In this document: positions 1-64,000 of the stretch, in pieces
How positions within the stretch are numbered: the stretch's first letter is position 1
How the letters are laid out: each line of letters starts with the position of its first letter
Source of the DNA: a phage
Length of the DNA stretch: 64,000 nucleotides
Sequence record: PZ242158.1
Reading direction: 5' to 3' (one strand)
Made by a program: the position numbers and the translations under genes
Notes under the pieces: generated by a model
Seen by the model: the letters and a program-made list of their open reading frames with translations, nothing else
What the model was told of the DNA's origin: nothing
Databases searched by the model: none

Positions 1-753
1 TACAAAGAACACTACCACAAAGGTGTTGTGTGGAGTCTATTTGACGGGTCTGGTGGTGCAGTTATTGACTGGGCGAAAGCTGGGTACCTGTGCCTGTGCT
101 TTAATGCAGAAGGTGCTGACCACGGCAGTTATGCAGAGGTGATAACCGATCATCCTAACATTCACTATGTGGATTATTGGATTGACCCATGGTTCCCTCA
201 GGAAACTTTTTGCATGTATCCAGCTCCAGACTTTATTCTTGCATTTCCTCCGTGCACGCATTTAGCGGTATCAGGTGCTGCACATTTTAAGAAAAAGCTG
301 GCTAAGGATCCTTTGATCCAAATTAATGCTGTAAAGGATGCTCGGGTTGCGGAAGAGTTGGGAGAGATTTACGATTGCCCGTGGCATGTAGAGAATCCTG
401 TAGGGGTTATGTCCACACTGTGGCGAAAACCTGATTACCGTTTTCATCCTTCGGATTATGGTGGGTATTTACCGGAGGATGATGTAAACCCCTGGTTTCC
501 TGAATTTATAGCTCCACGTGATGCCTATCCAAAAATAACTTGCGGCTGGATAGGCAATGGATTTATAATCCCGGCCACAAAACCTGTCCCGCAAATAGTT
601 GACGCGGTTAGCGGGTATTCCATGCAACACGCCAAGCTGGGTGGAAAGAGTGCAAGAACGAAGATGATCCGAAGCCTCACGCCACGTGGCTGGGCAAAAG
701 CCGTATTCTTAGCAAACGAGCCTGTAGTAAGGAGCAGAATTAATGGGAAGTAA
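1..753 (+). CDS. DNA (cytosine-5)-methyltransferase-like protein, 5'-truncated at window edge
   Basis: Frame open to position 1; motifs in C5-MTase order and spacing: SLFDGSGG (I), FPPC (IV, Gln replaced by Thr), VENPVG (VI). Short for a full C5-MTase. Confidence 0.45.
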   Translation, partial: YKEHYHKGVVWSLFDGSGGAVIDWAKAGYLCLCFNAEGADHGSYAEVITDHPNIHYVDYWIDPWFPQETFCMYPAPDFILAFPPCTHLAVSGAAHFKKKLAKDPLIQINAVKDARVAEELGEIYDCPWHVENPVGVMSTLWRKPDYRFHPSDYGGYLPEDDVNPWFPEFIAPRDAYPKITCGWIGNGFIIPATKPVPQIVDAVSGYSMQHAKLGGKSARTKMIRSLTPRGWAKAVFLANEPVVRSRINGK

Positions 754-2821
754 ATTTATGGCATCTGCATACAACCGTTTCGGTGAGCCAAACCCGAAAG
801 CAACTAAGTATAAAAGTGGGGGGAGTGTGAAACGAGACTATCGTGATGAAAAAGAGGTTGAAACTGTAGAGACTGTTTTAGAAAATACTAAAATCGTCCC
901 TGTCCCACAACAAAATATCGGTCTGATGGCTGCACAATATTTTGGTGTGCGATCAGCATTATCCCAAGAAGATGGTGTGACAGTCACTGCAACATATTTC
1001 CCATATTACGACCGCTACGGAAATCTGTCCGGTTTCAAAAAGCGTGACTGGACGATTCCTAAAGAGCAAAGAGGCCATTTCTCCGTTGTTGGCATAGTAA
1101 AGGCTAACTCTCAGATGTTTGGTCAAAAGCTGTGTGCATCTTCCAACAACCGTAAGCAGATTAACGTTTGTGAGGGAGAAGGTGATGTTATTGCAGCATG
1201 GCAGGCTGCATATCAGATACAAGTAAAAGGGATTCTCACCAACGCTAAAGCCCCGGCAAAGGTGAAACAGTGGGCTAAAGAGGTCCAGGACGGGATCGAT
1301 GCAGTTATCAACGGTGGCGATCTGGCAGGAAAACCATGCCTGCCTTTTGTTGGAATTAACTGTGGATGTGCAAACGCAGTAGATACTTTTGCAAACAATG
1401 AGAAGTTTATCCGTAGCTATGGAACAGTTGTGCTGGCAATGGATAACGATGCAGCTAACGAGGTAGAGAAGCAAAAACACGTCATTAAAGGTGTTGAGGC
1501 CACGCACAATATCGCAGCATTTTTGATGGCTGATAACGTTTACCACGTAGAATACCCTGGTGAAGTAAATGACCCTGACGGGGTAAAAGATATCCGTGAC
1601 ATGCTGAAGGCTAAAAAGCTGGAAGATATTGTCAACATGTTCCGGCACCCTGTTAAATATGTGCCTGATGCTGTGTCGGATTTAGAAGACTTCTCTATCG
1701 AGTCTTTGCGGAAAAAGACTTCCAACGGGGTAGATATCAGCGCAGAGTTCCCAAAACTGCAAAAAATGCTAAAAGGCTTGCACAAAGGGACACTCGTAAT
1801 GCTTACAGGGCCATCAGGGGGCGGTAAAACAACTGTAGCTAAAAAACTGGAACATTGTATTGCAAGATACCTAATGGACCCGACATGCCCGAAGGCTGAT
1901 GACTATGAAGAGGATGATCGTCTATGTATGATCCATCTTGAGGAGGACCCAGAGGAAGCAATTAACTCCTTGTATGCAAACCAGTTAGGGTTTGATGTTA
2001 AAGAGTTTGTTGAAGATCCTAGCCAGTTTTTAACTGATCAAGAACACGCAGAGATTCACCAATCATGGGCAAAAGCTGGAAAAATCAAAGTGTTCAAACA
2101 TTTCGGATCTATTCCGGTGGACGAGTTGATTACCAAGCTTAAGCAAATGGTTTGCCTGTACCATTGCCGTTATATTGTGCTGGATCACCTGTCCATGGTA
2201 ATTTCAGGGCTTAATGTTAAGGATGAGCGAAAAGAACTGGACATGGCTATGACTCAGCTGGCTGCGTTTTGTAAGCAGTTTAACGTGTTTATCTTGGTGA
2301 TCGCTCACCTCAAACGTACAGAGATTGTGCCTCCTAAGGACAAGGATGGTAACCCGTTACCTTTCTGGTATCCTGTGCGAAAAGAGAATTTGCGAGGATC
2401 GGCGGGGCTTGAACAGTTGAGTTGGGTAGTCATAGGTGTCGAGGCCGAAGAAATGGTGGATCGTTCTCGTGGACGTGTCCGTCTGGTAGGTCTTAAAAAC
2501 CGTCCAGCAAAAACTCTAGGTATTGCTGACACTTTGGTTATGGACCCGCACACAGGTAAGTTCCATGATGCCAGTAATTGGTACTGGGACAAAGAAATGC
2601 AAATGTTTACAGACGGAGAAGGTGGGGAGGTTGTTTGGAGACCTCAGGCTATGTTTGAGGATCAGGAGCATGCAGTTGTAGAAACACCTATGGGCAAGGT
2701 TGTGGCTGATAAGGTTGTAACTCCTACTGTTAAGCCTGTTGACACGCAGGAAGACCTCCAGTACGATGATCCATCCTCTGACCCGGTCCCTGGTTTTGAG
2801 GATGATGAAACGCCTTTTTAA
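743..2821 (+). CDS. DNA primase-helicase (T7 gp4-like, TOPRIM plus DnaB-family helicase)
   Basis: AGGAG RBS; TOPRIM-like CEGEGD and MDNDAAN motifs; Walker A GPSGGGKTT and Walker B IVLDHLS; acidic C-terminal tail ending DDETPF. Confidence 0.85.
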   Translation: MGSKFMASAYNRFGEPNPKATKYKSGGSVKRDYRDEKEVETVETVLENTKIVPVPQQNIGLMAAQYFGVRSALSQEDGVTVTATYFPYYDRYGNLSGFKKRDWTIPKEQRGHFSVVGIVKANSQMFGQKLCASSNNRKQINVCEGEGDVIAAWQAAYQIQVKGILTNAKAPAKVKQWAKEVQDGIDAVINGGDLAGKPCLPFVGINCGCANAVDTFANNEKFIRSYGTVVLAMDNDAANEVEKQKHVIKGVEATHNIAAFLMADNVYHVEYPGEVNDPDGVKDIRDMLKAKKLEDIVNMFRHPVKYVPDAVSDLEDFSIESLRKKTSNGVDISAEFPKLQKMLKGLHKGTLVMLTGPSGGGKTTVAKKLEHCIARYLMDPTCPKADDYEEDDRLCMIHLEEDPEEAINSLYANQLGFDVKEFVEDPSQFLTDQEHAEIHQSWAKAGKIKVFKHFGSIPVDELITKLKQMVCLYHCRYIVLDHLSMVISGLNVKDERKELDMAMTQLAAFCKQFNVFILVIAHLKRTEIVPPKDKDGNPLPFWYPVRKENLRGSAGLEQLSWVVIGVEAEEMVDRSRGRVRLVGLKNRPAKTLGIADTLVMDPHTGKFHDASNWYWDKEMQMFTDGEGGEVVWRPQAMFEDQEHAVVETPMGKVVADKVVTPTVKPVDTQEDLQYDDPSSDPVPGFEDDETPF

Positions 2822-2879
2822 TGTTTAACAAAGAGTGGGAGGGGTAGTACAACCGCCTCCCCTTTAAGGAGAACTGTAT

Positions 2880-5303
2880 ATGAGCATGTGGTCGTTCGAT
2901 TTTGAGTCATCCGGTTTGCTGGAAGACCCAGATCTTTATTATCACTGCGGCCTGTTTAAAGAGCTGAATAAGAACCGTTTTATGCTGTTCCTTCCTCTGA
3001 ATGACCGCACACACTACTCCGAGGAGGATATAGAGAAGGCCAAGAACTTTATTCTGGCAAAGAAAACTCTTTATAAGGATTTTGAAGTTCGCATAGCAGA
3101 TTTTTCGGAGTTGGAAGGTTGGCTTACAGGAAATTCCGACTGGTCACCAACAGCTTTGAACTGCCATAACTGCTACAGTTATGACTTTATGCTGATGGAG
3201 AGATTATCCGGTATTCATTTTGATATGTTCCGTGATCCTAAATGCATGGGGACTATCAACGACCACCAGGTTAACCTGTTTGATACGTTGGCTATGAGCC
3301 GAATCTTGTGGCCTGATCGCCCTTTACCAAAAGGTTGTCCGGACGCTGTATTCAACCCGGTTACTAAGAAAATGCAACCTGTTGGTCCTCACGGCCTTAT
3401 GGCATGGGGCTACGCCCTTGGTAACCAGAAAGTTCAAATTGATGACTGGCGCGATCTTCCGCTGTGGAAATATGTGGATCGTGTGTTCGAGGACGTTATC
3501 ATCCAGGAGTTGCTCTGGAAAGAGTTGGTAGCGGAATCAAAAGGTGTATTCTACGGCAAATCTGACATGCAGAACTTTATGTATGACCCTGCCAAAGAGA
3601 AGCCTAAAGGATTCAAGAAGATTACCTGGAAGAATGCATTACGCCGAGGCATGCTGCAGCATTTCCTGATGGAGCTGCAGGCTCGACAGGGTGTGTATTT
3701 CGACATAGATGGGGCTATTGCTTTACGTGACCGCTGCGATGCGTGGATGAAAGAGATCGCTGATCGTGTTGAACCACAACTTCCTTTAAAAGAGTTATCA
3801 ATGTCTCAGCGGCCTAAGTTCCCTGAAAAGCCGTTTAACCAGGATGGGACAATCTCCAATAATGGTTGGAAATGGTTAAAAGACAAGCTTGGCTACCCTG
3901 TGGACATGAGTGCTTTAGAATTCAAAGCTCCTCCTAAGCGAGCATTTACCTCCACAGGAGATGTCAGTAAGATGGGGATAAAATGGTGTGAAGAGATGGG
4001 CTGTAAAGACCCTGACAAGATGGCGGATTTCTTGAGGGGCTATATCAAGGGCACCTCCACACCACAACCTTTACCTAAAGAGCTAATGGATCAGGCAATA
4101 AGTGATCTACAGCAGAAGCGAATGCCTGACTGCAAGATACCTATGAAAATCAGTAATCAGGACGATATTAAGCGATACCTGATCAGTGCTGGTTGGCTTC
4201 CGACAATGTGGAGAACTAAGGATGTAACTAAAGACAGCAAGAAGAAAGCTCTACCTGATGCAGATGTTGATGCACGAGTGTATGCATATATGGACGAGCT
4301 TTTAGAGTCAGAGTATTGTGACCTAATTATCAACTTCTGGAACAAAACTGATGCTAAGTTCCAGACAACCGTGCACAAGTTCCGAAGCTTTCCTAACTCC
4401 GAAAGGATTAAAAAGGAAGTATTCGGGAAAATACGTAGAAAAGCTAGGGCACTTATTACTTCTCCGCAACTGAAAGATACGTTTGGACACCTATGCCCGA
4501 ATCTTGAAAAATTGAACGGAGAGATGGCTAAAGATATCGTCTTGTGGTTATCATTGCGAAACCGCAGATCGGTCCTTGATCCAATCAAGGAGGATAAGGT
4601 TGATACTGGTCTTCTTAATCACCCACGTTTGAAGATTGACCATAAGCTTCCTGCTAAAAGTTCTGGATTAACAAACACTTCCCGACAGAAACACAGTATT
4701 TGTGCAAACATGCCTAAACCATCTCCTAAAGTGGTTATGGGTAAAGAGATGCGTAGTCTGTGGGGTGTTCCTCCAGGATACTTTGAGATCGGTATTGACG
4801 GGTCCAACTTAGAGCAGCTTATCGGGGCTTGGGGTGCCTTTGAGTTCGACAACGGCCTGTATTACGATGTTGTAAGTAACGGGGACGCACACCAAAACAA
4901 TGCTGAGGCATATACAAAAGTAGCAGGTAGAGAGGTGTCTCGTAACGACGGTAAACCTATCACGTATGGGGTTATGTATGGGGCACAAAAAGATAAAGTT
5001 GCAGATATGCTGGACATCTCTCCAGAGTTGGGACAAAGGGTAATCGATGCACTCTGGGATGCCAACCCTGGTCTTAAGGGGCGTAAAGAAGATCTGGAGA
5101 AATTCTGGGAAGCAACGGGTAAGAAGTTTATCTACTCTTTTGATGGTCATGCTATCTGGACCCGATCTAAACACTCTTTACTTAATGCATACCAACAAAA
5201 TGGCGGCGCATCGTTGTGTGACTTAGTTGGGATACTCATGCACCATCAAATGGTGAAGCGTGGGTGGTACGATGAAGGTGTTCGTCGTATTATCTATTAC
5301 CAT
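2880..5303 (+). CDS. DNA polymerase, family A, exon 1
   Basis: AAGGAG RBS; exo motifs FDFESSG and HNCYSYD; motif B KPITYGVMYG; ORF stops one codon after the His where motif C (HDE) is expected. Confidence 0.8.
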
Positions 5304-6145
5304 AAATAACATTGTGGCTTCGTGCAGTGATGCACGTCGAAAACCTCTTTAATTGACGGGAAGGCTAAGTTGACTTTTACACCTAAACATGGTAAAAGCT
5401 CAATATGCTAATCCGCAGCGAAGACTAAAGGGGTGTAGTTAAAATGGCTAGATCAGTTGATTATCACGGATATACCGTGTTTGATGATGGAACAATACCT
5501 TTATCGAAACGTGATCATACAACAATGTTTTGTTTTGATAATGGTCGAGGTTACCTTTGCGTAACCATGTTCATCGAGGGGAAGCAGTGCACAAAAGGTG
5601 TCCACCACTTGGTTGCTGAATGCTTTGTATCAAACCCTGATCCTGAAAGGCTCACATGGGTGAACCATAAGGACGGAAACAAATACAACAATGCATACTG
5701 GAACCTTGAATGGACCACCCCTGGTGGAAATATCAAACACGCTTATGATAATGACCTCAGAGTAAGGCCAGTCGGTGAGTATAATGCCAACGCTGTACTG
5801 ACCGAGGATGAGGTAACGGAGATTTGCGAACTGTTACAGAGTGGTCTACGACAATGCGAGATTAGGGATCTTGGGTATCCTTATGAGACGGTCAGAGCCA
5901 TAAAGCAAAGAAGACAGTGGAAACATATCTCTAAAAACTACACCTGGTAGTAACGTTCAGAGACTATCGAAAGCATAGCGCCAACATAAATTGGTGCGAA
6001 GAAGCGAGTAGAGTAGGCCAGCAAGTGCGGTCGAAATGGGAGGTGCCTTGGTAACAAGGTAGTGAGATAGTCCGATCCATACAGGAAACTGTATGGCTGT
6101 GCACGTAATGGTGCGGGGTAGCTTAACGACCTACCTGAACTATTG
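5304..6145 (+). mobile_element. Group I intron in DNA polymerase gene, carrying an HNH homing endonuclease ORF
   Basis: 5' exon ends in U, intron ends in G; P-like AATTGACGGGAAGG (~5350), Q-like AATCCGCAGC (~5410), R-like GTTCAGAGACTA (~5955), S-like GAGATAGTCC (~6064); boundaries approximate. Confidence 0.7.
5444..5950 (+). CDS. HNH homing endonuclease (intron-encoded)
   Basis: HNH signature VNHKDGNKYNNAYWNLEW; C-terminal helix-turn-helix-like module; lies between Q and R elements of the intron. Confidence 0.8.
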   Translation: MARSVDYHGYTVFDDGTIPLSKRDHTTMFCFDNGRGYLCVTMFIEGKQCTKGVHHLVAECFVSNPDPERLTWVNHKDGNKYNNAYWNLEWTTPGGNIKHAYDNDLRVRPVGEYNANAVLTEDEVTEICELLQSGLRQCEIRDLGYPYETVRAIKQRRQWKHISKNYTW

Positions 6146-6499
6146 GATGAGTACCAACTTCAGGTCCCTGACACACCTAAGTATAAGACTGTGTACACCT
6201 TCGACACAATTGAAGAATTGGAAGCATTTAAGGCAGAGCAGGAGGCCAAACTTCATGTGTTCGACGGTCATAAGTACAAAAAGGCACGCAAGGATGAAAA
6301 CGGAAACGAAGTGGTTGACAGAGACGGAAACACGGTGTACGATCCTATCCTGAACGATGACGGAAAGCTTGAACTTATCTGGAGCCCTGTGGGTGAAATG
6401 GTGGTGCATTGCTTCTGGCAAGCTTCTAAAATGATGGGAGTCCCGTTCCAGATCACAGGTGAATACTTGTGTGGTCGTAACTGGGGTGATTGTCACTAA
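6146..6499 (+). CDS. DNA polymerase, family A, exon 2
   Basis: Begins DEYQLQV, completing motif C as YYH|DEY; ends GRNWGDCH, the canonical Pol A C-terminus; no RBS of its own; ORF-track start is a TTG at 6143. Confidence 0.7.
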   Translation, partial: DEYQLQVPDTPKYKTVYTFDTIEELEAFKAEQEAKLHVFDGHKYKKARKDENGNEVVDRDGNTVYDPILNDDGKLELIWSPVGEMVVHCFWQASKMMGVPFQITGEYLCGRNWGDCH

Positions 6500-6548
6500 T
6501 GTAAACTATCAACACATGGAAGTGTTGTTGAGCAAAGAGGAGACTTTT

Positions 6549-6866
6549 ATGGTAGTAGAACCAACAAAAACATTTACATCCATGACTATCCCTGTTATTA
6601 TGCAGGTGGAGTGTGTTCAGGTATCTCAAGTGTGGCCAGGCACTAAAATCCCAACAGGGCCTGATTTCTTTCAGGTTGGGAAAGTGTACAATGTCTGGAA
6701 AGCACCAGATTGTCACCCTTTCATTAAAGAGAAGGCACCAAATTGCTACCCTTTCATCAAAGATGACCGTGGAATGCTGTGGTATCTTGGAAATGACTTG
6801 ACACTGCACCTTGGGAATGCTATTATTGCAGTATTCAGACTTAACAAGAAGGAGACTGATCAATGA
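6549..6866 (+). CDS. hypothetical protein
   Basis: ORF-track ORF trimmed to Met with AAGAGGAG RBS; no recognisable domain. Confidence 0.5.
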   Translation: MVVEPTKTFTSMTIPVIMQVECVQVSQVWPGTKIPTGPDFFQVGKVYNVWKAPDCHPFIKEKAPNCYPFIKDDRGMLWYLGNDLTLHLGNAIIAVFRLNKKETDQ

Positions 6867-7090
6867 CGACTTTGGTTAAAGCTACCTTTGTAGAAGAAAA
6901 GATGACAGACCTGTCATTCTTTAAAGAAGGAAAGACCTACGAGGTTTATTACGATAAAGCTCGTGCAAACAAAATGATTAAAGACGAGGAAGGGGTTGCC
7001 TGGTATATCTCTCACCTGGCAAACGGTGAGTATCATATCTACGGAACCACTTTGCTTGCCAAGTTTGTAGTTGTTGAAGAGGACCTATGA
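6863..7090 (+). CDS. hypothetical protein
   Basis: ORF with start overlapping upstream stop (coupled); no recognisable domain. Confidence 0.5.
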   Translation: MTTLVKATFVEEKMTDLSFFKEGKTYEVYYDKARANKMIKDEEGVAWYISHLANGEYHIYGTTLLAKFVVVEEDL

Positions 7091-7281
7091 AAGTAAAGTA
7101 TCTGGCTGAGGGTATGAGTAGGTATTTCACCCTTGGTGAAGAATATTGGCCCTTTACAAGCAACGGCGATGTCTACGTGAAAGATAATTTCGGCACGCCG
7201 TGGTTTCTGCACCCTAATGGGCTGGGATACTCCATTTACTGCGGTGCAGTGAACAACACAACACTTGCAGAGTTTGTATAG
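7087..7281 (+). CDS. hypothetical protein
   Basis: Coupled ORF in same-strand array; no domain. Confidence 0.45.
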   Translation: MKVKYLAEGMSRYFTLGEEYWPFTSNGDVYVKDNFGTPWFLHPNGLGYSIYCGAVNNTTLAEFV

Positions 7282-7291
7282 AGGAGGTAGA

Positions 7292-7663
7292 ATGTTAGTA
7301 AAAGGTACCCACACAGTCAAACAACGTATTGAAGTTGAGATTGATGACTGCGAGCTGAAGCATATTTTACGGTCATGCTCCAACGTTTTGCTCCTTAGCA
7401 TTCTTCAGGAGCGAGCAGAGAACGAGTTCTTAAATGCACTGGCAGGCCGTCCTGGTGACTTCTGTGTGCGTAAGCGTGGTGACAACAAGTCATGGCTGTG
7501 GGAAATCGATGCCGACTGGGATTACCACAAAAATGAGGGTATAGATGAGCCTATTCGTGAATTGACAGACAAAGAGGTTCAGACGTACAATGAAGTTTGT
7601 CATTGGGCAACACGCCAACAAATCTACCTCGACCCTGTGTGGCTGATTGAAAATAGCCATTGA
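7292..7663 (+). CDS. hypothetical protein
   Basis: Start set at Met after GAGGAGG RBS (track ORF begins 7265); no domain. Confidence 0.5.
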   Translation: MLVKGTHTVKQRIEVEIDDCELKHILRSCSNVLLLSILQERAENEFLNALAGRPGDFCVRKRGDNKSWLWEIDADWDYHKNEGIDEPIRELTDKEVQTYNEVCHWATRQQIYLDPVWLIENSH

Positions 7664-7739
7664 CAAGAAGTAAGATTAGATATAAGATGCTTCACACAAA
7701 CAGAGCGTTGATTTTTAAATAACTAAGGAGACTGCCAAG

Positions 7740-7994
7740 ATGAAAATTACTTTGAAGCCAGAATGCGTTGCAAATGACCGAGCTTTTAAAGATTGCACAG
7801 TCGGTGCAATTTATGAAGCAGAGTTTTGTGAGAACCCTCTGGTAAAAGCCCTTCTGGAAGAAGGGGCCCCTTTATCACAAGAAGAGATTGATGAGCTGGA
7901 AAACTCAGCACAGTGCCTTACCTTTAAAGATGACGAAGGAGACTCTGTCTGGTGCACTGTTAATGAAGTAGTTTTTGTAAAACCTGAACATTAA
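7740..7994 (+). CDS. hypothetical protein (paralog pair with 8058..8330)
   Basis: AAGGAG RBS; shares KP-x-F-DCT and KDD-GD-C-T motifs with the next ORF. Confidence 0.55.
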   Translation: MKITLKPECVANDRAFKDCTVGAIYEAEFCENPLVKALLEEGAPLSQEEIDELENSAQCLTFKDDEGDSVWCTVNEVVFVKPEH

Positions 7995-7997
7995 TAC

Positions 7998-8026
7998 TTG
8001 ACAACAGTGATGGGGCCTAATATAAT
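7998..8026 (+). promoter_or_regulatory. sigma70-like promoter
   Basis: TTGACA, 17-bp spacer, TATAAT; upstream of the 8058 start. Confidence 0.5.
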
Positions 8027-8057
8027 GGCCCTATCAAAACGAAAGGGGACCACAGCA

Positions 8058-8330
8058 ATGACCAAACAATATCAACGAATTAAAGCCAAGGTTAAGCCAG
8101 ACTATCTGGAAAAGGACTCTGCTTTTCGGGACTGCACAGCTGACAAAGTTTACACAGGGGCCGTCCTGCTGAACGATGAATTTGAAGTATATGTTCTGGG
8201 TAAAGAGGCCACTATTAAGGACGACCAAGGAGATTATGTTTGCTGCACCACACGTGAGCTAGAAATCTTAGAATACTTCGGTGAAATCTTCACCTCTCTT
8301 GATGATTACTTAGACGACGAGGAAGCGTGA
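8058..8330 (+). CDS. hypothetical protein (paralog of 7740..7994)
   Basis: Start moved to internal Met after AAAGGGGA RBS and downstream of the promoter; paralogous motifs. Confidence 0.5.
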   Translation: MTKQYQRIKAKVKPDYLEKDSAFRDCTADKVYTGAVLLNDEFEVYVLGKEATIKDDQGDYVCCTTRELEILEYFGEIFTSLDDYLDDEEA

Positions 8331-8719
8331 TGAAAAATATTTGGGATATTGATATCTTTGAAGCCTCTAAGCTTGACGGTGCTGATGGAGTGATTATGGT
8401 GTCTGATGGCAAGGCAACACTAACTTCAGGAGATATCATCTATGCCTTGGACGAGCTGGCGCTTCTGAAATCTACCGGTAACACTTTAGAGGAGCGTCTT
8501 CAAGGCTTCGCCTTCAAAGAAGGCACAAATACAGCCATGATGTGCACCACACGGACAGTTCAGGTGGGTAACGGTGTCTATATGATCATTGCTGTGTGTC
8601 CTAAATTCAGCAACGTCAACAAAGATGATGCTGACGCTGTCAACGATGTGGTTGTTCTCTTCGTGGGTGACGCTATGGCAGACCTGATGAATGCAGGAGA
8701 AGCGGCAAATGAAGACTGA
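8327..8719 (+). CDS. hypothetical protein
   Basis: Coupled ORF; no domain. Confidence 0.5.
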   Translation: MMKNIWDIDIFEASKLDGADGVIMVSDGKATLTSGDIIYALDELALLKSTGNTLEERLQGFAFKEGTNTAMMCTTRTVQVGNGVYMIIAVCPKFSNVNKDDADAVNDVVVLFVGDAMADLMNAGEAANED

Positions 8720-9011
8720 AAACATTACCCCAGCAGGGTTCTTAAAAGTATACCGTGAACTGCTATATACTACAGAGGACAGTGTTCTAGAGTATCCAGA
8801 ATATCTTTTGCTGTATAAGTATCTACAGGAAGCTGGTGAAAATCTGCCAGTTAGTGCAGAAGGCGGTCCGAACTGGGTATACAGCGCATGGAGAAAGGTT
8901 GGCATTCTCCCAGATCCAGGTAAAGATATGGTAGTTTGGCAGCTTATCAACAACATCGGGATTCCAATCTTTGATGAAGCTGTTAAAATCTATTTTGAAC
9001 TTGACGATTAA
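8709..9011 (+). CDS. hypothetical protein
   Basis: Start set at second Met after AGGAGA RBS; no domain. Confidence 0.45.
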   Translation: MKTENITPAGFLKVYRELLYTTEDSVLEYPEYLLLYKYLQEAGENLPVSAEGGPNWVYSAWRKVGILPDPGKDMVVWQLINNIGIPIFDEAVKIYFELDD

Positions 9012-9028
9012 TATCAGGAGACCTTAAG

Positions 9029-9274
9029 ATGACTGAAGTAGTTGCTCGCGCAGGACAGAAAGTACGTTGTGTTGAAGTAGGTTTTGGTGGCAAAGGGTGT
9101 CAAAACTTGACTCAAGGTAAGGAATACGCTGTTATTTCTGGTGGTGGCGACGAAAGTATTGTGTTCGAGGGCCACATCCTGGATGCTGAAAACTTTGAAA
9201 TCTTTGACGACGATGGGGATCCGATCACCTGCCTGCTGGACGGGAATTGGGGAACTTTTGAAGTGATTGGCTAA
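9029..9274 (+). CDS. hypothetical protein
   Basis: GGAGA RBS; no domain. Confidence 0.5.
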   Translation: MTEVVARAGQKVRCVEVGFGGKGCQNLTQGKEYAVISGGGDESIVFEGHILDAENFEIFDDDGDPITCLLDGNWGTFEVIG

Positions 9275-9357
9275 CAAATATCTATTGTAATTTACAGAAG
9301 GGGATGCTAAAATAGTGTCTCCTTCTATGTTGTTCAAATAAAATCGGAGATTCCATA

Positions 9358-9723
9358 ATGGAACAAATGAACGATCAAGCGTCGGTTGCGATGAACGAGC
9401 AAGAACAACCTCAAGAATTTTTCTTAGGGTTAAGTAAAGATCAAGTGTCTCTTCTGCTAGTGCTTTCTTCTTTCATGGGAAGACTTCAGGAGCTTACACA
9501 ACAGCCAGAGGCTGAACAATTATTTCAGGCTCTGCGCGAAGAAGAAAAATATCGTCGTTTGGACTATGCCTTAGGTTGGGTAGCTCAACAACGAGATATG
9601 CTGATGGCTCTCTCTGGGACCACAAGTTTTGCAATGGGCCTGTTGGCTCAAGTTCAGGACAAATTAATTCAGGCAGGGTTTGCACACACGGCGAACACTA
9701 ACGAAGAACAAGGAGACAAATAA
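9358..9723 (+). CDS. hypothetical protein
   Basis: GGAGA RBS; no domain. Confidence 0.5.
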   Translation: MEQMNDQASVAMNEQEQPQEFFLGLSKDQVSLLLVLSSFMGRLQELTQQPEAEQLFQALREEEKYRRLDYALGWVAQQRDMLMALSGTTSFAMGLLAQVQDKLIQAGFAHTANTNEEQGDK

Positions 9724-10994
9724 TGAGCGTTATTCAACAATTCGCTAACCCGATGAATCCGCGTGAAACTGTTTTACTGGCTCACGGCATGATTAAACGT
9801 GTCAGCATCAAACCTATCAAAGGTGCTGATCCTACAACAGGTATTAAAACCACTGTGTGGCAAGGTAAGAAAATTGAATCCAGCCACACCATCTCTTTAC
9901 TGATTTCTGAACTGGATTCCTCTGATAACCTGCTTCAAGGTGGTGAAGAAGTTTGGATCAGTATGGGTGATAAGCTGCTTAAACCTGGTCATCAAGACTC
10001 TGTCTCTGTTAAAATTGATGACAAGTGGGAAACCGTAACGCCGGGATGGATCGTAAATATCCCTTTGAAGGCAAACGAGCATAACGGTAAGACCTATTAC
10101 AAAGGCTCACTGGCTAAGATGGTCAAACTGGGTGCAGGAGAGGCTCCAGCAGCGACTCAGCAGCAAAAACAGCAACAAGGTGCACAATCACAAGGTCAGA
10201 AGCAGAAACCCCAGCAGAATGCCAATCAGGACGTTTTACGCATCTATGGGGATGTGACTCAGATTGTTGGCAACGTGGTTACTGTAAATGACCACAAGAT
10301 TGGCGAAGGTGCTATGGTTGTAACTGATGAGCAGCTTAAAGACCTGGTGGTAGGTGGTCGTGTTGCAGCCATTGTTGACAAAGACACCGGAAACATTATC
10401 AGTGGTTTCAAAGCCTATCCACCTAAGGCAGAGAACGGCACTCAAGGCTCTGGTGGCAAGCGTAAATCCTCTTACGACCCTATTGGTGTAGAGACGGGGC
10501 ATAGCATCAATGCTTTGCAGATCATCCTGGATCGCGGGTTTAAGGTGGATGACCCACTAAGCGTGGCTAAAACACTGCACGTAGTCACCATTGAGCTTAA
10601 GAAAGAGTATGCTCAAGCCACCAACCGAACTGAAGATGAAGTAGGTGCCAGTGTCGGTAATGCGGTGTTGAACGCTTGTCGCCGTATTGACAAGAAAACG
10701 AAAGTTGATGATTTTGCAGCGGCAATTACTGCAGAAGCAAAAGATGTCTTGACTAATCTGGCTGAGCCGTTGTACGATTGGATCAAGAACGGTGCTGAGT
10801 CCACTGACCATCAAGAACCTCAAGCTGCCAAACAGGAAGCCGCTCCACAGCAAAACACTGTAGACGCTCCTCCTGTAAATGATGAGGAAGATGACCCGAT
10901 GGGTCAGAATCCGGCGCAGTATGACTTCTGTGATGACATACCTTTCGCTCCGGTAGGTTTGCAATATGGCAAAAGTAGAATCCACGCATTGTAA
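9723..10994 (+). CDS. putative single-stranded DNA-binding protein
   Basis: Gln/Gly-rich linker ([20 protein letters not shown]) and acidic C-terminal region containing DFCDDIPF, resembling the SSB C-terminal tail; located in the replication block. Confidence 0.45.
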
Positions 10995-11589
10995 GAGGTG
11001 CATCAAGTGCGGAGAGGTGAAAGACCTCTCCGAGTTCTACAAACACCCAAAGATGTCTGACGGTCATCTTAATAAGTGCAAAGAGTGTTGCAAGAAGGCC
11101 AGCAGGGAGGCTGACCAATTTTCCCACGACTCTTCAGAAAAAGGTGTAATACGCGTGCTGTACAAGGCTCAAAAGTGCAACAGCAAGCAAAGAGGTCACC
11201 CGCCTCCGACTTACACCAAAAAAGAGTTTAAGGAGTGGCTATACCTAAACGGTTACAAAGAGTTGTATGATCAGTGGGTAGCCAGCGGATACGACAAAAG
11301 GAAAAAGCCTTCTTGTGACAGGATAGATGATTTCAAAGGGTACTCTTTTGATAATATCCGTTTAACGACTTGGGGAGAAAATAAAGACAAGCAGACAGAG
11401 GATATTCTGTTGCATAGAAGCACCAGCGGTAGACGGTGTAAAAATGTAAGGAGGCTGGACATGAATGGCAACGTTCTTAAAGAATGGGTATCCCACAATT
11501 CTTGTAGAAGAGAAACCGGAATATGTGTTGATTACTACATTCATGAAAAAATTCCAGCCCCAGATGGATACCTCTATGAATACTTTTAG
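10966..11589 (+). CDS. putative HNH-like homing endonuclease with N-terminal zinc-binding motif
   Basis: CKRCIKCG...CKECC zinc-finger-like N-terminus; DRIDD...DNIRL...GEN resembles HNH_3 core with the first His replaced. Confidence 0.4.
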
Positions 11590-11604
11590 CACCTAACTAA
11601 CATA

Positions 11605-11633
11605 GCCCTGCCCGAAAGGGTGGGGCATTTTTG
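11605..11633 (+). terminator. rho-independent terminator
   Basis: GC stem GCCCTGCCC/GGGTGGGGC with GAAA loop followed by ATTTTT. Confidence 0.55.
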
Positions 11634-11651
11634 TATAAGGAGATCTGAAAA

Positions 11652-12068
11652 ATGACATTAGAAGATATCATTGTTAAACCTGAGAACTATGACCAATACA
11701 ACCTGTCAACTCAATCTGTAGACTTTGGATGCGCCACGGTCAGTGCGTGGCTGGTTAACGGAAAAGAGCTGGATAAATGCTTAGAAGCTCACATGTCTAT
11801 TAACAAGTTTCTGGATGAAAATACTCACTGGCTTGAGGGTGCAGGCGTATATGCTTCATGGTTGGAGAGTATGGGATTCGACTACCAATCTGAAGAGGGG
11901 TGGTGGAGCTATTTAGCTATCTGCCCAGAGACGCTGCAATGCTTCATGAAATATTCTGAAGATTTAGAGTATCGCGCTGTGGTTGACAGTGCTATTGCCC
12001 GTTATAGCCGTAAACCTTTTTCCCACGACATTAAAACTGTGGAAGAATTTGTTGAAGTTTTCTGTTGA
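11652..12068 (+). CDS. hypothetical protein
   Basis: AAGGAG RBS; no domain. Confidence 0.55.
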   Translation: MTLEDIIVKPENYDQYNLSTQSVDFGCATVSAWLVNGKELDKCLEAHMSINKFLDENTHWLEGAGVYASWLESMGFDYQSEEGWWSYLAICPETLQCFMKYSEDLEYRAVVDSAIARYSRKPFSHDIKTVEEFVEVFC

Positions 12069-12164
12069 CACAGGTTGAAAGGTGTGCAATTATAACTTCA
12101 TAGAACGGGAGGACGTGATGAACGAAGAAAACTGGGATGTATAACTAACAGGAGGCCACTGCCC

Positions 12165-12362
12165 ATGATTTATAGAATCCGTGTAAGAGAAGATGCACCA
12201 GGTTGTTACTTTGACTGGCGTGGGTGGTGGTTTCTCCACCCGATGGATGGACTCACAGATAGAATGCTGGATGCTGCCCTTTATACAGATACCGATATAG
12301 AATATAATCTCTATCTGAAGGATGGTATAGATAACGGTCTATTTGAAGCAATTCCTGTGTAA
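12165..12362 (+). CDS. hypothetical protein
   Basis: AGGAGG RBS; no domain. Confidence 0.5.
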   Translation: MIYRIRVREDAPGCYFDWRGWWFLHPMDGLTDRMLDAALYTDTDIEYNLYLKDGIDNGLFEAIPV

Positions 12363-12430
12363 GAAACTGTGATAGCCATGTTTTATGATCTTCCTGTAGC
12401 ACCACCACCTGTTGAACCCGGAGAACTAAG

Positions 12431-12856
12431 ATGATCTATGAAATGCCAAAACTGATTCGTGATGATGCCCAAAACGCTCACACCATTATTATGGGCAAAC
12501 GTATGGATATTATTTGTCATAAAGATTTCTGGGAAGGAAGTTACTTCACAGAGTATTTTGGTAAACTGGACAATGGTCTGCTGATCCAGTTCTACACCGA
12601 TGCGGAAAACAACATTCACTGGGAGTTCGAAACTGAAGATATCCATAAACTTTTCACCTTCCTCGGTATTAAGGTTGAGGCCAAGTTTGAAGAAGGTGAG
12701 TGCGACGATTGTGGATTCTATGAGGTAACAGATTTCTACCTTCCAAGTGGTAAAAATCTCTACTACGAAAGCCACTTCGGCAACTCAAATATGCCACAGG
12801 GTTGGGATGAGTTTTTGGAAATTGCAGAAGAGGAGCTGGAATACCGTGATTATTGA
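12431..12856 (+). CDS. hypothetical protein
   Basis: GGAGA RBS; no domain. Confidence 0.55.
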   Translation: MIYEMPKLIRDDAQNAHTIIMGKRMDIICHKDFWEGSYFTEYFGKLDNGLLIQFYTDAENNIHWEFETEDIHKLFTFLGIKVEAKFEEGECDDCGFYEVTDFYLPSGKNLYYESHFGNSNMPQGWDEFLEIAEEELEYRDY

Positions 12857-13304
12857 TACTGTAAAGGGAGATCTAATCTCCATTTTCAAGAAAGGGTCAG
12901 GCCACATGATCCACGGTTGTAACTGCTTTCACACAATGGGTGCAGGTATAGCGAAAGATATTGCCCGTGAGTTCCCTCAAGCACTGGCAGCCGACAAAGA
13001 GACTGCTTATGGTAATCTAGACAAGCTGGGTATGTTTTCTTGTTGGGAGCATTTTGCCAAGGCCAGGGTCGTATATGGAATCAACCTGTATACCCAGTTC
13101 TACCCAGGGCCCAATGCTGAATACTTCTCAATCATGAAAGGTTTTGAGCGAGTCAACGAGGTATTCAAAGGTATGTCATTGCCGTTCTACATTCCTAAAA
13201 TCGGATGCGGTATTGGAGGTCTAAAGTGGAAACATGTAGAAGATGTAATTAATCTTGCAACCACAGATATTGATGTGGTTGTAGTAGAGTACAAAAAGTG
13301 TTGA
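12846..13304 (+). CDS. macrodomain protein (TARG1/DarG-like ADP-ribose hydrolase fold)
   Basis: KGDLISI...HGCNCFHTMGAGIAKDIA matches the TARG1-type HCxS/N...MGAGIA motif; start taken as GTG after GGAG (track ORF begins 12747). Confidence 0.6.
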   Translation: MIIDTVKGDLISIFKKGSGHMIHGCNCFHTMGAGIAKDIAREFPQALAADKETAYGNLDKLGMFSCWEHFAKARVVYGINLYTQFYPGPNAEYFSIMKGFERVNEVFKGMSLPFYIPKIGCGIGGLKWKHVEDVINLATTDIDVVVVEYKKC

Positions 13305-13329
13305 CGACCATCTTCTGAGGTGATATAGT
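13301..13329 (+). promoter_or_regulatory. sigma70-like promoter
   Basis: TTGACG, 17 bp, TATAGT. Confidence 0.4.
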
Positions 13330-13555
13330 TTCCACAACAACTAAGAGAGGAGAGCACTGTGGAGACTAAAATCTTAATTCTTGCTGTGGTAGATACAACC
13401 GAAGGAGCTATATTCGAATCTGCAGGAGGGTATTTCTACCTACCATACGGAAAAAGAACTTCCGAGCCAAGTAAAGATTCAATCCTCAAAGTGTTCCCGT
13501 GTGCTTTCTGGCTGGAGATTTTGGTATAAGATTGCAGATGATTTGGGAGAGAATT

Positions 13556-13750
13556 ATGAGAAACAAGAAAGAACTTTACTCTGGTGAGTGGATCAACGAT
13601 CAACAGGTGGGAGAGGTAACCTGCTTCCGATGTTTTACCAGGTACAATCTTAAAACTGCACCAAAAAGTGTTCCAAAGACTGATGGTTATTATATAAAAG
13701 AACCTCATTGCCCAAAATGTAAATGCCGATTGTACTGGAGCAATCTGTAA
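13556..13750 (+). CDS. small zinc-ribbon protein
   Basis: Internal Met after GGGAGAG RBS; CFRC...CPKCKC motif. Confidence 0.5.
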   Translation: MRNKKELYSGEWINDQQVGEVTCFRCFTRYNLKTAPKSVPKTDGYYIKEPHCPKCKCRLYWSNL

Positions 13751-13754
13751 GAGG

Positions 13755-13782
13755 TTGACATCTGAAAACTGCAGTGTATAAT
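13755..13782 (+). promoter_or_regulatory. sigma70-like promoter
   Basis: TTGACA, 16 bp, TATAAT. Confidence 0.5.
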
Positions 13783-13813
13783 ATACGCATAAACTAACAG
13801 AGAGCGATGTATT

Positions 13814-14005
13814 ATGGTAATTTTTAACCGAGATGGTATCATAGTTAGACAGCACCCGTTCCTTGAATACTATCAAATTGAGCAATGGTGCTACGGGGAT
13901 TGCAGTCACTCCTATGGGCAAAGTTGGGGATACCGTACAGTTTTTGAATCCACAGACCTTGACAAAGTAAGACAGAAAGTTTTAGAACTTATTAACAACA
14001 AGTGA
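13814..14005 (+). CDS. hypothetical protein
   Basis: Short ORF downstream of promoter; no domain. Confidence 0.4.
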   Translation: MVIFNRDGIIVRQHPFLEYYQIEQWCYGDCSHSYGQSWGYRTVFESTDLDKVRQKVLELINNK

Positions 14006-14012
14006 GTATGAT

Positions 14013-14348
14013 ATGGTAACATTGGAAAGACGTAAAGCTATCGCCGCCACACTGGCAGACATCTTTTGGGATTGCAATTTAAAAGATACCCGATATTGTG
14101 GCGCATCTGTAGATGCATTATTCCCACGGCCCACTATTGTTGCAATGGGAAACCTGTCAAACGTGGTGTATGGAGCATGGGACAAAGAAGGTGGATTTTA
14201 TATCTGGCAACCTGACTACGGGACCTGGAAAGAGGTAAGGGGTGCGGATGACTTTGGGCCTGCAGTTGCCAAAACGATGGATGGCTGGCAAATTTATGTT
14301 GGAAATGACATGAAGCTGAAAGGCGAGATTGTTTACTGGTTACCTTAA
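14013..14348 (+). CDS. hypothetical protein
   Basis: ORF in early array; no domain. Confidence 0.5.
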   Translation: MVTLERRKAIAATLADIFWDCNLKDTRYCGASVDALFPRPTIVAMGNLSNVVYGAWDKEGGFYIWQPDYGTWKEVRGADDFGPAVAKTMDGWQIYVGNDMKLKGEIVYWLP

Positions 14349-14368
14349 GAAAGTGCAGGAGATAAAGT

Positions 14369-14614
14369 ATGAACAAAGGGTGGACATTTGTAGACGGCGT
14401 TGAAAACATGCCTCTAGGAAAGTATATTGTAGCCATGGCAGATGAGAATGGTAAGGTAGATTTCGGAGCTTGCGAGATTGTTCTTGCAGGATCTGGTGAC
14501 CATGTGCACAAAACTGGGATAATTAACGGTCATTTCTACTTTGATTACAACCCTGTTGTGGCGTATATGGCTATGCCAGAATTCGAGTTCCCAAAGGAGG
14601 GTGCGGATGTTTAA
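14369..14614 (+). CDS. hypothetical protein
   Basis: AGGAGA RBS; no domain. Confidence 0.5.
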   Translation: MNKGWTFVDGVENMPLGKYIVAMADENGKVDFGACEIVLAGSGDHVHKTGIINGHFYFDYNPVVAYMAMPEFEFPKEGADV

Positions 14615-14804
14615 GCTTAAATCTGCATGGAACATCGCTGTGGGAGACGAGATCCGCATCCCAGGCGGAAAGACAATCATGAAGATATCTCGTATCGAGT
14701 ACGAAGGTGATCGTGTATTCCACATCTTTGCAGAAGATGGTCGAGAAATTTATATACAGGCAGGTTCTCACATTTATATCCGTAAGAAAGGGGACGACAA
14801 ATGA
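14607..14804 (+). CDS. hypothetical protein
   Basis: Internal Met after AAGGAGGG RBS (track ORF begins 14541). Confidence 0.45.
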   Translation: MFKLKSAWNIAVGDEIRIPGGKTIMKISRIEYEGDRVFHIFAEDGREIYIQAGSHIYIRKKGDDK

Positions 14805-15130
14805 CAGAGATCATCATTTCAACTGCAGGGTATGTGTTCCTGACAATCATTGCACTGACTATTTTGGTTACAGTGTATGGGTTTGTTATCCTTCCTATCC
14901 TTGAGACATTTAGTTTGTGTCGGTGTTGGAGAAAAGCTTACGGGCCACAACCGTGGAAGGACTGGCCTCACCTGGTGCGCTTAGCGTTCTCTTATGCTTA
15001 CGATCACTCTAGCAGTGCATGCATAACCGGATACCACGCCCACAATTGGAGCTGGGAAGGGTTGAGGAAGTGGAATGTTACAAAGACTATACCTCTCCGC
15101 ATGTATAAACCTAAAAACAAAGATAGCTGA
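14801..15130 (+). CDS. membrane protein
   Basis: N-terminal hydrophobic span ISTAGYVFLTIIALTILVTVYGFVILPIL; coupled start. Confidence 0.5.
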   Translation: MTEIIISTAGYVFLTIIALTILVTVYGFVILPILETFSLCRCWRKAYGPQPWKDWPHLVRLAFSYAYDHSSSACITGYHAHNWSWEGLRKWNVTKTIPLRMYKPKNKDS

Positions 15131-15730
15131 TACTTGAAAATTTCTGGCATATCAAGTATAAGGGGGATTTCTAAAATGGATTTCCTCCTTTTTGATATTT
15201 CACCAGGCCAGATATTTTAAAATTCTTAGAAAATCAGAAAACGGATAGAAAACTAAAATGGATTTTTCAGGGTAGACACGATGAGCTGAGCCACTCATCC
15301 TATCGTTTGCGTCATATTCCGGGCTACCATTCCAGATTTTCCGCGTATGCTCACACCCTTCTACCAGAACTTTCCCACTCGCCCTTGGCCTTTTATGGCA
15401 ATAATCCAGCCACTATCTTGAAGTTGCGGTACAGCTCTCCAAGTACTCGATCTGTTTTTCGTTTCAAAGATTGAATTTTCTGAAAATTTTTCTCGATAAA
15501 TTTCTCAGTACTCGATCTGTTTTTCGTTTTCTGAATCGGATTTTCTGGAAATCGTTCCAGCTCTCGACCTGAAATTTTTGGGGACGAAATCGATTTTTCG
15601 TTTTCAGAAATGGATTTTTAAAATTTCTATATGGGAATATTTTATGGGATACTGTTTTATAGGAAATTGTTACGGAGGGTAATTAGCATGCTAATTAAAT
15701 TTATTAAATGCGAGGAGTTCTCATTTAGAA

Positions 15731-15807
15731 TTTTGAATGATAATCATTCTCGTTTGCAGAATAACGGGCAGGCCCGGTGATTGTCTCCCGGCCCCTGTTG
15801 CCCCGGC
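15731..15807 (+). repeat. conserved non-coding element, copy A (AATGATAAT...CCGGTGATTGTCTCCC)
   Basis: Shares extended similarity with copy B at 15861..15945 and an inverted copy at 24901..24948. Confidence 0.5.
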
Positions 15808-15860
15808 TTGTTATTATAGTATCACACAGGACAAAGAAAGCAAGGATTTTTTGCATAAAT

Positions 15861-15945
15861 TTTTAAATGATAATGATAACCGTTCTCATTTTATGCAGCG
15901 CCCATCCCCGGTGGTTGTCTCCCCCGTCACCGGTGCCTGCCGTCC
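15861..15945 (+). repeat. conserved non-coding element, copy B
   Basis: AATGATAATGATAAC...CCGGTGGTTGTCTCCCCCGTCACCGGTGCCTGCCGT; followed by ACCTGGCGGGGCC boxes near 15966 and 16032. Confidence 0.5.
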
Positions 15946-16406
15946 TTTCGATAGGCATATTGTGCCACCTGGCGGGGCCGCTGTCAACACTTCTTCAAAA
16001 ATTTTTTCTAACATAATGCACCAACCGCTGCAACCTGGCGGGGCCAGCCTGGCAGGACCTGACTGACCAGGTAGGAGAGAGTGAAAACTTGCAAACCTGG
16101 TAGGCCTATGCTACAGGGCAGGTAACAATTGAAGAGGAGGTACAAAAATGAAAAGTAATATAATCCCCTGGAAAATGTAGCGATCAACGCCGCTGAAGTT
16201 ATCACCCTGGTTGAAAAGGCTATGGCGGGAGCGTTGGAACATAAAGAAGAGTACGAAAAATGATGGTTAACCTGGCAGGGGCGGCGGCTGGAGAATTCTT
16301 CCCAAAAAATAATTCTAACTAATGGTTGACAGCTCGGAGAGTTCTGTTATTCTTATCCTCGCAAGGTGAACAACACCACACTAATTAACAGAGAGGATAA
16401 AAAATC

Positions 16407-16604
16407 ATGAACGCCTACGGAATTAAAGTACGTCGCAACACTCACCAGGCCGTCACCGATCAAATGGTTTGCCAGGTGGACGTAACCATCAACAACGGGC
16501 AAGGCCTTTATAAATTCCGTCGCGGTCAGAGCTATACCCGGCAACAGCTTAATCGTTGCGCCCTGACAAAAGGCCAGATCAACCACTGGTTTAATAAAAA
16601 ATAA
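16407..16604 (+). CDS. hypothetical protein
   Basis: AGAGGA RBS; no domain. Confidence 0.55.
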   Translation: MNAYGIKVRRNTHQAVTDQMVCQVDVTINNGQGLYKFRRGQSYTRQQLNRCALTKGQINHWFNKK

Positions 16605-16607
16605 GTA

Positions 16608-16636
16608 TTGACATATAGTCTGACACCAAATACACT
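16608..16636 (+). promoter_or_regulatory. sigma70-like promoter
   Basis: TTGACA, 17 bp, TACACT. Confidence 0.45.
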
Positions 16637-16668
16637 AAAAGCACAAAAGACACTAAGAGGATAAAATC

Positions 16669-17067
16669 ATGAAAACCACTACCTTTAATTTTGATAATGC
16701 GGACTTTTCTTTTTCTGATGTCAAGAACTGCCGCCGTGATCGTGGATTTTACAAGGCTTATAATCTGGTGGGCCTGGACGATGACAATAATTTGCACGAA
16801 GTAGCTGAGATCCGGTATTATGCCGCCGCCAGTGGTAACACTCACTACTGCGTGTTTTGGATTCACGACAACAAGAACAATAAGTACGGTTATACTGGCG
16901 GCAAGGCGAGCGGTCACGGTTACGATAAAGCTAACGCAGCACTTGAGAGCGCATTAAATGCTATGGGGATCACTGCCGACGGCTGGATCTACGAAGAAGA
17001 GTTTTTGTCGGCACTTGCTGACCACCTGGGCTATAAAAAGCACATTGTGACATGCGCCCACGAATAA
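16669..17067 (+). CDS. hypothetical protein
   Basis: AAGAGGA RBS; no domain. Confidence 0.6.
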   Translation: MKTTTFNFDNADFSFSDVKNCRRDRGFYKAYNLVGLDDDNNLHEVAEIRYYAAASGNTHYCVFWIHDNKNNKYGYTGGKASGHGYDKANAALESALNAMGITADGWIYEEEFLSALADHLGYKKHIVTCAHE

Positions 17068-17073
17068 AAATCA

Positions 17074-17101
17074 TTGACACGCTGCAAAATTTAAGTAAAC
17101 T
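17074..17101 (+). promoter_or_regulatory. sigma70-like promoter followed by 5'-UTR hairpin
   Basis: TTGACA, 16 bp, TAAACT; then GGCGGGAATGTTTCCCGCC stem-loop before the RBS. Confidence 0.5.
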
Positions 17102-17149
17102 AGACACAAAAGGCGGGAATGTTTCCCGCCAACACAAAGGAAAAAGATC

Positions 17150-17554
17150 ATGAATAAGAACGTACGCCGCATCATGAATGAACTGGCAAACGATGAAAAA
17201 ATTATTGACATGCATTTGATCAACATTTGCCGCCGTTGTGTAACATATAACAACCGCGCCGCAAAAGCGCGTGAGATGAACGCAAAAGGCACCTTAAAGC
17301 CATTCCAGGTGGTGGTAAAGGCCATTAAAGATGTAACTAATACGGCAAACCAGGTACAGGGGAGCACCAACGAGAGTACCAATATTGATCCGGCTTACAT
17401 CATGAAACGGATCCGGACCTGCAAGAACAAAGAGCAAGTGTATAATGTCATAGACTGGTTGGATTCTATGGGCGATGTGGTGTACAATAGATTCTCTGCA
17501 GCTATTGAGATCCAGCTTGACAGGTTAGACGGTAAAGTACTTAAAACTTACTAA
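17150..17554 (+). CDS. hypothetical protein
   Basis: AAAGGAAAAA RBS; no domain. Confidence 0.6.
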   Translation: MNKNVRRIMNELANDEKIIDMHLINICRRCVTYNNRAAKAREMNAKGTLKPFQVVVKAIKDVTNTANQVQGSTNESTNIDPAYIMKRIRTCKNKEQVYNVIDWLDSMGDVVYNRFSAAIEIQLDRLDGKVLKTY

Positions 17555-17555
17555 A

Positions 17556-17600
17556 TTTATTTTTAGATGGCCTTGACTCCAGGGCCATCAATAAAGTAAA
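17556..17600 (+). repeat. 44-bp conserved intergenic element, copy 1
   Basis: TTATTTTTAGATGGCCTTGACTCCAGGGCCATCAATAAAGTAAA right after a stop codon; 7-bp inverted repeat GATGGCC/GGCCATC. Confidence 0.6.
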
Positions 17601-17634
17601 TTAATCTCAGCTAAGCGAAAAAGGGGGCTTTAAG

Positions 17635-17754
17635 ATGAGCACTACACGCCAATACACAAAGGTAACTATTATCGCCTGCGTTGTCGGTTACATCCTGGCG
17701 CAAATGTTAATGAGCAGCGCTAACAGTTTTGCAAAATTTTTCTTAAATTTTTAA
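17635..17754 (+). CDS. small hydrophobic peptide (39 aa)
   Basis: AAGGGGG RBS; MSTTRQYTKVTIIACVVGYILAQMLM...; below the ORF-track size cutoff. Confidence 0.4.
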   Translation: MSTTRQYTKVTIIACVVGYILAQMLMSSANSFAKFFLNF

Positions 17755-17782
17755 TTGACAAGCTAACTTAGATTGATATACT
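17755..17782 (+). promoter_or_regulatory. sigma70-like promoter followed by 5'-UTR hairpin
   Basis: TTGACA, 16 bp, TATACT; then CGGGAAAACTTCCC stem-loop. Confidence 0.55.
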
Positions 17783-17833
17783 TAAACACGTAAACGGGAA
17801 AACTTCCCAGAGCACACAAAAGGAGAAAACACC

Positions 17834-18175
17834 ATGACTACTATGACCGCCGCAGAAAAAGCTATTCAGATCGCCGCACTGAAAAAACAGATCGCAGACC
17901 TTGAGAACAAGATCGATAACTTTGAAATCGACGAGGACAAGTACGACGAAAACTATGATGAATGGTTAGACGAGATCTACGGCGAAATTATGATCGGAAA
18001 CATTTCTTTTCTTCCGTCGCGTATCCTCAAGGAGCTAGATCCTATCGCTTACCGCTGCGGATTTAGCGACTACATCGACAGCCTGGATATTGAGGACGAT
18101 GAAGAATACCAGGAATTACAGACAGAGTTAGAAGAAGCAAAAGAAGAGCTTGCAGAACTGGAAGAAAACGAGTAA
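17834..18175 (+). CDS. acidic coiled-coil protein
   Basis: AAGGAGAAAA RBS; Asp/Glu-rich C-terminus. Confidence 0.6.
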   Translation: MTTMTAAEKAIQIAALKKQIADLENKIDNFEIDEDKYDENYDEWLDEIYGEIMIGNISFLPSRILKELDPIAYRCGFSDYIDSLDIEDDEEYQELQTELEEAKEELAELEENE

Positions 18176-18177
18176 GA

Positions 18178-18221
18178 TTATTTTTAGATGGCCTTGACTC
18201 CAGGGCCATCAATAAAGTAAA
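18178..18221 (+). repeat. 44-bp conserved intergenic element, copy 2
   Basis: Identical to copy 1, again directly after a stop codon. Confidence 0.6.
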
Positions 18222-18264
18222 CTTTATACTGTTAACACTGAACTAATGCATAGGAGTTAAAACC

Positions 18265-18510
18265 ATGGCAGCACTAATCACCAAATATTATGCCCCTACC
18301 AACACCAAAAGCGCCCGTATCATGGTAAAAGGCTTCGGACGTAAAAAGGTGTACACCTGGGATTATGCCTTAGACACGGAAGACAACTACACCAACGCGA
18401 TGACCGATTTTATTAATGATCTGAACACGCGGATCTTGACAAATTATAAAATTACCGATATTGCCTATATAGGGGAAGGCGGGATCTGTTTTGTCGGTAT
18501 CGTCAAATAA
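18265..18510 (+). CDS. hypothetical protein
   Basis: TAGGAG RBS; no domain. Confidence 0.6.
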   Translation: MAALITKYYAPTNTKSARIMVKGFGRKKVYTWDYALDTEDNYTNAMTDFINDLNTRILTNYKITDIAYIGEGGICFVGIVK

Positions 18511-18585
18511 GCTGTTTTTTCGGTGGTCCTGGTAGCAGGGCCATCTATAAAGATAGTTTATCAATACAATGAAAGGAGAAAGTAC

Positions 18586-18939
18586 ATGATCAGCGGGGCA
18601 AGTTTTATTATTGGCGCTATTGCTACGGCTTTAATTGTAAACAAGATCCAATCTAAAAACGAAAAAGATAGCAACGCCCTTACAGAATACCCGTTTTGGG
18701 TATTCAACGACAATGAAGACTATATTATCAAGTACAAGAATGAGAAGGGCGACCAGGTAACACCGCGACCGATCCCGGCTTACAAGATGCAAGAAACACT
18801 ATACCGCCTAAAGGCTGGAGGCGCAAAAATCGTAGACTTTTGGGGATACGATCACACAGATCAGGAAGTTATAAAGCGCCGTATCCGGGCTATTCAGGCC
18901 AATATTGAAGTTAGCAAGGGGGGAATATATGAAGATTAA
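18586..18939 (+). CDS. membrane-anchored protein
   Basis: Internal Met after AAGGAGAAAG RBS; N-terminal hydrophobic helix. Confidence 0.55.
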   Translation: MISGASFIIGAIATALIVNKIQSKNEKDSNALTEYPFWVFNDNEDYIIKYKNEKGDQVTPRPIPAYKMQETLYRLKAGGAKIVDFWGYDHTDQEVIKRRIRAIQANIEVSKGGIYED

Positions 18940-19126
18940 TTTTGAGAAGATTGTAAAGCGATCTCATGCTTCCGAAGAGCTGCCGGAACGCCGCCAGCGC
19001 AACAATAAACTGAATAAGCCAAAAAGATTTGGGAAGATCTGGCGAAATCATTATGATCGCAAATTACCGGGCCTGCTTTTGGAACGTGAACGACAGGCGG
19101 AACGATACCGCCACAAAGGCAAATAA
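18929..19126 (+). CDS. small basic protein
   Basis: Internal Met; Arg/Lys-rich. Confidence 0.45.
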   Translation: MKINFEKIVKRSHASEELPERRQRNNKLNKPKRFGKIWRNHYDRKLPGLLLERERQAERYRHKGK

Positions 19127-19134
19127 CAACCAAC

Positions 19135-19163
19135 GCCCCGCCATTGTGCGGGGCTTTTTATTT
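19135..19163 (+). terminator. rho-independent terminator
   Basis: GCCCCGC-CATTGT-GCGGGGC stem-loop followed by TTTTTATTT. Confidence 0.7.
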
Positions 19164-19307
19164 CTATCCTACGAATAGCGCCCCCGGTTGGCCCTGTAAG
19201 CGCCAAAAAGGCCCCACCTATGCAATCGCCCCCCTTTAACCTGAAAACATCGCTTAGGGCCGTTTTATGGCGTTAAAAATATCATTGACAGTGATTTTAT
19301 TTAAAGC

Positions 19308-19335
19308 TTGACATCTTAAACAGGTTAGCTATACT
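19308..19335 (+). promoter_or_regulatory. sigma70-like promoter
   Basis: TTGACA, 16 bp, TATACT. Confidence 0.55.
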
Positions 19336-19367
19336 AACCACATCAAAGAGAGAAAGGAGTAAACGCC

Positions 19368-19628
19368 ATGCGTAAATTAAAAAATTTTGATAAAGTTGAT
19401 GTTGTCCTGAATAATTTTTACTACTGCAACAACAAGGCCATTTGGTGGCGTGATAGTTCCACCGATAAAGTTAAAGCTCGCTTTCTCCAAGGGCACTGGC
19501 AAGGCCGTCCAGTGATTAAAATACTGGGGCAACTGGTAGCGTTTAAAAATTGCCGCCGTGTTGATGACGTTGAAGAGATCTTGAACATTTTACGCCACAA
19601 TAATTTAAAAAATAGTGTTGACAAGTAA
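19368..19628 (+). CDS. hypothetical protein
   Basis: AAAGGAG RBS; no domain. Confidence 0.55.
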   Translation: MRKLKNFDKVDVVLNNFYYCNNKAIWWRDSSTDKVKARFLQGHWQGRPVIKILGQLVAFKNCRRVDDVEEILNILRHNNLKNSVDK

Positions 19629-19645
19629 ATCTCGATAAGTATACT
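19618..19645 (+). promoter_or_regulatory. sigma70-like promoter followed by 5'-UTR hairpin
   Basis: TTGACA, 16 bp, TATACT; then GGCGGGAAAACTTCCCGCC stem-loop. Confidence 0.55.
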
Positions 19646-19702
19646 TAAACACACAGGCGGGAAAACTTCCCGCCACTAACAAAGAAAATAGGAGAAAATA
19701 TC

Positions 19703-20326
19703 ATGACCACCGTTAACATTACCACAGGTTACAATTTATCTTTCGACGTGCTGACCGACGAACAAAAAGAAAAAGCTATTGAAATGGTCCGCGAAAGAGA
19801 AGAACACAGCGGGGATAATTTTTTTGCAGAAAGTGTAATTGAACACTATAAAGAATATGTCTTTCCAGAGTACGGCCTTGAAGATACCGAAGTACGTTGG
19901 TCCGGCTTTTGGTGTCAAGGCGATGGCGCGTCAATCAGTGCTGAAAACGTGGATTTAGAAAAATTCTTGCGTAAAGTAAAGGCCCTGACCAAGTTCCGAT
20001 CAATTCGTCACTTGTTCGGCACAATGCACGATGGCGAGTTATCAGCCAGTGTTGAACGTATCCCGTTTAGCCATTATCATCACGAAAACACAATAGGAGG
20101 GTGCATCGATACTAATTGGCTAGACCTGACCACCAAGCAAGAGGACAAAGTTGAAGAGCTGGAAGAGCTGATCACCGAGACGGTACGGGAGCTATCCCGC
20201 AAGGTTTACGTAGACCTGGAGGAGGCCTATCTTGAACAGTTTACTACCGAAAACCTGATCGGCCTTATTGAAGCCAATGATTGGCGGTTTGATGTGGATG
20301 AATATGGGGAGATGAGTTTTTCATAA
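19703..20326 (+). CDS. hypothetical protein
   Basis: TAGGAGAAAA RBS; 207 aa; no confident domain. Confidence 0.6.
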   Translation: MTTVNITTGYNLSFDVLTDEQKEKAIEMVREREEHSGDNFFAESVIEHYKEYVFPEYGLEDTEVRWSGFWCQGDGASISAENVDLEKFLRKVKALTKFRSIRHLFGTMHDGELSASVERIPFSHYHHENTIGGCIDTNWLDLTTKQEDKVEELEELITETVRELSRKVYVDLEEAYLEQFTTENLIGLIEANDWRFDVDEYGEMSFS

Positions 20327-20416
20327 ATAAAGTGTTGCAATAATCTAAAAACCTGCTATATTAAAAACTCAAGGGGCGAGATGACTTGCCCCCCACAAAA
20401 CAAAGAGGAAAACATC

Positions 20417-20797
20417 ATGAAAAACACTACTAAAGCTATTGACACCGTTATGTTTAACCTGGTTACATTCCGTGAAGATATGAAAGATCTTCCACGTGAA
20501 ACAGTGTGCGACCATATCGAAAACTATCGCAAACTAATCAAAGAGTTGCCTTTAAAACGTGACCAGTACGCGGCTAACGCTATGCTTAACGCCATGATCA
20601 AAAAGATGATCCAGTGTGATTTAACTCTGGCCTATGATTATGCAGGCGGTCGTTTTGCAGTATACAATCAGCCCGTGCCCGGTATGAGCACCACCGAAGA
20701 ATTGCACGCGTTAAATCTGAAACAAGATGTATGGGATAACATGCCCCGCGTGGTGGTGTGGGCAGAAAGCGGAAAGATTTACGGCGATAATTTTTAA
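20417..20797 (+). CDS. hypothetical protein
   Basis: Internal Met after AAGAGGAAAACATC (track ORF begins 20381). Confidence 0.55.
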   Translation: MKNTTKAIDTVMFNLVTFREDMKDLPRETVCDHIENYRKLIKELPLKRDQYAANAMLNAMIKKMIQCDLTLAYDYAGGRFAVYNQPVPGMSTTEELHALNLKQDVWDNMPRVVVWAESGKIYGDNF

Positions 20798-20861
20798 TCA
20801 GGTAACAGGCGGCATATTTGCCGCCTTATTGTTAAACAGAACTGCAAAAGAGGTACATAGA

Positions 20862-21233
20862 ATGGAATTTATTATTTTGGCTGTAGTAGTTGCCTTGTTC
20901 AACGCCTGGATCGCTGGCAAGATGGGTAGATCCGCTTTTTTATGGTTTATTATATCTATTTTCCTGGGGGTGGTTGCAACTATTGTACTTGTTATCCTTG
21001 CAATTGTTGACAAGGGGAATAATAGAAAGGGTAAAGTATTTTCAGACCTGTACGACGCTCAAACATTTGTCAACGCCTACTACAGCGATCTTCCAGTCTC
21101 CCTACGTTGCAGCCTTGCACAACAGGTTTTCGATGAAGCTAAAACCAGAGATCACGCCCATGAGATTTGTTTAACTGAGGCGGATCGCCTATTTGAGAGG
21201 AATAGAAAATATGTGGACCAGCCGTTTAAATAA
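20862..21233 (+). CDS. membrane protein
   Basis: Internal Met after AAGAGG; two hydrophobic helices. Confidence 0.5.
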   Translation: MEFIILAVVVALFNAWIAGKMGRSAFLWFIISIFLGVVATIVLVILAIVDKGNNRKGKVFSDLYDAQTFVNAYYSDLPVSLRCSLAQQVFDEAKTRDHAHEICLTEADRLFERNRKYVDQPFK

Positions 21234-21432
21234 TGCCACGTTAATTAACCCCTTTAGTGAAGATTTGAAGCCAGCCGCCTGGCGGGATGGATTCAATAAC
21301 GAAAGCTTTATTTTCAGGCCTGATCTTAAGGAATTTTATAACAATGGATCGAACAACGACAGAGATAATTTTTCTTGTAATGTGCGTGGTGATAATACTC
21401 CTGGGAGCCATTGCAAACCACGTCACTGCTAA
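21211..21432 (+). CDS. hypothetical protein
   Basis: Met after AGAGGAATAGAAAAT; overlaps the upstream gene end; uncertain. Confidence 0.3.
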   Translation: MWTSRLNNATLINPFSEDLKPAAWRDGFNNESFIFRPDLKEFYNNGSNNDRDNFSCNVRGDNTPGSHCKPRHC

Positions 21433-21452
21433 CAGGAGGAAAGGGGGAGACG

Positions 21453-21572
21453 ATGACACCCAAGGATAAGCCCCGCACCGATAAGGCGCGCCGTGTTATG
21501 GTATGGCTTGAGATCATCGCCCTTGAAATATTGTTAGGCGTAGGGATGTATTTTATCGCTGTAAGTAATTGA
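21453..21572 (+). CDS. small hydrophobic peptide (39 aa)
   Basis: AAAGGGGGAGA RBS; MTPKDKPRTDKARRVMVWLEIIALEILLGVGMYFIAVSN; followed by terminator. Confidence 0.4.
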   Translation: MTPKDKPRTDKARRVMVWLEIIALEILLGVGMYFIAVSN

Positions 21573-21575
21573 TAA

Positions 21576-21615
21576 CGGCCCCGATCCCTGGGGCCTAACT
21601 TTTCAAATTTTTTTT
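21576..21615 (+). terminator. rho-independent terminator
   Basis: GGCCCC-GATCCCT-GGGGCC stem-loop followed by T-rich tract. Confidence 0.55.
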
Positions 21616-21713
21616 CTCCCTGAGTGTTGCAATCCGATCCAGAATATGGATAATAACAATCAACGGGGAGACACTCCCCACCGCATAGACAAAGTTCCAA
21701 AAGGAGAAACAAA

Positions 21714-21914
21714 ATGAGCAACAATATCCGCGTTATTAACTTCAAAAAAGAAGAAAAAATTGCCGTGCTGATTGACGGTCAAGAAATCTTTAAAGGTGAT
21801 TATGAAGATCATCAAACGGCGATTAGTATCACTCGCGTGATTGGTTACCATAATTTTTACCCTCAAGGCGCTGAGGCAGCAGTAAAACTAATTAAAGAGA
21901 TTGTAGGCCTGTAA
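21714..21914 (+). CDS. hypothetical protein
   Basis: AAAAGGAGAAACAAA RBS. Confidence 0.55.
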   Translation: MSNNIRVINFKKEEKIAVLIDGQEIFKGDYEDHQTAISITRVIGYHNFYPQGAEAAVKLIKEIVGL

Positions 21915-21916
21915 AA

Positions 21917-21961
21917 TTTATTTTTAGATGGCCTTGACTCCAGGGCCATCAATAAAGTAAA
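21917..21961 (+). repeat. 44-bp conserved intergenic element, copy 3
   Basis: Identical to copies at 17556 and 18178; directly after a stop codon. Confidence 0.6.
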
Positions 21962-22005
21962 TTTAAACCCTGTTAAAATAATCAGTGCAAAAAGGAGTAA
22001 TGATC

Positions 22006-22305
22006 ATGTTTATCCAGGCTAATAATCTTTATTTCTTTGATGGTCAGATCGTAGACGGCGTGGAGGTGGAAATCACCGGGTGCCCTGGCGGTCAGGTTAT
22101 GACTTTTCGGAATAATGCCTTTGATGATTCTCATATCGTTATGAGAATGGAAGTTAGTAAGCTGGATGACAAGAAAACACTCATTGATTATTCCGTGAAA
22201 GATCATCCAGACTACCACATGATCTATGGTGATTTGTGCATTGTTGACCGTGACAAGGTGGGCGGCATTGTGATCGCTATTGTGAACGATGTTTTCTCAA
22301 ACTAA
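22006..22305 (+). CDS. hypothetical protein
   Basis: Internal Met after AAAAGGAG RBS (track ORF begins 21985). Confidence 0.55.
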   Translation: MFIQANNLYFFDGQIVDGVEVEITGCPGGQVMTFRNNAFDDSHIVMRMEVSKLDDKKTLIDYSVKDHPDYHMIYGDLCIVDRDKVGGIVIAIVNDVFSN

Positions 22306-22322
22306 TTTCAGCAGGTGATTTT

Positions 22323-22673
22323 ATGAAAGTAAAACTATATTACCTTAATGAGCTTAACCCCCTTGCCCAGGTCCGCGCCCTGGCTAATACCTTGATTTGT
22401 GAGAAATCTGTATATTGTGTTGAGCTTAACTCCATGCGTGAACGTCTCAAAGGTGGTTACTTTGACATCCATGCTGCAATCAACGGCCTGAATATGGAAT
22501 TTATCCGCTTACGTAACAGCCGCCAGAATCTGGCAAGAATGGAACAAGATCCGGCCCACCTTCGTAAGCTGGTTATTGAAAATCATCTAATGTTTAATGC
22601 CGATGGTGATTATTACCATTTTCACCGTAAACGCTGGTACCGTAGCGGCAATATAGGAAAGAATGCAAAATAA
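22323..22673 (+). CDS. hypothetical protein
   Basis: ORF followed by terminator; no domain. Confidence 0.55.
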   Translation: MKVKLYYLNELNPLAQVRALANTLICEKSVYCVELNSMRERLKGGYFDIHAAINGLNMEFIRLRNSRQNLARMEQDPAHLRKLVIENHLMFNADGDYYHFHRKRWYRSGNIGKNAK

Positions 22674-22708
22674 GGCCCCTGGCAGGGCCTGCAGCGATAT
22701 AATCACAT

Positions 22709-22742
22709 AAAGGCTATGCGGTTGCATAGCCTTTATTATTTT
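22709..22742 (+). terminator. rho-independent terminator
   Basis: AGGCTATGC-GGTT-GCATAGCCT stem-loop followed by TTATTATTTT. Confidence 0.7.
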
Positions 22743-22879
22743 GGCGTTACAGCGGCCCCCAAGGCGCTTAAAAAATTTTTAAAGAAGTACTTGCATCAAG
22801 TCCTACAATATGGATAATAAAGGGTGTCGGGGGGCGGTGAGGCCTCCAATCATTAACCGGATAGATAGGAGTTAAAACC

Positions 22880-23164
22880 ATGGCTATTGTTACCGTTGGC
22901 GATGTAGTAGAAATGGAAGCCAAATACTTAAAAGCTGGTATGCATATCATACGGAATGATCAAGAATTGTTATTAACCATGGTTGAATATAATCCCGGTC
23001 AGGATTATCCAAGCATTGACTACTTTTTCCAGTATGTTGATGAAGAATTAAAAGAGGATGAGGCTTATCAGGGTGAATTTTGTAATTTCTTTTGCCCTGA
23101 TGAGGTTGTAAAAGTTATCTATCAACCTGGCGTACCTTTCCCGCTGCACGCTATCAACAAATAA
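22880..23164 (+). CDS. hypothetical protein
   Basis: TAGGAG RBS; followed by ACCTGGCGGGGCC box and GGGGCC-GAAAA-GGCCCC hairpin. Confidence 0.55.
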   Translation: MAIVTVGDVVEMEAKYLKAGMHIIRNDQELLLTMVEYNPGQDYPSIDYFFQYVDEELKEDEAYQGEFCNFFCPDEVVKVIYQPGVPFPLHAINK

Positions 23165-23219
23165 ACCTGGCGGGGCCGAAAAGGCCCCCAATTATGAAAA
23201 TAAAGAGAGGCAAATCATC

Positions 23220-23453
23220 ATGATGGAACAAATTAAACGCGCCGAGGCTATTAATGGCAACGTGATCTATTTTGTCAGCAAAAACGAAAAAGGCGTACCC
23301 TATGCGGCGGTAATAGTACAGCCTGACGGCGATTATTGGTGTACTGTGTACGGCGCTTATTCTTTTGGGCGTCCAGTGCATGATAAAATTTTGAAAGTAG
23401 CGAACCCTACCGGGAAAAATATCACAGCAGAAAAATTTTTTGAAAATAGTTGA
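23220..23453 (+). CDS. hypothetical protein
   Basis: AGAGAGG RBS. Confidence 0.55.
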   Translation: MMEQIKRAEAINGNVIYFVSKNEKGVPYAAVIVQPDGDYWCTVYGAYSFGRPVHDKILKVANPTGKNITAEKFFENS

Positions 23454-23476
23454 CATGACCATATAAGACTGTAGTA
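23449..23476 (+). promoter_or_regulatory. sigma70-like promoter
   Basis: TTGACA, 16 bp, TAGTAT; then GGGGC-AA-GCCCC hairpin. Confidence 0.5.
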
Positions 23477-23524
23477 TATAAATCAAAGGGGCAAGCCCCA
23501 CCAACCACAAAGAGGATAAAAATC

Positions 23525-23704
23525 ATGGCTATTATTGCAAAGACTGAGATCGTAGGCTTGGATTCTATTCTCCTCGCATATGAGGAAGCTATAGAAATGT
23601 ATGTGGTTTCCTATGGTGAGTATATCCGTGAATATAAATCTATTGATCTGGCTTTTGAATGTTATATTCGCCAGGTTAATAAAGCGTACGATGATTATCG
23701 TTAA
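23525..23704 (+). CDS. small protein (59 aa)
   Basis: AAAGAGGATAAAAATC RBS; below track cutoff. Confidence 0.45.
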   Translation: MAIIAKTEIVGLDSILLAYEEAIEMYVVSYGEYIREYKSIDLAFECYIRQVNKAYDDYR

Positions 23705-23794
23705 AATAGTTTGAAAACAAACAACCATCTTACAAAGCATAATACATAAGGCGGTGGAATGGTCCGCCACCTGGAACAAGAAGAGGAAAACAAA

Positions 23795-23899
23795 ATGAAA
23801 CAGAAATTAATTGATGCGGTGATCCTGGTTATTGCCCTGGGTATTGGCCTGATTGCAACCATGGCTAATGTGATCTTGTCTTCCAACGGTATCGGGTGA
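23795..23899 (+). CDS. small hydrophobic peptide (34 aa)
   Basis: AAGAGGAAAACAAA RBS; MKQKLIDAVILVIALGIGLIATMANVILSS. Confidence 0.4.
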   Translation: MKQKLIDAVILVIALGIGLIATMANVILSSNGIG

Positions 23900-23908
23900 G
23901 GTTGGCAA

Positions 23909-24124
23909 ATGATCACTAACAAAACAGGCAAAACGGAATTTTTACGCAACTTACAGATCGGCAAGCCTGAGATCTGGTATTGCACTAAAACACCACGTGA
24001 CGAAATGAAAGACTTCACCGCCACGCTGCAACGGGTAAAGATATCCATCACGCAGAAAAAGGCCTTGATAGTGGTGGAAGGTGAGATCCCTCAAACCGTT
24101 GTTATAGTTGAGCGTACAGCATAG
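23909..24124 (+). CDS. hypothetical protein
   Basis: ORF directly after upstream small gene. Confidence 0.5.
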   Translation: MITNKTGKTEFLRNLQIGKPEIWYCTKTPRDEMKDFTATLQRVKISITQKKALIVVEGEIPQTVVIVERTA

Positions 24125-24215
24125 TTTAATTTATACCGATACCCGAAAATTAACCAACAAAGCATAAACAGGCGGTTACCGCCGCCTTAAACGTAGCAGA
24201 AAGAGGATAGACACA

Positions 24216-24500
24216 ATGAAAAAGATGATCGCAGTGGTTGCCCTGGTTGTTGGACTTAATGCGCCTGTAATGGCTAAAGAGCTGGCAAAAGAGGTTGATC
24301 TAACGGATATCCATGCCGTCAATCAAATCGGGGTTACTTATCGCTTATGCCTTGCCGCTAAAACTTTTAATGACGGCACAACAGAGTACTACGGATTCGA
24401 GGGTATCCGGTGCGGTGAGCTTGCTCGCGACCTTAAGGAAGATCCAGACCTGGAAGATCTGCCCATCACCGTAAACGGTAAAGCTTACGTAAACCGTTAA
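24216..24500 (+). CDS. secreted or periplasmic protein
   Basis: AAAGAGGATAGACACA RBS; signal-peptide-like MKKMIAVVALVVGLNAPVMA. Confidence 0.55.
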   Translation: MKKMIAVVALVVGLNAPVMAKELAKEVDLTDIHAVNQIGVTYRLCLAAKTFNDGTTEYYGFEGIRCGELARDLKEDPDLEDLPITVNGKAYVNR

Positions 24501-24502
24501 CC

Positions 24503-24637
24503 ATGAGAAAGATAATCATCACCTTGGGGATTGTGGCGGGATCGCTGGCGCTCTTTCTCCTTATGGTTAGGTATGTGCTGATCGGTATTGTCCTGGTAGT
24601 CAGTGATCTATTGGAAACGGTTGGCACCTTGTTTTAA
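24503..24637 (+). CDS. small hydrophobic peptide (44 aa)
   Basis: Start 2 nt after upstream stop; hydrophobic throughout. Confidence 0.4.
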   Translation: MRKIIITLGIVAGSLALFLLMVRYVLIGIVLVVSDLLETVGTLF

Positions 24638-24649
24638 AGAGCGGTAAAA

Positions 24650-24841
24650 ATGAATATCGAACAAGTTAGAAAGGTATTGGCGGTACTGCGTTATCATAAT
24701 CATAGAAAGGTCATAGACGATCCTGATTATGTCGATTCAAGCCTGGAAGGGGATACACTACAAGCCATAAGTAATATGCAAGAATTGCTAAAGCGCATGA
24801 CAGAGAAAAACCGACCGGACTACATAGGCGAAAAAATATAA
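24650..24841 (+). CDS. hypothetical protein
   Basis: ORF followed by terminator. Confidence 0.5.
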   Translation: MNIEQVRKVLAVLRYHNHRKVIDDPDYVDSSLEGDTLQAISNMQELLKRMTEKNRPDYIGEKI

Positions 24842-24857
24842 TCCTTATAAACTACAA

Positions 24858-24887
24858 AACAGGGCTTGCAATGGTCCTGTTTTTTTG
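24858..24887 (+). terminator. rho-independent terminator
   Basis: AACAGG...CCTGTT stem followed by TTTTTTT. Confidence 0.55.
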
Positions 24888-24900
24888 TTATACTTGTTTC

Positions 24901-24948
24901 ACGGCAGGCACCTGGCGACGGGGGGAGACAATCACCGGGTGTGCCTGC
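24901..24948 (-). repeat. inverted copy of the CCGGTGATTGTCTCCC element
   Basis: Reverse complement closely matches copy B core at ~15905-15945. Confidence 0.5.
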
Positions 24949-24970
24949 TATATAAAAACTATAAAAACCG

Positions 24971-24999
24971 TTGACATCTGCCAGGTGCTGGGGTAGCAT
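24971..24999 (+). promoter_or_regulatory. sigma70-like promoter
   Basis: TTGACA, 17 bp, TAGCAT. Confidence 0.5.
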
Positions 25000-25054
25000 T
25001 TATCTCGAAGGGGGCAAAAGCGCCCACACAACAACCGGAAGAGAGGAAAACGCC

Positions 25055-25327
25055 ATGTTAAGCTGGATTAACCAAGAAGTTGAATCACGTTTTAATGCTA
25101 TTTGGGATCTCATCGAAAAAGAAGACGGCACATCAAGCCCCTACCTCAACAATTTGGAATTCCATTTTGTGGAAGCGATGAACGCAGAACATGATCACGA
25201 AGGTGGCGCGGATGAGTTCGCTAAAGGTTATGGCTTTAACAATGCCAACGAAATGATCGAGGCGGTAGTACTCCAGGCTGAGGAAGATTATCAATTAAAA
25301 ACGCTTGAATTCTGCCGCCGCAAGTAA
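25055..25327 (+). CDS. hypothetical protein
   Basis: Internal Met after AGAGAGGAAAACGCC (track ORF begins 24971). Confidence 0.5.
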   Translation: MLSWINQEVESRFNAIWDLIEKEDGTSSPYLNNLEFHFVEAMNAEHDHEGGADEFAKGYGFNNANEMIEAVVLQAEEDYQLKTLEFCRRK

Positions 25328-25389
25328 TAAGATAATGACACGGGCCAAAAGGCCCACTAAACAAAAACCACATAAAGAGGAAAAACATC

Positions 25390-25653
25390 ATGAAACGCCT
25401 TGATCAGCTCAAATTAGTTCAATATATGGCTTATCGTGTTCTTGAAGTCCAGAAAGGTAGCAAAAAAGAGGTTTGCGAGAAAGCTTATAAGATCTTCACT
25501 CGCAAAAAAGATGACTGGATGCTACGCCAGACCAAAAAGGCTGACATCTTGGGGTACCTGGAAGAAGAGATCCGACTTGAAGAGCAAGAAGAGATCCGCC
25601 GTAGTGAGGCAGATTATCAGGCAGCTTGGGAAAACTGGATGAGCAACAAATAA
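25390..25653 (+). CDS. hypothetical protein
   Basis: AAAGAGGAAAAACATC RBS. Confidence 0.55.
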   Translation: MKRLDQLKLVQYMAYRVLEVQKGSKKEVCEKAYKIFTRKKDDWMLRQTKKADILGYLEEEIRLEEQEEIRRSEADYQAAWENWMSNK

Positions 25654-25718
25654 TACAACAAGGTGCACGGTCAGGGGCTTAAAGCCCCTTGATCACATAA
25701 AAATTATGCTATCCCTGG

Positions 25719-25747
25719 TTGACAGGGATCGGCAGTTTTGCTATATT
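25719..25747 (+). promoter_or_regulatory. sigma70-like promoter
   Basis: TTGACA, 17 bp, TATATT. Confidence 0.55.
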
Positions 25748-25796
25748 CTTTTTTGAAGGGAAGTTGTAAGAAAATTAACTAAGAGGTAAAAACACC

Positions 25797-26216
25797 ATGA
25801 ACATTAAATCTAATAATCCGGCATATAGCTTTGATAACGCTTTTTGTCACGGTCCGGCGGCGAAAGGATTCGAAATCGATGGTAAACTAATTATTGTCAA
25901 TGTTGACGGGGAAGAGGTTGCAGTATATCCGGTGGCAGACGTAAAAAGCCGTTTACAATGCCGCATGGATGTTACCGCCTATCAGCTTGATCCGGTCCGC
26001 ATAGTTGCCCTGGTCCTGGAAGAAGAAATTAAAGCCATGCACCATAGCAACAGGTTTATTGGTGACGCTCAGGATAATATGAAGGTGTGCCGCCATAAAG
26101 TTAATGAAGTGCTTAAAGAGTACGGCTATAAAGATCTTATGATCAAACGTGATGAAAAATTCCGGTACCGTAACGACCTGGCAAATCGGATTTTTGAAAT
26201 ATACGAATCATTATAA
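25797..26216 (+). CDS. hypothetical protein
   Basis: AAGAGGTAAAAACACC RBS; last + strand gene before the non-coding switch. Confidence 0.55.
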   Translation: MNIKSNNPAYSFDNAFCHGPAAKGFEIDGKLIIVNVDGEEVAVYPVADVKSRLQCRMDVTAYQLDPVRIVALVLEEEIKAMHHSNRFIGDAQDNMKVCRHKVNEVLKEYGYKDLMIKRDEKFRYRNDLANRIFEIYESL

Positions 26217-26234
26217 TTTTTTAACTGAATTATC

Positions 26235-26259
26235 AAGGGGCTTAGGTCCCTTTCTTTTT
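26235..26259 (+). terminator. putative rho-independent terminator
   Basis: AAGGG...CCCTT stem followed by TCTTTTTG. Confidence 0.45.
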
Positions 26260-26859
26260 GTCTGCTCTTCCTCCCTACCATAAACGGCCCTACCTGGCAA
26301 GTGGAATAATTGACGAGCCATCAATCCCACACACTGTACAAATATACATGTAAAATAACTATTGCATAACCTTTCATTGTGTGGTAGCGGTGCTATTTTT
26401 ACCCGTTTTCCTTCCAAAATTGCACGTAATGCAGCTATTGCACAAAATTTAACCTGATGCGCATCTTCAATATCTTGTCAACAACTAAAAATCTTTATAA
26501 GTCATACACTTACACAAACCAAAAAGCGTGTTCTACGTGAAAAATCGAGTATAACTATAGCCGACAGATCTCAGAATTTACGTACGCTCACCATTCTATA
26601 GCCTGCTAAGTATTTATTCCGACCATAGAATAACAGAATAGTCAATACCTGCATAAAATAATTATTCGTTTAAATTGCATAACATAAATCAGCTCAGGTG
26701 TCAACATTTTTCGTAAACAGTCTGAAATTGTCACGGCAAGTTATCATAATCAGAGAAATCTTTAGTCGTCTAATGTTTACTGTACGTTACTATACTAACT
26801 GGAATCATTAGATGACTAATAGAAAGATAAGAAATAATTAACAATACAATTATTTTATC

Positions 26860-27045
26860 TGTAACAATAAGGCAACTATGCAAACGAATGGCATGGCGCG
26901 ACGGAGTCGCGACATAATATAAAAGCAGTAACCATCACCCCCGTGATAGTTTGTCTGCAATCTATTAATCAGATCATAGTTGCCTTGTATTTAGTTAATC
27001 ATGACATAACAAGCAAGGCAACTATAGATCTTCTAATAGTTGCCC
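26860..27045. repeat. iteron-like cluster (AGGCAACTAT / ATAGTTGCC in both orientations)
   Basis: At least four copies within ~180 bp plus duplicated ATGCAAACGAATGGCATGGC and palindrome CGCGACGGAGTCGCG in an AT-rich ORF-poor region. Confidence 0.5.
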
Positions 27046-27284
27046 TGCTTTTATATTATGTCATATATTATTAACTTGTTAATTGTTAGTCAGTCAAATC
27101 AACAGCGTTATCATTTCAGTCTTTATTGTTGTTGATCGTTATTGTTATCATGCAAACGAATGGCATGGCTTATCATCTCTGTATAAACAGTTTATGCGTG
27201 AACAGTGAGGCATGCAATAGTAACAATTGTTATTGTGTCATCATGTCAAGGGTAAAGTGTCATAGTATGTCAGACATGTTTTTC

Positions 27285-28277
27285 CCCTCTTTGTCAAGTG
27301 CTGCATGAAAAAATTTACAAGCTGGTATGGTAGCATTTTTGCGGCCTTGTTTACATTCAGGAGTGTATGTATAATCCTTGTTGTGTGGGCGTTTATACGT
27401 CTGGACGGTCAGAAGTCTGCAGGTTAATATCTAATCTATTGGCTGCTAACTATATCCCACACAAATGATAAGAAATATAATTGTTATATGCGTAAACTGT
27501 AACTCATGTTATCAATCCCTGTATGTATCGCCAGTGGTGCGCATAATGGGTATTATGTTAAATTGCCCGTAATGATAACAGTTCTCACAATGATAGGTAT
27601 TCTCATTCATCCACACAAAATAGGTTGCAAATGTTGTGCCACTGTGTGAACGGCCTGGCCTATTAATTTCTCTCACTGCCTCGATATTTGAGAATTGTTA
27701 TAAGAATGAGAAGTATCCATGTTTATATTACATCTACTTGGTTCAGAACCAAAATGCGCGAAAGCGTTTCACGATAACTAGCGACCACGGTCTGTTCCCT
27801 GGCGGCCATACGGCTTCTACTGAACGCAGCAGAGGGCGATAATCCCCTCTTTGTCAAGTGCTGCATGAAAAAATTTACAAGCTGGTATGGTAGCATTTTT
27901 GCGGCCTTGTTTACATTCAGGAGTGTATGTATAATCCTTGTTGTGTGGGCGTTTATACGTCTGGACGGTCAGAAGTCTGCAGGTTAATATCTAATCTATT
28001 GGCTGCTAACTATATCCCACACAAATGATAAGAAATATAATTGTTATATGCGTAAACTGTAACTCATGTTATCAATCCCTGTATGTATCGCCAGTGGTGC
28101 GCATAATGGGTATTATGTTAAATTGCCCGTAATGATAACAGTTCTCACAATGATAGGTATTCTCATTCATCCACACAAAATAGGTTGCAAATGTTGTGCC
28201 ACTGTGTGAACGGCCTGGCCTATTAATTTCTCTCACTGCCTCGATATTTGAGAATTGTTATAAGAATGAGAAGTATT
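27285..28277. repeat. tandem direct repeat: two near-identical ~430-bp copies (about 27285-27717 and 27845-28277) separated by ~128 bp
   Basis: Long stretches read identically at a ~560-bp offset; each copy contains promoter-like TTGTTT-17-TATAAT. Confidence 0.7.
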
Positions 28278-28410
28278 CCCATTCCGTCCGCCTGGCAGCG
28301 CTCCTGTAGGTCCTGCAAGGACTCTAGCTTTCAGCTAGACCCTTCGGGCCTCCCTACAGGTCAGGTCAAAATCGTGGTAGAATTGGGCCTATTCAGATAT
28401 TTCTGGCTGA

Positions 28411-28952
28411 CTCTTCAGGTCTGTGTGGGAAAAGCCAACCTCTCCGGCGGGGCAGGGGGAGGTCAATTAAAAAATTTACGTGGTGTATGAAGCGCTCTTC
28501 AGGTAAGGCAGGTATTATGGGATGAAACCCTCTTCAGGCAATGATATTTGTGGGTGTGATATTTGCTGGAAAGCCAGATATGACGGGACTCCCGGCGGGG
28601 CAGGGGTAGTACAGACAGGGAAAATATGAGAATGTAGTTGGGGAAATTGATCAGACAGGTAGAGTATGGAATATGTTACAAGTATGTTAAATATGGAGGT
28701 TGAATATCTGTAGGATTTGTGTGTAAAATCAAAGACTTAAGGGGTGTTGTGATATTTTCTATAAATAATTCAAGTTTAATAGGTGATATTTGTCTCTATC
28801 CGCTTTGTGTGGTAAACAGATTCAGATGAGATTGGTTTACAAGTGTATACATAATATACAAATTAAAGATACAAGAAACCCCCCATCCCCCTTCGGCTAC
28901 CATTCACCTTTTCCTCTGACTGGTACTTAAACACTTATTCAGACTCTTCAGG
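28411..28952. repeat. cluster of CTCTTCAGG boxes (4 copies; a 5th near 29594) and duplicated CCGGCGGGGCAGGGG
   Basis: 9-mer recurs at ~28411, 28495, 28530, 28944 within non-coding DNA; also long inverted repeat CCTGTAGG...CCTACAGG at ~28300-28360. Confidence 0.5.
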
Positions 28953-29304
28953 TTATCACCCATATATCATATGGCAGTGACTGGTGTCCTCCGGCCCCTC
29001 TTTCGTCACCCGTCCGCTTCGCCATGCTAATGCCATAGCCAATGGTTCGGTTGTTCACCCTGTTCACTCAGGTGTATCTCCATACCCCTTCAAACCGAAG
29101 AGAACAGAAAACCCGAATTACTCGGTAAAAGAAAAGAGAAGAACTTAATTTTATCAGGATAGGCAAGAATGTCAAGGCATGACTGCTCACTAAACAAGCA
29201 AACAGTCATGTGTGGGAGGTAAGTGATTGTGGTGGTGGGAAATTTAGTTGAAAGATGTGTTATAGGTGCGCTTCCAGCACTTTAGCCGGGCAGCTAATTG
29301 TGTG

Positions 29305-29520
29305 TCAGTCCAGTGGTTCATCACCTACTTCACTGAAATCAATGTTCATGGTCTCCTCCCAACCATCAATCTCAGCACCAGAGTAGAGATCTTTAGGACT
29401 TACTCCCAAAGCATCAGCAACAGAGTCCATATTTAACACCTCTGGCAGGTATGATTCATCGAATTCAAGGTAAATCAGGCCACGAGTGTTGTCAGCTCCA
29501 CCAAATATTTCTATCTTCAT
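29305..29520 (-). CDS. small acidic protein
   Basis: First gene of the minus-strand array; Asp/Glu-rich; no domain. Confidence 0.5.
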   Translation of the reverse strand: MKIEIFGGADNTRGLIYLEFDESYLPEVLNMDSVADALGVSPKDLYSGAEIDGWEETMNIDFSEVGDEPLD

Positions 29521-29641
29521 GAAATCTCCTCTGGAAATGAGAGTGTGAACAGGGTTTTATACGTTCCGATGCACAGGAATTATGCACGTTTGCCTCTTCA
29601 GGCCATGCTTTAGCATGAGGAACCTGTGTGGGCTCGGTGCT

Positions 29642-29854
29642 TCATAGTCTACCACCCCTGAACTCTTCGTGCTCAGGCATAATAGAGAACCAGATATCTA
29701 CGATGTCTTCCCACGTTAGGTCATCAGCCTCAGGATCTACCTGGAGCGAAGATGGAGAATCTTCAGAATCTAAGTTTTCCTCTTTCACTGGCTCAGCCAA
29801 GGGACATATAGTCACTCCTTTGGATGTCTCTTCAGATGCATGTGTGTTTATCAT
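29642..29854 (-). CDS. small acidic protein
   Basis: Start overlaps upstream stop (ATGA). Confidence 0.5.
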   Translation of the reverse strand: MINTHASEETSKGVTICPLAEPVKEENLDSEDSPSSLQVDPEADDLTWEDIVDIWFSIMPEHEEFRGGRL

Positions 29855-29940
29855 GTTCCACCCGTGAGTATTCCGGCAACAGCCGCTATGGACGTAATGA
29901 TCATCAGGATCACCACTAAAACTTCGGACAATGTTCTCAT
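29851..29940 (-). CDS. small hydrophobic peptide (29 aa)
   Basis: GGAG RBS; MRTLSEVLVVILMIITSIAAVAGILTGGT; stop overlaps next start. Confidence 0.4.
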   Translation of the reverse strand: MRTLSEVLVVILMIITSIAAVAGILTGGT

Positions 29941-30161
29941 TGTGTACTCCATATTCTACAAACTATGTGTGGATACTATCACTGGATCGGTAATGTGTCA
30001 ACAGAAACGCCGCGAGGGTTTGGTTAAAATCCGAGCGTATGGTGATTTGGGTCAAAACGGACGTGCGTTCTCGCTACGCTCGAAATATGGAGTTGTTTGT
30101 AGGGAGCTCTTAAACGCTCTGTAATGAGATTAACTGCCCAAGGTATGCAATCGTGCACCAG

Positions 30162-30189
30162 ATAAAGAAAAGGACGCCACAGAGCGTCC
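30162..30189 (-). terminator. rho-independent terminator
   Basis: GGACGC-TCTGTG-GCGTCC hairpin followed by TTTTCTTT on the minus strand. Confidence 0.6.
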
Positions 30190-30214
30190 TAGGTGTCTTA
30201 AATTTGATATTTTG

Positions 30215-30526
30215 CTATACCCACGAGGGCTTATCAAGGTTGGAGTAGCTGAAAGGTGTCAAAAGGTGACTGTCAAAATCTCTCAAACTATCCAAATCTT
30301 TTTCCTCGTCCTGACACCATCTGTGCCTACATTTGTTGTTGTAGTGCATGGAATGCATAGCGTTCTGCAACTTAACAGGCACAAGTGATTCAGGAGTAGA
30401 TAGTATTGTTGGGTATGCCAGAACCACCTCAAACAGTGGAAACACATCGAAACTAAAGTCTACCTCTGCAGAGGTTGATGGCATGTAGGAGTATTTAGCC
30501 GCCTTTGTAGACATAATCCACCTCAC
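30215..30526 (-). CDS. hypothetical protein
   Basis: ORF in minus array; no domain. Confidence 0.5.
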   Translation of the reverse strand: MRWIMSTKAAKYSYMPSTSAEVDFSFDVFPLFEVVLAYPTILSTPESLVPVKLQNAMHSMHYNNKCRHRWCQDEEKDLDSLRDFDSHLLTPFSYSNLDKPSWV

Positions 30527-30855
30527 ACAGGTTTGATAATACCTTCACCGAATAGCTCTTCGTATCTAATCTTGTCCGGATCCCACTCCTGGAGAATTTC
30601 GAAGACAATATCCAACCCAGGAACAATCACTTCTCCAGTGTCAAGCTTAGCAAGAACAAAACCGGAAGGTTGAATGGTTTCCCAGTTACGGCGATCAGAA
30701 TAAAATACTTCGAAAATATCACCAACCTCAATCCGTTTCTGTTGCTCAAGATGCTCAAGGTTCTCTTTCATACGGATGCAGCGTATTTTTCGTGCAGGCC
30801 ATAGACCACCTGCATCACGTTCATTCAATTCTTTTACAGTGATCGGTATACCCAT
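30523..30855 (-). CDS. hypothetical protein
   Basis: AAGGAG RBS; coupled to downstream gene. Confidence 0.5.
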   Translation of the reverse strand: MGIPITVKELNERDAGGLWPARKIRCIRMKENLEHLEQQKRIEVGDIFEVFYSDRRNWETIQPSGFVLAKLDTGEVIVPGLDIVFEILQEWDPDKIRYEELFGEGIIKPV

Positions 30856-30877
30856 CTCAAATCTCCTTCATAGATAG

Positions 30878-30900
30878 TAAAAGAGGGGCCCAAGCCCCTC
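30878..30900 (-). terminator. rho-independent terminator
   Basis: GAGGGGC-TTGG-GCCCCTC hairpin followed by TTTT on the minus strand. Confidence 0.6.
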
Positions 30901-30909
30901 TCTTTGTCA

Positions 30910-31215
30910 TTATTCTACAGAGCGTTTGAACAGAATGTCTGCCTCGGACATGTGCTCAACCTCTTCTTCGATTTTAGCTCGACGTTTTTCAGCCTCATAG
31001 CGAATATCGAACTCGGTAGCCACCAGAGATTTGATGAATTTAGGAGAATACAGGTGATCCTGCTTCTCAACGAGAATGATATCCTTAATGGCATCTTTCA
31101 GATCTTTAATCTGAAGTTGGAGTTCCACCAGTTCTTCGATTGTCTTGCGAAGGCGATCACGCTCTGCAGTGTCAGAAGGAAGAGAGGTGAACAGTTCAAC
31201 TTTAGATTTAGCCAT
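30910..31215 (-). CDS. coiled-coil protein
   Basis: Charged heptad-like sequence; no domain. Confidence 0.5.
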   Translation of the reverse strand: MAKSKVELFTSLPSDTAERDRLRKTIEELVELQLQIKDLKDAIKDIILVEKQDHLYSPKFIKSLVATEFDIRYEAEKRRAKIEEEVEHMSEADILFKRSVE

Positions 31216-31243
31216 AGTAAGAGTCTCCTTATGTTGTTTTAAA

Positions 31244-31495
31244 TTAACGTTCTACAAAAATATCGTTCAGTTCAATAACCAGGAATTTCTGGTCTTCACT
31301 GTCGTCTCGTGCCAGCACCTCACAGACGTATCGGTCATCTCCATCATCATCGCAGTCAAATACAAGACTGAGGACTTTATCATGGTAAACCTTCGCCACT
31401 ACCGCCTCGTAAGTATTGCCGATTGTGAATCCAAGATAATCTCCGATGCATTTGACAACAACATGGTCTCCAGCATTTAAGTCAATCTTCGTCAT
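31244..31495 (-). CDS. small acidic protein
   Basis: Internal Met after AAGGAG RBS (track ORF extends to 31561). Confidence 0.5.
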   Translation of the reverse strand: MTKIDLNAGDHVVVKCIGDYLGFTIGNTYEAVVAKVYHDKVLSLVFDCDDDGDDRYVCEVLARDDSEDQKFLVIELNDIFVER

Positions 31496-31650
31496 TACTG
31501 CGCTCCTTGGGTAATAATACTGTATGTAAAACTTTAACCAGAGATGTGAATAACGCCCCAAAACACACCGATAGCGCTAAAACAGACAAGGCCATCATTA
31601 AAGCTTCAGTAAAATCAGTCACCCCTCACCTCTTGTTAGTCACTATACTG

Positions 31651-31914
31651 TCATTTATCCTTGCCGTCAAGAACTTTTTTAAATCTTTCAGGGATATCGC
31701 CTGTTCTTAGATAGCTCATGACCTCACAAGGTTCCCACTTAAATTTCTTACAAAGCAGGGCGGCTGAGATTGTTTCATTGCGAAAAGAAAGGATATTAAT
31801 ATCCCATTCTGAGAACCCCAACTTCCGAAGGGTAGCTACAGAAATCCTCACCGCAACCCAGCAGCAAAAACATGCAACAAACGCCACTGCTATAACCCAC
31901 ATCAGGATGTTCAT
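31651..31914 (-). CDS. membrane protein
   Basis: N-terminal hydrophobic helix MNILMWVIAVAFVACFCCWVAV. Confidence 0.5.
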   Translation of the reverse strand: MNILMWVIAVAFVACFCCWVAVRISVATLRKLGFSEWDINILSFRNETISAALLCKKFKWEPCEVMSYLRTGDIPERFKKVLDGKDK

Positions 31915-31923
31915 ACAAGCACC

Positions 31924-32007
31924 TCACTGAAATACAAGACACAGTGTTAAGGTTACTGACCAGCAAATAATTAACAGTGCCGTTGCAACCTTGGCAAGAT
32001 TTATCAT
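31924..32007 (-). CDS. small hydrophobic peptide (27 aa)
   Basis: ATG overlaps upstream stop; MINLAKVATALLIICWSVTLTLCLVFQ. Confidence 0.35.
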   Translation of the reverse strand: MINLAKVATALLIICWSVTLTLCLVFQ

Positions 32008-32291
32008 AGTGCCTCTAAGATTTCATATCCTTCGGGTCGGAATACAAGCCACTCCGTGGCTCCGTTTGGTCGATACGCTTTATACAGAACAACCTGATCT
32101 CGGCACATGCACATAGCTACATAGTTTTCATCCACACCTGCAGCCTGCATTGCAGCTTCTTCTCCGGCAACTGCTTTGCTTACAACCTCCTTGGTAGGCA
32201 GGTGTGCGATCAGCTCGTCACCATCATTAATTCCAAAATGGCTGAGTTCTCCATTGGTATCTTTAATCTTAATCTTAACCAGATCTTTCAT
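32004..32291 (-). CDS. small acidic protein
   Basis: Coupled ORF; no domain. Confidence 0.5.
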   Translation of the reverse strand: MKDLVKIKIKDTNGELSHFGINDGDELIAHLPTKEVVSKAVAGEEAAMQAAGVDENYVAMCMCRDQVVLYKAYRPNGATEWLVFRPEGYEILEAL

Positions 32292-32620
32292 TAGTCTTCC
32301 TCCAGGTTCAAAGGCCCTAAGATTTCATATGCCAGATTAGAAGTTACCAGAGGGTCTTCTGCATCTTTAGTATTGTACCACCCGTGAATAACCAGAGTCC
32401 CACTTTGTTTCATGTCCAACTGGAGCTCTTCTGCCGTTTCCTCATCCAGCTCCAAGATTTCCATGAGGTATTTGATGTTAGGAAGGTATGCAGCTGTTAC
32501 AGTTCCCTCCACCAAACCTTCGGGCCAACCTACATCCGGATGACAAGTAGGAACCAAGTTGGTCAACTTAATGGTGTACGCTTTTTCTGCACGAGCCTTC
32601 AGTAACGGGTCAATCTTCAT
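32291..32620 (-). CDS. small acidic protein
   Basis: Coupled ORF; MKI N-terminus shared with neighbours. Confidence 0.5.
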   Translation of the reverse strand: MKIDPLLKARAEKAYTIKLTNLVPTCHPDVGWPEGLVEGTVTAAYLPNIKYLMEILELDEETAEELQLDMKQSGTLVIHGWYNTKDAEDPLVTSNLAYEILGPLNLEED

Positions 32621-32970
32621 TATTCGTCCTCCTCTTCGGTGCCTGCTTCCAGTAATAAGTTAAGAATATCTTCTGCACAAGGCTCATAGAACTCTTGGCC
32701 TTCATTATCGATGATTTTGTAGTCATCTCCACGAATAATTAGTGGATCACTCTCAAAATTATCGAGACCTTTAACAACGACAACACGATCGATTGCCATC
32801 ATTGTAAGAACTTTATCGACATCTTCCTCTGCTACACCATACTGCAGCAGAATGTCTTTAGTAGGAGGAACAGCATCCACCACAACACCGTTACCAAAAC
32901 CTTCCGGAAGTTTAGCTAAAATATCTTCCGGAACCACATTAACATCAAAACCAGTAATTTCTACTTTCAT
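32620..32970 (-). CDS. small acidic protein
   Basis: Coupled ORF; C-terminal EEEDE tail. Confidence 0.5.
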   Translation of the reverse strand: MKVEITGFDVNVVPEDILAKLPEGFGNGVVVDAVPPTKDILLQYGVAEEDVDKVLTMMAIDRVVVVKGLDNFESDPLIIRGDDYKIIDNEGQEFYEPCAEDILNLLLEAGTEEEDE

Positions 32971-33231
32971 TTACAGCACCTCTTCGTCAACTACTTCATA
33001 AAAATGGCCTGGGATTGCAATAGCGTTCTCACCTTCACCTACAAACACAGTTCCGTCAAGAATCAACATCATAAGAATTTCTGTAATATCCTCTTCCGGA
33101 ACGTTGCCAAAACCTTTAATCAGCTCGTAGGTTGGAATATTTACCTCTAAGATGTCACCATCTTTAGAACGGAAATCAACACCGTCCTGAATCTCTGCCG
33201 TTTCAAGGTTTTTCAATTTAATCTTCATCAA
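32971..33231 (-). CDS. small acidic protein
   Basis: Coupled ORF; MKIKL N-terminus. Confidence 0.5.
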   Translation of the reverse strand: MMKIKLKNLETAEIQDGVDFRSKDGDILEVNIPTYELIKGFGNVPEEDITEILMMLILDGTVFVGEGENAIAIPGHFYEVVDEEVL

Positions 33232-33307
33232 TCGGTCTCCTGTCTTGTTAAGATGAAGGTATTATTTCACACAGGGTTGGCGTTGTCAACACCTGTGTGC
33301 AAGAAAA

Positions 33308-33703
33308 TTACTGAAACAGTGCGGATAAATTACCTTCTGGTGGGAACTTATCTGCCAAAAACGGTGTTAGCACAGTAGCCTTCTGAAGATCTGGGGTCCA
33401 CTCGTTGTTCAGAACATCCCAGTAGTACGCAATGTTGCTGTGTGGGTGCCGCATTACGAACTTTTTCCCTTCGTAGTCATCTGAAACCTCTACAGAAGAA
33501 ATAACAACAGAATCTTCAAGGGTTTCTTCATAGAAAGATCCGCCTTCAAATTTCCAACGAGATGCAAGAGCCCCTGCCTTGAACGCTGCAGATAACGGAC
33601 TGTCGGCAAGAACATACATTTCTTGCACTCTGTCGCTGCGATCTTTGCTTCTTACGTTGTATACAGTATCTGAGCTATACTCAACACGGTATAGGCTTAC
33701 CAT
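33308..33703 (-). CDS. hypothetical protein, paralog family 2 (with 35510..35908)
   Basis: Shares F-V-HP-S...YW...WTP block with 35510..35908. Confidence 0.5.
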   Translation of the reverse strand: MVSLYRVEYSSDTVYNVRSKDRSDRVQEMYVLADSPLSAAFKAGALASRWKFEGGSFYEETLEDSVVISSVEVSDDYEGKKFVMRHPHSNIAYYWDVLNNEWTPDLQKATVLTPFLADKFPPEGNLSALFQ

Positions 33704-34035
33704 TACCGCACCTCCTCAATAACTTCCACATCTGAACCTACCACAAATGCAAAAGGACAGGTTTCATGAAAGACATCCGGATCGCCGCCAAGCTTGCTAA
33801 CAATCTCTCCACCACTAATAAACACAAGCTCACCGATATTCATCAGATTGCTGAAATAGTACCCATAATGATTAAAGAATGCAGCAGGGTCAGGTAGACT
33901 AGTAGCCTCAAGCACTACATCAGTTGAGGTTACTTTCTTATCATAACCTCTCGCCTTTTGAGATGCAAGATCTGCAGAATCCTCAGGCGACCGGAGATGC
34001 ACAGGAATTGTTTCACCAATAAAGCGTACTTTCAT
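33703..34035 (-). CDS. small acidic protein
   Basis: Internal Met MKVRFIG chosen (track ORF extends to 34062). Confidence 0.45.
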   Translation of the reverse strand: MKVRFIGETIPVHLRSPEDSADLASQKARGYDKKVTSTDVVLEATSLPDPAAFFNHYGYYFSNLMNIGELVFISGGEIVSKLGGDPDVFHETCPFAFVVGSDVEVIEEVR

Positions 34036-34039
34036 ATTA

Positions 34040-34303
34040 TCACCCAACAACCATAGCTTCAAAAGGGGTCATGAACGAATAAACGGCATCATCATCTGCT
34101 TCAGGGAATGCTCCCAAAGACTTCATGTCTGAGCCCTTGACAAATACAAGGTTTTGATCAAAAGCTTCTTGAGGATCAATCCGATACATATTTCGTAGAA
34201 TATCGCCTACCTCCTCATCAAGAGGTGAGTATGCTGTGCACGTTTTTCCGATCAAGCTTTGAGAATCAGGGTATCCACCTGAAGTTTTAAAATAAACAAT
34301 CAT
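34040..34303 (-). CDS. small acidic protein
   Basis: Contains VKGSDMKSLGAFPE, related to family 1 motif. Confidence 0.5.
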   Translation of the reverse strand: MIVYFKTSGGYPDSQSLIGKTCTAYSPLDEEVGDILRNMYRIDPQEAFDQNLVFVKGSDMKSLGAFPEADDDAVYSFMTPFEAMVVG

Positions 34304-34394
34304 ATAGTATCACCTCTGGTAAGAGATTGGGATTCCTTTCCCACAAATAATTACAAACCTTCCTTATCGAGGAAGTATGCTAATCCAAGCAGGA

Positions 34395-34664
34395 TTATTC
34401 CTCTACAATCTCATACACATCCGGAGTTACAATCAACTCTTCTCCGTTACCCGGTGCAACAAACACCACCATGCCTTCAGGTGTGTGCTTTTTAGCCATC
34501 TCGATAACATCTTCTCGCAGAGCTGGCTCCATCAGATCAAAACCTTCACCCAGGGCATCACGAACCACCTTCATATAGTCAACTGGTTGTGCTTCGACAA
34601 TCATACCTTCAACCAGTCCACAGTTTTTGTCTGCCAGCTCAGTTTTGAATAATTTAATTTTCAT
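34395..34664 (-). CDS. small acidic protein
   Basis: MKIKLF N-terminus; ends EIVEE. Confidence 0.5.
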   Translation of the reverse strand: MKIKLFKTELADKNCGLVEGMIVEAQPVDYMKVVRDALGEGFDLMEPALREDVIEMAKKHTPEGMVVFVAPGNGEELIVTPDVYEIVEE

Positions 34665-34690
34665 TTAGAGGTCTCCTCAATTATTTGATA

Positions 34691-34792
34691 TTAATAGCCG
34701 TAACCTAACACATTAACTACAACTGCGATTGCAAACATAATTTCAAAGCATGCAATCTCTACATTTGGGACTAATTTCTTGATCACACCCAT
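34691..34792 (-). CDS. small hydrophobic peptide (33 aa)
   Basis: GAGGTG RBS just downstream of HPF stop; MGVIKKLVPNVEIACFEIMFAIAVVVNVLGYGY. Confidence 0.35.
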   Translation of the reverse strand: MGVIKKLVPNVEIACFEIMFAIAVVVNVLGYGY

Positions 34793-34801
34793 TGTAGCAC
34801 C

Positions 34802-35119
34802 TCATTCTCTAAAGTCAATCTTTACTTTGCCTTTCCCCTTACCTTTCTTTCCACCGCATTTAGCCAGTTGACGTGCTGCAACATCTACCATACGGTCAGT
34901 TGCCTCGTAAGCATCACTGCCTTTAGCTTTGGCAATAACTTCTTTTCCAGAATTGTCAAAAATGAACGCCATAACTTCCTGGTGATCATTTTCAACTTTT
35001 ACACTCACACGTGCATAGTTGGCAGAGGGATGCAAACGCTCCAGCTTAGACATTTTGTGGGAAATGAAAGACACCATACCTTCAGTGATTTCTACGTTGC
35101 CAGTGATTTCAATTTGCAT
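34802..35119 (-). CDS. hpf: ribosome hibernation promoting factor homolog (HPF/RaiA family)
   Basis: MQIEITGNVEITE...KLERL...VSVKVE...GKEVIAKAKGSDAYEATDRMVDVAARQLAK aligns along its length with E. coli HPF/RaiA; Lys/Gly-rich C-terminal extension. Confidence 0.8.
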   Translation of the reverse strand: MQIEITGNVEITEGMVSFISHKMSKLERLHPSANYARVSVKVENDHQEVMAFIFDNSGKEVIAKAKGSDAYEATDRMVDVAARQLAKCGGKKGKGKGKVKIDFRE

Positions 35120-35130
35120 AACGTGTTCCT

Positions 35131-35157
35131 TTTAAAGAAGAGGGAACCAAACCCTCT
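35131..35157 (-). terminator. putative terminator or intergenic hairpin
   Basis: AGAGGG-TTTGGTT-CCCTCT hairpin upstream of the HPF RBS. Confidence 0.4.
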
Positions 35158-35201
35158 TTGAAAACAATGATACTAAATCTGAAGCGTTGTGTCAACAGTT
35201 T

Positions 35202-35492
35202 TTACAGATTGTTGTCGATAGTTTTTAAAATATCCACAGCAAGATCTGCCATTTTTCGAACATACTCTGCAAACTCAACAGGATCCTTGATCAAAGAATT
35301 CACAGGGTCGTACCCTAGAGCGTTCAAAATGGCTGCAGCATCTACAACCTTCTCATCATTTGCGAAGATCTCTCCGTCAAACTTGTAGGTCCATTTTGAG
35401 TCAACCTTAGCAGAGCAGGGTTTGTCCATGCTTGTTACACCATCGTCTTTAAACTCTCCTGCGTTATCAATATTTAGAATTAAATCCATCAT
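35202..35492 (-). CDS. small acidic protein
   Basis: Coupled ORF; no domain. Confidence 0.5.
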   Translation of the reverse strand: MMDLILNIDNAGEFKDDGVTSMDKPCSAKVDSKWTYKFDGEIFANDEKVVDAAAILNALGYDPVNSLIKDPVEFAEYVRKMADLAVDILKTIDNNL

Positions 35493-35509
35493 GGTGACAC
35501 CTCACTGTT

Positions 35510-35908
35510 TCAGTTTAGCTTTTCTTCAACAACCCCATAACTTGGGGCAGAGTCAAGAGCTTTCTGGTTTAAAAGTGGCGTAGCAGAATCTGCAAACGGT
35601 GTCCAAGTTTTTGTTCTGGCATTCCAGTAATGCTTCACTCTGGAATCTGGATGCACTATAACAAAAACTTTTTCACTTGTCAACACATTAATTTCTTCTA
35701 CACCCTTGCTGATAATTTCTCCGTCATAGCCCCCAGTCTGGTATCCTTCGTACCAGGTTCTTGCATAGGCATAGCCAGCCTGCCAGCATGCAGCCTCCTC
35801 CGAGGTGGAGACTACGTAGAAGTCTTTCTCAAATTCTGGAATACGCCCTTGCTTTACGCTCCAAGCCCCGCGAATTTTCATTGTAACTTTAAACAGTTTA
35901 TTTTTCAC
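35510..35908 (-). CDS. hypothetical protein, paralog family 2 (with 33308..33703)
   Basis: Shares FVIVHPDSRVKHYWNARTKTWTP block with 33308..33703. Confidence 0.5.
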   Translation of the reverse strand: MKNKLFKVTMKIRGAWSVKQGRIPEFEKDFYVVSTSEEAACWQAGYAYARTWYEGYQTGGYDGEIISKGVEEINVLTSEKVFVIVHPDSRVKHYWNARTKTWTPFADSATPLLNQKALDSAPSYGVVEEKLN

Positions 35909-35920
35909 AACGGTTACCCA

Positions 35921-36175
35921 TCACAGCTCTACAATATCTGCATCTGACCCTACCCCAAAGGCATAGTAGGACTCTTCCCCGAAATAATATTCAGGTGCAC
36001 CAGCGGTGATCAGGTCTGATCCCAAGATAAACACCACGTTGTGGCCTACATAACTGTGATGTTGCCGCACAGGATCATCCCACGGCAACCCTTCAAAGTA
36101 TACCGCAGGAACGACCTTTCCATTCAGGAAGGATTGTCCCAAGTAGACGTTAGAATCAAGAATTTTAACCTTCAT
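35921..36175 (-). CDS. small acidic protein, paralog family 1
   Basis: MKVKILDSNVYLGQ...GSDLITAGAPE matches family motif MKVKxLD...KGxDLxAAGA. Confidence 0.5.
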   Translation of the reverse strand: MKVKILDSNVYLGQSFLNGKVVPAVYFEGLPWDDPVRQHHSYVGHNVVFILGSDLITAGAPEYYFGEESYYAFGVGSDADIVEL

Positions 36176-36392
36176 GATCGTCCTCCACTACCTCTACATC
36201 CTCACCTAGGGCAAAGTTATAGGTCCACTGACTGTCAAAGCATTCCTGAGATGCACCAGCGGCAATAAGATCTGCTCCTTTTATTTTTAAAAGGTCAGGG
36301 TAATCTTCGTTAGGGACAGCAGTAAACACTTTTCCTACTAAAGGCTCCTGACCAATATAGAAGCTTGAATCTAAAACTTTAACTTTCATCAA
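36165..36392 (-). CDS. small acidic protein, paralog family 1
   Basis: MMKVKVLDSSFYIGQ...KGADLIAAGASQE. Confidence 0.5.
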   Translation of the reverse strand: MMKVKVLDSSFYIGQEPLVGKVFTAVPNEDYPDLLKIKGADLIAAGASQECFDSQWTYNFALGEDVEVVEDDHEG

Positions 36393-36676
36393 CGGTCTCC
36401 ATCAGGTGGTTGTGGGACGTAAACACTGTTACGAATATCGTCAGCAGTGTAGTAATAAGTGGTTCCAACCCTGTCTCGGGCTGCAATGTACTCTGCTATA
36501 CCAATAAGTGCCATTGATTTGGTGGCGTATCTTCCCAACTCGTTAGCTCCCCAGTAGAATTTAGACCAGTAGGGAATAAGACCGAACAAATATACCTTTT
36601 GACGAACTTCCCAGTAAGTGCCTTTTCCGACAAGTTTAAACTCTACTTCACTACTGTTAATCTTTTTCATTATCAA
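36389..36676 (-). CDS. hypothetical protein
   Basis: Coupled ORF. Confidence 0.5.
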   Translation of the reverse strand: MIMKKINSSEVEFKLVGKGTYWEVRQKVYLFGLIPYWSKFYWGANELGRYATKSMALIGIAEYIAARDRVGTTYYYTADDIRNSVYVPQPPDGDR

Positions 36677-36969
36677 TCTCCCTCTACCGTGGTCGGATTG
36701 TCAGTAAGAAATTGAGCATTGGCTGGAGGCACGCCTGACATTTTCCACACAACCATAAGTTTGTAACCAGGCACTCTATTAAGTGCAGATCGAGTAGAGT
36801 TTGTGCACGTATACTTTCGCTTTCCAAACCCGTTCTCCATCATAATCCAGTACCCAGTATCTTTGTCACCAGGTATCGGTAGACCACCTTCATCAACCCA
36901 CTGAATGGACCACGGCACGATGGCTACAGCTTTATATTTAAACTTTTTAAACCACTCAAAAAGTTTCAT
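36673..36969 (-). CDS. hypothetical protein
   Basis: Coupled ORF. Confidence 0.5.
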   Translation of the reverse strand: MKLFEWFKKFKYKAVAIVPWSIQWVDEGGLPIPGDKDTGYWIMMENGFGKRKYTCTNSTRSALNRVPGYKLMVVWKMSGVPPANAQFLTDNPTTVEGD

Positions 36970-37154
36970 AATTCAGCCTCGCTTGGCAACTCTTCTACCT
37001 TAACATGCCGAAAAGTGTTACCGTAATGGTTGATCCATGACATCAGCTCGCTTTCTTGCTCTTCCTCTGGGATGAACTCTCGAATGCTGACAAGTTTTAA
37101 GAAAACCCAATCACAATCTGCACCCATTCTACCAGACAGGCAATAGTGCTTCAT
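36966..37154 (-). CDS. hypothetical protein
   Basis: Coupled ORF. Confidence 0.45.
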   Translation of the reverse strand: MKHYCLSGRMGADCDWVFLKLVSIREFIPEEEQESELMSWINHYGNTFRHVKVEELPSEAEL

Positions 37155-37172
37155 AAAACCCTCCTGCCTGGT

Positions 37173-37367
37173 TTAGAATATTGCTTCTTCCATTGCGCCT
37201 GAGAGCAACAAAGAGGTGATCTGGCTAACATTCATCTCAGACTCTACTTCCTCCCCTTTGAAAGGTTCGCGGCAGAATAGGACTGTTTCAGGACTTTTAC
37301 TTCGAACAATATAATACAAATCATTCAATGTGTTGTAGTAATAAGTGTTAAAACGTAAGTTTTTCAT
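37173..37367 (-). CDS. hypothetical protein
   Basis: Short ORF in array. Confidence 0.45.
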   Translation of the reverse strand: MKNLRFNTYYYNTLNDLYYIVRSKSPETVLFCREPFKGEEVESEMNVSQITSLLLSGAMEEAIF

Positions 37368-37651
37368 TTTCTAGTCCCCTTCTTAGATTTTTGTGTAGAA
37401 ACGCTTTCTGCAATACGAGACAGACGTTCTTCTGAAGCCTTACCTACTCCAGGTTTTTTGAGTGGATTATCTTTATGACCACAATCCAACTGGATATTGG
37501 ATACCTCTCCAACTTTGTAAGTCAATTCTAGCAAAAGGTTGTCGTCCTTGTCAAATGTTTTTACGATAAATTTTTTATCGTTCTCCTGAACTTCATATCT
37601 GGTACCTGCAGTATACAGCATGGTGCCATCAGCATAGGATATCCAGATCAT
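37364..37651 (-). CDS. hypothetical protein
   Basis: Coupled ORF. Confidence 0.5.
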   Translation of the reverse strand: MIWISYADGTMLYTAGTRYEVQENDKKFIVKTFDKDDNLLLELTYKVGEVSNIQLDCGHKDNPLKKPGVGKASEERLSRIAESVSTQKSKKGTRK

Positions 37652-37995
37652 TGAGCCTCCTTTTGCTGCAACAGCATTAACTCTTTGTTAGAGATCTTTA
37701 CTGCTGTTTTTATTGTTCCATCTTCACGAAACCACGACCAGAACTCTACAGTGTCACCACTATCAAGTAAAGCATGCCCATGGTAAAAATCTTTGTCCTT
37801 AGACAGTTTCTCATCTATATCTGCATCAACACATTCGTGATCCATAGCATTTTGCCTGAACGCATCGGTTATGCCAATGCACGCCTTGCTCTCAAGACTG
37901 GTATATCCGATATCTTTTAATTCAGTTTCCCAAGTCCAGTACCCTATAAAAGCTAAAACAGCTACCCACAGTAATAACGTTTTAATCTTTGGCAT
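37648..37995 (-). CDS. secreted or membrane-anchored protein
   Basis: Signal-anchor-like MPKIKTLLLWVAVLAFIGYWTW. Confidence 0.5.
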   Translation of the reverse strand: MPKIKTLLLWVAVLAFIGYWTWETELKDIGYTSLESKACIGITDAFRQNAMDHECVDADIDEKLSKDKDFYHGHALLDSGDTVEFWSWFREDGTIKTAVKISNKELMLLQQKEAQ

Positions 37996-38057
37996 TCTCT
38001 CTACCTCTTTCTTAGTTTATTTCACTATGGCACATCCTTTGTGCCATATCTCAACTA

Positions 38058-38528
38058 CTACTTAAATAGTAGTTCAAAATAGTGCAAAATTAACAGAAGT
38101 TGAACTACACCTAGTGCAACGGCGAGTATGTTAATCTTAGAATCGAAAAACTTCTTAACTTTTACTCTAAAAGGTTCCTTAATGTCCTTTACGATCCTAT
38201 CTATAGATGACCTCATATCTCTGATTACCATCCTGAACATTAAAGACGGATGCTCCCCCATCTCTGTAACGGAATCGAAAACATACTCTCTTCGGTCATA
38301 AGGGCCGCCAGCTCTGCGTATTAACCTCTCCACAGAGACCTCGAACGTCACACCTGTAACGTAATCATCTATAACAAGTCGTGACGGGTCTTTACCTTTA
38401 CTATCAAGAGGTATCAAAGTTATCTTTCCAGATTTTGTTAAAATTTCCCCTTTTTCAAGCAAGGTGTACCAATGCTCTCTGCCAAGACTGTTGAGGCACG
38501 TTTTTACATATTTAACAAACATCGTCAC
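38058..38528 (-). CDS. membrane-anchored protein
   Basis: C-terminal hydrophobic helix LAVALGVVQLLLILHYF. Confidence 0.5.
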   Translation of the reverse strand: MTMFVKYVKTCLNSLGREHWYTLLEKGEILTKSGKITLIPLDSKGKDPSRLVIDDYVTGVTFEVSVERLIRRAGGPYDRREYVFDSVTEMGEHPSLMFRMVIRDMRSSIDRIVKDIKEPFRVKVKKFFDSKINILAVALGVVQLLLILHYFELLFK

Positions 38529-38728
38529 CCCTCACCGCACGTCTGATATAACCACTCTATAAAATCTTGATACCATTCGCCCTCTGAGCGCTCCGTAGGC
38601 CAATAATCTTCACCCTCTCGTGCATTAAAATCTGAGTATTCAACTTTCCACTCCTTTACCAGCTCGTGGAGAAGGTTTTCAGCCTGCTCTAAAGATTTAT
38701 TTTTTACCATTGCTGTCTCCTTTTTCAA
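38525..38728 (-). CDS. hypothetical protein
   Basis: TTG start in track; internal ATG with AAGGAG RBS also possible. Confidence 0.45.
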   Translation of the reverse strand: MKKETAMVKNKSLEQAENLLHELVKEWKVEYSDFNAREGEDYWPTERSEGEWYQDFIEWLYQTCGEG

Positions 38729-38929
38729 GATAGTTATACATCAGAACTGCACCACCTAAGATGGCTACCAGTAACAATATCCCAGATAGCATCTCAATAA
38801 ACATGGCTTGAAACACTGGAAGGTCTCCCTAAATTAACGCACCATTTTAAATACATGCTCTTTTCCCATAAAGGTGCCTGGCTAAGATCTGCGTAGAACG
38901 CAATCTCTTTAAGAACAGTATAGATAGTT

Positions 38930-39157
38930 TTAGGTGCGGTCTCCATCCCTACTCTCCTTCCTGATATTCTTGTAGTAATCAACTAGGCACATTATTACGA
39001 TGAAGATAACAACAGGCCAAAAAGGTGCAGCAGTGATGATGGTGATAAAATCATCAAACTTCACCCTTCGTCTGGACACGATGCATACACCTGTCAAGAA
39101 TACCGCTGTTATAACGGACATTACCAGGTAACCTATTAGCACAACATTTATACTCAT
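38930..39157 (-). CDS. membrane protein
   Basis: Two hydrophobic helices. Confidence 0.45.
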   Translation of the reverse strand: MSINVVLIGYLVMSVITAVFLTGVCIVSRRRVKFDDFITIITAAPFWPVVIFIVIMCLVDYYKNIRKESRDGDRT

Positions 39158-39187
39158 TGGTCCTCCCTTTGTAGGTTAAATTGTATA

Positions 39188-39721
39188 CTACAAATGGTCG
39201 CTGAGGGTGTCAAGAAAATTATCCCGTTCTTTCTCAGAGTTTTCATGTGTGTAGCTGAAAAACATATCGAGAATAACCTTATTGATATATTCCAGCTCCT
39301 CTGTGTTCAGATGCTTAGCAGGATCTACAATGACATCCCAAATATCATACAGACCACACTCATGATACCCATAACGCCACTCAATTGTCAAGCTGAGCGG
39401 CAAATCTTTACCTTCACAAACAACCTTCCATCTACATATGTTGGTATCTGGTCGTACCTGTGCACGGTACACCTGCACAAAATCCAATTTGAATTTGAGG
39501 TACTCGTCATACAATTTAAGCACAAAGCTCTCGATTTGTGGAGACACTTTTGCAGCAAACTGTGCGTATTTGTACTTGCACTGAATGATCTTTCTGCGTT
39601 TTGCAGTTAAATTTTTTGCCGCCAGTTGTTCTTCAGTGTATCTCCACCTACGATCAACAAACGCAACAGGGTCTTTGTCCCCATAGAGGTCTTCCCAGTT
39701 AATCAGAAGCATACCTGTCAC
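39188..39721 (-). CDS. hypothetical protein
   Basis: 177-aa ORF; no domain. Confidence 0.55.
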   Translation of the reverse strand: MTGMLLINWEDLYGDKDPVAFVDRRWRYTEEQLAAKNLTAKRRKIIQCKYKYAQFAAKVSPQIESFVLKLYDEYLKFKLDFVQVYRAQVRPDTNICRWKVVCEGKDLPLSLTIEWRYGYHECGLYDIWDVIVDPAKHLNTEELEYINKVILDMFFSYTHENSEKERDNFLDTLSDHL

Positions 39722-39951
39722 TCCTCCACAACTTCAAGGCCTTTACCGCCTCGCTCTGGCAGATTACTTAAAGATAGGTAATACATATAATCAGGAGAGA
39801 TCCTGCCAGACTCTGCACCTGCAGCTAGTAAATCCTTCCCTTTAACCAGGACAACATTCTCGTTTGCAGATAGCCGTTTTGCTTCCACAATTTTACCAAC
39901 ACAGTCAACCAAGGAAGGGTACCCTAAATCTGTAAGAAATTTAACTTTCAT
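39718..39951 (-). CDS. small acidic protein, paralog family 1
   Basis: MKVKFLTDLGYP...VKGKDLLAAGAESG. Confidence 0.5.
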   Translation of the reverse strand: MKVKFLTDLGYPSLVDCVGKIVEAKRLSANENVVLVKGKDLLAAGAESGRISPDYMYYLSLSNLPERGGKGLEVVEE

Positions 39952-39988
39952 GCTACCTCCTACCTACCGTCCCTGGTAAGATAAATTA

Positions 39989-40387
39989 TTACTGAACAGA
40001 GCGCGGTGCTGGGAAGGATAACTCTTCTAAAGAGAAGATTTCATTTCCTACCACCCAAGTTGCTGGGTCATCTGGATCAACAGGTTGGATAATCATTACC
40101 TCATCCGCCTCGCACACACGTTTCCCACCCATAGTAGCGTCAGCCACTAACATACGCGGCTCTTCAGAAATGCACAGGTAGCCACCTCGGCCCACTGTTC
40201 CTTCCACGGGATCCTGCCCTTTGACCACAATGAATACCTTCTCTCCTGTGGAGATATTACTTTTCACACTAACAGTTTGACCAACTTTAGATGTACCGAT
40301 CTTGGTGGCTTCAAACATTAAATCCCGAATTACTGTTGCATAGTTGCCGGACACTTTCTTACCTTCTTTAGTAATCTCAATCTTCAT
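39989..40387 (-). CDS. hypothetical protein
   Basis: MKIEITKEG N-terminus; no domain. Confidence 0.5.
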   Translation of the reverse strand: MKIEITKEGKKVSGNYATVIRDLMFEATKIGTSKVGQTVSVKSNISTGEKVFIVVKGQDPVEGTVGRGGYLCISEEPRMLVADATMGGKRVCEADEVMIIQPVDPDDPATWVVGNEIFSLEELSFPAPRSVQ

Positions 40388-40659
40388 AATCTAGGCTCCT
40401 TAAATGAATCTATGTAATCAATTAAATCCCAAGCATCGCGATGGGCTGTCAGAGGGTATACTTCTCCGAGAGGGATCATAGCAATAAGTCTATCAAAAAC
40501 CCAGTCTGGACGCAACATTTTATGGTGATATTCCCACTCACCTTCCACAGATTTTTTCTGAGTGATCAGGATCTCTGTGTAGTGTTTCGCCTGTCTTGAG
40601 TAGATTGAAAATGACTTGTACATAAATGACCCCCTCTTGTTGAAAACAACAATACACAA
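40384..40659 (-). CDS. hypothetical protein
   Basis: Coupled ORF. Confidence 0.5.
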   Translation of the reverse strand: MCIVVFNKRGSFMYKSFSIYSRQAKHYTEILITQKKSVEGEWEYHHKMLRPDWVFDRLIAMIPLGEVYPLTAHRDAWDLIDYIDSFKEPRL

Positions 40660-40974
40660 CTACCAGGTTACTGTCAAGTAGGCAACCGTATTATTTTTCT
40701 CTGGGGAGATGCCAACAACATCTACCTGCAGACCTCCTGCCCTTAAATCTCCAACAATGTGCGGGAAGTAATCTGAGAGATGCGAGGGCAGATTTATCGA
40801 AAATCCGCACCCCAGAAAGCCTGCTAACGCTTTATTTTGTATCTCCCCTACAATCGCATCATAAATGGAGTTAAGCTCGTCAGGGAGCGTTACAGGGCGT
40901 TTTAGCGCTAGCTGGTGTAATTTGTCCTTAGCACTCATTTTCATTTCAGGTCTACCTCTGGGGGTGCCAACCAC
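40660..40974 (-). CDS. hypothetical protein
   Basis: ORF in array. Confidence 0.5.
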   Translation of the reverse strand: MVGTPRGRPEMKMSAKDKLHQLALKRPVTLPDELNSIYDAIVGEIQNKALAGFLGCGFSINLPSHLSDYFPHIVGDLRAGGLQVDVVGISPEKNNTVAYLTVTW

Positions 40975-41474
40975 ATAAACGGCGGCAAGTCTAAACGGTT
41001 TTTCTTATCCCACACAAAATATGCATATGCTTGCCCGTCAGTTCTGCCGTTTGATTGAAATGATGGACGCTTAGATATTGTGATCACAGTAGTAGGTGCA
41101 TTATCAAGCCACCATTCAAATCTGGCTTTGCTTTCCAGAAAATTAAGACGCAAAAGCATAATAACTACGTCAGCATCTTTCAACGCCTTGTCTACAAACT
41201 CACGAGCCAGGCTGTATGGTGGGTTGGTGATAATACAGTCAACATGGTTGTATTCTGTATTCAGATAGTCAACACCTTCTTGTATTTCTCCCCATGCAGA
41301 TCCTAACGGCATACGGGAGTAGAACACACCTGAGGCACTATTCCTGCAAGGCTCTAAGTAGGTCCAGTCTTCTGGGAACGGAATAAGGTCATACAGCCCT
41401 TCTGCACACCACTCCGGTGTCACATACTCATCGTAGGCGTTACGTTGTTCATCAGGTTTTCTAGCACAAGTCAT
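40941..41474 (-). CDS. putative N6-adenine methyltransferase (short, gamma-class-like)
   Basis: YVTPEW (motif X-like), LEPCRNSASGVF (motif I-like), CIITNPPYS (motif IV NPPY); only 177 aa. Confidence 0.55.
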   Translation of the reverse strand: MTCARKPDEQRNAYDEYVTPEWCAEGLYDLIPFPEDWTYLEPCRNSASGVFYSRMPLGSAWGEIQEGVDYLNTEYNHVDCIITNPPYSLAREFVDKALKDADVVIMLLRLNFLESKARFEWWLDNAPTTVITISKRPSFQSNGRTDGQAYAYFVWDKKNRLDLPPFMWLAPPEVDLK

Positions 41475-41490
41475 GCAAATCTCCAGATCA

Positions 41491-41513
41491 TAAAAGCCCT
41501 CCGAAGAGGGCTT
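41491..41513 (-). terminator. intergenic hairpin, putative terminator
   Basis: AAGCCCTC-TTCG-GAGGGCTT hairpin downstream of the ClpP-like stop. Confidence 0.45.
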
Positions 41514-41525
41514 TAGAATTAATGT

Positions 41526-42575
41526 TTAAGCTTCTTCGACAATTCCTGCACCCAGGATTTTTTCATTGAGCTCTTTTGCTGTTTTAATAATATTGTCCAC
41601 AAGACGCTTGCGAGTCTTATCTTTCACCTTAACCTCTTCACCGCCGTTCAGAGTAGTCTTCAATTGAGACAGAATATCCTGAAGTTCAACGACAGAGAAT
41701 CTCTGCAGATCTTCTGAAGTAATCTCACCCAGGGCAATTCGGACGGTCTCGCCACTTTCCATCTGCAGATTCAGGAACACAGTGTGAACATCACCTTTCG
41801 AACCACCCGCTTTTGCAGATTCAACAGCATGAACTAACTCATCTAAAGATGTGCACTGATGAATCTCCGGAAGACCTGCTTCACCTAACACGCCTTCTTC
41901 ATCACCTTTTGCCAGAAGCTTTTTCGGTTTTTGTCCGTTCTGGATGCGTTGTATGTTGCCTTCATCCAGAATAATAGCTCCAGTGCGTGCTGCCAACTCT
42001 TCTCCGTCCAACCACACTTCGCCACCAGCTGTGATGGATGCGATCTCATCTTCTGTCAGCACCCCACCGTAGTATTTTTCGATCAGGTGTTCAAAACGTT
42101 TTTTCCAGTAGCTGACCTGAGTATTCATGTTAACACCGTTACCATAAGTGCCACCTTGATAGTAGTGGAACATAAATTCTGTGTCCGGAGCCACAGTGCG
42201 TTCTTTGCAACCAAGCCATAAGATTGTTCCAGCAGAGCAGCACATCCCTTCAGCATGTGCAACAACGCTTGCCTGAGACTCGCGGAATGCCTGCAGATAG
42301 GCCATTGCAATGTGCACGCAACCACCAGGGCTATTGATGATCACACGTATGCTTTCTTCCGGCTGAGCCATACGGATCGTCTGCAGACGAGACATATGAT
42401 CCTGCAGGTCCTCCAAATCGTCGATATAAAGAACGTGGTCAACAACAGGTGTTGGGTAGCTGTATGTTTCCATGATACCGCCCGGCATACCAAACATTTT
42501 ATTACTCATAGGTTCGAAACCGTTCTGTTTTTCTTTCATGCCGTGTACCATGGTGCTGCGAGGTGTTAAATTCAT
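41526..42575 (-). CDS. ClpP-like serine peptidase (S14 family) with C-terminal extension
   Basis: IINSPGGCVHIAMAYLQAF...VAHAEGMCCSAGTILWL...FMFHYYQG matches the ClpP fold with Ser and His positions; ~130-aa charged C-terminal extension. Confidence 0.7.
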   Translation of the reverse strand: MNLTPRSTMVHGMKEKQNGFEPMSNKMFGMPGGIMETYSYPTPVVDHVLYIDDLEDLQDHMSRLQTIRMAQPEESIRVIINSPGGCVHIAMAYLQAFRESQASVVAHAEGMCCSAGTILWLGCKERTVAPDTEFMFHYYQGGTYGNGVNMNTQVSYWKKRFEHLIEKYYGGVLTEDEIASITAGGEVWLDGEELAARTGAIILDEGNIQRIQNGQKPKKLLAKGDEEGVLGEAGLPEIHQCTSLDELVHAVESAKAGGSKGDVHTVFLNLQMESGETVRIALGEITSEDLQRFSVVELQDILSQLKTTLNGGEEVKVKDKTRKRLVDNIIKTAKELNEKILGAGIVEEA

Positions 42576-42635
42576 GAGAAATCCTTAATATTGGAAGTTG
42601 AAAGCTATTTATTTAAACCTGATTCACATTTACCT

Positions 42636-42947
42636 TTATTTAGCAATCACTATGGAGTACTTACGATTGTCAGAAGCATCACAACTCAGTGATTGCCAAT
42701 CTACCACATACCACGTATCATTGTCAACAATTACTTTATCGCCTGTTCTGTAGCAAGTGCTGCTTTCAATAATTCGAGACTCGATAAAGAATCTGTGTCG
42801 GCGCTCACGTAGCAACGCTAAGTTGATTATATTACCACCGCTGTCCTTGGTCCACACATTCTTGGATCCTTTATTTGCCAAAATTGTCTCACCGTTATAG
42901 ACAAATAGGCAGTATATTTTATTCAGTTTCTCTTGTATTGTAGCCAT
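42636..42947 (-). CDS. hypothetical protein
   Basis: Internal Met after AGAAGGA RBS (track ORF extends to 43070 and would overlap phoH). Confidence 0.5.
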   Translation of the reverse strand: MATIQEKLNKIYCLFVYNGETILANKGSKNVWTKDSGGNIINLALLRERRHRFFIESRIIESSTCYRTGDKVIVDNDTWYVVDWQSLSCDASDNRKYSIVIAK

Positions 42948-42975
42948 ACTGTCCTTCTCTTTGTTTTGTCCGATA

Positions 42976-43004
42976 ATAATATCTAAAGCTTGCCTATTTG
43001 TCAA
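42976..43004 (-). promoter_or_regulatory. sigma70-like promoter (minus strand)
   Basis: On the minus strand: TTGACA, 17 bp, TATTAT. Confidence 0.5.
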
Positions 43005-43048
43005 CAACTGTTTTAGATATTTAAGGGTGGAATAACCACCCTTCTGTA

Positions 43049-43837
43049 TTACTCGGAAACAGGGGTCCAAATATGATTTGCACGATCCTCAATAAGATTG
43101 AGTGCGATTTGACGACCCAACCCGGAACGAACGACATCGTCTGGACTATCAAAGCTGATCATTCCAACCTCAGGATCTGGATGACGAGTAAAGAAATCTG
43201 TCACCCATGCAAGGCCAGATTTACCAGGGATGTCACGTTGGCTATTATCACCCATAATTACAAGGGTGGCTTGATCAGAGATCCTTGTGATAATTGACAA
43301 CATTTCTTCAGGGTTAGTTTGCTGTGCCTCGTCAATCAGGACAAAGCATCGCTCATCGAAACTACGACCACGAATGCTTTCAACTTCACAAATCTCGATA
43401 CGACTGTTCTGACCGTCTCCCAGCATTGCGGCAAAAGCACCTTTGCCAACACGACGACAAATCGTGTCCATCATGCTTCGAAGATAGGGCCACAGTTTCT
43501 GCATTGCATTTCCGGGTTTAAATCCTGAAGTCTTTCCTGTCTGGACGTAAGGACGTGCAACAATGATCTTATCAATCTCGTTCTTACGCAGAAGATCACC
43601 TGCATATGCAGATGCCATAAATGTCTTACCGGATCCAAACACGCCGTTTACAATAATAATCTTACGTGACCCTAGATAATCAAGATACTTTTGCTGCTTC
43701 TTATTCATTGGTCGGAGAGCTGGAGCGGTGTGCTCTCTTTCGTCAGCAAATTTCTCAGCAGCCTTACGCAGGCGATCAGATTTGCGAGCCTCTCTAGCTT
43801 CATCACGCATGCGTTTTGTTTCTTTAGCTCGACCCAT
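43049..43837 (-). CDS. phoH: PhoH-like ATPase
   Basis: Walker A GVFGSGKTF and PhoH-family similarity through the core. Confidence 0.85.
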   Translation of the reverse strand: MGRAKETKRMRDEAREARKSDRLRKAAEKFADEREHTAPALRPMNKKQQKYLDYLGSRKIIIVNGVFGSGKTFMASAYAGDLLRKNEIDKIIVARPYVQTGKTSGFKPGNAMQKLWPYLRSMMDTICRRVGKGAFAAMLGDGQNSRIEICEVESIRGRSFDERCFVLIDEAQQTNPEEMLSIITRISDQATLVIMGDNSQRDIPGKSGLAWVTDFFTRHPDPEVGMISFDSPDDVVRSGLGRQIALNLIEDRANHIWTPVSE

Positions 43838-43875
43838 GTTGGGACTCCTTTCAGATTGAGATGTGCCAAGTACTT

Positions 43876-44226
43876 TTACTGCAACAGTTTTTCAATAGCC
43901 GCTTCCATGCTGCTTGCAACAGCCTGAACTCGGATATTCATCTCTTCTTGGTGGATCAGCTCCTTAAGCTCTTTAATGGTAAATTCTTTAGAGAAACCTT
44001 CCACCATAATCTTGTGCAAGGCTTCTTGCGTGTCTACTTGCAAGAACTTTTCCAGTTTGTTGGCAGAGGCTTCTAAATCAGCCCGAATACGAGGGTCATC
44101 TGTGCGATTCAGCATTAGGCGTAAGCCATCAAGATTAGTAGAAATAGCATCTGCATGTTGAGTAACTAACCGTGGCAAAATGAGGTCTACAAACTTATTA
44201 GCCAAATCGATACGTTCTTGTGTCAC
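43876..44226 (-). CDS. hypothetical protein
   Basis: GTG start overlapping upstream stop (GTGA). Confidence 0.5.
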   Translation of the reverse strand: MTQERIDLANKFVDLILPRLVTQHADAISTNLDGLRLMLNRTDDPRIRADLEASANKLEKFLQVDTQEALHKIMVEGFSKEFTIKELKELIHQEEMNIRVQAVASSMEAAIEKLLQ

Positions 44227-44336
44227 TGTTGCACCCCCTCTTCATCTTCATGATGTTTCTTTTCACGCTTGTGTTTTTTCTTAAGCTCAAGCGCAATCTC
44301 TTTCTTGTACGCCTTCTTCAAGGCTTTTTTAGCCAT
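44223..44336 (-). CDS. small basic protein (37 aa)
   Basis: GGAGGTG RBS; MAKKALKKAYKKEIALELKKKHKREKKHHEDEEGVQQ. Confidence 0.45.
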   Translation of the reverse strand: MAKKALKKAYKKEIALELKKKHKREKKHHEDEEGVQQ

Positions 44337-44367
44337 TTGGCACCTCCTCTGCTTTCATTTTACGATA

Positions 44368-44397
44368 ATTATACCTATCTAAACAAAGCTTTGTCAA
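44368..44397 (-). promoter_or_regulatory. sigma70-like promoter (minus strand)
   Basis: On the minus strand: TTGACA, 18 bp, TATAAT. Confidence 0.5.
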
Positions 44398-44400
44398 CAA

Positions 44401-44874
44401 CTAGTCTACCTGAACCCAACCGCCTGATACTTTTTTAAACATTCTTTGGTTATCACTGCCTCGGAACGGTTTCTTGGTTGGTAAATCTTTTACATACTTA
44501 CCGTCAATGATGATATCAGCCAGTTTAAGAACATCACTAGAGATATGGTCAAATGTGAACCCAGTATATACAAGAATAGTTTTCTTGTCACCAAATTTTT
44601 CCTTAATTTTCTCCATCAGGCTAATAATACCTGGCTCATTATAGTATGCTAAGGGTTCTCCACCCAGCAGAGAGATACCGCACACAGACGGGTTATCCAG
44701 ATCTGACAAGATTTTTTGCAAATCTTCTTCAGTGAACTCCCTCCCCTTATCTTTTGACCAAAATGCCTGATTAAAGCAACCAGGGCAAGCGTGTGGGCAC
44801 CCAGATACCCACAAGGCAGTTCTAATACCTGGCCCTTCTGTGTAAGATACTTCTGTGTATCCGACAATGTTCAT
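44401..44874 (-). CDS. nrdG: anaerobic ribonucleotide reductase activating protein (radical SAM)
   Basis: GCPHACPGC radical-SAM cysteine cluster near the N-terminus; size and position next to nrdD. Confidence 0.85.
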   Translation of the reverse strand: MNIVGYTEVSYTEGPGIRTALWVSGCPHACPGCFNQAFWSKDKGREFTEEDLQKILSDLDNPSVCGISLLGGEPLAYYNEPGIISLMEKIKEKFGDKKTILVYTGFTFDHISSDVLKLADIIIDGKYVKDLPTKKPFRGSDNQRMFKKVSGGWVQVD

Positions 44875-44987
44875 AGATACTCCGTATCACATTCAGGGCA
44901 ATGCCAAATAAAATCGTCCAGTGCCTTGCACCAACGAAGATTGCAACGACAACCACACTTGCAAATTTTATAAATGCCTGATGACAT
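44871..44987 (-). CDS. small Cys-rich zinc-ribbon-like protein (38 aa)
   Basis: AAGGAGGTG RBS; 8 Cys (CKCGCRC...CPEC); stop overlaps nrdG start (ATGA). Confidence 0.45.
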   Translation of the reverse strand: MSSGIYKICKCGCRCNLRWCKALDDFIWHCPECDTEYL

Positions 44988-45035
44988 GCTGCACCTCCTT
45001 TAGTTTATAACATGTTTAAAGGTTGATATATGGCT

Positions 45036-46028
45036 CTACAGGTTATTACCTGTCCTATGTTTACAACAAATCTCTCTATGCGCTGATTCTACCATACTGA
45101 ACACTTCAGGTCTGTAGTTAAAGAATTCGGTACTACCATCAAATTTTACAGGGAAGTTTATTTTATATTTACTGAAGGCTTTGTGCATAGATTTTTCTAC
45201 AGCCAGCATGTTTTCAGTTGATCCTTCCAACGTTTTCACTATGTGAAGATCGCGGATACCAGCTCCAGATCTTTGTGCACTTTTAAGTATCTGGTCTCTT
45301 CGCTTACTTTCATTATGACTGACCCCTATTTTCATAAATGTAGGTACTTCTGGATCATCAACCATAATGTAGAGTTTTCCGTTATCGTGTGATAAAAATC
45401 CTGTTTTAGCGCATCTAGGGCAAGCATGTCCCTGCTTAAGACTGCTTGGTACGGTTAACCATGTGTGGCTACAACCTTTACAGCAGCACAGGACTTTCTT
45501 ATCCCACCCAATAATTTCTTCCAATATCTCAACATAAGGATTTCTACTTCTTATGGACTCAACCCACTTTTCGTGTGGTGATGTTTTACTTTGTGAGATT
45601 CTTGACCCCTTGCAAACTGGACAACCTCTTTTCAAATTTATATGGTTATCAGGTGTCTGTGTAAAGTGATTTCCACAAGTGTTGCAGATTATTTCTACCC
45701 TGTCTTTGCAAGTCTTGTAGTATACGAGAGAGTAGTCATATTTATCTCCATGGATTTCTTTGGCCCTTTCTACAAATTTAAGACCTTTATTACACTTTGC
45801 AGCACGAGAAAGTTTTGCACAAAAAGGACAACCACGACCTTGCAAGTGTTTACAAGGTGCTTGCATAAAATCCCCATGGATTTGGCAGGTAATGCAAACC
45901 TTCGCATAGCAATCCACGTACACTGTTTTCGTGTAATCGTATTTATAACCGTGAATGATTTTCGCCTTCTCTATAAACTCTTCTGTTGATAATTTAGCCA
46001 TTTCTTGTTTCCTAACTTCCCTAAACAT
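45036..46028 (-). CDS. homing-endonuclease-like protein (repeated zinc-binding modules plus T5orf172/GIY-YIG-like C-terminal domain)
   Basis: Three repeats of HG-KYDYS...C..C...G.F...P..H...GCP.C; C-terminal GKLYIM...KIGVS block. Confidence 0.5.
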   Translation of the reverse strand: MFREVRKQEMAKLSTEEFIEKAKIIHGYKYDYTKTVYVDCYAKVCITCQIHGDFMQAPCKHLQGRGCPFCAKLSRAAKCNKGLKFVERAKEIHGDKYDYSLVYYKTCKDRVEIICNTCGNHFTQTPDNHINLKRGCPVCKGSRISQSKTSPHEKWVESIRSRNPYVEILEEIIGWDKKVLCCCKGCSHTWLTVPSSLKQGHACPRCAKTGFLSHDNGKLYIMVDDPEVPTFMKIGVSHNESKRRDQILKSAQRSGAGIRDLHIVKTLEGSTENMLAVEKSMHKAFSKYKINFPVKFDGSTEFFNYRPEVFSMVESAHREICCKHRTGNNL

Positions 46029-46065
46029 CTGTATAGTGCCACATCCTTGTGGCTTTTGTCAAGTA

Positions 46066-47328
46066 TCAGCAACCACAACTTCCGTAGTGCTTAACTCGCT
46101 CGATAACTTCCGCTTGCTTACCTTTATTGTAAGGACGGGAGTTAGGACTGGAAAGATATCCAGACACTCTTCGGATCACTGAGATATATTGTTCATCGTG
46201 GCATCCGCACGCAGGGCAGCAGAACCCTTTAGCTGTTGCACTGAACTCACCAGAGAAACCACACTTGAGACATTTATCCACAGGTTGGTTAATACCAAAA
46301 TACATAATATGTTTATACCCGAAGTCAACAAGAGCCTCTAAAGCATCCAGGTTGTTTTTCAGGTTAGGTGTCTCTACGTATCCAATGTTGCCACCAGAGG
46401 AGATCATAGCAAAACCTTCCTCATACTCCCACTTATCAAAAGGAGAGCTATTTATCCACACTGGCTGATGGAAACTGTTGGTGAGATATTCATGCTCGTG
46501 CTTCAACACTTCCGGGTATTCACGATCCAGACAGGTTGCAGCTTTATAGCATAGACTCTCAGAAGGAGTGCCGTACAAGCTAAATGCTAGTCTACTTTCC
46601 TTCTTGTATCGCTCACAAGCATCTCTCATGTGCTGAAGGATTCCAAGAGCTAAAGCCTTGTCACCCTCTCTGCCCAAAATCTGACAGGTTTCATACACAC
46701 CAATATACCCAATACTGATGGAAGCGTACCCGTCATAGAAGAGTTTATCAATACTCTCTTCAGGATCCAGGCGAGCAAGAGCGCCTTCACACCACATGAT
46801 GGGGTTCTGCCCTGCCTTTGTTCCTTTTAGACGGTTAACCCTTACAAGGTGAGCCTCATATGCAAGATCCAAGTATTCGTCAAGAACTGCAAAGAAATCA
46901 ACACCTTCCGTCTTAGCTTTTGCCGCAATCATTGGCAGGTTAAGGCTAACAACGCCTAAGTTAAATCTGCCAAGGTATTTCTCCTCGCCTGTTTCCAAGT
47001 CATTGTATTTGCTAAGAAAACTCCTGCAACCCATGCTAGTTACTTTGCCATCTGTCGAGCCTGTCACTTTTCTATTTAGTGGTACAGATACGAAGTCAGG
47101 ATAGATACGTTCTGCACAGCATTCCAGAGCTAATCGTTTCAAATCATAGTTAGGATCCCCAGGGTTCATGTTGACACCCTCTTCCAGGAAGAACAGCACT
47201 TTAGGGAACACAGGTGTGATACGTTCTTCACCAAGACCCATTTTGTGGACTTTCAAGTAATTTTTGGTAATCATTCTACCAAAGACCGAAGTGTCCAAAC
47301 CTAAACTTAATGTGATAAAAGGGGTTTG
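46066..47328 (-). CDS. nrdD: anaerobic ribonucleoside-triphosphate reductase, exon 2
   Basis: Begins QTPFITLSLGL (aligns to E. coli NrdD QTPFVTFGFGL); C-terminal zinc site CLKCGF...CPACGC and glycyl-radical region RRVSGYLS. Confidence 0.8.
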   Translation of the reverse strand, partial: QTPFITLSLGLDTSVFGRMITKNYLKVHKMGLGEERITPVFPKVLFFLEEGVNMNPGDPNYDLKRLALECCAERIYPDFVSVPLNRKVTGSTDGKVTSMGCRSFLSKYNDLETGEEKYLGRFNLGVVSLNLPMIAAKAKTEGVDFFAVLDEYLDLAYEAHLVRVNRLKGTKAGQNPIMWCEGALARLDPEESIDKLFYDGYASISIGYIGVYETCQILGREGDKALALGILQHMRDACERYKKESRLAFSLYGTPSESLCYKAATCLDREYPEVLKHEHEYLTNSFHQPVWINSSPFDKWEYEEGFAMISSGGNIGYVETPNLKNNLDALEALVDFGYKHIMYFGINQPVDKCLKCGFSGEFSATAKGFCCPACGCHDEQYISVIRRVSGYLSSPNSRPYNKGKQAEVIERVKHYGSCGC

Positions 47329-47585
47329 CGGTCCCCACCCTTATGTTTCCACAAGGCCAGACTATCTCTTGCCTGAAATCACACCGTGTGATTCTTAATC
47401 AGACCCCTGCGTTTCGGAATCTTCCATAATCCCTACACCAAAAGGTTAGTCGTTACAACCGCCTCACTCCTTGTGAAGCTAGTCACGGGATTGGCATAGC
47501 TTTCGCCTTAGCGTTCCCCGTTAGCCAGCGATCAGCTGACCCCTCATACTGAGGTTAGCAGAGTTTTAAAACGGCCAGTTTGTTA
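47329..47585 (-). other. ORF-less group I intron in nrdD (~257 nt)
   Basis: Exon 1 ends ...VNG then in-frame TAA; 5' exon ends in U, intron ends in G; guide GCCGUU pairs with exon AACGGU; P/Q/R/S-like elements present; boundaries approximate. Confidence 0.65.
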
Positions 47586-48446
47586 ACCGTTTACCGAGGT
47601 TAGTGTGTTGATCTGATAAAGCAACGTCTGCATGCTGTCAAACACGTCTTTATCTGTCATTTGCATTGCAACAGTTTCAGCATCCGGCAACCAATGTTCC
47701 TGGCAAAATTTAAGGTTCTTCTCATAGGTTGCTTCAGCATACTGTGCCAGATAATGATCAATATGGCTCATAGTCTGACCACCATATTGAGCACTAGCTA
47801 CCGCGCTAGAGATTTGACTAAGGATTGTTGTTGCAACCCCTATTGACTTCGGCTTACTGACATGGGCGTTGCCAATGTTGAATCCGTTTTCCAACATATC
47901 TGGATAATTTACCAAACAACAGTTTGTTAACGGACTGATCAAGTAGTCAAGATCATGCACATGGATGAAGCCTTTATTGTGCTCTTCTGAAACACGGTCT
48001 GGCAGGATCTGTGTTGATGCAAGGTGTTTGCTAAGGATGCCTGCAAGCAGGTCACGATGAGTGTGTACATGATTAGTGGGCTTATTTGCGTTTTCTTTTG
48101 TAAATTCATCACAAGTTCGATCCAAGAAGCCACTAATATCTGCAAGCAGTTTTCCACCTGCCTCTCTGTTATTATCTCTTGTCTGTCTATACTGGATGTA
48201 TTCTCTGGCTGCACATTTTAAACCCATATCCATAAGAGCATCTTCAACAAGGATATGGATATTTTTTACAGAGATCGTGCACTGGTCGGTTGGTAGATTG
48301 TTAGCAACAACTTCATTAACCGCGCAGGCGATCCGGTAAGCTTCTTCTTCAGTATGTCCAGACTCAAGTAAGGCGGACTCTGCCGCCTTGATCACCTTAA
48401 TTCCGTTATAGAACTCTTCTCTACCGTCCCGTTTTACAACTTTCAC
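47586..48446 (-). CDS. nrdD: anaerobic ribonucleoside-triphosphate reductase, exon 1
   Basis: ATP-cone-like N-terminus MKVVKRDGREEFY; ends ...NTLTSVNG where E. coli NrdD continues ANGQTPF. Confidence 0.8.
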
Positions 48447-48721
48447 TTTTTCTCTCCAAAACCATTCTTAACAAAAGAGATGAAATCGTCGGCACCGCCT
48501 ATATGGACACTTTCAAGATTGCTTTCTAAGAAGATCTGCGGCAACGTTCTGGGGACAATTGGACTGCACTTCTCAATAAGCTCTTCTTTTGTGTAGCCCT
48601 CGCCAAGTGTCTTATATACAAAAGGCAGACCTTTGCTGATTGCAAATTCTTTTGCTCTGACACAATGTGGGCAGTTATCCTTACCGTAAATGATGATGAA
48701 AAAAGATTTTTCGCAGCTCAT
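48443..48721 (-). CDS. glutaredoxin
   Basis: CPHC active site, TLPQIF and GGADD glutaredoxin-fold motifs. Confidence 0.75.
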   Translation of the reverse strand: MSCEKSFFIIIYGKDNCPHCVRAKEFAISKGLPFVYKTLGEGYTKEELIEKCSPIVPRTLPQIFLESNLESVHIGGADDFISFVKNGFGEKK

Positions 48722-48724
48722 ATA

Positions 48725-49813
48725 TTAAAACTCCCAAATTTCTTCTTCAGCGTCGTTAACAGTTGTGTTGACGCGGTAGTCAGTGTTCGACATTTCTTGG
48801 TTCGCCGTCTGTTGTAATGAAGGTTTCATCCACACCTGCATAAACGGTAGCGGGTCCTTTGTTGGCGGCACAAAGTCTTTGTCGATGTCGTAGTAATCAT
48901 AAATCGGTGAGCAGTTATAGTCAACCCACTCTTTAAGCAACGGTGAGTTAAGACCTATAATCGCTCTTCCTTCGCTGAAAATATAGTCACTCCAACCGTA
49001 CTCTTTGGTTCGTACTTCATCAAGAATCTCTTTTAACTCCCCCTTTATCTCAAGGAAGCTTTTCTCCCATGCGGGATCATTAAGCAAGATATCAATGATG
49101 GCAAAATCACCTTTCGAATGTAGCATTTCGTCAAGCATGATTTTTTGAACAAGCTGCGCCACCTGAACAAAGATACCCTGTTCAGCTACTGCGAAAGTGC
49201 ATGCAAAACTTGCAATAAACTCAATACTTTCCAGAGCTAAAAGCGCAAAAAGCGCTCTAAGAATGCATTTCCGCACAATATCTTCTTCAACACTAGAAGG
49301 ATCCAGGCGGTATTTTGCACCAATAACCTCAAGCTCTTGCATGTATTTGACAATAACGCCGGATCTGCTCAGAACGTTTTGGTTTTCCTGAATCTCTTCT
49401 ATAATCTCACGGGCATTGGGGAGGCATTGTCTAACAATCTCTGAGTAAGTTAGTGCGTGAAGAACTTCAATCTCTGACTGTTTCATCAATAGAGTGAAAA
49501 GCTCACTATTAGTGATGAATGGTGAAAAGAGGCAGATGATAGATCTTGCCGCAACGCTATCAGCCTCCCATTGCCACATCAAGGTCTGCACCATCACGTC
49601 ATAAGTTGACTTTGAGCATGTTACAAAATCTGAAATAGATTGCGACAAATCCACTTCATCCTCTGCCCAATCTTGCTCTTTTTGTTTTTTGTATAGTTCA
49701 AACAGTTGTGGATATTTTTTGTTGATAGAGTCGTACATACCCATTTGCTGTCCCAGAAACAGCGGATAGTCACCAGTTTTATGAGCGGTGTTCTCAGCAT
49801 TAAATACAGCCAT
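48725..49813 (-). CDS. nrdB: ribonucleotide reductase small subunit
   Basis: Ferritin-like R2 sequence; start set at Met after AGAGGTAG RBS (track ORF extends to 49873). Confidence 0.85.
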   Translation of the reverse strand: MAVFNAENTAHKTGDYPLFLGQQMGMYDSINKKYPQLFELYKKQKEQDWAEDEVDLSQSISDFVTCSKSTYDVMVQTLMWQWEADSVAARSIICLFSPFITNSELFTLLMKQSEIEVLHALTYSEIVRQCLPNAREIIEEIQENQNVLSRSGVIVKYMQELEVIGAKYRLDPSSVEEDIVRKCILRALFALLALESIEFIASFACTFAVAEQGIFVQVAQLVQKIMLDEMLHSKGDFAIIDILLNDPAWEKSFLEIKGELKEILDEVRTKEYGWSDYIFSEGRAIIGLNSPLLKEWVDYNCSPIYDYYDIDKDFVPPTKDPLPFMQVWMKPSLQQTANQEMSNTDYRVNTTVNDAEEEIWEF

Positions 49814-49830
49814 TATTCTACCTCTAAAAT

Positions 49831-49844
49831 GGGGCCGAAGCCCC
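49831..49844 (-). other. intergenic GC hairpin with tetraloop between nrdA and nrdB
   Basis: GGGGC-TTCG-GCCCC on the minus strand. Confidence 0.4.
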
Positions 49845-49851
49845 TTTAAAA

Positions 49852-52167
49852 TTATAGTGCACAGCTTTCGCAATACGGATCTTCAACTGAACTATCTGCA
49901 ATCAAAGGATAGTTCTTTCTGGTTTCATCTTCAGCCTGTTTCTTGGCATGAAGTTCCTCTGCCAAGGAGTCACCAGCACCAACCCTAGAGTTTAAATAAT
50001 ACCATGTCTTCATCCCGAATTTAGTGGCACGGATAAGGTACCCTAACTGCTCCTTCATTGAAATTTTACCATCTTTCAACTTGGTGTAGTCTATGTATAA
50101 ATCCGCGCTGATTGCCTGACCTGTGAATTTTTGAATCACGGCATACATATCGATCATGTCGTTAGTATCAACGTCCCAAGCCGAGGTGTAATACTCTTTC
50201 AACTCATCATAGTCAGGAACGATAAACAGCACCTGCCCTTGTGGCGACTTTTTAAAGATAATGTGCTCACGGACAGGATAAACCCCGTTAGTGGTGTTTG
50301 TTGCCAGCGAAGAGCTTTCATTAGGCATATATGCTTCAAGAACGCTATTACGTAGCCCACCATTCTCAATGATTTCTTTACGTAACCCTTCCCAATCCTG
50401 TTTAAGAGAAGGATCTTTCACCACGCTATCGACCTCTTTGTTATAGGTGTCGATTGGTAACCAACCTTCTGGATATTTTGTTTTATGCATCCACTCGCAG
50501 ACACCACGCTCTTTTGCCAACCGTAAACTTGCCTTATGCAAGCTGTAGCTGTGAAGTTCTGCAAGATCGTGAACGAGCTGTTTACTTTCAGGAGACCCGT
50601 AAGTAACCTTGTGGCTGGCAATAAAATGTGCAACATTGGTAAGGCCAACCCCGATGGATCTGCGTTTTTTAACTGTGCTTTCCATATTTTCATACGGATA
50701 TGTCATGATTTCCATAACATTGTCAATCATAAGCACCGTATAGTATGCAACATCCTCATACTCCTCTGGAGTAACCCTCCCAGCTACAAGAGATGACAGG
50801 AAGCACAATGCAACCTCTCCATCATCAGCATCGTACTTGAAGATATTACGCATATCTGAATAGCCTTTTGTCGGGAGGGCTATTTCTGCACACAGGTTGC
50901 TTGAATAGATCACATCTTTAAAAGGTGTATGTCTATTCATCTCATCTGTCCAGTATACGTACAGCCTTCCCACCTCAGTGCGCTGCGTGATCAGTTCAAC
51001 AGCAAGATCTCTAGCTCGGATCCATGTTTTAGGAATACTGTCATCTTTAGCAATACGATCAACCTCTGCATCAAACTCCTCCATAGACATGGTGAAGATA
51101 CCCTCATGCAGTTGAGGCGCGTGCTTATAAGAAACAAGCATCCAATCTAAATTCTTAGCCACACGGTTGATAAACGACCTATTAATACCGATAGAGTAGT
51201 CCATGGTGTTGATTCTTTTTGAAGCAACAGTCATAGGGTTTCTCAAACGGATTAGCTCATCAATCTGCGGGTCCAGTGCAAGGAATGATACTGTTGCAGA
51301 ACCACCACGTGATTGTTGTCTGTTCTCCTTAACCCCAGCATCAATACCTCGATAATATGGAATCTTACCCATATGTTTAATAGTGTTACCACGAACACCA
51401 TCGCCTGCAGATCTTGAGGATAAGTAGTAGCCGATACCTGCTTGATTAACCGTCATTGTGTACGCAACTTCACGTGCCACACCAATAGATTTTGCTGTAT
51501 CGTCAGCTTTTATTACACAACAAGATGCATACCCTGTCTTACCTGTGCGCAGCCCGTTTAAGTACGGTGTCGGGGCATTGATCTTTAAGTCGGACAGATA
51601 AGTGTATAATTTTACAACATCGTTGATACGACGTTCTTTCGGCATATTCTTCATGACAGCCATTGCTATCCCCATAAACATCATCTGGGGAGATTCAAAC
51701 AAGGTGTCTTTAAGAGTATCCTTGATCCCATATTTGTCGCGAAACTGTTTAAGGACTGCATAGCCATAACCGAGATCTTTACTGTGGTCAATAACAGCGT
51801 CTAAAGTGTTTAGCTCGGTAAAGCTATAGCCCATATCCTCCCAATACCCTTTCTCAACCATGGTATTGTAAAATGATGGTAAGGAAGGGATCTTTGTAAA
51901 CCCTCCAAAAGCCTCTTTATAAATCTGACCAATAAGAACACGACCCGCCATACGGGAATGTGCTTCGTCTTTACGGCTAACACAGGAGTCTATGATAGCT
52001 TGGTTAACTTCTTTGGTTGTACATCCATCATACAGTCGTTTGTATGCATCCAGTGCAATGTGTGACCAATTGCCGTTACCGTCGTCACCGAAAATAGCTG
52101 CCTTATTTAAACGTTCTGGATCGAATGCCACTTCACATCCGTTGCTTTTAATTACCTTGGTGATCAA
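49852..52167 (-). CDS. nrdA: ribonucleotide reductase large subunit (class Ia)
   Basis: 771 aa with N-terminal ATP-cone; SSNLCAEIALPT active-site region; C-terminal Cys pair ...YCESCAL. Confidence 0.9.
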   Translation of the reverse strand: MITKVIKSNGCEVAFDPERLNKAAIFGDDGNGNWSHIALDAYKRLYDGCTTKEVNQAIIDSCVSRKDEAHSRMAGRVLIGQIYKEAFGGFTKIPSLPSFYNTMVEKGYWEDMGYSFTELNTLDAVIDHSKDLGYGYAVLKQFRDKYGIKDTLKDTLFESPQMMFMGIAMAVMKNMPKERRINDVVKLYTYLSDLKINAPTPYLNGLRTGKTGYASCCVIKADDTAKSIGVAREVAYTMTVNQAGIGYYLSSRSAGDGVRGNTIKHMGKIPYYRGIDAGVKENRQQSRGGSATVSFLALDPQIDELIRLRNPMTVASKRINTMDYSIGINRSFINRVAKNLDWMLVSYKHAPQLHEGIFTMSMEEFDAEVDRIAKDDSIPKTWIRARDLAVELITQRTEVGRLYVYWTDEMNRHTPFKDVIYSSNLCAEIALPTKGYSDMRNIFKYDADDGEVALCFLSSLVAGRVTPEEYEDVAYYTVLMIDNVMEIMTYPYENMESTVKKRRSIGVGLTNVAHFIASHKVTYGSPESKQLVHDLAELHSYSLHKASLRLAKERGVCEWMHKTKYPEGWLPIDTYNKEVDSVVKDPSLKQDWEGLRKEIIENGGLRNSVLEAYMPNESSSLATNTTNGVYPVREHIIFKKSPQGQVLFIVPDYDELKEYYTSAWDVDTNDMIDMYAVIQKFTGQAISADLYIDYTKLKDGKISMKEQLGYLIRATKFGMKTWYYLNSRVGAGDSLAEELHAKKQAEDETRKNYPLIADSSVEDPYCESCAL

Positions 52168-52472
52168 TTTGCTTCCTCCACTTCATTAACGTATTTATCA
52201 AGGCAGGTATCAGTATCTTGCTGGATAAAGGTATCCTCTTCTACAGAGATATTTATAATTTTACCTGTATACTCGTCATAATAAACATCATCATACATTT
52301 TAATATCGTTTGTCAGGCCGTTGAACCAAAGCCAACCAACATACTCTGCCCGACTTGCAAAACCAAGATCCTTCCACTTGGAGTTATGACTCATCTTCAC
52401 CACCTTAGCTTTCAATACCGAATAATTTTTCCAGGCGATGCAGATCTTCAAAATTGAAAGGTTCATCAACAA
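52164..52472 (-). CDS. hypothetical protein
   Basis: Coupled ORF. Confidence 0.45.
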   Translation of the reverse strand: MLMNLSILKICIAWKNYSVLKAKVVKMSHNSKWKDLGFASRAEYVGWLWFNGLTNDIKMYDDVYYDEYTGKIINISVEEDTFIQQDTDTCLDKYVNEVEEAN

Positions 52473-52905
52473 TATGAATATCTTCAGCCTTTTCAGATTG
52501 TTTTGTATACTTTCTTACATTAACACGATCCTCTACAGGGATATCATACGGAAGATCTTGAACAAGCATTGCCTCACCGGGTGCTTTATCTACATCTAAA
52601 ATATCTACACCGTTATACATTTGCGGGTATCTAAAGTCTGCACGCATGACACCAGCAAATACATCTGCCTTTCGATAATGTGTTGGCTTATTTTTGCATC
52701 GAACGTTTTTTCCACGAAGAACATCAATACTTTTTAAATCAAACCCTACGGCAAAGAGTGCAGCTCGGAGACCGTTTCGTGTGCGAACGTTAAACCCGGG
52801 AACGGTAGATAGGAAATCCAAAGTAACTGAAATAAATGTCTTTTTAGGAATCATAACATTACTCATATCTGTCTCCATTTCTGGCTCACCAACAAAGTGA
52901 GCCAT
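52405..52905 (-). CDS. hypothetical protein
   Basis: ORF-track coordinates; true start probably internal. Confidence 0.45.
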   Translation of the reverse strand: MAHFVGEPEMETDMSNVMIPKKTFISVTLDFLSTVPGFNVRTRNGLRAALFAVGFDLKSIDVLRGKNVRCKNKPTHYRKADVFAGVMRADFRYPQMYNGVDILDVDKAPGEAMLVQDLPYDIPVEDRVNVRKYTKQSEKAEDIHIVDEPFNFEDLHRLEKLFGIES

Positions 52906-52964
52906 TATTATAGATTATCTAATACTATTAGTCAACACAAAAGTTACCTATCGCTGTGATAGGA

Positions 52965-53948
52965 TTAACCTTTCACGAAGTGGTTATTAAGCAGTTGTCT
53001 GTGCTGAACCCACCCACAAAAGTTGGCAGACCAGAATTTACCATCACGGTCTTGATGGGTTACACCTTCCTGCCAAGTACTGATGTCTTGTGTGATTTCA
53101 CATGAAGACAGGTAGTAGTTTAAACGTTCCATTGCGTTATCGTGATCCATAGGTGTTGCCTGGTGCTCGTAAGGGCTTGCATGAATACGATCCCCACCAA
53201 TCAATTTTTTAGCCACACTATCTGCCTTTTCAAACGTGCTGTCAATATTTCGATAAGATACTTGTGCACAGCAACTAGCACTGATAGACAGAGCTTCTTT
53301 AGTATCGAGAATGCAGAGCTTTCCTTCTGTGTCACGTACAGCGTAGTTAAACTCTCCGTCCAAATAAACGTGCTCTACATATGGGGTGTGCCATTGACCC
53401 GGTTTAAGGATTTCAGGAGTGCTATTCTCAAGAGCCTCCCACATACAATTAGCTAACATCTGAATCGTAGGATCCGCATCGTGCCAGCAACGGAGGTGGA
53501 AAAAATTATTCCACTCGGTGCTTGTTACAACTGTTTTCATGCGCTGGAACGGCTCCACTAAGCGGTTACATACTTGCTTATGGTAACCAGCAAGGGCGAA
53601 CTTCTCTGCATGCCAAGCGGCGTTTTTTGCAGCTTCTTTCCAAAACTCTTCAGGAGTTAGCTCCATGTCAGTGTACTCTACACGGATCTTTTGATCGTGT
53701 TCCCCACCATCTTCCATTCCTCGCTTATTTACACCGAAGCGAACTGGCATTGCCGGATTCTCCACAATCTGTTGCAGCATCTTGCCGACAGGTACTGCAC
53801 GGGAAGACATGGCGTTTCGGCTGAACACTCGGTGCGTCATAAGCTCTGAGTGAATAATTCGAGGATACTCTAGTTCAAAAGTGGTGATACGCTTACCTTT
53901 CTCGGAAATGCTGTCAGCAATAATCTTTGCAGTGCACAGTTTTAGCAT
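52965..53948 (-). CDS. thyX: flavin-dependent thymidylate synthase
   Basis: ThyX signature THRVFSRNAMSSRAVP (RHR...S.R-type motif). Confidence 0.85.
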   Translation of the reverse strand: MLKLCTAKIIADSISEKGKRITTFELEYPRIIHSELMTHRVFSRNAMSSRAVPVGKMLQQIVENPAMPVRFGVNKRGMEDGGEHDQKIRVEYTDMELTPEEFWKEAAKNAAWHAEKFALAGYHKQVCNRLVEPFQRMKTVVTSTEWNNFFHLRCWHDADPTIQMLANCMWEALENSTPEILKPGQWHTPYVEHVYLDGEFNYAVRDTEGKLCILDTKEALSISASCCAQVSYRNIDSTFEKADSVAKKLIGGDRIHASPYEHQATPMDHDNAMERLNYYLSSCEITQDISTWQEGVTHQDRDGKFWSANFCGWVQHRQLLNNHFVKG

Positions 53949-54148
53949 TATTTAGCTCTCCTTGTTTTAATTTTGGAAATTTCGTCTGGGTTTATGTTGG
54001 CCTTAAATGCAAGGTATCTGTTGAACATGTCAGAGCACATATCTTGGGTGATCCTAGAGGCATACACTAGCTTACCTCCTAGATCATACACCTCTAGCCA
54101 GTCACCGTATCTGACTACAGGATCGCCACCTTTAGAACATCTGCCCAT
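53948..54148 (-). CDS. hypothetical protein
   Basis: Coupled ORF. Confidence 0.45.
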   Translation of the reverse strand: MGRCSKGGDPVVRYGDWLEVYDLGGKLVYASRITQDMCSDMFNRYLAFKANINPDEISKIKTRRAK

Positions 54149-54149
54149 T

Positions 54150-54743
54150 TCAAATACCTTCTAAAAATTTTCCTATTTTATACCAGCTATTAGCGGTATA
54201 GTCAACACTGACCTTTAACTCCTCGAATTGCTCATAAGGCGTATCTTTTAGGATTTTAATAACTTCAGGTCGTGAAGCGAATTGGTTCAGGTATTCATGC
54301 CTGTCGTCAATTATAACATCTACAGCCACATTCCCTTTGAAATGTGTGGCGTAGAAGCCGTGGCCCTGGGTGTGATCGTCCAGATCCATAAAATCACCGG
54401 TCCAACGCTTTAAGAACCTTGATTTAGATGCAAGGTGACCTTTCTTGCATACCGAGATAAATGCAAGCTTGTGACCACGAGCCACCAAATCTTTCATAAC
54501 CTCAATAGCCCCCTCTTCAGGCTTAAGGAAGTCGTAGAGGAACGGATCACTCCAGAAATCAAAAGGTCCTATGATGTTTTCTTTGGGGCGATCAGGCCAA
54601 TACTTTGACAGATCGTAATACATCAGCCCATTAGAAGGTTTAACGACTGTCTTACTGGCTGGACCATACAAACGCTCCAACCACTCCCACCATGCTGTTC
54701 CTGAATCTACCAGTGTCAAATCTACATCAATTCCGATTAACAT
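54150..54743 (-). CDS. HAD-superfamily phosphatase, putative 5'-deoxynucleotidase
   Basis: N-terminal DxDxT motif (IGIDVDLTLVD); nucleotide-metabolism context. Confidence 0.55.
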   Translation of the reverse strand: MLIGIDVDLTLVDSGTAWWEWLERLYGPASKTVVKPSNGLMYYDLSKYWPDRPKENIIGPFDFWSDPFLYDFLKPEEGAIEVMKDLVARGHKLAFISVCKKGHLASKSRFLKRWTGDFMDLDDHTQGHGFYATHFKGNVAVDVIIDDRHEYLNQFASRPEVIKILKDTPYEQFEELKVSVDYTANSWYKIGKFLEGI

Positions 54744-55354
54744 TCTTCTTGGGCCTCTTTAGCATCAATATACTTGCACACAATCTCCGATGCACATTCC
54801 CAAGGTGCACCTTCAGGATTTACAACATCGAACTCAATCCCTTTTATTCCGTTCTTTTCCAGACTTAGATAGGTTCTGGAATCATTTCCCCAGTCATATC
54901 CGACACGGTGAATACGGAACAACAACAGATCTCCACCTGTGCTGTATGCGTACTCACTAAGGCATGCCAGCTCCTCTTTGAATCCACCATCGGAGTAAAC
55001 AACAACCCCTTTACCTTTAGGGAAATCTTTCTTCAAGGATGTGACTGCGGCCTTACCGAAAGCATCTTCACCAAAGATAGGTTTAATCAGATTTTCACTA
55101 CAATGGATCATCCACTCTCGCGGAGAAACATGCTTACCGTCTATCATTAAGAAAGGGCAAGGCTCTTCTTTGTAGTGGCGGTCATAAAGTGCATTCCAGA
55201 GTTGAGGAGTTACACCAGCTGCCTTAATTGCCACGCTGAAGAGCATCTCCTTAACCTCACGATGGTGTGAGTTAGGAATAGCTTCCAACAAGAGATCTGC
55301 AATGTGATCCTTACCACTACTAGGTGGGGCGTTAAGAACAATAATATCCATCAA
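54737..55354 (-). CDS. putative deoxynucleoside monophosphate kinase
   Basis: P-loop-like NAPPSSGKDHIADLL resembling T4 gp1 SGVKRSGKDTTADFI; context. Confidence 0.45.
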   Translation of the reverse strand: MMDIIVLNAPPSSGKDHIADLLLEAIPNSHHREVKEMLFSVAIKAAGVTPQLWNALYDRHYKEEPCPFLMIDGKHVSPREWMIHCSENLIKPIFGEDAFGKAAVTSLKKDFPKGKGVVVYSDGGFKEELACLSEYAYSTGGDLLLFRIHRVGYDWGNDSRTYLSLEKNGIKGIEFDVVNPEGAPWECASEIVCKYIDAKEAQEEC

Positions 55355-55554
55355 AAACCTCCGTGGTATTCTTCAACTGCATCAATAATACTTTTACACT
55401 TATCTACCAGCTCGTTAGCCACTACAGCATCGTCTTCCCAAACAGCCTCTTCAATCTGATCAAGCAATGATCGCATCTTATCCATCATTTCTGGGATAAA
55501 GTTTTCTGAAAAGCTGTCTGGAACTGTTAACTTTAGTGTCATTGCGGTCTCCAA
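55351..55554 (-). CDS. hypothetical protein
   Basis: Coupled ORF. Confidence 0.45.
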   Translation of the reverse strand: METAMTLKLTVPDSFSENFIPEMMDKMRSLLDQIEEAVWEDDAVVANELVDKCKSIIDAVEEYHGGF

Positions 55555-55569
55555 TCATACTATGCGTTA

Positions 55570-56028
55570 TTAGAAGTTTGTTTTTACACGTCCCTTTTCA
55601 TCTACCTCATTGTTAGCTAAAAGCGTTACAAAGTCTGTGAAACGGACATGAAGAACTCTTTTCTTGTCAAGGTATCCTAAAGCCACCCCTGAAAAATTTA
55701 GCATCAAGGGGGCTAAAGAAGCTCTGGCACTGAAATGCTGTTGTTCTACTCTTCCTACACCCTTAGTGTAGGATGGGTTAAGATTGTAAGTTCTGAATCC
55801 CAGTTTTGTTGGAGCTTTAGAATTAAAAACAACTTTATAGCGTTTCTTACTCAACTTATGCTCCAGGATAAGAATTCCCTTATCACCCTTGATAAGTTGA
55901 AAATCTGTAAAGTGCTCTTTTAAGACGAAAGGTAGTGCCAGTCCCATAGCCTGGCCTCTTTGTACCGCTGTCTCACCAAAAGCTTTTGCATCAGTAAGTT
56001 CTTTGGTCAAGTCTATGCTTTTGATCAT
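55570..56028 (-). CDS. hypothetical protein
   Basis: ORF; no domain. Confidence 0.45.
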   Translation of the reverse strand: MIKSIDLTKELTDAKAFGETAVQRGQAMGLALPFVLKEHFTDFQLIKGDKGILILEHKLSKKRYKVVFNSKAPTKLGFRTYNLNPSYTKGVGRVEQQHFSARASLAPLMLNFSGVALGYLDKKRVLHVRFTDFVTLLANNEVDEKGRVKTNF

Positions 56029-56809
56029 ACCGGGTCTCCAAAATGTATTGTAGTTCTTTCTTGCCTATACTCTTCATTCCAGCAGTCTTACCTGCTTCTT
56101 CTTGAAAAGAAGAATAGCATTCAGCAAACACTCTGTCAACACCGTCAACTAAAGATTTTATGAAATATGTAGATTCTTCAGATTTTGGATCATCATCACC
56201 CAATACTTTTCCAGCGTTATACCCAACACGTCTTACACAGAAGTCGTAGTCATCCGGTGTGCTAAAAGAAAATAACTTATTCTCTCCAATATCTACAGGA
56301 TCCCTATTGCACGCCTTTTTCTCCCAAATTTGGAAAACACATGGCACGTCATAAGGTTTGCCATTAAGTAAAAACGAGTTCTTAGGGCACCTTTCGCTGT
56401 AGACAAGGTGCATAGACATGTCCAGTTTGTTTGAAAAAAATATTTTTTCAAATGTCCGTGGCAAGATGAAGGCTATAGCCCCGCCAAGCTCTAGCAATGA
56501 TGCACAATGGTTAAAGAATTTGCAAGCTAAAGATGAATTCTTACCAAACGGTGGGTTACCTATGAAGACATCTGCCTTGGGGTGCACCTCCAAGAAGTTT
56601 GCCTGAATGCACGGTGTTGGTCCTTCAAATTCAGGATCTGGTACTAAATCGTACGACAGTATCTCTGAAAATAGTTTTGAAAAAGAACCTCTTCCAGCAG
56701 AAGGCTCAACGTATGCACAATTCCCATACTTATCTTTTACTTTACCAACAAGATATTCTGCATACTCAGGGTTTGTGTAATATTTGTCGTTGGACTCTTT
56801 CTTACTCAA
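55991..56809 (-). CDS. N6-adenine DNA methyltransferase (gamma-class)
   Basis: YYTNPEYAEYL (motif X), YVEPSAGRGSF (motif I), FIGNPPFG (motif IV); TTG start after GGAGG. Confidence 0.7.
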   Translation of the reverse strand: MSKKESNDKYYTNPEYAEYLVGKVKDKYGNCAYVEPSAGRGSFSKLFSEILSYDLVPDPEFEGPTPCIQANFLEVHPKADVFIGNPPFGKNSSLACKFFNHCASLLELGGAIAFILPRTFEKIFFSNKLDMSMHLVYSERCPKNSFLLNGKPYDVPCVFQIWEKKACNRDPVDIGENKLFSFSTPDDYDFCVRRVGYNAGKVLGDDDPKSEESTYFIKSLVDGVDRVFAECYSSFQEEAGKTAGMKSIGKKELQYILETRYDQKHRLDQRTY

Positions 56810-56816
56810 AGTGCCT

Positions 56817-56846
56817 CCAAAAGGAAAAGGGAGGCTTGCGCCTCCC
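56817..56846 (-). terminator. rho-independent terminator
   Basis: GGGAGGC-GCAA-GCCTCCC hairpin followed by TTTTCCTTTT on the minus strand. Confidence 0.6.
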
Positions 56847-56854
56847 TATACTTG

Positions 56855-57838
56855 TTAGATTATCTGAATCAGGGTGTTTTTCATCTCTTCTCTGGTACGG
56901 ATGTTGTTACGATCACGAACAACAGATCCACAACCTTCACAGCGGTATGTTTTAAATGCACTCAGCTGAGTATATGCCAAAGCTTCTTCCTCGTGAAGGT
57001 GTTCTCCACCACAGCGTGGGCAACGAACCTTTGGCTCCTCGTCCTGGTAGTACAATGACATGTTTGGGTGCTGCTTAGCAAACGGGCGAGCCAGCAAATA
57101 CAGTCCTTCCAGAGACAGGATATCACCAACATTATACTCCCGCATCTGTTTAAATGCCTCAAGATCACCATGGACACACTTGATCCACATTTCAAATGTG
57201 TGATCAATCAGTTTCTGTCGGGCCAGTTGGAAGTATTTGCATGCATACTCCAAAGTGTTTGCATTCAAACGAAATGCCTTTTTGATCATTTTAAGGGTGT
57301 CAACATCTTTGTAGGGGCTTGTTGGAGGCAACCCGTGAAATGCAAATCGTTGGTTGGCCCACCCGCAGTCAAAACCTGAATTGTGGGCTACTGCGACATC
57401 GCATTTATCCAGATAATACCACAAATCCTGAATCAATTCGAGATCATTGTGAATATCCTCATCCCACATTTTGTAATCTGGAAGAGCGCAATCAACCACA
57501 CTAGGGCTGTCTAACCACTTACCTGCGAAAGTTAGCATATAGGGCATAACTTCAATACCACAGGTTTGAATGTTGGTCTTATAGTGCCCAAAGAACCAGC
57601 CGTTTGTTGGGGATGTCTCTGTATCATACACCCAAACTTTAGCACCTTTGTGCTCTTCAAGGAAGCGCTCCGTTGCCTCTCCTACAATCTCTGACATATT
57701 CTCTTGTGCACGTCTAAGCTGTAGTCGGATCCAGCTCTCACGTGACTCACGGCCTAAAAATTCACGAGCAATTTGTCTATTAGTGTATCCCTGTTGCTTT
57801 AGTGTTAAAATTTGCTCAAGAGTTAACTTTGTCATCAT
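56855..57838 (-). CDS. DEDDh 3'-5' exonuclease with N-terminal helix-turn-helix
   Basis: Exo I VYDTETS, Exo II AHNSGFDCGW, Exo III CVHGDLEAF; N-terminal LTLKQQGYTNRQIAREF HTH; C-terminal CPRCGG...CEGCG zinc ribbon. Confidence 0.7.
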   Translation of the reverse strand: MMTKLTLEQILTLKQQGYTNRQIAREFLGRESRESWIRLQLRRAQENMSEIVGEATERFLEEHKGAKVWVYDTETSPTNGWFFGHYKTNIQTCGIEVMPYMLTFAGKWLDSPSVVDCALPDYKMWDEDIHNDLELIQDLWYYLDKCDVAVAHNSGFDCGWANQRFAFHGLPPTSPYKDVDTLKMIKKAFRLNANTLEYACKYFQLARQKLIDHTFEMWIKCVHGDLEAFKQMREYNVGDILSLEGLYLLARPFAKQHPNMSLYYQDEEPKVRCPRCGGEHLHEEEALAYTQLSAFKTYRCEGCGSVVRDRNNIRTREEMKNTLIQII

Positions 57839-57850
57839 CGTTAAGATTCC

Positions 57851-58072
57851 TTAGTAAAACTGAAGAATGTCTTTTAAAGCGAAGTCACGATATTCGCCCT
57901 TGTCTACATCGAAGGCACGCATCAACCACTGCTCTTCTTTATGATACTCTGTAGAGCCAAACCATAAATTAGGCTCAGTAACGCAGCGATCTGCAACAAC
58001 ACCTTTCCAGTTACGGTATTTCATCCTGATCAGGACTGAGTCGCAAGGATTGAATACCTTTTTCATCCCCAT
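57851..58072 (-). CDS. hypothetical protein
   Basis: Short ORF. Confidence 0.4.
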   Translation of the reverse strand: MGMKKVFNPCDSVLIRMKYRNWKGVVADRCVTEPNLWFGSTEYHKEEQWLMRAFDVDKGEYRDFALKDILQFY

Positions 58073-58616
58073 AGAAATCTCTCTCCTCAGTTTTCTTTAT
58101 AAACTCTTGCATGTAGAACTCAATAGCCTCATGCTTGGTGCACTCCGGATCAATGACAAGATTGAGATCTGATTCTGCTCGTGCAATAATCGTAGCTTTA
58201 GAGCATCTCCTCAAGAACTTTGTCATATCATCTCTGTAGTTTTTGTGGAGCGGGAAGTCGCTGTAGTCTTTCTCCAAATAGTCAGCCATCCGGCGCAACG
58301 CCTCTGATAAACTGCAATCTGTATACTCGTTACAGTATTTCATCCAGTATTTAAGCACATACCCCTCAAAGGTATTAGTGCATTGAGACAAAACACCCCT
58401 GCAACGACCAGTCAGATGATCATGATCTAAACAAGGCTTACGAAGTGGCTCGCACAAGATCGGATCAAGACCATCCTGCTCCTCTGACAATTCTTTTCGA
58501 AAGTTGGCTATGTCCTTAGAATCTTTTAACCACCCGTTATGAACTGGGGCTTTGACAGCTTTCTTTCTTATTTTACGCTTTGCGATAATCCCTCCAGATG
58601 AGCCCTGCCTATCCAA
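58011..58616 (-). CDS. endonuclease VII-like Holliday junction resolvase
   Basis: C..C...DHDH...G.CRGVL..C motif as in T4 endonuclease VII; start uncertain. Confidence 0.75.
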   Translation of the reverse strand: MDRQGSSGGIIAKRKIRKKAVKAPVHNGWLKDSKDIANFRKELSEEQDGLDPILCEPLRKPCLDHDHLTGRCRGVLSQCTNTFEGYVLKYWMKYCNEYTDCSLSEALRRMADYLEKDYSDFPLHKNYRDDMTKFLRRCSKATIIARAESDLNLVIDPECTKHEAIEFYMQEFIKKTEERDFYGDEKGIQSLRLSPDQDEIP

Positions 58617-59197
58617 TAAGCATCTGCGAGATCGGCCTTACCTTGTACCAAATTGATCCCGTCTAGGAACCCAGGTTCAGATACTTCGCAGGCCTTAACC
58701 ATCAACTTTTTATCCATTGTAACAGGTTTCTTCACAGTATGCTCTTTACCTGTCTTTTTGTCAAGCTTTTTCTTCTCCTCAAAAGCAAGTTCTTCAGGAA
58801 GATGACTACGAGCAAACTTTTTGGCAGTTGTTGGTGTCACTGTGTGGACCTTAAACAGGCCGTCATTTTCACAATCAGCTAAGGCATCCCAAAGCATAAT
58901 TTCAAGACCGTAAAACAACCCAGCCAGTTCACGTGTGGCATCCCCGCGTGATCCAAAGGAAAGCCCTTCCATAACCACGGTGTCAACGTGATGCGTGTGG
59001 ATATAATATCTGACCTGTTTGCAGATCCAGTCAATACGCTCAGCAGCTGTTGCAAAAGAAACCGTCCCTGGTTTCTTCTCTTTTGCAGATGAGCTTTGAG
59101 TTCGTAACACAACCTTATGAACAGGCTTTCCATCGTCCCATACAACGCAAGCTGTGTGTGTCAACGACTGGTCTATGGATAATAGACGCTCTCTCAT
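58568..59197 (-). CDS. RuvC-like resolvase
   Basis: LLSIDQSLTHTACVV N-terminal RNase H-fold motif, VVMEGLSF, C-terminal ADLADAYWIGRAHL. Confidence 0.6.
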   Translation of the reverse strand: MRERLLSIDQSLTHTACVVWDDGKPVHKVVLRTQSSSAKEKKPGTVSFATAAERIDWICKQVRYYIHTHHVDTVVMEGLSFGSRGDATRELAGLFYGLEIMLWDALADCENDGLFKVHTVTPTTAKKFARSHLPEELAFEEKKKLDKKTGKEHTVKKPVTMDKKLMVKACEVSEPGFLDGINLVQGKADLADAYWIGRAHLEGLSQSVK

Positions 59198-59529
59198 GCT
59201 TCCTCATCCTCCTCTCCTTCATCAGGAGCATAAGCCTTATCTTTGAACAAGACGAGAGAGCAAAGCTTAACATCTGTTTCCACACTGGTGAACATGCATA
59301 ACCGCTCGCCCTCAATCAGCTCACAATCCTCTTTTAAAACAGCAGACCATACACGGTCATCTGCGTAATCATCCGTGTACAGGATGTATGAAATGGTGTC
59401 ATCTTCATACAACCGCCACATACCTGTGGCAACAATAAATGTATTTTTTGTTTTAATGGCCCCTGTTGTATGATCATCCTCAAAAACAGCTTCCATGATT
59501 GCATTATCTACAGAATTTTTAGTCATCAA
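59194..59529 (-). CDS. hypothetical protein
   Basis: Coupled ORF. Confidence 0.45.
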   Translation of the reverse strand: MMTKNSVDNAIMEAVFEDDHTTGAIKTKNTFIVATGMWRLYEDDTISYILYTDDYADDRVWSAVLKEDCELIEGERLCMFTSVETDVKLCSLVLFKDKAYAPDEGEEDEEA

Positions 59530-60665
59530 ATTGCTCCAACATTTCTAAGAACGTTAACAAGTTTTGTTTGATCATTGAATGTTCGCTTCATATACAAACA
59601 GTCAAAAATTATACTCATCCATTGACCTACGGAAATTCTACGATCAACACCATTGAAGTCAGTATACTTAACAACACCTTTCGGGAACCACTTCTTGTAC
59701 TGATCAATAATAGCCACCCACATCTCCTTTGGAGTGCTGCACTGAGACAGTAGGTAGAATGCTGAGGCATCCCCGAACTTACCCTTACCGATAAGTCCTT
59801 GATACGGCTTGATATTGTCAGCAGAGTCACCACACAGCATTTGGTATCCGAAGAACAGCATTCCGTAACCACCAACCTCTCCATTAGGCTTCATGAAGAT
59901 GTTCCCCATACCGTTATCGATCAGCATAGGGGTTTCCCTTACAAAATCTCCCTTATCGTTTCGCATGGGATCGAACACAAGCCCCGGTAGTGTTCTTTGG
60001 TCCTTATCAATAGAGATAATAAACTTGTTGAACTTACCTGTTTTTTGGTAGTGGTTCCAACCTTCAAATTGCTGAATAGCTAACCAGTCGTCAGCCTCGA
60101 TACCGTTGATCACTTGAGCATTATACTGCTTTTGGAGATACTGTCTTGCATCTCCAAGCAGCAGTGGTCGAAGAGTATTGTTACGGTTGGCCTTGTATCT
60201 TTCCGGCATTGGAAGATCTAGTCTGAAGTTACCTGTGCCTCCCAACACCCCGACACATCGCTCTTCCGGAATACCCAGATAGTTAAGAACTGCATTAGCT
60301 TTACACTTAATTGTGTGTAAGCAGTTCTCTACAGGATCAGGGGTTTGGATATCCAAGACATCGAAATCTTCGCGTGTCCACGGAATAAACTCCTTTCCAG
60401 CCTTTTTACATGCGGCTTCACGGTTGGTATTCTCAGCTTTTAACCAACCACCAACGGTGTTCTTCTGCCTCCCCCAGAACTCTGTTCGTGTTTTAAACAT
60501 CTTCTTGCGTCCGGAGGCTTTGTGTGTTACCTCAATTGTCCTTTTTTCACAACTTGCCGCAGCTTGATATGCAACCTGGTCGAAGTCATAATAAACTATA
60601 GCGTCAGGTTCGAGAAGATCAGCAAGACAATCTACAGATTCAATAAGTGGATATTCTCTACTCAA
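59526..60665 (-). CDS. 5'-3' exonuclease / flap endonuclease (T4 RNase H-like)
   Basis: GIEADDWLAIQQ and CGDSADNIKP FEN-family motifs; N-terminal YYDFDQVAY. Confidence 0.75.
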   Translation of the reverse strand: MSREYPLIESVDCLADLLEPDAIVYYDFDQVAYQAAASCEKRTIEVTHKASGRKKMFKTRTEFWGRQKNTVGGWLKAENTNREAACKKAGKEFIPWTREDFDVLDIQTPDPVENCLHTIKCKANAVLNYLGIPEERCVGVLGGTGNFRLDLPMPERYKANRNNTLRPLLLGDARQYLQKQYNAQVINGIEADDWLAIQQFEGWNHYQKTGKFNKFIISIDKDQRTLPGLVFDPMRNDKGDFVRETPMLIDNGMGNIFMKPNGEVGGYGMLFFGYQMLCGDSADNIKPYQGLIGKGKFGDASAFYLLSQCSTPKEMWVAIIDQYKKWFPKGVVKYTDFNGVDRRISVGQWMSIIFDCLYMKRTFNDQTKLVNVLRNVGAI

Positions 60666-60966
60666 AGTCCCTCCTGTTAGTTACTCTGCAAGATGGTTGG
60701 ATGCTGTAATGAAATGCATCATCACTTTCTGCAATAAGTGACTCAACATCCCAATACTTTTCAAAAAGGAACGGATTAGACCCCCAGTGGTGGGTTATTT
60801 TCATCAAGGAGTCTGGTATCAGATAGCCACAGATCTTAATTACATCGCCAGGTTGAATTGTGTTTTCATGAAGGTTGCTTGCCTTCTTCAGAATCATACC
60901 TTTGTGATTCTCATTTGCATACAACTGGACGATATCTTTATCTTCAACAATAAAAATTTTAAGCAT
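60658..60966 (-). CDS. hypothetical protein
   Basis: ORF; no domain. Confidence 0.45.
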   Translation of the reverse strand: MLKIFIVEDKDIVQLYANENHKGMILKKASNLHENTIQPGDVIKICGYLIPDSLMKITHHWGSNPFLFEKYWDVESLIAESDDAFHYSIQPSCRVTNRRDFE

Positions 60967-61025
60967 ACCTAGTTCTCCTAGTTAATAAATAGTTAACTGA
61001 TAATATCAGATCAGAGACTCATTTG

Positions 61026-61319
61026 TCAAGACTTTTTAGTCTTTCTTGGAGAGCTTTTTGTTGATCTTTTTCTTTTGTGGTAAATTCCAAGTGCAGCATT
61101 TTCTTGGGCACACGTTTTAACGGTTTTTAGATCAGAGCTTTCAGCTTTAGGTAGATTAAGCTCCCACCAACCCAACCAGTAAAGCTCTGATTCCGACAGC
61201 TGCTCAGATTCAGACTTCCGATACAAGGCTTGCATACCTCTGATGATATCGTCCAGAGGTGTATCGAATACAAAAGCTGTCTTATCAAATTTCTCTTTTG
61301 CAGGTTTCTTAGCCATCAA
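61026..61319 (-). CDS. hypothetical protein
   Basis: Basic C-terminus; no domain. Confidence 0.45.
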   Translation of the reverse strand: MMAKKPAKEKFDKTAFVFDTPLDDIIRGMQALYRKSESEQLSESELYWLGWWELNLPKAESSDLKTVKTCAQENAALGIYHKRKRSTKSSPRKTKKS

Positions 61320-61773
61320 GGTAACCCTCTATCCACGAAAAGTCAGTCTTCCATTCTGGAACTTTACTAAGCTCACGCCACTCTGCAAAGCAGTCTCGGT
61401 AATAGGCCTCTGCCATACCCTTGGTGATCTTATTCACCTTAGCCAACTGATTAACTGCCTGAGCATACTTTCCACGGATATTTGCTAACCCAGGATGCAC
61501 AGATGTGTGACAATCTGGGCACAACGCTATCAGTCCGACAAGCCGGATCACTCCCTCTTCGAAAGTGTAAAGTTCATGACACTCCACTGGATGTTTGCTG
61601 CCTTTACCTCCGCACACCTCACAAGTGTAGTTGGCTTCTCTGTAACACTTCTTACGGATCTTATCCCACTCACTCTTCTTCACAGCGTTTCGGAGGTTAT
61701 TATACCAAGCTGTTTCTGGGATCAGTTGCACAATAAGCCTGCGTTCAGACTTCATTAAACGTCCGTCTTCCAC
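61309..61773 (-). CDS. HNH-type zinc-binding endonuclease
   Basis: CEVCGG...HPVECHEL...CPDCH pattern. Confidence 0.55.
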   Translation of the reverse strand: MEDGRLMKSERRLIVQLIPETAWYNNLRNAVKKSEWDKIRKKCYREANYTCEVCGGKGSKHPVECHELYTFEEGVIRLVGLIALCPDCHTSVHPGLANIRGKYAQAVNQLAKVNKITKGMAEAYYRDCFAEWRELSKVPEWKTDFSWIEGYLDG

Positions 61774-61782
61774 GTATCCTCC

Positions 61783-61989
61783 TCATTCAAAGAAATGGGT
61801 GCGAGGGCAGGAACCTGCCTCACCTTGTTTCACAAGCTCGTAGAGCTCACCTTGGCTTGTCTCATAAAGGCAAATACGTTTACCATTGTCCCGATATACA
61901 TCGACAAGATACGCTGTTTCACCTGCAAACACGACACCACAGGACAGACATGCTGCCATGAACAAAATTGCCAACAGAAAATCTTTCAT
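61783..61989 (-). CDS. small secreted protein
   Basis: Signal-peptide-like MKDFLLAILFMAACLSCGVVFA. Confidence 0.45.
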   Translation of the reverse strand: MKDFLLAILFMAACLSCGVVFAGETAYLVDVYRDNGKRICLYETSQGELYELVKQGEAGSCPRTHFFE

Positions 61990-62052
61990 GGTTAAACCCT
62001 CCTAAACATTTTATGAGGTAACAATACCACGTCCGTGTGGTTATGTCAATGA

Positions 62053-62814
62053 TCAATCCTCAACACAAGGTCTTGGATAGCCTCTGGATAACTTCCACTC
62101 AGTTAGTGACATCCCTCCGTAGAGACAGTTTACTTCCCAAGACTTTCTTGCACAAACTGCCTCCCACCACGGATTTAGCCACTTCCTGTCGTTGAAGCAT
62201 CTTAAGTTTCTTCCTTTGTTATCTCGTGCCCTCCAACAGGTATCTTTCTTAGACCAATCAATACCTGGCAGGATATTATTCTTGTGCGGGTTTGGAACTA
62301 TCTTTAAAGCCTCTTCCGGGTTGGCTATTGACCATTCAACCCTAGACTTAGCCTCTTCGAAAGTGTCAAAATCTCCCAACCTAACATTTACCCTATTTAT
62401 CCTTCTACTTGCCCTCCACTTACCCTCTCTTTTCAGCCATACCACACCAGTCACTGTAGAGGTGTTATTGCTTTGCACATTTTCCAAGGCTCTCTTACAG
62501 TAGTTATCCCAAGGCTTCAACATTTGAAGGTTTTCTATCTTGTCTACAGGCACTCCGTTAGTAGAATTTTTCTTAGAGACGATATGATCGATATGCCAAG
62601 TATCTGTGACACATCCGTAAAACATGTCAAAAATTTCCCTATGTCTGCCACGTTTAACATTTGTCAGCTTATTGTACACTTGGAAATATCCAGTCTTTTT
62701 GTTGTAGTGTCCAGCCCTATTTCCATTCCTACTGTAGCCAGGTTTCCAAAAGATTAGATCACCATCCTTGTACCAATAAGGATAGTGATCATTAAAAAAG
62801 AAATGTATCTTCAT
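62053..62814 (-). CDS. HNH homing endonuclease with AP2-type DNA-binding domain
   Basis: WHIDHIVSKKNSTNG...NLQML HNH core; AP2-like GVVWLKREGKWRASRRINRVNVRLGDFDTFEEA. Confidence 0.75.
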   Translation of the reverse strand: MKIHFFFNDHYPYWYKDGDLIFWKPGYSRNGNRAGHYNKKTGYFQVYNKLTNVKRGRHREIFDMFYGCVTDTWHIDHIVSKKNSTNGVPVDKIENLQMLKPWDNYCKRALENVQSNNTSTVTGVVWLKREGKWRASRRINRVNVRLGDFDTFEEAKSRVEWSIANPEEALKIVPNPHKNNILPGIDWSKKDTCWRARDNKGRNLRCFNDRKWLNPWWEAVCARKSWEVNCLYGGMSLTEWKLSRGYPRPCVED

Positions 62815-62868
62815 ATCTCAACACACCTCTGGTGTAGAAAGGTAGGCGAGTGGCCTACCTTTTGATCA

Positions 62869-63366
62869 TTAATCCAGAACAACACCTCCAAACTCTACAA
62901 ATTTCTTAAGCAACTTGTCAATGGTTTTTGGATTTTGGTCGTACTGGTTGTATGGGAACGAAGCCCAAATATTTGAGGTCTTACGTATAGCAGATTTAAT
63001 ATGACCGTTATCTATGTCTTCAAGTGCTTTACGTTCCCTGATCAACTGGATTGCCCACTTATCCTGGCTATCTGGTCCAAAATCCGGCAACTTAAGCTGT
63101 TTTTTGTAGTGTTCCCAGTATTTGACAAGAAATTGATATTTACCGCAGGCTGTAGTTCTTTGCCCTTTTGAGTTAAACACTTTACCAGGGCGACCGTTTG
63201 CAAAAGGGTGCGTAGAAAAATCTGTAAAGATTTCAGGTTTTCCGTCCATCCCGTATGCTACAACATCGTATCCTCCACATTTGGTGGCAGGGTGGGTTGT
63301 TGTTCCCTCTGCCCAGCCAATAAGATCCAAGAAAGCTTTTCGTTGAACATTTTTATCAAGTTTCAT
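62869..63366 (-). CDS. endolysin (lambda R-like lytic transglycosylase)
   Basis: QRKAFLDLIGWAEGT...GYDV...FTD...HP...YQFL..YW..YKKQL aligns along its length with lambda R. Confidence 0.85.
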   Translation of the reverse strand: MKLDKNVQRKAFLDLIGWAEGTTTHPATKCGGYDVVAYGMDGKPEIFTDFSTHPFANGRPGKVFNSKGQRTTACGKYQFLVKYWEHYKKQLKLPDFGPDSQDKWAIQLIRERKALEDIDNGHIKSAIRKTSNIWASFPYNQYDQNPKTIDKLLKKFVEFGGVVLD

Positions 63367-63493
63367 TTTTCATACTCTCCAGTTTACTCATAACTAACCA
63401 GATCAACAACACTACACAGTGTGGTTGTTATGTAGGTACCAATTGAAAAACCATCATTCGATTGGCTACCGTTACCTACTAAACCTTCCTACA

Positions 63494-64000
63494 TCATTCC
63501 AGAACCTCCCAAGTGTCTGGGTCAACATTTCGGACGCAGATACCGACAGGGAATTGGTAGTTGTTGTCTTCTGTCCTTGATTGATATTTGAAGGTGACAA
63601 ACTTGCCGATCATTTCCTGCATCCTGTCATAGCTACGCTCCTCGTGCGTGCCTTTCATCTTCATTTTAACAATAACACCTTCCTTGTCAACACAGATAAG
63701 AACACCTTCATCATTCTTATCTTTCTCAACGTCAATAACTTTCACCTCTGCGTCGTTGAACTTTTTCCATTTCAATGCTTCAGATGTTCGCTGACCGTAC
63801 TCGTATTTACCGCAGAAATTACGCATGATAGTACCTTCATATCCTTCGGACATGAATATACCAACAGATTCTTCGCAATGATCAACTGTGTACGCAAGCT
63901 CTGCGTCAACAACCTTGATATGGTCAAGCATCAGAGTGGTAACGGTATCCTCTGCATCCATAAGATCCTTGCAGCGTCCAGACTCTGTTTCTGGATCCCA
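63494..64000 (-). CDS. ATP-dependent DNA ligase, C-terminal part (5' end beyond window)
   Basis: EGYEGTIMRNF...GQRTSEALKWKKF resembles ligase motifs IV-V; frame open to the window end. Confidence 0.65.
   Translation of the reverse strand, partial: WDPETESGRCKDLMDAEDTVTTLMLDHIKVVDAELAYTVDHCEESVGIFMSEGYEGTIMRNFCGKYEYGQRTSEALKWKKFNDAEVKVIDVEKDKNDEGVLICVDKEGVIVKMKMKGTHEERSYDRMQEMIGKFVTFKYQSRTEDNNYQFPVGICVRNVDPDTWEVLE

Follow-up and report, generated by a model that had tools for sequence, protein, structure and literature searches.

Putative Fur operators beside a conserved promoter-proximal element in a non-coding island of rV5-like phages

That Fur controls bacterial genes, and also some cargo genes of prophages (stx1, sitABCD), is textbook knowledge. 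In the literature, we found no report of Fur operators built into the control regions of obligately lytic phages, nor of the promoter-element-operator layout described here. The locus is a non-coding island in the genome of an E. coli phage that is a Vequintavirus (rV5-like); positions refer to the window, meaning the whole 64,000-nucleotide stretch analysed (PZ242158.1). Among described systems, the ryhB promoter resembles the units of the island in combining a host-type sigma70 promoter with a very similar Fur box (ryhB GCGAATGAGAATGATTATTATT; phage AATGAGAATGATTCTCATT), and the phage units, too, probably make a short non-coding transcript, presumably with iron as the signal. However, the ryhB box overlaps the -10 and the start, whereas the phage box begins about 53 nt downstream of the best-supported start. 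The phage units also share only a short run with the RyhB RNA (TTGTCTCGCGAT, in some relatives) and have no Rfam match, no terminator (units 1 and 2) and no E. coli counterpart.

The primary origin of T7 consists of two promoters followed by an AT-rich stretch. As in this origin and at the ColE1 RNA II primer promoter, one or two predicted promoters of the island point into an AT-rich, geneless region and the transcript start is G-rich, but these are promoters of the host type and not for a phage polymerase, and they are accompanied by iterons and Fur boxes. Like HK022 put and lambda nut, the phage elements are paralogous, would lie in the first ~60 nt of early transcripts and occur in opposite genome orientations. 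In contrast to the two conserved stem-loops of put and the boxA/boxB of nut, the phage element has no conserved structure or boxA-like sequence, and the island units have no downstream genes to antiterminate into. Non-coding repeat region 3 of T5-like phages (the “injection stop signal”) is likewise a large conserved non-coding island of a virulent coliphage that exceeds neighbouring genes in conservation, with many direct and inverted repeats and arrays built from the same Fur-box sequence (DT57C 7286–7585). The T5 region carries paired DnaA boxes and forms part of a terminal repeat governing DNA entry in two steps (bioRxiv 10.1101/866236). The island described here differs in having no DnaA boxes and no known link to DNA entry, and inspection of a T5-like locus did not show the GAGACAAWCACC element.

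An earlier note on this DNA had described 1.2 kb without credible genes. The non-coding island is real, although its true extent is about 1.0 kb (15131–16147), since from 16148 on lies a small ORF conserved across Vequintavirus. The island and its borders contain the following features:

15130–15159, no strand: inverted repeat ATACTTGA..TCAAGTAT (string search), conserved among Vequintavirus genomes and abutting the stop codon that closes the final + strand gene upstream (ORF 14801–15130)
15174–15183 and 15256–15265, + strand: two of the three AAATGGATTT copies, inside the conserved AT-rich block 15131–15268
15269–15445, no strand: hypervariable spacer whose + strand is rich in C, with GC skew falling to -0.40
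15433–15479, 15498–15544 and 15572–15618, + strand: three iteron-like direct repeats (repeat search), the third AAATGGATTT at 15608 included
15600–15735, no strand: the most AT-rich segment of the island by composition (27–28% GC)
16148–16330, + strand: small conserved ORF (MKGN..), frameshifted here, containing the ACCTGGCAGGGGC variant at 16270–16282
16326–16353, + strand: predicted first strong rightward early promoter, TTGACA-16-TATTCT (promoter scan), preceding the gene at 16407

Among 10 Vequintavirus genomes, 88% of the columns of the AT-rich block are invariant. The hypervariable spacer reaches only 41% invariant columns and 77% mean identity, compared with 95–97% in its flanks. Segment 15701–15995 shows 97.1% identity and 91% invariant columns, against 77% in the adjacent spacer and 91% in the neighbouring small ORF. 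The whole of 15446–15995 is near-invariant, including parts without promoter or operator; it covers most of the iteron-like repeats (15433–15618), which are themselves nearly invariant in Vequintavirus. A perfect 18-bp palindrome within the AT-rich segment, TAATTAGCATGCTAATTA (15680–15697), is also conserved in this genus. Upstream of the island lie genes for a primase-helicase and a DNA polymerase, and the promoter at 16326–16353 has a counterpart annotated as a sigma70 promoter in rV5 and ECML-10. The island is best explained as a conserved regulatory region heading the early-gene block.

Annotation of the same region in rV5 (ORF196–199), FV3, FFH2 and ECML-10 lists “hypothetical proteins” across the island, and the window itself offers a 109-aa ORF at 15737–16066. 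That these are ordinary small protein-coding genes is nevertheless very improbable. The ORFs start inside a Fur box and run through promoters, their strand and extent vary between records, and the careful annotation of phage inoa omits most of them. They are not kept in other genera, where insertions and deletions are frequent, and the conserved blocks do not show change at every third base. Among the ORFs of the island area, on either strand, only the one from 16148 is conserved as a protein, with homologues FV3_00181, FFH2 ORF178 and naswa_128 (74–90% amino-acid identity among these three); in the source genome and in inoa, it is truncated by a 1-nt deletion in a C-run near 16165. Several rV5-type “hypothetical proteins” are thus probably regulatory DNA, and their annotation would need correction. 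Captured host sequence was not found, the island counterpart being absent from 5,426 E. coli genomes, and a tRNA and tmRNA scan detected none in the window or related loci. The tRNA features surrounding the element in Klebsiella phage record OY757067 were traced to a mis-registered annotation.

All repeats reported in the earlier note are present, with small corrections of position, and exceed chance. The 22-mer GTACTCGATCTGTTTTTCGTTT occurs exactly at 15443 and 15508, with a third, degenerate unit at 15572–15618 (unit spacings of 65 and 74 bp). Exact copies of AAATGGATTT are found at 15174, 15256 and 15608 and nowhere else in the 64 kb, while the 12-mer AAATGGATTTTT is exact only twice. Copies of CCGGTGATTGTCTCCC lie at 15774–15789 (+, exact), 15908–15923 (+, 1 mismatch) and 24923–24938 (-, exact), where 0.32 would be expected per window by chance at up to 3 mismatches. 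The two proposed units that share AATGATAAT..CATTCTC..CCGGTGATTGTCTCCC extend over 15736–15805 and 15866–15952, about 130 bp apart. Read on the opposite strand, CCGGTGATTGTCTCCC is a conserved element, GAGACAAWCACC…CTGCCCGYTAT, whose full pattern reads GAGACAAWCACC-N4/5-CTGCCCGYTAT. With their putative promoters and operators, the three copies are arranged as follows:

15707–15725, no strand: degenerate Fur-like box AATGCGAGGAGTTCTCATT, aligned to AATGAGAAGCATTCTCATT of GAP31 and Mydo
15736–15754, no strand: putative Fur box 1, AATGATAATCATTCTCGTT, with one mismatch to AATGAnAATnATTnTCATT and 15/19 to GATAATGATAATCATTATC
15756–15806, - strand: element of unit 1, core GAGACAATCACCGG at 15774–15787, with CCGGTGATTGTCTCCC on the + strand
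15813–15843, - strand: putative promoter P_left1, -10 TATAAT at 15813–15818 and possible -35 TTGCTT at 15838–15843
15866–15890, no strand: putative Fur boxes 2a and 2b, AATGATAATGATAACCGTTCTCATT, overlapping with a 6-bp shift
15894–15952, - strand: element of unit 2, core GAGACAACCACCGG at 15908–15921
15959–15987, - strand: putative promoter P_left2, TTGACA-17-(TG)CACAAT (promoter scan, 10/12 with TG)
24859–24894, + strand: terminator hairpin (24859–24880), belonging to the upstream gene, with an embedded putative promoter, TTGCAA (24866)-17 nt-TATACT (24889–24894)
24901–24953, + strand: element copy 3, core GAGACAATCACCGG at 24925–24938, followed by no Fur box in Vequintavirus

The element starts 25–37 nt (mostly 27–30) after the -10 of a sigma70-type promoter. 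On the G-rich strand, a promoter scoring at least 9/12, with its -10 ending 25–37 nt upstream of GAGACAA, was identified in 12 of 18 distinct copies, as opposed to 1 of 18 on the C-rich strand and a background rate of 3.3%. Because these promoters sit at a fixed distance on the strand opposite to the one read in the earlier note, that reading of the strand is probably wrong and the transcribed sense is taken to be GGGAGACAATCACCGG. Their placement implies that the island units would be read leftward (minus strand) and the 24.9-kb copy rightward. The G-rich sense thus carries the consensus promoters for the predicted transcripts, which would start G-rich over C-rich template DNA. These promoters are matches to the host sigma70-type consensus and would be expected to fire.

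Their hexamers persist across lineages while the spacer sequences differ. In Vequintavirus, P_left1 has an over-long 19-nt spacer and scores 8/12; at the same position, other genera carry TTGCAA/TTGATC-16/17-TATATT/TGcTATTAT with unrelated spacers. The -10 of P_left2 varies within Vequintavirus at position 3 only (CACAAT/CATAAT/CAAAAT), and a homologue with a GC-rich spacer is present in W70, CR8, F4M1E and R7. The terminator-promoter cassette of copy 3 recurs in ESCO13, GEC_vB_MG, CR3 and inoa, where the hairpin stems covary (ACAGG/CCTGT, CCAGG/CCTGG, GGGG/CCCC) and the hexamers are kept. On the + strand downstream of copy 3 there is another predicted promoter and then a gene, not a terminator. 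After units 1 and 2, the promoter and terminator scan revealed no intrinsic terminator on either strand, and no recognisable gene lies downstream of the predicted leftward transcripts.

Comparison with relatives, a check proposed in the earlier note, showed that the units are conserved beyond Vequintavirus. The element of unit 1 is conserved in at least six genera, that of unit 2 is invariant among the 10 Vequintavirus genomes, and copy 3 is conserved in Phapecoctavirus, Seunavirus and Certrevirus. With flanks that cannot be aligned, the unit itself can still be identified, at 72–86% identity, in Phapecoctavirus, Seunavirus, Certrevirus, Mydovirus and in Serratia and Salmonella phages. Across 23 aligned copies, GAGACAAWCACC varies little or not at all, as a single-stranded seed shared by paralogous small RNAs would. 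Alignment for covarying stem positions, also proposed there, yielded no covariation and no consensus fold among the copies, and RNAalifold returned no pairs for the 23 elements. In the copy-3 family, the sole well-supported helix is the terminator hairpin, next to a weak predicted 4-pair 5' helix; the GG/CC and GT/AC variants of unit 1 assort independently. What is conserved is therefore sequence and geometry, and the earlier preference for conserved sequence over stem potential, with no compensatory change to be seen, holds.

Copy 3 alone folds better than shuffled sequence. A conserved hairpin with the 16-mer in its loop was considered and dropped, as single copies can fold but share no common structure and no covariation. 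Rfam gave nothing meaningful, either for the whole window at gathering thresholds or, with permissive E-values, for the island together with ten related loci. Comparison by eye with consensus sequences gave no convincing match to a sigma54 promoter, Shine-Dalgarno sequence, CsrA site or -10-like pause signal, and the bases required for each are not conserved across copies. A perfect sigma54-like match is present upstream of one copy in contig L144 and absent near the other copies inspected by eye. The related phage phiTE carries an antitoxin-RNA mimic, pseudo-ToxI (PMC3475682); such a mimic was also discarded, given that a search with the ToxI repeat placed no ToxI-like sequence within 9 kb of the phiTE element.

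The second component of the units is a set of Fur-like boxes. The earlier note had suggested a site for a trans-acting factor or a small-RNA family; the second may apply, and the first finds support in part of each unit: AATGATAAT…CATTCTC matches the operator consensus of the host Fur protein and is both conserved and multiplied in relatives. Boxes were judged by the 19-bp consensus GATAATGATAATCATTATC or the palindromic reading AATGAnAATnATTnTCATT, and they are putative Fur operators by this match, at which Fur would bind. The island boxes have 1–2 mismatches to AATGAnAATnATTnTCATT, and GATAATGATAACCGTTCTC (15869–15887) matches GATAATGATAATCATTATC at 16/19 positions, for which 0.01 is expected per window. 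Allowing up to 3 mismatches, AATGAnAATnATTnTCATT has 10 matches against 1.19 expected; 8 of these fall in the two non-coding islands of the window, the second of which (27.5–28.3 kb) holds further Fur-like boxes. The degenerate box at 15707–15725 starts 29 bp from box 1; its counterpart in other genera, the second box of the array, fits the consensus well.

In those genera, the matching part forms a perfect palindrome, AATGAGAATCATTCTCATT, that is repeated in arrays every 29 bp, and zero-mismatch palindromes such as AATGAGAATGATTCTCATT are found in phAPEC8, R7, CB7, IMG140 and IMG147. The AATGAGAATGATT of these relatives also lies within the Fur box of the E. coli ryhB promoter. In 9 of 9 members of the unit-1 family, the first box begins exactly 33 nt after the core, and further boxes lie at +62, +91 and +120. 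Arrays hold 1–6 boxes at the regular period. Tandem or overlapping placement, as expected of Fur sites, is seen here in the shift between 2a and 2b and in relatives in the arrays. Downstream of copy 3, Fur-like boxes are present in CR3 and in the Seunavirus homologs GEC_vB_MG and EspYZU12. Furthermore, more than 120 IMG/VR contigs contain an exact copy of the 20-mer AATGATAATCATTCTCNTTT, amid unrelated flanks and often directly after a strong TTGACA-17-TATAAT promoter, which points to a shared host protein, not a phage-specific one.

Our preferred reading, held tentatively, is that the units produce short early transcripts gated by Fur and iron and directed toward the AT-rich iteron region. 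Each of the two tandem leftward units would consist of a sigma70-type promoter, a gap of about 20 nt, the invariant element and at least one Fur operator; the third paralogous unit (24.87–24.95 kb) would be read rightward, without a Fur box in Vequintavirus. Host RNA polymerase would fire these promoters early in infection, and iron-loaded Fur at about +53 and beyond would stop or limit elongation, leaving a short leader RNA with the conserved element. When iron is scarce, Fur would leave and transcription would continue, in the island into the AT-rich iteron region and at the third locus, in Seunavirus and Certrevirus, by read-through into downstream DNA. The element may serve as the recognition site of a factor, on nascent RNA or on DNA. 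Fur cannot be indispensable for what the element does, as copy 3 in this genome has no Fur box. Fur operators usually overlap a promoter or start site, and a roadblock operator at +53 is unusual; in the island, the boxes lie about +53 from the predicted leftward starts and within the spacer of only a weak rightward promoter-like site. The spacer and score of P_left1, together with leftward transcripts that reach no recognisable gene or intrinsic terminator, speak against a transcriptional model. A purely transcriptional model also leaves unexplained why the iterons and the AT-rich part are so extremely conserved.

That conservation, which includes the promoter- and operator-free parts of 15446–15995, counts in favour of a transcription-primed replication origin, a possible though rather unlikely reading. 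Here the leftward promoters would send G-rich transcripts into AT-rich iteron DNA, where an RNA-DNA hybrid or local opening would start synthesis by the T7-type helicase-primase and Pol A; the Fur boxes would tie initiation to iron, and hence to deoxynucleotide supply, and the element would promote hybrid formation or serve as an initiator's binding site. In its layout, the island recalls the T7 primary origin, with three iterons (65- and 74-bp spacing) adjoining the segment of 27–28% GC, G-rich transcript starts on C-rich template and primase-helicase and DNA polymerase genes upstream, and contig L144 has similar iterons beside its elements. Yet no DnaA box was detected at up to 1 mismatch except a chance AT-rich site, GATC is depleted (3 in 1.3 kb versus 5.5 per kb in the window), and GC skew does not turn at the island, its sole switch at ~28–30 kb following gene orientation. 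Moreover, copy 3 has the element without iterons or an AT-rich tract, and there is no known initiator protein. It is unlikely that the boxes act mainly as a decoy, titrating host Fur as phage DNA multiplies and derepressing iron uptake or iron-sparing to the benefit of the phage, with promoter proximity being secondary. Such titration is the principle of the plasmid Fur-titration assay (PMC2189734), and it would suit arrays of 1–6 boxes with no regulated gene behind them, the additional boxes at 27.5–28.3 kb and the long arrays in the terminal repeats of T5-like phages. For a decoy, however, neither the exact spacing of 33 nt from the element nor the constant distance to a promoter would be needed, and the source genome has only ~7 good boxes.

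Reading the other strand gives Fur-repressed, RyhB-like small RNAs, which we regard as quite improbable. The promoter would be TTGAAT-18-CAGAAT, whose spacer holds the Fur box in the classic ryhB arrangement of a box between -35 and -10; it would produce a C-rich RNA of ~95 nt from GGGCAGG.... This RNA would use the seed CGGUGAUUGUCUCC to pair with ribosome-binding sites, and in the third paralog, copy 3, it would end at a bidirectional terminator. Consistent with this, 14 of 19 unit-1 homologs retain the TTG directly 5' of the box, the paralogs share sequence from GAAT onward and then diverge, as related small-RNA families do, and in this window copy 3 is antisense to its flanking genes and followed on that strand by a hairpin and U-run. 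The supposed -10 argues otherwise: its key -11 A is not conserved (CGGAAT in CB7, phiTE and IMG147; CTGAAT in Mydo and in copy 3 of Seunavirus and Certrevirus), and in the latter two genera the Fur box lies ~30 nt away from it. Good promoters on the C-rich strand are confined to 1 of 18 copies, units 1 and 2 lack a terminator, the hairpin after copy 3 in CR3 and inoa has its U-run on the gene strand only, and no seed-complementary target occurs elsewhere in the 64 kb.

The promoter-element-operator layout behind the preferred reading, transcripts gated by Fur and iron, is common to several phage subfamilies and seems to be undescribed. Contig L144, which is unrelated, carries three copies of a similar iteron (GGTCTCGACAGATTTTCACATA) at the corresponding position and repeats the order of iterons, elements with Fur-like boxes and an inverted distal element after a terminator. 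Long Fur-box arrays also occupy the non-coding part of the terminal repeat in T5-like phages. Literature searches found nothing on Fur boxes or small RNAs in these phages, and nothing relevant on their replication origin or non-coding region. From consensus matches and geometry, we tentatively suggest that unrelated virulent phages (rV5-like Vequintavirinae, phAPEC8-like Stephanstirmvirinae, T5-like and many uncultured ones) carry Fur-operator arrays in conserved non-coding control regions; in the rV5 and phAPEC8 lineages, a fixed spacing would tie these operators to an early promoter and a new 30-nt element. Such phages would thereby read host iron status, or rewire it through Fur titration, to time early transcription or DNA replication; the spread of the layout over several subfamilies likewise suggests that they may sense or manipulate it. 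If Fur binds here, therapeutic broad-host-range coliphages of the rV5/phAPEC8 type would behave differently in iron-poor gut, blood and urine, and there would be a concrete candidate for the ligand of the repeats in the T5 terminal region, which are so far unexplained.

The recurrence of ACCTGGCGGGGCC noted earlier was also borne out, with exact copies at 15967, 16033 and 23165 and two-mismatch variants at 16270 and 22677 (5 matches against 0.54 expected in the window). These boxes are not a single functional class. Copy 1 (15967–15979) is the spacer of the predicted leftward promoter TTGACA-17-CACAAT, and the variant at 16270 lies inside the 16148 ORF. The other exact copies are placed as follows:

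16033–16106, + strand: cluster of CCTGG(C/T)(G/A)GG boxes, comprising ACCTGGCGGGGCC box 2 (16033–16045), GCCTGGCAGGACC (16047) and ACCTGGTAGGCC (16095)
23165–23177, + strand: third exact ACCTGGCGGGGCC, after the stop codon of the gene ending at 23164

The cluster is the densest CCWGG cluster of the window (6 in 200 bp versus a mean of 0.4), and deletions in FV3 and naswa end within or beside its boxes. The copy at 23165 forms a hairpin arm, its GGGGCC pairing with GGCCCC six bases on.

A sequence search with the island (15130-16400) and its flanks matched 122 phage records at 80-96% identity, nearly all of them Vequintavirus (rV5-like) myophages of E. coli. Between 16 and 18 records labelled 'Campylobacter phage' (H4-H7, H17, H18 and others; MG0656xx) are 92-93% identical to the island; some carry an UNVERIFIED mark, and they probably reflect a wrong host label or contaminated samples. 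Upstream, the + strand encodes a primase-helicase, a DNA polymerase and then small genes up to 15130, while downstream lies a long + strand block of small genes with a strong TTGACA-type promoter at each. The rV5 genome paper leaves the region undiscussed (PMC3606486), and the rV5 record annotates it with short ORFs 196-199; that such ORFs are protein-coding genes is very unlikely. The gene-free core described in the earlier note is real, and its right end has to be moved to 16147, where a small ORF follows that other Vequintavirus genomes conserve at the protein level (three relatives share 74-90% identity with one another). The strictly non-coding DNA is therefore 15131-16147. Loss of one base from a C-run near 16165 breaks the ORF, and an A-run near 16255 also differs by 1 nt; the ORF is a pseudogene or else shows a sequencing error in homopolymers.

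Features of the island and of the third element copy
15433-15618: the 22-mer, an iteron-like repeat of two exact copies and a degenerate third unit, with spacings of 65 and 74 bp
15736-15805: unit 1
15818-15813, minus strand: perfect TATAAT of P_left1, the candidate leftward promoter of unit 1
15866-15952: unit 2
15987-15959, minus strand: P_left2, the candidate leftward sigma70-type promoter of unit 2, TTGACA-17-(TG)CACAAT
16148-16330: small ORF (MKGN..IPLENVAIN.. in other Vequintavirus genomes), frameshifted in the window and in phage inoa
24866-24894, plus strand: candidate promoter of copy 3, TTGCAA-17-TATACT, its -35 in the loop of the terminator hairpin that comes before it
24901-24953: copy 3, the inverted third copy of the element

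Motif searches recovered all the repeats listed earlier in the window. The 16-mer occurs at 15774 (+), 15908 (+, one mismatch) and 24923 (-), with 0.32 sites expected at ≤3 mismatches, and is part of a promoter-proximal element read from the opposite strand. AAATGGATTT is present in three exact copies confined to the island. Exact copies of ACCTGGCGGGGCC lie at 15967, 16033 and 23165, and variants of it at 16270 (within the coding sequence of the small ORF) and 22677 (0.54 expected). Its copy at 15967 forms the GC-rich spacer of P_left2, and a similar spacer, usually with CCWGG, is found at the homologous promoter of W70, R7, GAP31, Mydo and F4M1E. The boxes at 16033, 16047 and 16095 make up the window's densest CCWGG cluster, within or next to which natural deletions of FV3 and naswa terminate, and the copy at 23165 is one arm of a GGGGCC/GGCCCC hairpin past a stop codon. 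As judged from these contexts, a single common function of the ACCTGGCGGGGCC boxes is not apparent.

The element is embedded in a regular layout: a -10 hexamer, 25-37 nt (mostly 27-30), GAGACAAWCACC, 4-5 free bases, CTGCCCGYTATTCTG and then Fur-like boxes arrayed at a 29-bp period. In 12 of 18 distinct copies, a promoter with a score of ≥9/12 lies on the same strand with its -10 ending 25-37 nt before GAGACAA, compared with 1 of 18 on the other strand and 3.3% of random positions, counts that give no strict probability because the copies share descent. The differences between their spacers nevertheless show that the promoter hexamers are maintained. Variation in the P_left2 -10 among Vequintavirus genomes is restricted to the tolerant third position; at the P_left1 position, other genera carry TTGCAA/TTGATC, 16-17 nt and TATATT/TGcTATTAT with unrelated spacers; and in relatives of copy 3 the terminator stem covaries while the hexamers are kept. 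In each of the nine unit-1 family members compared (at least six lineages), the first Fur-like box lies exactly 33 nt past the first base of the core, with further boxes at +62, +91 and +120. A 50-nt cassette recurs within the early block (17553-17602, 18174-18223, 18509-18558 and 21914-21963; also 24859-24894): a terminator hairpin whose loop includes a -35-like TTGACT/TTGCAA, followed right after the stem by a -10-like hexamer. It has the look of a compact unit, terminator and promoter in one, that is used repeatedly between early genes. A perfect sigma54-type match, TGGCACGATAGTTGCT, was seen in the unrelated contig L144 (IMGVR_UViG_3300030333_002466; 3385-3402, minus strand), upstream of one element copy in the C-rich strand reading; none was noticed beside those other copies that were read by eye.

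Conservation was measured as identity to the window in an alignment of ten Vequintavirus genomes. The segment with boxes, elements and promoters (15701-15995) reached 97.1% identity with 91% invariant columns, followed by the iterons and AT-rich part (15446-15700, 95%) and the left AT-rich block (15131-15268, 94%), whereas the C-rich spacer (15269-15445) fell to 77% with 41% invariant columns. The adjoining small ORF showed 91%, so the island core is more strongly constrained than the neighbouring gene. Outside the genus, a sensitive search recovered the unit-1 segment alone (72-86% identity, flanks unalignable) in Phapecoctavirus, Seunavirus, Certrevirus and Mydovirus and in Serratia, Enterobacter and Salmonella phages. 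About 100 nt of the 24.9-kb copy is conserved in Phapecoctavirus, Seunavirus and Certrevirus. In non-Vequintavirus genera, the unit-2 position instead holds a highly conserved block of ~85 nt, downstream of a leftward promoter and starting with the related GGAGACGCCACC.

The AATGATAAT…CATTCTC part of the units is a Fur-box look-alike. The site at 15869-15887 matches the classical consensus GATAATGATAATCATTATC at 16 of 19 positions (0.01 expected per window), and box 1 at 15 of 19. The palindromic form AATGAnAATnATTnTCATT has 10 sites at ≤3 mismatches vs 1.19 expected, eight of them within the window's two large non-coding islands. Boxes of relatives are often perfect palindromes, and their AATGAGAATGATT is shared by the Fur box at the promoter of E. 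coli ryhB, retrieved as a comparison (L169). The exact 20-mer AATGATAATCATTCTCNTTT is found in at least 120 IMG/VR viral contigs (loci L008-L127) with unrelated flanks; among the matches listed, many have a strong TTGACA-17-TATAAT promoter just upstream, and some are in tandem or arrayed. The simplest reading of a site that recurs across this many unrelated phages is that it belongs to a host protein. Also among the matches listed, two contigs (L036 and L119) carry the 20-mer beside DnaA boxes. At the sequence level, and at that level alone, Fur-operator features were compared and are present, and from the consensus match we infer that Fur may bind the boxes. The literature searched, which included few subscription papers, describes neither Fur boxes nor small RNAs nor an origin for this part of Vequintavirinae genomes.

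The proposal that sequence rather than stem potential is conserved agrees with RNAalifold, which gives no consensus pairs for 23 aligned elements; the covarying stem positions sought by aligning the copies were absent from the element. Across genomes, two variable dinucleotides of unit 1 are found in every one of their four possible combinations and thus do not pair with each other. Units 1 and 2 fold no better than shuffled sequence. Copy 3 does (z about -3 to -4), the terminator hairpin being the sole well-supported helix of its family, next to a weak predicted 5' helix of four pairs. Rfam returned no match, and the features of a structured RNA family were not found.

Read from sequence, the units would best be explained, if tentatively, as early units transcribed by host polymerase, with Fur and hence iron as the gate. 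Fur bound from about +53 would leave a short leader with the element as the sole product. Without Fur, polymerase would read on to the left and enter the AT-rich DNA of the iterons; at the distal locus, in some genera, it would enter the DNA downstream. A factor would recognise the element in either its RNA or its DNA form. The main rival, a T7-type replication origin primed by transcription, is unlikely: it better accounts for the iterons and AT-rich tract being conserved like promoters, and features of an iteron origin are partly present, but the window holds no direct origin signal. It is more doubtful still that the boxes serve as a Fur decoy, which would fit the arrays and the additional boxes elsewhere but leaves the exact spacing unaccounted for. 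The initial reading, C-rich small RNAs from Fur-repressed rightward promoters, does not hold well and is distinctly improbable, as its supposed -10 (nAGAAT) has no conserved -11 A, no terminator follows units 1 and 2, and a U-run follows the copy-3 hairpin on that strand in only some lineages. By contrast, a good sigma70-type promoter match lies on the opposite strand at every copy.

In terms of working logic, the Fur-repressed ryhB promoter is the nearest known counterpart. In relatives L005, L054 and L003, 19 of ~27 positions of the C-rich strand TTGTCTCGCGAT…CCCTCGC agree with TTGTCTCGCGATCAGGAAGACCCTCGC, the promoter and first stem of ryhB, which may be chance or a distant relationship. 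In kind, the island comes nearest to a non-coding, repeat-bearing region that is conserved in T5-like phages and has arrays of an identical Fur-like box. One such array (L019, Escherichia phage DT57C 7286-7585, left terminal repeat) is matched by 523 T5-like records, and the long array adjoins paired DnaA boxes of the non-coding terminal-repeat region. A preprint treats these repeats as part of an 'injection stop signal' and does not mention Fur (bioRxiv 10.1101/866236). In another retrieved locus, L132 (OY757067.1 4331-6813), eight tRNA genes and HNH endonuclease pseudogenes are annotated; neither ARAGORN nor Rfam detected a tRNA there, so the feature table is apparently shifted against its sequence. 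In the window, a second, larger non-coding island of ~3.4 kb (26420-29800), without credible ORFs, sits just before the flip of gene orientation and may be the 'non-coding' box drawn on the rV5 genome map. Within it, a direct repeat of ~560 bp lies at 27290-27720 and 27850-28280; both copies carry a TTTACA-17-TATAAT promoter as well as paired Fur-like boxes (27589, 28149), and there is an additional box at 28265.

Follow-up and report, generated by a model that had tools for sequence, protein, structure and literature searches.

Mobile regulatory cassettes that pair a promoter with a stem-loop (PeSL, promoter-early stem-loop) have been described in the T4-type phages RB49/phi1, PST and nt-1 (Arbiol et al. 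2010, PMC2839356; Comeau et al. 2014, PMC4122927). A different kind of element, the 5'-terminal stem-loop that stabilises an mRNA, is known in E. coli from the ompA and papA leaders (Emory, Bouvet and Belasco 1992, via PMC3997798). Secondary structure at the 5' end is known to stabilise mRNAs, and this is explained by the requirement of both RppH and RNase E for a single-stranded 5' end (PMC3997798). In T4, early mRNA is degraded in large part by RNase E (PMC3014915), which T4 Srd stimulates against host mRNA (PMC4980113); a homologue of Srd, gp11, is predicted in rV5 (PMC3606486).

The cassettes considered here, from an rV5-like E. coli phage, are a variant of the T4-type promoter/stem-loop cassettes already described. 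In our preferred reading, to which we give a probability of roughly 0.55, each hairpin forms a 5'-terminal stem-loop on an early mRNA, where it impedes 5'-end-dependent decay by RppH and RNase E and insulates the ribosome binding site (RBS).

Promoters and hairpins in a block of small genes

The window, that is, the whole 64-kb stretch of DNA analysed, is a Vequintavirus sequence, with 99.4% identity to Escherichia phage rV5_ev156. Its segment from 16.3 to 25.8 kb, with 28 small ORFan genes, would be a hyperplastic block of early genes in an rV5-like myovirus. For the ten largest proteins encoded there, the only matches are to PHROG families of unknown function, with no Pfam hit above threshold, and the searchable literature on vequintaviruses yielded no transcript start sites, timing or half-lives.

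The + strand of 16300-25800 holds 10 near-consensus σ70 sites (at least 10 of 12 consensus positions matched) and the - strand none, against 1.75 +/- 1.4 (maximum 6) in 200 dinucleotide-shuffled versions. Shuffles contain TTGACA 3.1 times, whereas the + strand has 16 copies and the - strand 3. The promoters are not new, having already been published for rV5, and most of the 10 sites in this segment are independently predicted there; promoters and transcript starts of the cassettes are consensus predictions throughout. Tandem -35 boxes at 19287 and 19308 have the look of a recombination scar.

The initial annotation held that many genes here are preceded by a promoter, a hairpin and an RBS. The hairpins it quoted are indeed present, GGCGGGAAAACTTCCCGCC at 19656-19674, GGCGGGAATGTTTCCCGCC at 17112-17130, GGGGCAAGCCCC at 23488-23499 and GGGCCAAAAGGCCC at 25342-25355, as is the initiation region ACAAAGAGGAAAACATCATG, which ends at the ATG of 20417. 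The complete three-part module, our class A, stands before 8 of the 28 genes (Table 1); however, four good promoters stand without a hairpin, and in five places a hairpin has no good promoter, which argues that the hairpin is not necessary for expression and is not tied only to primary 5' ends.

Table 1. Predicted promoters, hairpins and terminators between 16.3 and 25.8 kb (z, folding relative to shuffles; names are those of the published rV5 list)
Feature	Position	Strand	-35	-10	Hairpin	ATG or gene	z	rV5 name	Remarks
Cassette 1	17074-17152	+	TTGACA 17074-17079	TAAACT 17096-17101	17112-17130; 8 bp, -14.6 kcal/mol	ATG 17150	-4.26	P194	A-rich RBS
Cassette 2	17755-17836	+	17755	TATACT 17777-17782	GGGAAAACTTCCC 17796-17808, eroded	ATG 17834	-1.0	P192	Paralogue of cassette 3 (repeat family D6), 78% identity to the 19618 copy
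Cassette 3	19618-19705	+	19618	TATACT 19640-19645	19656-19674	ATG 19703	-4.52	P185	
Cassette 4	20335-20419	+	TTGCAA 20335	TATATT 20357-20362	20373-20392	ATG 20417	-3.42		One G.U pair in hairpin
Cassette 5	21627-21716	+	TTGCAA 21627	GATAAT 21649-21654	21665-21679	ATG 21714	-3.12		
Cassette 6	22791-22882	+	TTGCAT 22791-22796, weak	GATAAT 22813-22818	22830-22847	ATG 22880	0.07		G.U pair in hairpin; z alone not significant
Cassette 7	23450-23527	+	23450	TAGTAT 23472-23477	23488-23499	ATG 23525	-0.99	P174	4 bp here, 5 bp (GGGGC..GCCCC) in most relatives
Cassette 8	24971-25057	+	24971	TAGCAT 24994-24999	25010-25025	ATG 25055	-1.64	P168	G.G mismatch here, clean 5 bp in relatives
Promoter without hairpin	16326-16353	+	TTGACA	TATTCT				P195A	Spacing 16 nt
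Promoter without hairpin	16608-16636	+						P195	
Promoter without hairpin	19308-19335	+						P186	
Promoter without hairpin	25719-25747	+						P164	
Hairpin	20807-20826	+				Gene 20862	-2.2	t184	Between stop codon 20797 and RBS; no promoter
Hairpin	23172-23188	+			GGGGCCgaaaaGGCCCC	ATG 23220			8 nt past stop codon 23164; 31 nt ahead of ATG
Hairpin	23750-23771	+				Gene 23795	-2.72		
Hairpin	24170-24187	+				Gene 24216	-1.9		No functional -10
Hairpin	25342-25355	+	TTGAAT	TAAGAT	GGGCCaaaaGGCCC	Gene 25390	-3.76		Weak promoter only (25305-25333, spacing 17 nt), 8 nt before hairpin
Class B repeat, copy 1 of 4	17553-17602	+			GATGGCCTTGACTCCAGGGCCATC; 10 bp, -25.8 kcal/mol		-3.48		Family D2
Class B repeat, copy 2	18174-18223	+							Family D2
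Class B repeat, diverged copy	18509-18558	+							68% identity; hairpin retained, TTGACT box gone
Class B repeat, copy 4	21914-21963	+							Family D2
Canonical intrinsic terminator	19135-19154	+			7 GC pairs, then TTTTTATTT				
Canonical intrinsic terminator	22707-22736	+							Sequence scan
Canonical intrinsic terminator	24856-24883	+							Sequence scan
Terminator-like hairpin	21577-21595	+							Sequence scan

The same annotation placed the hairpins away from the stop codon of the preceding gene. This is true of the eight cassettes, in which a promoter lies between stop codon and hairpin, but not of the five RBS-proximal hairpins at 20807, 23172, 23750, 24170 and 25342, which closely follow a stop codon; that at 25342 is one of its own examples. 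Hairpin 20807 has the tail TATTGTT and may therefore be a weak terminator; t177 and t181 of the rV5 list are among the region's other terminators. Hairpin 23172 has neither a promoter nor a U-tract. Upstream of hairpin 23750 is TTGAAA-16-CAAAGC, compared with TTGACA-16-TAAAGT plus 10 nt and the hairpin in phita32, and the site is a decayed class A cassette. ACAAAGCATAA, upstream of hairpin 24170, is common to the 23750 copy. In the class B repeat, which has three exact copies where none is expected, the hairpin encloses a TTGACT -35-like box, followed after 18 nt by TAAATT.

Position, folding and strand of the class A hairpin

In seven of the eight class A cassettes the hairpin starts 10-11 nt past the -10 hexamer, a regularity absent from the initial annotation; the eroded copy at 17796 starts at 13 nt and lines up with its paralogue. 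Between hairpin and ATG there are 19 to 35 nt. Among 86 promoter-plus-RBS units (window, phi92 and LTH01 together), offsets of 10-12 hold 28 hairpin starts, compared with about 1.2 expected at a background density of 0.0035-0.005 hairpins per nt. Shared descent of duplicated cassettes (family D6) may account for part of the fixed spacing. A normal σ70 start would fall on the 7th-8th nt after the -10, where six of the eight cassettes have a Y-R dinucleotide, and the hairpin would thus lie 3-4 nt from the mRNA 5' end.

Judged one by one, only four of the eight leaders are folded significantly more stably than their shuffles (z -3.1 to -4.5); the remaining four have weak stems of 4-5 bp (z 0.07 to -1.6). 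With the start assumed at the 7th nt after the -10, bases +5 to +10 and about +18 to +20 are paired with a probability of 0.8-0.9, and the RBS region with one of only 0.1-0.2, versus 0.3-0.4 in shuffles. The RBS is conserved and A-rich, as originally proposed, with the consensus A.AAAA.GG.AAAACA.C-ATG and 49% A and 11% T over positions -30 to -1.

The two arms of each cassette hairpin are specifically complementary to each other: over 31 cassettes, native hairpins average -13.15 kcal/mol, versus -8.99 +/- 0.50 when arms are re-paired at random, and none of 2000 permutations matches the native value. Wobbles comprise 12 G.U pairs but a single A.C mismatch (p=0.003), which points to the hairpins acting as sense-strand RNA. 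The fold is more stable on the + strand in 19 hairpins and on the - strand in 5. Action as double-stranded DNA, with the inverted repeats serving as operators at which a phage or host DNA-binding protein shuts off early promoters, or as targets of a recombination protein, is barely plausible. The palindromes are centred near +13, where operators classically lie, there is a recurrent GGCGGGAA..TTCCCGCC family, and the PeSL authors speculated that GGGG..CCCC may be bound by a recombination protein (PMC2839356). However, at least six unrelated stem sequences are in use, the loop, and hence the half-site spacing, ranges from 3 to 6 nt, inversion of a whole loop is tolerated, and an excess of G.U over A.C would mean nothing in duplex DNA.

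No U-tract follows any of the eight class A hairpins, in keeping with the earlier view that they do not resemble terminators. Their tails are ACACAAAGG-like, and the 8-nt tails of all collected promoter-proximal hairpins are 48% A and 17% T. In the original PeSL model the hairpins would be terminators or attenuators that damp read-through coming from cassettes upstream, each gene thereby depending mainly on its own promoter. Indeed, a T4-type PeSL stem-loop inserted between a promoter and lacZ cut expression about as much as strong terminators did (PMC2839356). Annotators have likewise labelled such hairpins as terminators (Terminator_16 and Terminator_18 in phage Alma, t184 in rV5), a simple scan finds several of them terminator-like on the - strand, and the five promoter-less hairpins lie directly past stop codons. 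We nevertheless consider this model unlikely here. The eight class A hairpins are downstream of their own predicted start, so that efficient termination there would cut short the very transcripts of the cassette; the true terminators at 19135, 22707 and 24856 have the U-tract that these hairpins lack; and the fixed distance of 10-11 nt from the -10, found in four phage genera, would be left without a reason.

Conservation of the hairpins and gene turnover

All hairpins persist in 11 rV5-like genomes despite sequence change. Among these relatives loops invert (AATGTTT to AAACATT), stems lengthen or shorten, and one pair alternates between G.U, A-U and G-C. Covariation among orthologues is modest, with changes mostly one-sided or via a wobble pair, and four single-genome variants break a pair. 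MAFFT with RNAalifold found no consensus structure for the paralogous cassettes, and the cassette hairpins have no match in Rfam. In unselected promoter sets from genera other than that of the window, the promoter-hairpin layout is seen at about 13 of 21 promoters in phi92, about 10 of 16 in LTH01 and 2 of 5 in PVP-SE1. Unrelated actinophages also show the promoter-hairpin-RBS layout, which argues for a generic physical role.

Such a distribution also bears on whether the hairpin RNA is the site of a factor, such as an N-like antiterminator, a phage endonuclease that sets the time of early mRNA shut-off or a translational regulator. The hairpins are promoter-proximal, as are the lambda nut sites, several have A-rich loops (GAAAA, AAAA), and many of the region's proteins have no known function. 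But neither the sequence nor the length of the loop is conserved, there is no common boxA-like motif, and the lack of an Rfam match and the presence of the layout in actinophages likewise make a factor site highly improbable.

The modules coincide with gene insertion and deletion junctions, a PeSL-like property that had also gone unremarked. In YP-6 the gene 19703-20326 is deleted, with the junction within AGTGTTG, common to a pair of consecutive -35 regions; in magaca the 25342 hairpin adjoins an inserted gene of 219 nt; and in phita32 additional cassette-plus-gene units are inserted at the 23750 hairpin. In relatives, hairpins have been exchanged between paralogous cassettes (h23749 and c19618). 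Because the modules are repeated and similar, they probably also serve as short homology patches at which whole gene-plus-cassette units are gained and lost, as with PeSL. It is distinctly unlikely that the cassettes are recombination substrates only, with the hairpin a passenger or a by-product of palindrome-prone replication and without RNA function. Indel junctions inside cassettes in close relatives, swapped hairpins and the tandem -35 boxes 19287/19308 would all fit such a view, but it accounts neither for the constant distance from the -10 and the wobble bias towards the sense strand, nor for the lack of structure in the RBS flank and the folding retained despite sequence change. Moreover, recombination is compatible with a stabilising stem-loop rather than an alternative to it.

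Proposed role and known systems

As a 5'-terminal stem-loop, the hairpin would belong to a module that begins with an AT-rich tract and a strong σ70 promoter used by host RNA polymerase. Transcripts would start about 7-8 nt past the -10 hexamer, and the GC hairpin would follow about 3 unpaired nt (RNA about +4 to +22), succeeded by an unstructured A/C-rich, T-poor leader of 19-35 nt with Shine-Dalgarno and ATG. The hairpin would leave RppH and the RNase E 5'-end sensor without the single-stranded 5' end that they need, giving a longer-lived early mRNA, and by folding on itself would keep the RBS free whatever is upstream, read-through transcripts included. E. coli RppH needs at least 2 unpaired 5' nt and prefers at least 3; given about 3 unpaired nt, it might act despite the hairpin.

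The initial annotation had left open a 5' stabiliser or a processing site. The placement of the class A hairpin 3-4 nt from the predicted 5' end suits the former, but processing of the T7/RNase III type is unlikely because the stems are only 4-8 bp. We infer that the hairpins are neither canonical terminators nor RNase III sites. They share with intrinsic (Rho-independent) terminators a GC-rich hairpin of 5-8 bp, and pipelines annotate them as such, but they lack the 3' U-tract and have a promoter between the upstream gene and the hairpin. Like the T7 early RNase III hairpins and the lambda nut sites, they are associated with early phage transcripts, upstream of cistrons or promoter-proximal. 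However, RNase III sites need roughly two helical turns, and the boxA and boxB loop sequences of nut sites are conserved, whereas the cassette loops vary freely.

T7 late (phi10) transcripts carry a 5' stem-loop. The cassettes resemble these and the ompA and papA leaders in having a short stable hairpin within a few nt of the 5' end and an accessible RBS after it, and for the ompA/papA type the mechanism is known, namely the need of RppH and RNase E for a single-stranded 5' end. These are single, experimentally proven leaders, whereas here a module with a predicted 5' end is repeated before many genes in several genera; the ompA leader, in addition, is longer and has two hairpins.

The likeness to PeSL is extensive. 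Both are intergenic modules in hyperplastic regions, ahead of small ORFans and in many copies per genome; both consist of an AT-rich tract, strong σ70-like -35 and -10 elements, a G-run/C-run stem-loop, a Shine-Dalgarno sequence and an ATG; and both mark places where close relatives differ by inserted, deleted or replaced genes. The class B repeat, with its hairpin over the -35, corresponds to one described PeSL subclass. However, PeSL are T4-type, and the lineage here is Vequintavirinae plus Stephanstirmvirinae. Furthermore, the PeSL stem-loop can take five positions, most often one that lies between the -35 and -10 or overlaps them, and has been read, and once tested, as a terminator, whereas in the main class here it stands at one fixed place downstream of the -10, within the predicted transcript and without a U-tract.

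The gene block, its promoters and the cassette

The phage belongs to the genus Vequintavirus. Over the 6-kb core of the finding, identity to Escherichia phage rV5_ev156 is 99.4%, and more than 100 further rV5-like members of this genus match at 90-98%; the comparison matched 123 records in all. By GC skew, genes lie on the + strand up to ~28 kb and on the - strand from there to 64 kb. The interval 16.4-26.2 kb was called as 28 + strand genes of 34-207 codons (34-207 aa) within ~9.9 kb; in each of them an SD-like motif precedes the ATG by 3-15 nt, in most cases by 6-10 nt. The ten largest products all match PHROG families of unknown function, and they gave no Pfam family above threshold. A related-locus search with the 207-aa protein gave only 2 close loci, and the comparison with relatives therefore drew on annotated phage records. 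In the Certrevirus literature, a comparable accessory block of small ORFs is termed the "likely early gene region" (PMC7344957); judged by analogy, the block described here is that kind of region.

The initial annotation had described near-consensus σ70 promoters in this block, and shuffling bears this out. Sites that match 10 or more of the 12 consensus positions within 16300-25800 are confined to the + strand (10 sites, with 0 on the - strand), against 1.75 ± 1.4 (maximum 6) in dinucleotide shuffles of the same interval, while TTGACA occurs 16 times on the + strand and 3 times on the - strand, against 3.1 in the shuffles. The sequences quoted in that annotation were all found in place. The cassette promoters have the form TTGACA-16/17-TAnnnT and are preceded by AT-rich tracts, such as AAAAATAGTG or TTAAATTTTTAA. 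Most of the σ70-like sites in the interval, with and without a hairpin, had been published in Table S4 of the rV5 genome paper (P164, P168, P174, P185, P186, P192, P194, P195, and P195A), which does not mention the hairpin behind them.

In the full cassette, here called class A, the elements run in the order AT-rich tract, -35, spacer of 16-17 nt, -10, a further 10-11 nt, GC hairpin (4-8 bp stem, 3-6 nt loop), and an A/C-rich leader of 19-35 nt that contains the SD and ends at the ATG. The fixed spacing between the -10 and the hairpin was overlooked in the initial annotation. Counted from the last T of the -10, the hairpin starts after 10 nt in six cassettes, 11 nt in one, and 13 nt at 17796, an eroded copy whose lost outer pairs, judging by its paralogue 19618, began at 10. 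Because this offset is constant while the distance from hairpin to ATG varies, the hairpin is anchored to the promoter rather than to the RBS or the upstream stop codon. The conserved A-rich RBS is likewise real: the consensus over 13 hairpin-preceded genes is A.AAAA.GG.AAAACA.C-ATG, and the 30 nt upstream of the start codon contain 49% A and 11% T.

Other arrangements accompany the full module. Five hairpins near an RBS lack a convincing promoter, and these five trail stop codons; the earlier statement that the hairpins do not follow the preceding gene's stop therefore holds for class A and fails for them. Within the 50-nt repeat of class B, a TTGACT -35-like box lies inside a 10-bp hairpin that has a T.G wobble. 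Complementary AT-rich arms flank this hairpin, giving an extended fold of -25.8 kcal/mol, and a diverged copy has kept the hairpin and lost the TTGACT box. Elsewhere, at 1-16 kb and 28-64 kb, the majority of promoters lack a hairpin; thus, the module is concentrated in the ORFan block. A few - strand promoters (35195, 30941, and 27082) are followed by a hairpin 7-10 nt after the -10, e.g. tgttttcaaaGAGGGTTTGGTTCCCTC.

Positions of promoters, hairpins, repeats and terminators in the block
Feature	Position	Strand
Class A, full module, 8 copies (-35 start)	17074, 17755, 19618, 20335, 21627, 22791, 23450, 24971	+
RBS-proximal hairpins without a convincing promoter	20807, 23172, 23750, 24170, 25342	+
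Class B, 50-nt repeat directly after four stop codons	17553-17602, 18174-18223, 18509-18558, 21914-21963	+
Good promoters without a hairpin	16326, 16608, 19308, 25719	+
Ordinary terminators with T-tracts	19135, 22707, 24856	+

Several other elements lie near the block. A structured element of ~45 nt, GGCAGGCACC..GACGGGGG(G)AGACAA(T/C)CACCGGG..GCCTGC, is present in three copies, at 24903-24950 (+) and at ~15889-15935 and ~15761-15800 (-), none of which matches Rfam. The + strand copy (fold -24 kcal/mol, z -2.6) lies 8 nt past a TTGCAA-17-TATACT promoter at 24866, which overlaps the terminator at 24856-24883, and the ~15889-15935 copy follows a - strand promoter with its -35 at 15987. These elements may be small RNA genes or regulatory sites. 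Three iteron-like repeats of ~47-51 nt, 65-74 nt apart (AGTACTCGATCTGTTTTTCGTTT...), occupy 15433-15618 in a ~1.2-kb non-coding stretch (15.15-16.3 kb) just upstream of the cassette region. On the other side, a perfect 300-nt direct repeat (27283-27582 and 27843-28142, copies 560 nt apart), with which mini-ORFs at 27367 and 27927 are duplicated, lies in the low-GC (37%) non-coding zone at 26.3-28.5 kb where the + and - gene blocks converge. Since phage phi92 has a 343-bp terminal repeat directly after its equivalent early region, the area may, by analogy, be a genome-end or terminal-repeat area; it may also be an origin.

Statistical and comparative evidence for the hairpin

Compared singly with shuffles, four of the eight class A leaders fold much better (z -3.1 to -4.5) and the other four are weak (z 0.07 to -1.6), so the evidence for the hairpin is collective. 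Offsets were tallied for 86 promoter+RBS units from the window (both gene blocks), phi92, and LTH01. For this tally the set was restricted to such units and the criteria were relaxed, since a stricter histogram, which demanded a perfect stem (5 bp or more, with 4 or more GC pairs) and a promoter match of 10/12 or better, had caught just 2 of the window's cassettes. Hairpins start at offsets 10-12 in 28 instances, where the background density would give ~1.2, and the rest of the range from 0 to 55 has only scattered single starts. On this pile-up and the shuffle counts, chance was rejected as the source of the promoters and hairpins. When the start is set at the 7th nt past the -10, mean base-pairing probability is 0.8-0.9 at +5 to +10 and at ~+18 to +20, and falls to 0.1-0.2 in the RBS region versus 0.3-0.4 in shuffles. 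The four hairpin-less promoters lack a profile of that kind.

Eleven rV5-like genomes retain all of the hairpins, whose sequences change more quickly than the promoter and RBS on either side. Among orthologues a whole loop is inverted (AATGTTT to AAACATT), stems are longer or shorter, one pair is G.U, A-U, or G-C depending on the phage, and one hairpin has been swapped outright for another family. Covariation among orthologues is modest: a pair is broken in four single-genome variants, and true double compensatory changes are seldom seen. By sequence comparison, the stronger signal comes from other genera, for which unselected lists of strong promoters were used. About 13 of 21 promoters in phi92 (Stephanstirmvirinae) have a stable GC hairpin at 10-12 nt followed by an A-rich leader and ATG, as do ~10 of 16 in LTH01, another vequintavirine lineage; the hairpins of these two phages fold at -11 to -18 kcal/mol. 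In PVP-SE1 (Seunavirus), 2 of 5 promoters have the same layout.

The pairing of the arms was also addressed by permutation. For 31 cassettes from four phages, the native mean is -13.15 kcal/mol versus -8.99 ± 0.50 kcal/mol for re-paired arms, and 0 of 2000 permutations reach the native mean, indicating that the arms are matched within each cassette beyond being simply G-rich and then C-rich. This arm-swap test took the place of a MAFFT alignment of 27 paralogous cassettes analyzed with RNAalifold, which yielded no consensus structure because arms of unequal length were pushed out of register. An Rfam search of 15.0-28.5 kb at E<=1 gave only a chance-level match.

The composition of the stems bears on which molecule folds. 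An A.C mismatch on one strand corresponds to a G.U pair on the other. Among 49 distinct hairpin sequences, which are partly non-independent, the stems contain 12 G.U pairs and 1 A.C mismatch (binomial p=0.003), and the + strand folds more stably than the - strand in 19 cases against 5. This wobble and strand bias fits a sense-strand RNA and does not fit protein-bound duplex DNA or an antisense transcript; a terminator acting on the antisense strand is rejected because the wobble bias favors the sense strand. Together, the wobbles, the arm-swap result, and the persistence in orthologues indicate that pairing has been kept by selection as sense-strand RNA.

Possible roles of the hairpin

The flanking sequence argues against a canonical intrinsic terminator. 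There is no U-tract directly 3' of the class A hairpins, whose tails are AACACAAAGG, ACTAACAAAG, CCACAAAACA, ACCGCATAGA, AATCATTAAC, ACCAACCACA, and ACACAACAAC, and across the whole set of promoter-proximal hairpins the 8-nt tails contain 48% A and 17% T. The true terminators of the region carry T-runs. Moreover, a terminator just past its own promoter's start is unlikely, since it would abort that promoter's transcripts. The annotation pipeline used for phage Alma labels such hairpins terminators, and t184, a listed terminator of rV5, is the hairpin at 20807. Three other candidates were rejected. The initial annotation had offered processing sites as one reading, but stems of 4-8 bp are too short for RNase III, whose sites of the T7 early type are duplexes of ~20 bp or more. 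A lambda nut/boxB site would demand a conserved boxA and boxB loop, but the loops have no sequence in common and the hairpin is not flanked by any conserved linear motif; an N4-type hairpin promoter is at odds with the presence of σ70 boxes and a hairpin downstream of them.

Host RNA polymerase usually starts 7-8 nt past the -10 hexamer, with a purine after a pyrimidine preferred. At positions 7-8 past the -10, six of the eight cassettes have Y-R, and most of those of phi92 and LTH01 have C-A or C-G (...CACATA|GGGCGG); the mRNA would thus be expected to begin R-N-N and then enter the hairpin. Combined with the 10-11 nt offset, this predicts an unpaired 5' overhang of 3-4 nt. No usable report of vequintavirus transcript starts or transcriptomes turned up in the literature searched.

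Both RppH and the 5' sensor of RNase E require a single-stranded 5' end, which is the accepted explanation of why a 5' stem-loop stabilizes the ompA, papA, and engineered bla leaders, an effect long known (PMC3997798). RNase E is a main agent of T4 early mRNA decay (PMC3014915), and T4 Srd stimulates RNase E against host mRNA (PMC4980113). A probable Srd homologue, gp11, has been reported in rV5 (PMC3606486); its counterpart gene is outside the window. Host RNA polymerase would transcribe the cassette from the predicted start just ahead of the hairpin, which would then hide the end of the transcript from RppH and RNase E. With the end hidden and the RBS unpaired, early phage messages could outlast those of the host, and the hairpin could also insulate the RBS from upstream sequence in read-through transcripts. 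Given the need of both enzymes for a single-stranded end and the manipulation of RNase E by phages, such a leader is a plausible means of outlasting host mRNA. We place the probability that the class A hairpins are 5' stabilizers of early mRNA at roughly 0.55. The initial annotation had preferred stabilizers or processing sites to terminators; the stabilizer is the best-supported reading given the missing U-tract, the wobbles, and the spacing, and it rests on predicted starts.

If the hairpins do cap early mRNAs, there would be a simple physical account of how a phage wholly dependent on host RNA polymerase has dozens of tiny, often exchanged genes on at once while the mRNA of the cell is being destroyed. 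Terminator labels on these hairpins would then misdraw transcription units, and the ~80-nt cassettes would be compact, strong, ready-made expression modules for E. coli. The rV5-like group serves in therapy and biocontrol.

The layout was also sought in IMG/VR. An exact-pattern scan for TTGACA-N16/17-TAnnnT-N10-GGCGGGAA returned 36 stretches; in about half of these, a complementary arm completes the GGCGGG, and an RBS and ATG come next. In an open-offset scan (0-30 nt; a sample of at least 120 stretches, GGCGGGAA hairpin family only), GGCGGGAA peaks at offsets 11-13 among the matches listed, with 16, 12, and 9 cases versus ~2-3 elsewhere, and among these same matches stable hairpins are concentrated there. 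Many IMG/VR matches come from GC-rich contigs of actinophages akin to Mycobacterium phage Imvubu and Tsukamurella phage TPA2, phages unrelated to rV5, some with up to four copies of the promoter-hairpin-RBS unit in 7 kb. The actinophage units read TTGACA-16/17-TAnnnT, 10-11 nt, GGCGGGAAnnnCCCGCC, and GGGAAG/GAGGAG..ATG; GC-rich loci of this sort are L026, L028, L043, L054, L067, L097, L131, L150, and L166. The layout occurs in coliphages and Salmonella phages like rV5, phi92, and PVP-SE1, and the actinophage contigs keep the same distance between -10 and hairpin. These scans, which follow one hairpin family and are not a census, hint that the layout is convergent and widespread. A hairpin ~3 nt from the 5' end may even be, though this is less likely than not, a general convergent phage strategy, one that would let transcripts escape decay while an Srd-like factor turns RNase E on host mRNA; if so, decay resistance would be written into a portable gene cassette.

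Mobile modules and their relation to PeSL cassettes

Indels between the window and its relatives, compared in silico, repeatedly end inside cassettes. Phage YP-6 is missing the gene at 19703-20326, with a junction (19620/20325) in the AGTGTTG common to the -35 regions of 19618 and 20335. In magaca an extra gene of 219 nt is inserted just past the 25342 hairpin (junction 25356-25383), and phita32, Alma, and slur12 have 300-540 nt extra from within the 23750 hairpin (junction 23754), which in phita32 consists of added cassette+gene units. At 23750, the class A module of phita32 is intact (TTGACA-16-TAAAGT and, after 10 nt, the hairpin), where the -10 of the window has decayed to CAAAGC; thus, at least some of the "promoter-less" hairpins are worn-out cassettes. 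Two TTGACA boxes 21 nt apart (19287-19335) precede the gene at 19368, and an IMG/VR relative, L002, has a 540-nt insertion exactly at this double box. From the sequence, the tandem boxes (19287/19308) look like the scar of a cassette+gene unit deleted by recombination. Cassettes at such junctions of gain and loss would, if the stabilizer reading is true, help to delimit the accessory (anti-host or anti-defense) gene pool.

Among described systems, the nearest is the PeSL (promoter-early stem-loop) cassette of T4-type phages, which comprises an AT-rich tract, a strong σ70 promoter, a GGGG...CCCC stem-loop, SD, and ATG; these cassettes cluster in hyperplastic regions ahead of ORFans and mediate modular shuffling and mini-circle formation (PMC2839356, PMC4122927). 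Their stem-loops occupy five positions, mostly over the promoter, and have been read as terminators, one having been tested as such (PMC2839356). The modules of the window share every sequence-level feature of PeSL as well as the association with indels: they are intergenic, in a hyperplastic region immediately ahead of small ORFans; they have strong σ70-like -35 and -10 elements with an AT-rich tract upstream; a stable stem-loop of a G-run and a C-run is part of the motif; and the SD and start codon form its 3' end. Class B matches the PeSL subclass whose stem-loop overlaps the -35. A search for such a cassette in rV5, phi92, or PVP-SE1, outside of which two genome papers lay, found no description.

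Two differences stand out. The phage is not T4-type, the modules being present in a Vequintavirus and also in phi92 (Stephanstirmvirinae) and PVP-SE1, and in the main class the stem-loop occupies one site in the predicted transcript, 10-11 nt past the -10, with no U-tract. The promoters have already been published, and promoter+stem-loop cassettes are a known kind; what appears to be new is that the hairpin has a fixed place in the 5' UTR and that this is conserved in both Vequintavirinae and phi92-like phages. Together, these features suggest that a new phage group has a PeSL-like family, whose variant architecture points to a different job for the hairpin. If the stabilizer reading is true, PeSL-type cassettes would be reread, in at least one large phage group, as "promoter plus 5' stabilizer" rather than "promoter plus terminator".

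Follow-up and report, generated by a model that had tools for sequence, protein, structure and literature searches.

A conserved hairpin between early genes of an rV5-like phage and its likeness to T7 RNase III sites

Processing signals and intergenic cassettes of other phages

The known processing sites of phage T7 lie between genes of polycistronic mRNA, and its early sites R0.3 to R1.3 are transcribed by the E. coli RNA polymerase. The R1 site folds as a lower stem, UA, a 9-bp stem, a tetraloop, AAU and the returning strand of the lower stem, and R0.3, R0.5, R1.1 and R18.5 carry UAU at the position of R1's AAU. The T7 cleavage coordinates used here for the R sites are those reportedly given by Dunn and Studier in 1983, and two of the ten used were wrong. 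In the early mRNA of the Bacillus phage SP82, Panganiban and Whiteley reportedly described in 1983 conserved processing sites that are cut by B. subtilis RNase III. RNase III substrates span about two helical turns with 11 bp required between the cut and the tetraloop, they have a UA/UG distal box and A:U or U:A at position 2 of the proximal box, and neither G:C nor C:G is allowed at proximal-box positions 2 and 4. Where such a substrate has an internal loop, only one cut is made, and the 3' hairpin left behind is protective (PMC1540722). The PeSLs of the T4-like phages RB49, phi1, PST and nt-1 are short conserved intergenic cassettes of plastic, ORFan-rich regions (PMC2839356, PMC4122927). 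In a PeSL, a stop codon in an AT-rich tract is followed by -35 and -10 hexamers, a G-T-paired stem-loop that possibly lies over the -35, a Shine-Dalgarno sequence and a start codon, and both promoter and terminator/attenuator activities have been measured with reporters (PMC2839356). The element described below shares features with both the T7 sites and the PeSLs.

Four copies of a strand-specific, covarying hairpin

The DNA analysed (the window) is a 64,000-nucleotide stretch of record PZ242158.1, from an rV5-like Vequintavirus. The exact 44-mer TTATTTTTAGATGGCCTTGACTCCAGGGCCATCAATAAAGTAAA occurs in it three times on the + strand (17557-17600, 18178-18221 and 21918-21961) and in 0 of 100 dinucleotide-preserving shuffles. 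A first, sequence-only reading had recognised these identical copies, with the first and third placed one position off, and had proposed a diverged relative at about 18519-18560, which is real and occupies 18512-18556 with 68% identity over 50 nt. We refer to the main copies as M1 to M3 and to the diverged copy as D. The copies begin 2-3 nt past stop codons, in keeping with that reading, and the next start codons (17635, 18265, 18586 and 22006) follow the elements by 29-44 nt rather than by the 35-75 nt it gave. It had also suggested a genome-wide count: a covariance model (CM) of the element, CM R1, has no sense-strand matches in the window other than these four copies, which lie inside a 4.4-kb section of the early ORFan region, and has none in the remaining 72.8 kb of the closest complete genome. 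Dozens of early genes lie in this region, and only four sites in 4.4 kb carry the element, which counts against the processing reading given below. About 120 sequenced relatives have up to three M copies and one D copy (one D per genome in 118 phage records), always at the same four loci, and no copies were found in 5,426 E. coli genomes.

Table 1. Positions of the element copies and neighbouring features in the window.
Feature	Position	Strand	Basis or score
M1 hairpin	17554..17602	+	MFE -22.4 kcal/mol, single hairpin; CM R1 82.2 bits; T7-derived CM R2 20.5 bits
M1 lower stem	17554-17563 / 17593-17602	+	
M1 internal loop	UA 17564-17565 / AAU 17590-17592	+	
M1 upper stem	17566-17575 / 17580-17589	+	
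M1 tetraloop ACUC	17576-17579	+	
M1 predicted RNase III cut	17592/17593	+	predicted
M2 hairpin	18175..18223	+	CM R1 79.5 bits; T7-derived CM R2 21.0 bits
M2 predicted RNase III cut	18213/18214	+	predicted
D hairpin	18511..18557	+	MFE -24.3; CM R1 68.1 bits; T7-derived CM R2 22.3 bits
D predicted RNase III cut	18548/18549	+	predicted
M3 hairpin	21915..21963	+	CM R1 81.0 bits; T7-derived CM R2 24.5 bits, E 0.0024
M3 predicted RNase III cut	21953/21954	+	predicted
Sigma-70-like reading of M1 (TTGACT, 18-bp spacer, TAAATT)	17573..17602	+	consensus scan, 9/12
Sigma-70-like reading of M2 (TAAACT as -10)	18194-18223	+	consensus scan
Sigma-70-like reading of M3	21934-21963	+	consensus scan
Operon context	17074..19154	+	promoter/terminator scan and ORF list
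Strong sigma-70 promoters	17074-17101, 17755-17782	+	promoter scan
Intrinsic terminator	19135-19154	+	terminator scan
621-bp cassette between M1 and M2 (39-aa ORF, promoter at 17755, 113-aa ORF)	17601..18221		BLAST breakpoints

As sense-strand RNA, each copy forms a hairpin of ~50 nt. Its lower stem is A/U-rich and its upper stem G/C-rich, each of 10 bp; a 2x3 internal loop, UA/AAU in M and UC/UAU in D, separates the two, and a tetraloop closes the top. The inverted repeat noticed earlier is present, not as 7 bp around a 10-nt loop, as had been supposed, but in M as the 10-bp stem GAUGGCCUUG/CAGGGCCAUC, which includes one G-U pair and closes on a loop of 4 nt, while the flanking T-rich and A-rich arms form the second 10-bp stem. 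M1 and M3 are identical across 50 nt, and their pair probabilities are 0.97 (M1, within 350 nt of mRNA context) and 0.98 (M3, in context). M2 has the anatomy of M1 except that its lower stem contains a single A-A mismatch and that it has G(-1):C(45) where M1 and M3 have A:U; in its mRNA context the upper stem is stable and the lower stem less certain (mean pair probability 0.73). D combines a 9-bp lower stem with the upper stem GGUGGUCCUG/CAGGGCCAUC, which includes two G-U pairs, and its loop is GUAG, without TTGAC.

The hairpin is real, specific to the + strand, covarying and under strong purifying selection, and it is confined to four intergenic sites. Among 43 distinct copies, pairing is kept in 98.4% of 860 pair cells, compared with 34-55% when the partners are slid by 1-3 columns, and four pairs (30 cells) have changed on both sides. 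The observed covariation score was reached by 0 of 500 shuffles, and RNAalifold on its own predicts the proposed 20-bp structure. Changes at the four variable upper-stem pairs run solely between G-U and G-C or A-U, so that only the + strand folds well: the fold energies of M and D are -19.6 and -21.6 kcal/mol on the + strand and -13.6 and -8.5 on the minus strand, and CM R1 scores the four copies at 68-82 versus 31-44 bits. Diversity at stem positions is zero in 12-18 genomes, while it is 0.14-0.19 at third codon positions and 0.11-0.21 in the spacers downstream of the three M copies. What variation there is affects the tetraloop, the 3' internal loop at its first nucleotide, the closing pair (G-C to G-U) and pairs at the foot of the lower stem, and the right arm CAGGGCCAUC together with the segment WAUAAAG never varies in either the M or the D class. 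Such near-total invariance of stem sequence is greater than RNase III would need, which suggests that something else constrains it as well, for example a promoter, another protein or gene conversion.

Comparison with the RNase III sites of T7

We favour, on balance and with some reserve, the reading in which the element acts as structured RNA within early polycistronic mRNA and is predicted to be a host RNase III site of the T7 early type. An RNA-processing site was one of three options raised by the sequence-only reading, and the covarying sense hairpin, the T7-like architecture and boxes and the T7-derived model all favour it, whereas the operator it offered is disfavoured and a phage-specific promoter class is unsupported.

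Like the T7 early sites, the element is intergenic and on the sense strand of a polycistronic mRNA, and it is a two-turn hairpin with a small asymmetric internal loop, an upper stem within the 9-12 bp of the T7 sites, a small loop and AAU or UAU on the 3' side of the internal loop. Its helix has 10 + 10 bp in M1, M3 and, with one mismatch, M2, and 9 + 10 bp in D, as expected of a two-turn substrate of ~20 bp (PMC1540722). The 2x3 loop lies directly below the 10-bp stem and tetraloop, where an internal loop would direct the predicted cut. As in R1.1, M has a UA/UG distal box and an A:U pair at proximal-box position 2 in equal register: U18:A25 and U17:G26 stand eight pairs above the internal loop and correspond to U16:A23 and U15:G24, a register mapped onto R1.1 from the pair numbers in the text of the paper and not from its figure. 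The position-2 pair of M, A11:U32, fits the rule; D has G-U there, and its distal box has C:G at a place where U:G is a stringent requirement of the minimal substrate. Position 4 of the proximal box is an A-A or C-U mismatch and hence no G:C, and positions 1 and 3 are U:A and G:C versus the optimal G:C and A:U, with C:G at position 3 of T7 R1.

A second covariance model, CM R2, was built solely from seven T7 sites (R0.3, R0.5, R1, R1.1, R1.3, R4.7 and R18.5). In the window, the four elements are its matches of rank 1-4, full length and on the + strand, at 20.5-24.5 bits (E 0.0024-0.026 with 128 kb searched), a similarity in which hairpin shape alone is partly rewarded. Control scores reached at most 14.6 bits in the remaining 72.8 kb of the phage and at most 14.8 bits in unrelated viral DNA (96 kb), and a match outside the training set, just upstream of T7 gene 6.5, scored 24.5 bits. 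Conversely, the best match of the element model in the whole of T7 is the R1 site, at 12.6 bits and E 4.3, which is not significant alone.

There are also differences. The carrier is an unrelated myovirus with predicted sites, while those of T7 are known; hardly any likeness of primary sequence extends past GGCC and WAU; the lower stem is nearly pure A/U and proximal-box positions 1 and 3 are non-canonical. T7 sites differ among themselves, whereas the copies of the element are near-identical, only four in number and clustered, and the apical stem and loop of M hold a -35-like TTGAC. Promoters occur beside or inside the T7 sites too, with E. coli promoter C starting at 3113, within the R1 hairpin. 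The SP82 sites, likened here by description, are reportedly similar in being repeated, strongly conserved early intergenic hairpins of a large myovirus that are cut by a double-strand-specific RNase of the host, and they differ in the host and enzyme concerned.

M1, M2 and D separate five of the six ORFs driven by the two strong promoters of Table 1, and all eight proteins flanking the elements are ORFan products with no assigned function. On the RNase III reading, the host RNA polymerase would make an early polycistronic mRNA with the hairpins on its sense strand, and host RNase III would recognise them as it does the T7 early sites, cutting once, just past the WAU triplet in the 3' strand of the internal loop. 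The cistrons would thereby be separated and the upstream message left with a 3' hairpin that may protect it.

Promoter-like features, other readings and implications

One alternative hypothesis, possible in our view if rather doubtful, is a composite of the PeSL type, in which a sigma-70 early promoter restarts transcription after each ORFan and the stem-loop attenuates or terminates transcription from upstream, as in RB49 and phi1. It overlaps the RNase III explanation, and both could hold. The M copies read as TTGACN-18-TAAAYT (9/12), and two copies are annotated as PhagePromoter predictions in the GenBank record of phage Gotham. Upstream of the hexamers lies the tract AAATTTATTTTT, which appears to resemble the distal UP-element consensus. 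Most loop changes spare TTGAC and fall on the sixth -35 position. The M copies allow a moderate sigma-70 promoter reading and may re-initiate transcription, with predicted starts near 17609, 18230 and 21970. However, the TTG doubles as part of the distal box of the upper stem, which explains it equally well; D has CTGGTA at the -35 position and keeps the whole hairpin through compensatory changes; and the hairpin survives a 19-bp spacer in M3 of SYGMH1 and, in M1 of the most divergent genome, a loop of ATAAC plus an extra A that gives TTGATA and a 20-bp spacer with both stems intact. An 18-bp spacer with a 4/6 -10 is also weaker than the TTGACA-16/17-TATACT promoters that are numerous nearby, a U-tract for termination is absent, and there are four copies per genome. 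A phage-specific promoter class finds no support, since M fits an ordinary sigma-70 pattern that D lacks and the copy with the 20-bp spacer keeps its hairpin.

For the M copies, the layout matches the published description of PeSLs (PMC2839356) in its upstream stop codon within an AT-rich tract, its sigma-70-like hexamers, its G-T-paired stem-loop able to overlap the -35, and the Shine-Dalgarno sequence and start codon beyond. As with PeSLs, the element occupies a plastic ORFan region in which recombination between adjacent copies has deleted what lay between them. The 621-bp cassette is precisely missing in phage phiWec189 and in one IMG/VR contig, where the M1 upstream flank is joined to the M2 downstream flank and one hybrid element is left in each. 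Loop variants are common to M1 and M2 within genomes, and because the copies are identical they serve as substrates for homologous recombination. PeSL stems, in contrast, are typically GGGG/CCCC and described as terminators or attenuators, while the element is a two-turn hairpin interrupted by an internal loop; within one genome the PeSL copies differ in sequence, while here four are near-identical, one of them without the promoter reading; and PeSL promoter and terminator activities have been measured, while the promoter reading of the element is a prediction from sequence.

It is unlikely, though more plausible than the readings that follow, that another phage or host RNA-binding protein binds the hairpin and tunes the stability or translation of early messages without cleavage, RNase III acting only as a binder being one version. 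The invariance of CAGGGCCAUC and WAUAAAG in M and D exceeds a purely structural need, as such a protein would predict, but no candidate was found among the flanking genes, the element stops 29-44 nt before the start codons and leaves the ribosome-binding sites uncovered, and the resemblance to T7 cleavage sites already explains the constrained positions. An intrinsic or factor-dependent terminator, or a small mobile palindromic element, is highly improbable. A stable G/C-rich hairpin does stand right after stop codons, but on either strand the T-tract precedes the stem and the A-tract comes after it, opposite to the order in a terminator, and what follows the hairpin is AAUAAAGUAAA on the + strand and UAAAAAUAA on the - strand; it is absent from the terminator scan, while genuine U-tailed terminators such as that at 19135-19154 lie nearby, and the earlier judgement that it is no textbook terminator, for want of a downstream U-tract, agrees with this. 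Repetition and recombination junctions would suit a mobile element, but the fixed loci and the absence of copies elsewhere in the phage or in E. coli do not, and an unsystematic look noticed no target-site duplications. Least probable is a DNA operator, a 24-bp palindrome over a -35 to which a dimeric early regulator would bind. The near-perfect palindrome GATGGCCTTG-ACTC-CAGGGCCATC overlaps TTGACT and is kept across ~120 genomes, but wherever its symmetry breaks, the + strand has a G-U pair and the other, much worse-folding strand a C-A mismatch. Two-sided changes that preserve complementarity would not be accepted by a protein that reads fixed bases, and conservation reaches into the second, A/U-rich covarying stem.

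More tentatively than the PeSL-type composite, we hypothesize that one 50-bp module does three jobs, as an RNase III insulator, a sigma-70 promoter whose -35 TTG is also the distal box, and a cassette-boundary repeat. Read-through early transcripts would be cut and capped by the hairpin, transcription would restart just downstream, and the exact repeat would mark cassette boundaries at which recombination adds or removes ORFans. If true, such a module would parallel T4-type PeSLs by convergence, with a T7-type processing signal as its starting material.

Promoters and terminators are listed in the rV5 genome paper, and the element is not among them; it is probably a known kind of signal not previously described in this phage family. 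The T7 R0.5 and R1.1 sites already serve as insulators in synthetic biology (PMC3643576), and the element would add compact, naturally near-identical parts to them. In rV5-like phages, widely used as biocontrol and therapy candidates, the processing of transcripts is almost uncharted. Should the hairpins prove to be RNase III sites, a myovirus unrelated to T7 would have reached its way of cutting and stabilising the early mRNAs that the host polymerase makes, and early gene expression in that phage is predicted to depend on rnc. The exact loss of a cassette between two copies illustrates how such signals also shape the gene content of the ORFan region.

Distribution, fold and selection of the repeated element

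The sequence-only reading reported three identical 44-bp copies directly after stop codons (here M1, M2 and M3). Exact matching recovers these three in the window, and none of 100 shuffles gave any match. That description stands, except that some coordinates are shifted by one base and that the inverted repeat, given as 7 bp, resolves on folding into a 10-bp upper stem with a tetraloop plus a 10-bp lower stem. Identity between copies 1 and 3 extends over 50 nt (repeat finder). Including the single diverged copy (D), every copy begins 2-3 nt past a stop codon, the next start codon lies 29-44 nt beyond its end, and all four fall in a 4.4-kb part of the early region between small genes without known function; Pfam and PHROGs assigned a function to none of the eight flanking proteins. 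That reading also pointed to a genome-wide count, which a covariance model (CM) of the element now supplies: four copies in the 64-kb window and no match in the remaining 72.8 kb of Escherichia phage rV5_ev156, to which the window is 99.5% identical.

With over 100 further Vequintavirus genomes the window shares 90-97% identity. By BLAST, 121 phage records carry the 44-mer, mostly three times each at 98-100% identity, the D type is present once per genome in 118 records, and at BLAST sensitivity neither type occurs outside the genus. No copy was found among 5,426 complete E. coli genomes, Rfam had no relevant match up to E = 10, and what an IMG/VR scan for the right arm of the element retrieved was for the most part unrelated coding DNA that matched by chance. 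This sequence is not among the 33 promoters and 20 terminators listed for rV5 in its genome paper (PMC3606486), and a literature search found neither a Vequintavirus transcriptome nor a link between rV5 and RNase III. Among the GenBank records, seventeen in the MG0656xx series are named 'Campylobacter phage' with host Campylobacter jejuni; they are ~95% identical to E. coli Vequintaviruses, and this host label looks doubtful.

As + strand RNA, the 44-mer forms one extended hairpin (-19.6 kcal/mol, z = -5.5), which with 3 extra nt per side folds as ((((((((((..((((((((((....))))))))))...)))))))))). The D copy adopts the same shape at -21.6 kcal/mol, and the minus strands fold worse (-13.6 for the 44-mer and -8.5 kcal/mol for D). 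Within 200-350 nt of mRNA context, mean pair probability is 0.97-0.98 for M1, D and M3 and 0.73 for M2, the lower stem of which competes with other pairings.

Features of the window, with predicted RNase III cuts placed after the WAU triplet
Feature	Coordinates	Strand	Basis	Remarks
M1 (44-mer)	17557-17600	+	exact sequence match	predicted cut 17592/17593
M2 (44-mer)	18178-18221	+	exact sequence match	predicted cut 18213/18214
D (diverged copy)	18509-18558	+	repeat finder	68% identity; predicted cut 18548/18549
M3 (44-mer)	21918-21961	+	exact sequence match	predicted cut 21953/21954
Lower stem		+	RNA folding	10 bp, A/U-rich
Internal loop		+	RNA folding	5' UA / 3' AAU in M; UC / UAU in D
Upper stem and apical loop		+	RNA folding	10 bp, G/C-rich, and tetraloop
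Promoter	17074	+	promoter scan	134-aa gene, M1, 39-aa gene
Promoter	17755	+	promoter scan	113-aa gene, M2, 81-aa gene, D, 117-aa and 65-aa genes
Terminator	19135	+	terminator scan	ends the unit from promoter 17755
Second repeated regulatory module	17755-17808; 19618-19671 (also 17112-17130)
81-aa ORF	18265-18510			between M2 and D
344-bp segment	22320-22662			116-aa ORF at 22323-22673
13-bp palindromic hairpin	22707-22736			AAAGGCTATGC...GCATAGCCTTTAT, then T-rich tail
Exact 300-bp direct repeat	27283-27582; 27843-28142			560-bp spacing; gene-poor stretch
Three imperfect direct repeats	15433-15618			~47-51 nt, 74-80% identical, spaced 65-74 nt; ORF-poor stretch

Is the selected object this RNA or the DNA that encodes it? 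Variation was gathered singly from GenBank phage records because protein-anchored scans gave too few loci (2 in IMG/VR and 4 in metagenomes). The sample comprised 74 copies from 21 genomes, reducing to 46 distinct 56-mers, 43 of which aligned without gaps. From these 43 sequences RNAalifold recovers the same 20 pairs as were proposed by hand. Standard pairs fill 98.4% of 860 pair cells, a fraction that drops to 34-55% once the 3' partners are shifted 1-3 columns out of register, and no shuffle out of 500 attains the covariation score of the real alignment. Four lower-stem pairs have changed on both sides with pairing kept (A-U/U-A; U-A/G-U/A-U/G-C; U-A/C-G; G-C/A-U), and the four variable upper-stem pairs switch only between G-U and G-C or A-U, the G-U pairs being C-A mismatches on the other strand. 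Because many of the covarying changes separate the M class from the D class, they represent few evolutionary events; inside the D class alone, C-G changes to U-A, and G-U to A-U or G-C. Across 12-18 aligned genomes, the conserved stem positions show no nucleotide diversity and the M hairpins as a whole 0.02-0.05, with values of 0.14-0.19 at third codon positions and, in the spacers immediately downstream, 0.11-0.21 for the three M copies and 0.065 for D. Within M copies the tetraloop varies at positions 3 and 4 (ACTC, ACTT, ACCC, ACAC, ACGC, ACAT), the 3' internal loop has its first base changed from A to G or one A added, the closing pair G-C becomes G-U, and a lower-stem G-U becomes A-U. These data therefore identify a sense-strand RNA hairpin, and not a duplex-DNA palindrome, as the selected object. 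The element is a strongly selected, genus-specific RNA hairpin of the sense strand, with four copies per genome.

An architecture like that of T7 RNase III sites

RNase III features are absent from the T7 GenBank records, and the site coordinates used here are those that we take to be given by Dunn and Studier (1983). Eight of them fell on hairpins, seven at one structural position, and these seven formed the training set of a second CM; those assumed for R6.5 and R13 did not land on hairpins. In the seven sites the coordinate used for cleavage falls on the last base of an AAU/UAU/CAU-type triplet. T7 R1 folds as lower stem, UA, 9-bp stem, tetraloop, AAU and lower stem; in R0.3, R0.5, R1.1 and R18.5 an upper stem of 9-12 bp is followed by UAU, and R4.7 has CAU.

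Run with filters off, the CM from the seven T7 sites alone returns the four elements as its best four hits in the window, all full length and on the + strand, at 24.5, 22.3, 21.0 and 20.5 bits (rough E 0.0024-0.026). Control scores peaked at 14.6 bits (the phage's remaining 72.8 kb) and 14.8 bits (unrelated viral contigs, 96 kb). In T7 itself, an untrained eighth hit (18506-18570) lies immediately before gene 6.5 and scores the same as the best element (24.5 bits); this hit probably represents the genuine R6.5 site, and the coordinate that we had presumed for R6.5, 18852, was wrong. In the reverse test, the best hit of the element CM in the whole T7 genome is R1, at a weak 12.6 bits (E 4.3). 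The fifth-best window hit of the T7 model is the palindromic hairpin at 22707-22736 (17.5 bits minus, 14.0 plus), which looks like a terminator.

Typical E. coli RNase III substrates span two helical turns, with a minimum of 11 bp from cut to tetraloop; internal loops confine the enzyme to one phosphodiester, and the residual 3' hairpin guards against exonucleases (Pertzev and Nicholson, PMC1540722). Of the base-pair positions governing recognition, the distal box is optimal as UA/UG, only A:U or U:A is admissible at proximal-box position 2, and a G:C at position 4 blocks catalysis (PMC1540722). Our box mapping rests on the pair numbers of that study (A9:U30, U12:G27, C13:G26, GCAA loop). On this mapping, U18:A25 and U17:G26 of the M copies lie eight pairs up from the internal loop, matching U16:A23 and U15:G24 of R1.1. 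In the proximal box, the M copies have A11:U32 at position 2, and at position 4 an A-A mismatch takes the place of the U-C mismatch of R1.1. Their pairs at positions 1 (U:A) and 3 (G:C) are suboptimal, though in T7 R1 too the position 3 pair is C:G. The D copy differs in having C:G in place of U:G in the distal box and G-U at proximal-box position 2. The architecture of the element is that of a T7-type RNase III site.

Promoter-like features and operon layout

It is possible that the three M copies have sigma-70 promoter activity in addition. They fit TTGACN, an 18-bp spacer and TAAAYT (consensus score 9/12) downstream of a AAATTTATTTTT tract, which we take to resemble an UP element; loop changes leave TTGAC intact in most M copies, and two copies in the GenBank record of phage Gotham are annotated as PhagePromoter-predicted promoters. 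However, D keeps the complete hairpin with CTGGTA at the -35 position. In the genome that diverges most, an IMG/VR contig sharing ~85% identity with the window, M1 has TTGATA and a 20-bp spacer with both stems intact (loop ATAAC, extra A in the internal loop), the spacer of SYGMH1 M3 is 19 bp, and TTG doubles as the distal-box part of the stem. For these reasons a promoter is not the primary constraint on the hairpin.

The operon logic of the scanned promoters and terminator holds even without M-copy promoters, and the layout of these operons mirrors the T7 early operon. In the second repeated module, a GGGAAAACTTCCC-type hairpin lies ~10 nt beyond a strong sigma-70 promoter (TTGACA-16-TATACT); the transcript would thus carry this hairpin at its 5' end, where it could act as a 5' stabilizer. 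The 81-aa ORF is a widely shared small early gene. Its homologues in ~60-kb phages of E. coli, Cronobacter and Aeromonas, CAjan and Skure among them, are 43-47% identical, and those in phages of Salmonella, Klebsiella and Pseudomonas are weaker (phrog_3199). Tandem Repeats Finder reported nothing in 14800-29000, the imperfect repeats included.

Recombination, dispensability and proposed function

Phage phiWec189 and one IMG/VR contig lack exactly 17601-18221, each retaining a single element that joins the M1 upstream flank to the M2 downstream flank. M1 and M2 share a loop variant within genomes (ACAC/ACAC in four, ACTT/ACTT in one), which suggests gene conversion, and such conversion could help explain the near-identity of the copies. 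The same recombination behavior has been described for the promoter-early stem-loops (PeSLs) of T4-like phages (PMC2839356), with which the element shares its behavior as a cassette boundary. No other indel in the region is bounded by the element. Single copies are dispensable, since a 5-nt deletion has destroyed M1 in Gotham. For rV5_ev146, which has one copy and is ~4.4 kb shorter, loss between copies 1 and 3 via the elements was rejected: its deletions (17144-17646 and 19077-24929) are not element-bounded and have ~15 nt of overlapping alignment at each junction. M1 and M3 are lost with these deletions, so the genes and hairpins of both stretches are dispensable.

The 344-bp segment is variably present, being missing in Gotham, FV3, SYGMH1, phita32 and two metagenomic contigs, and is not flanked by the 44-bp element. 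Both 300-bp repeats match a 459-bp repeat_region at the end of the Gotham record, and for this reason the region is probably a terminal repeat or genome end.

What would such a hairpin do in the early messages? We infer from its architecture that host RNase III would cleave at the four predicted sites and that this cleavage would stabilize the upstream messages. On this view the element would work like the early processing sites of T7, with which it is best filed.
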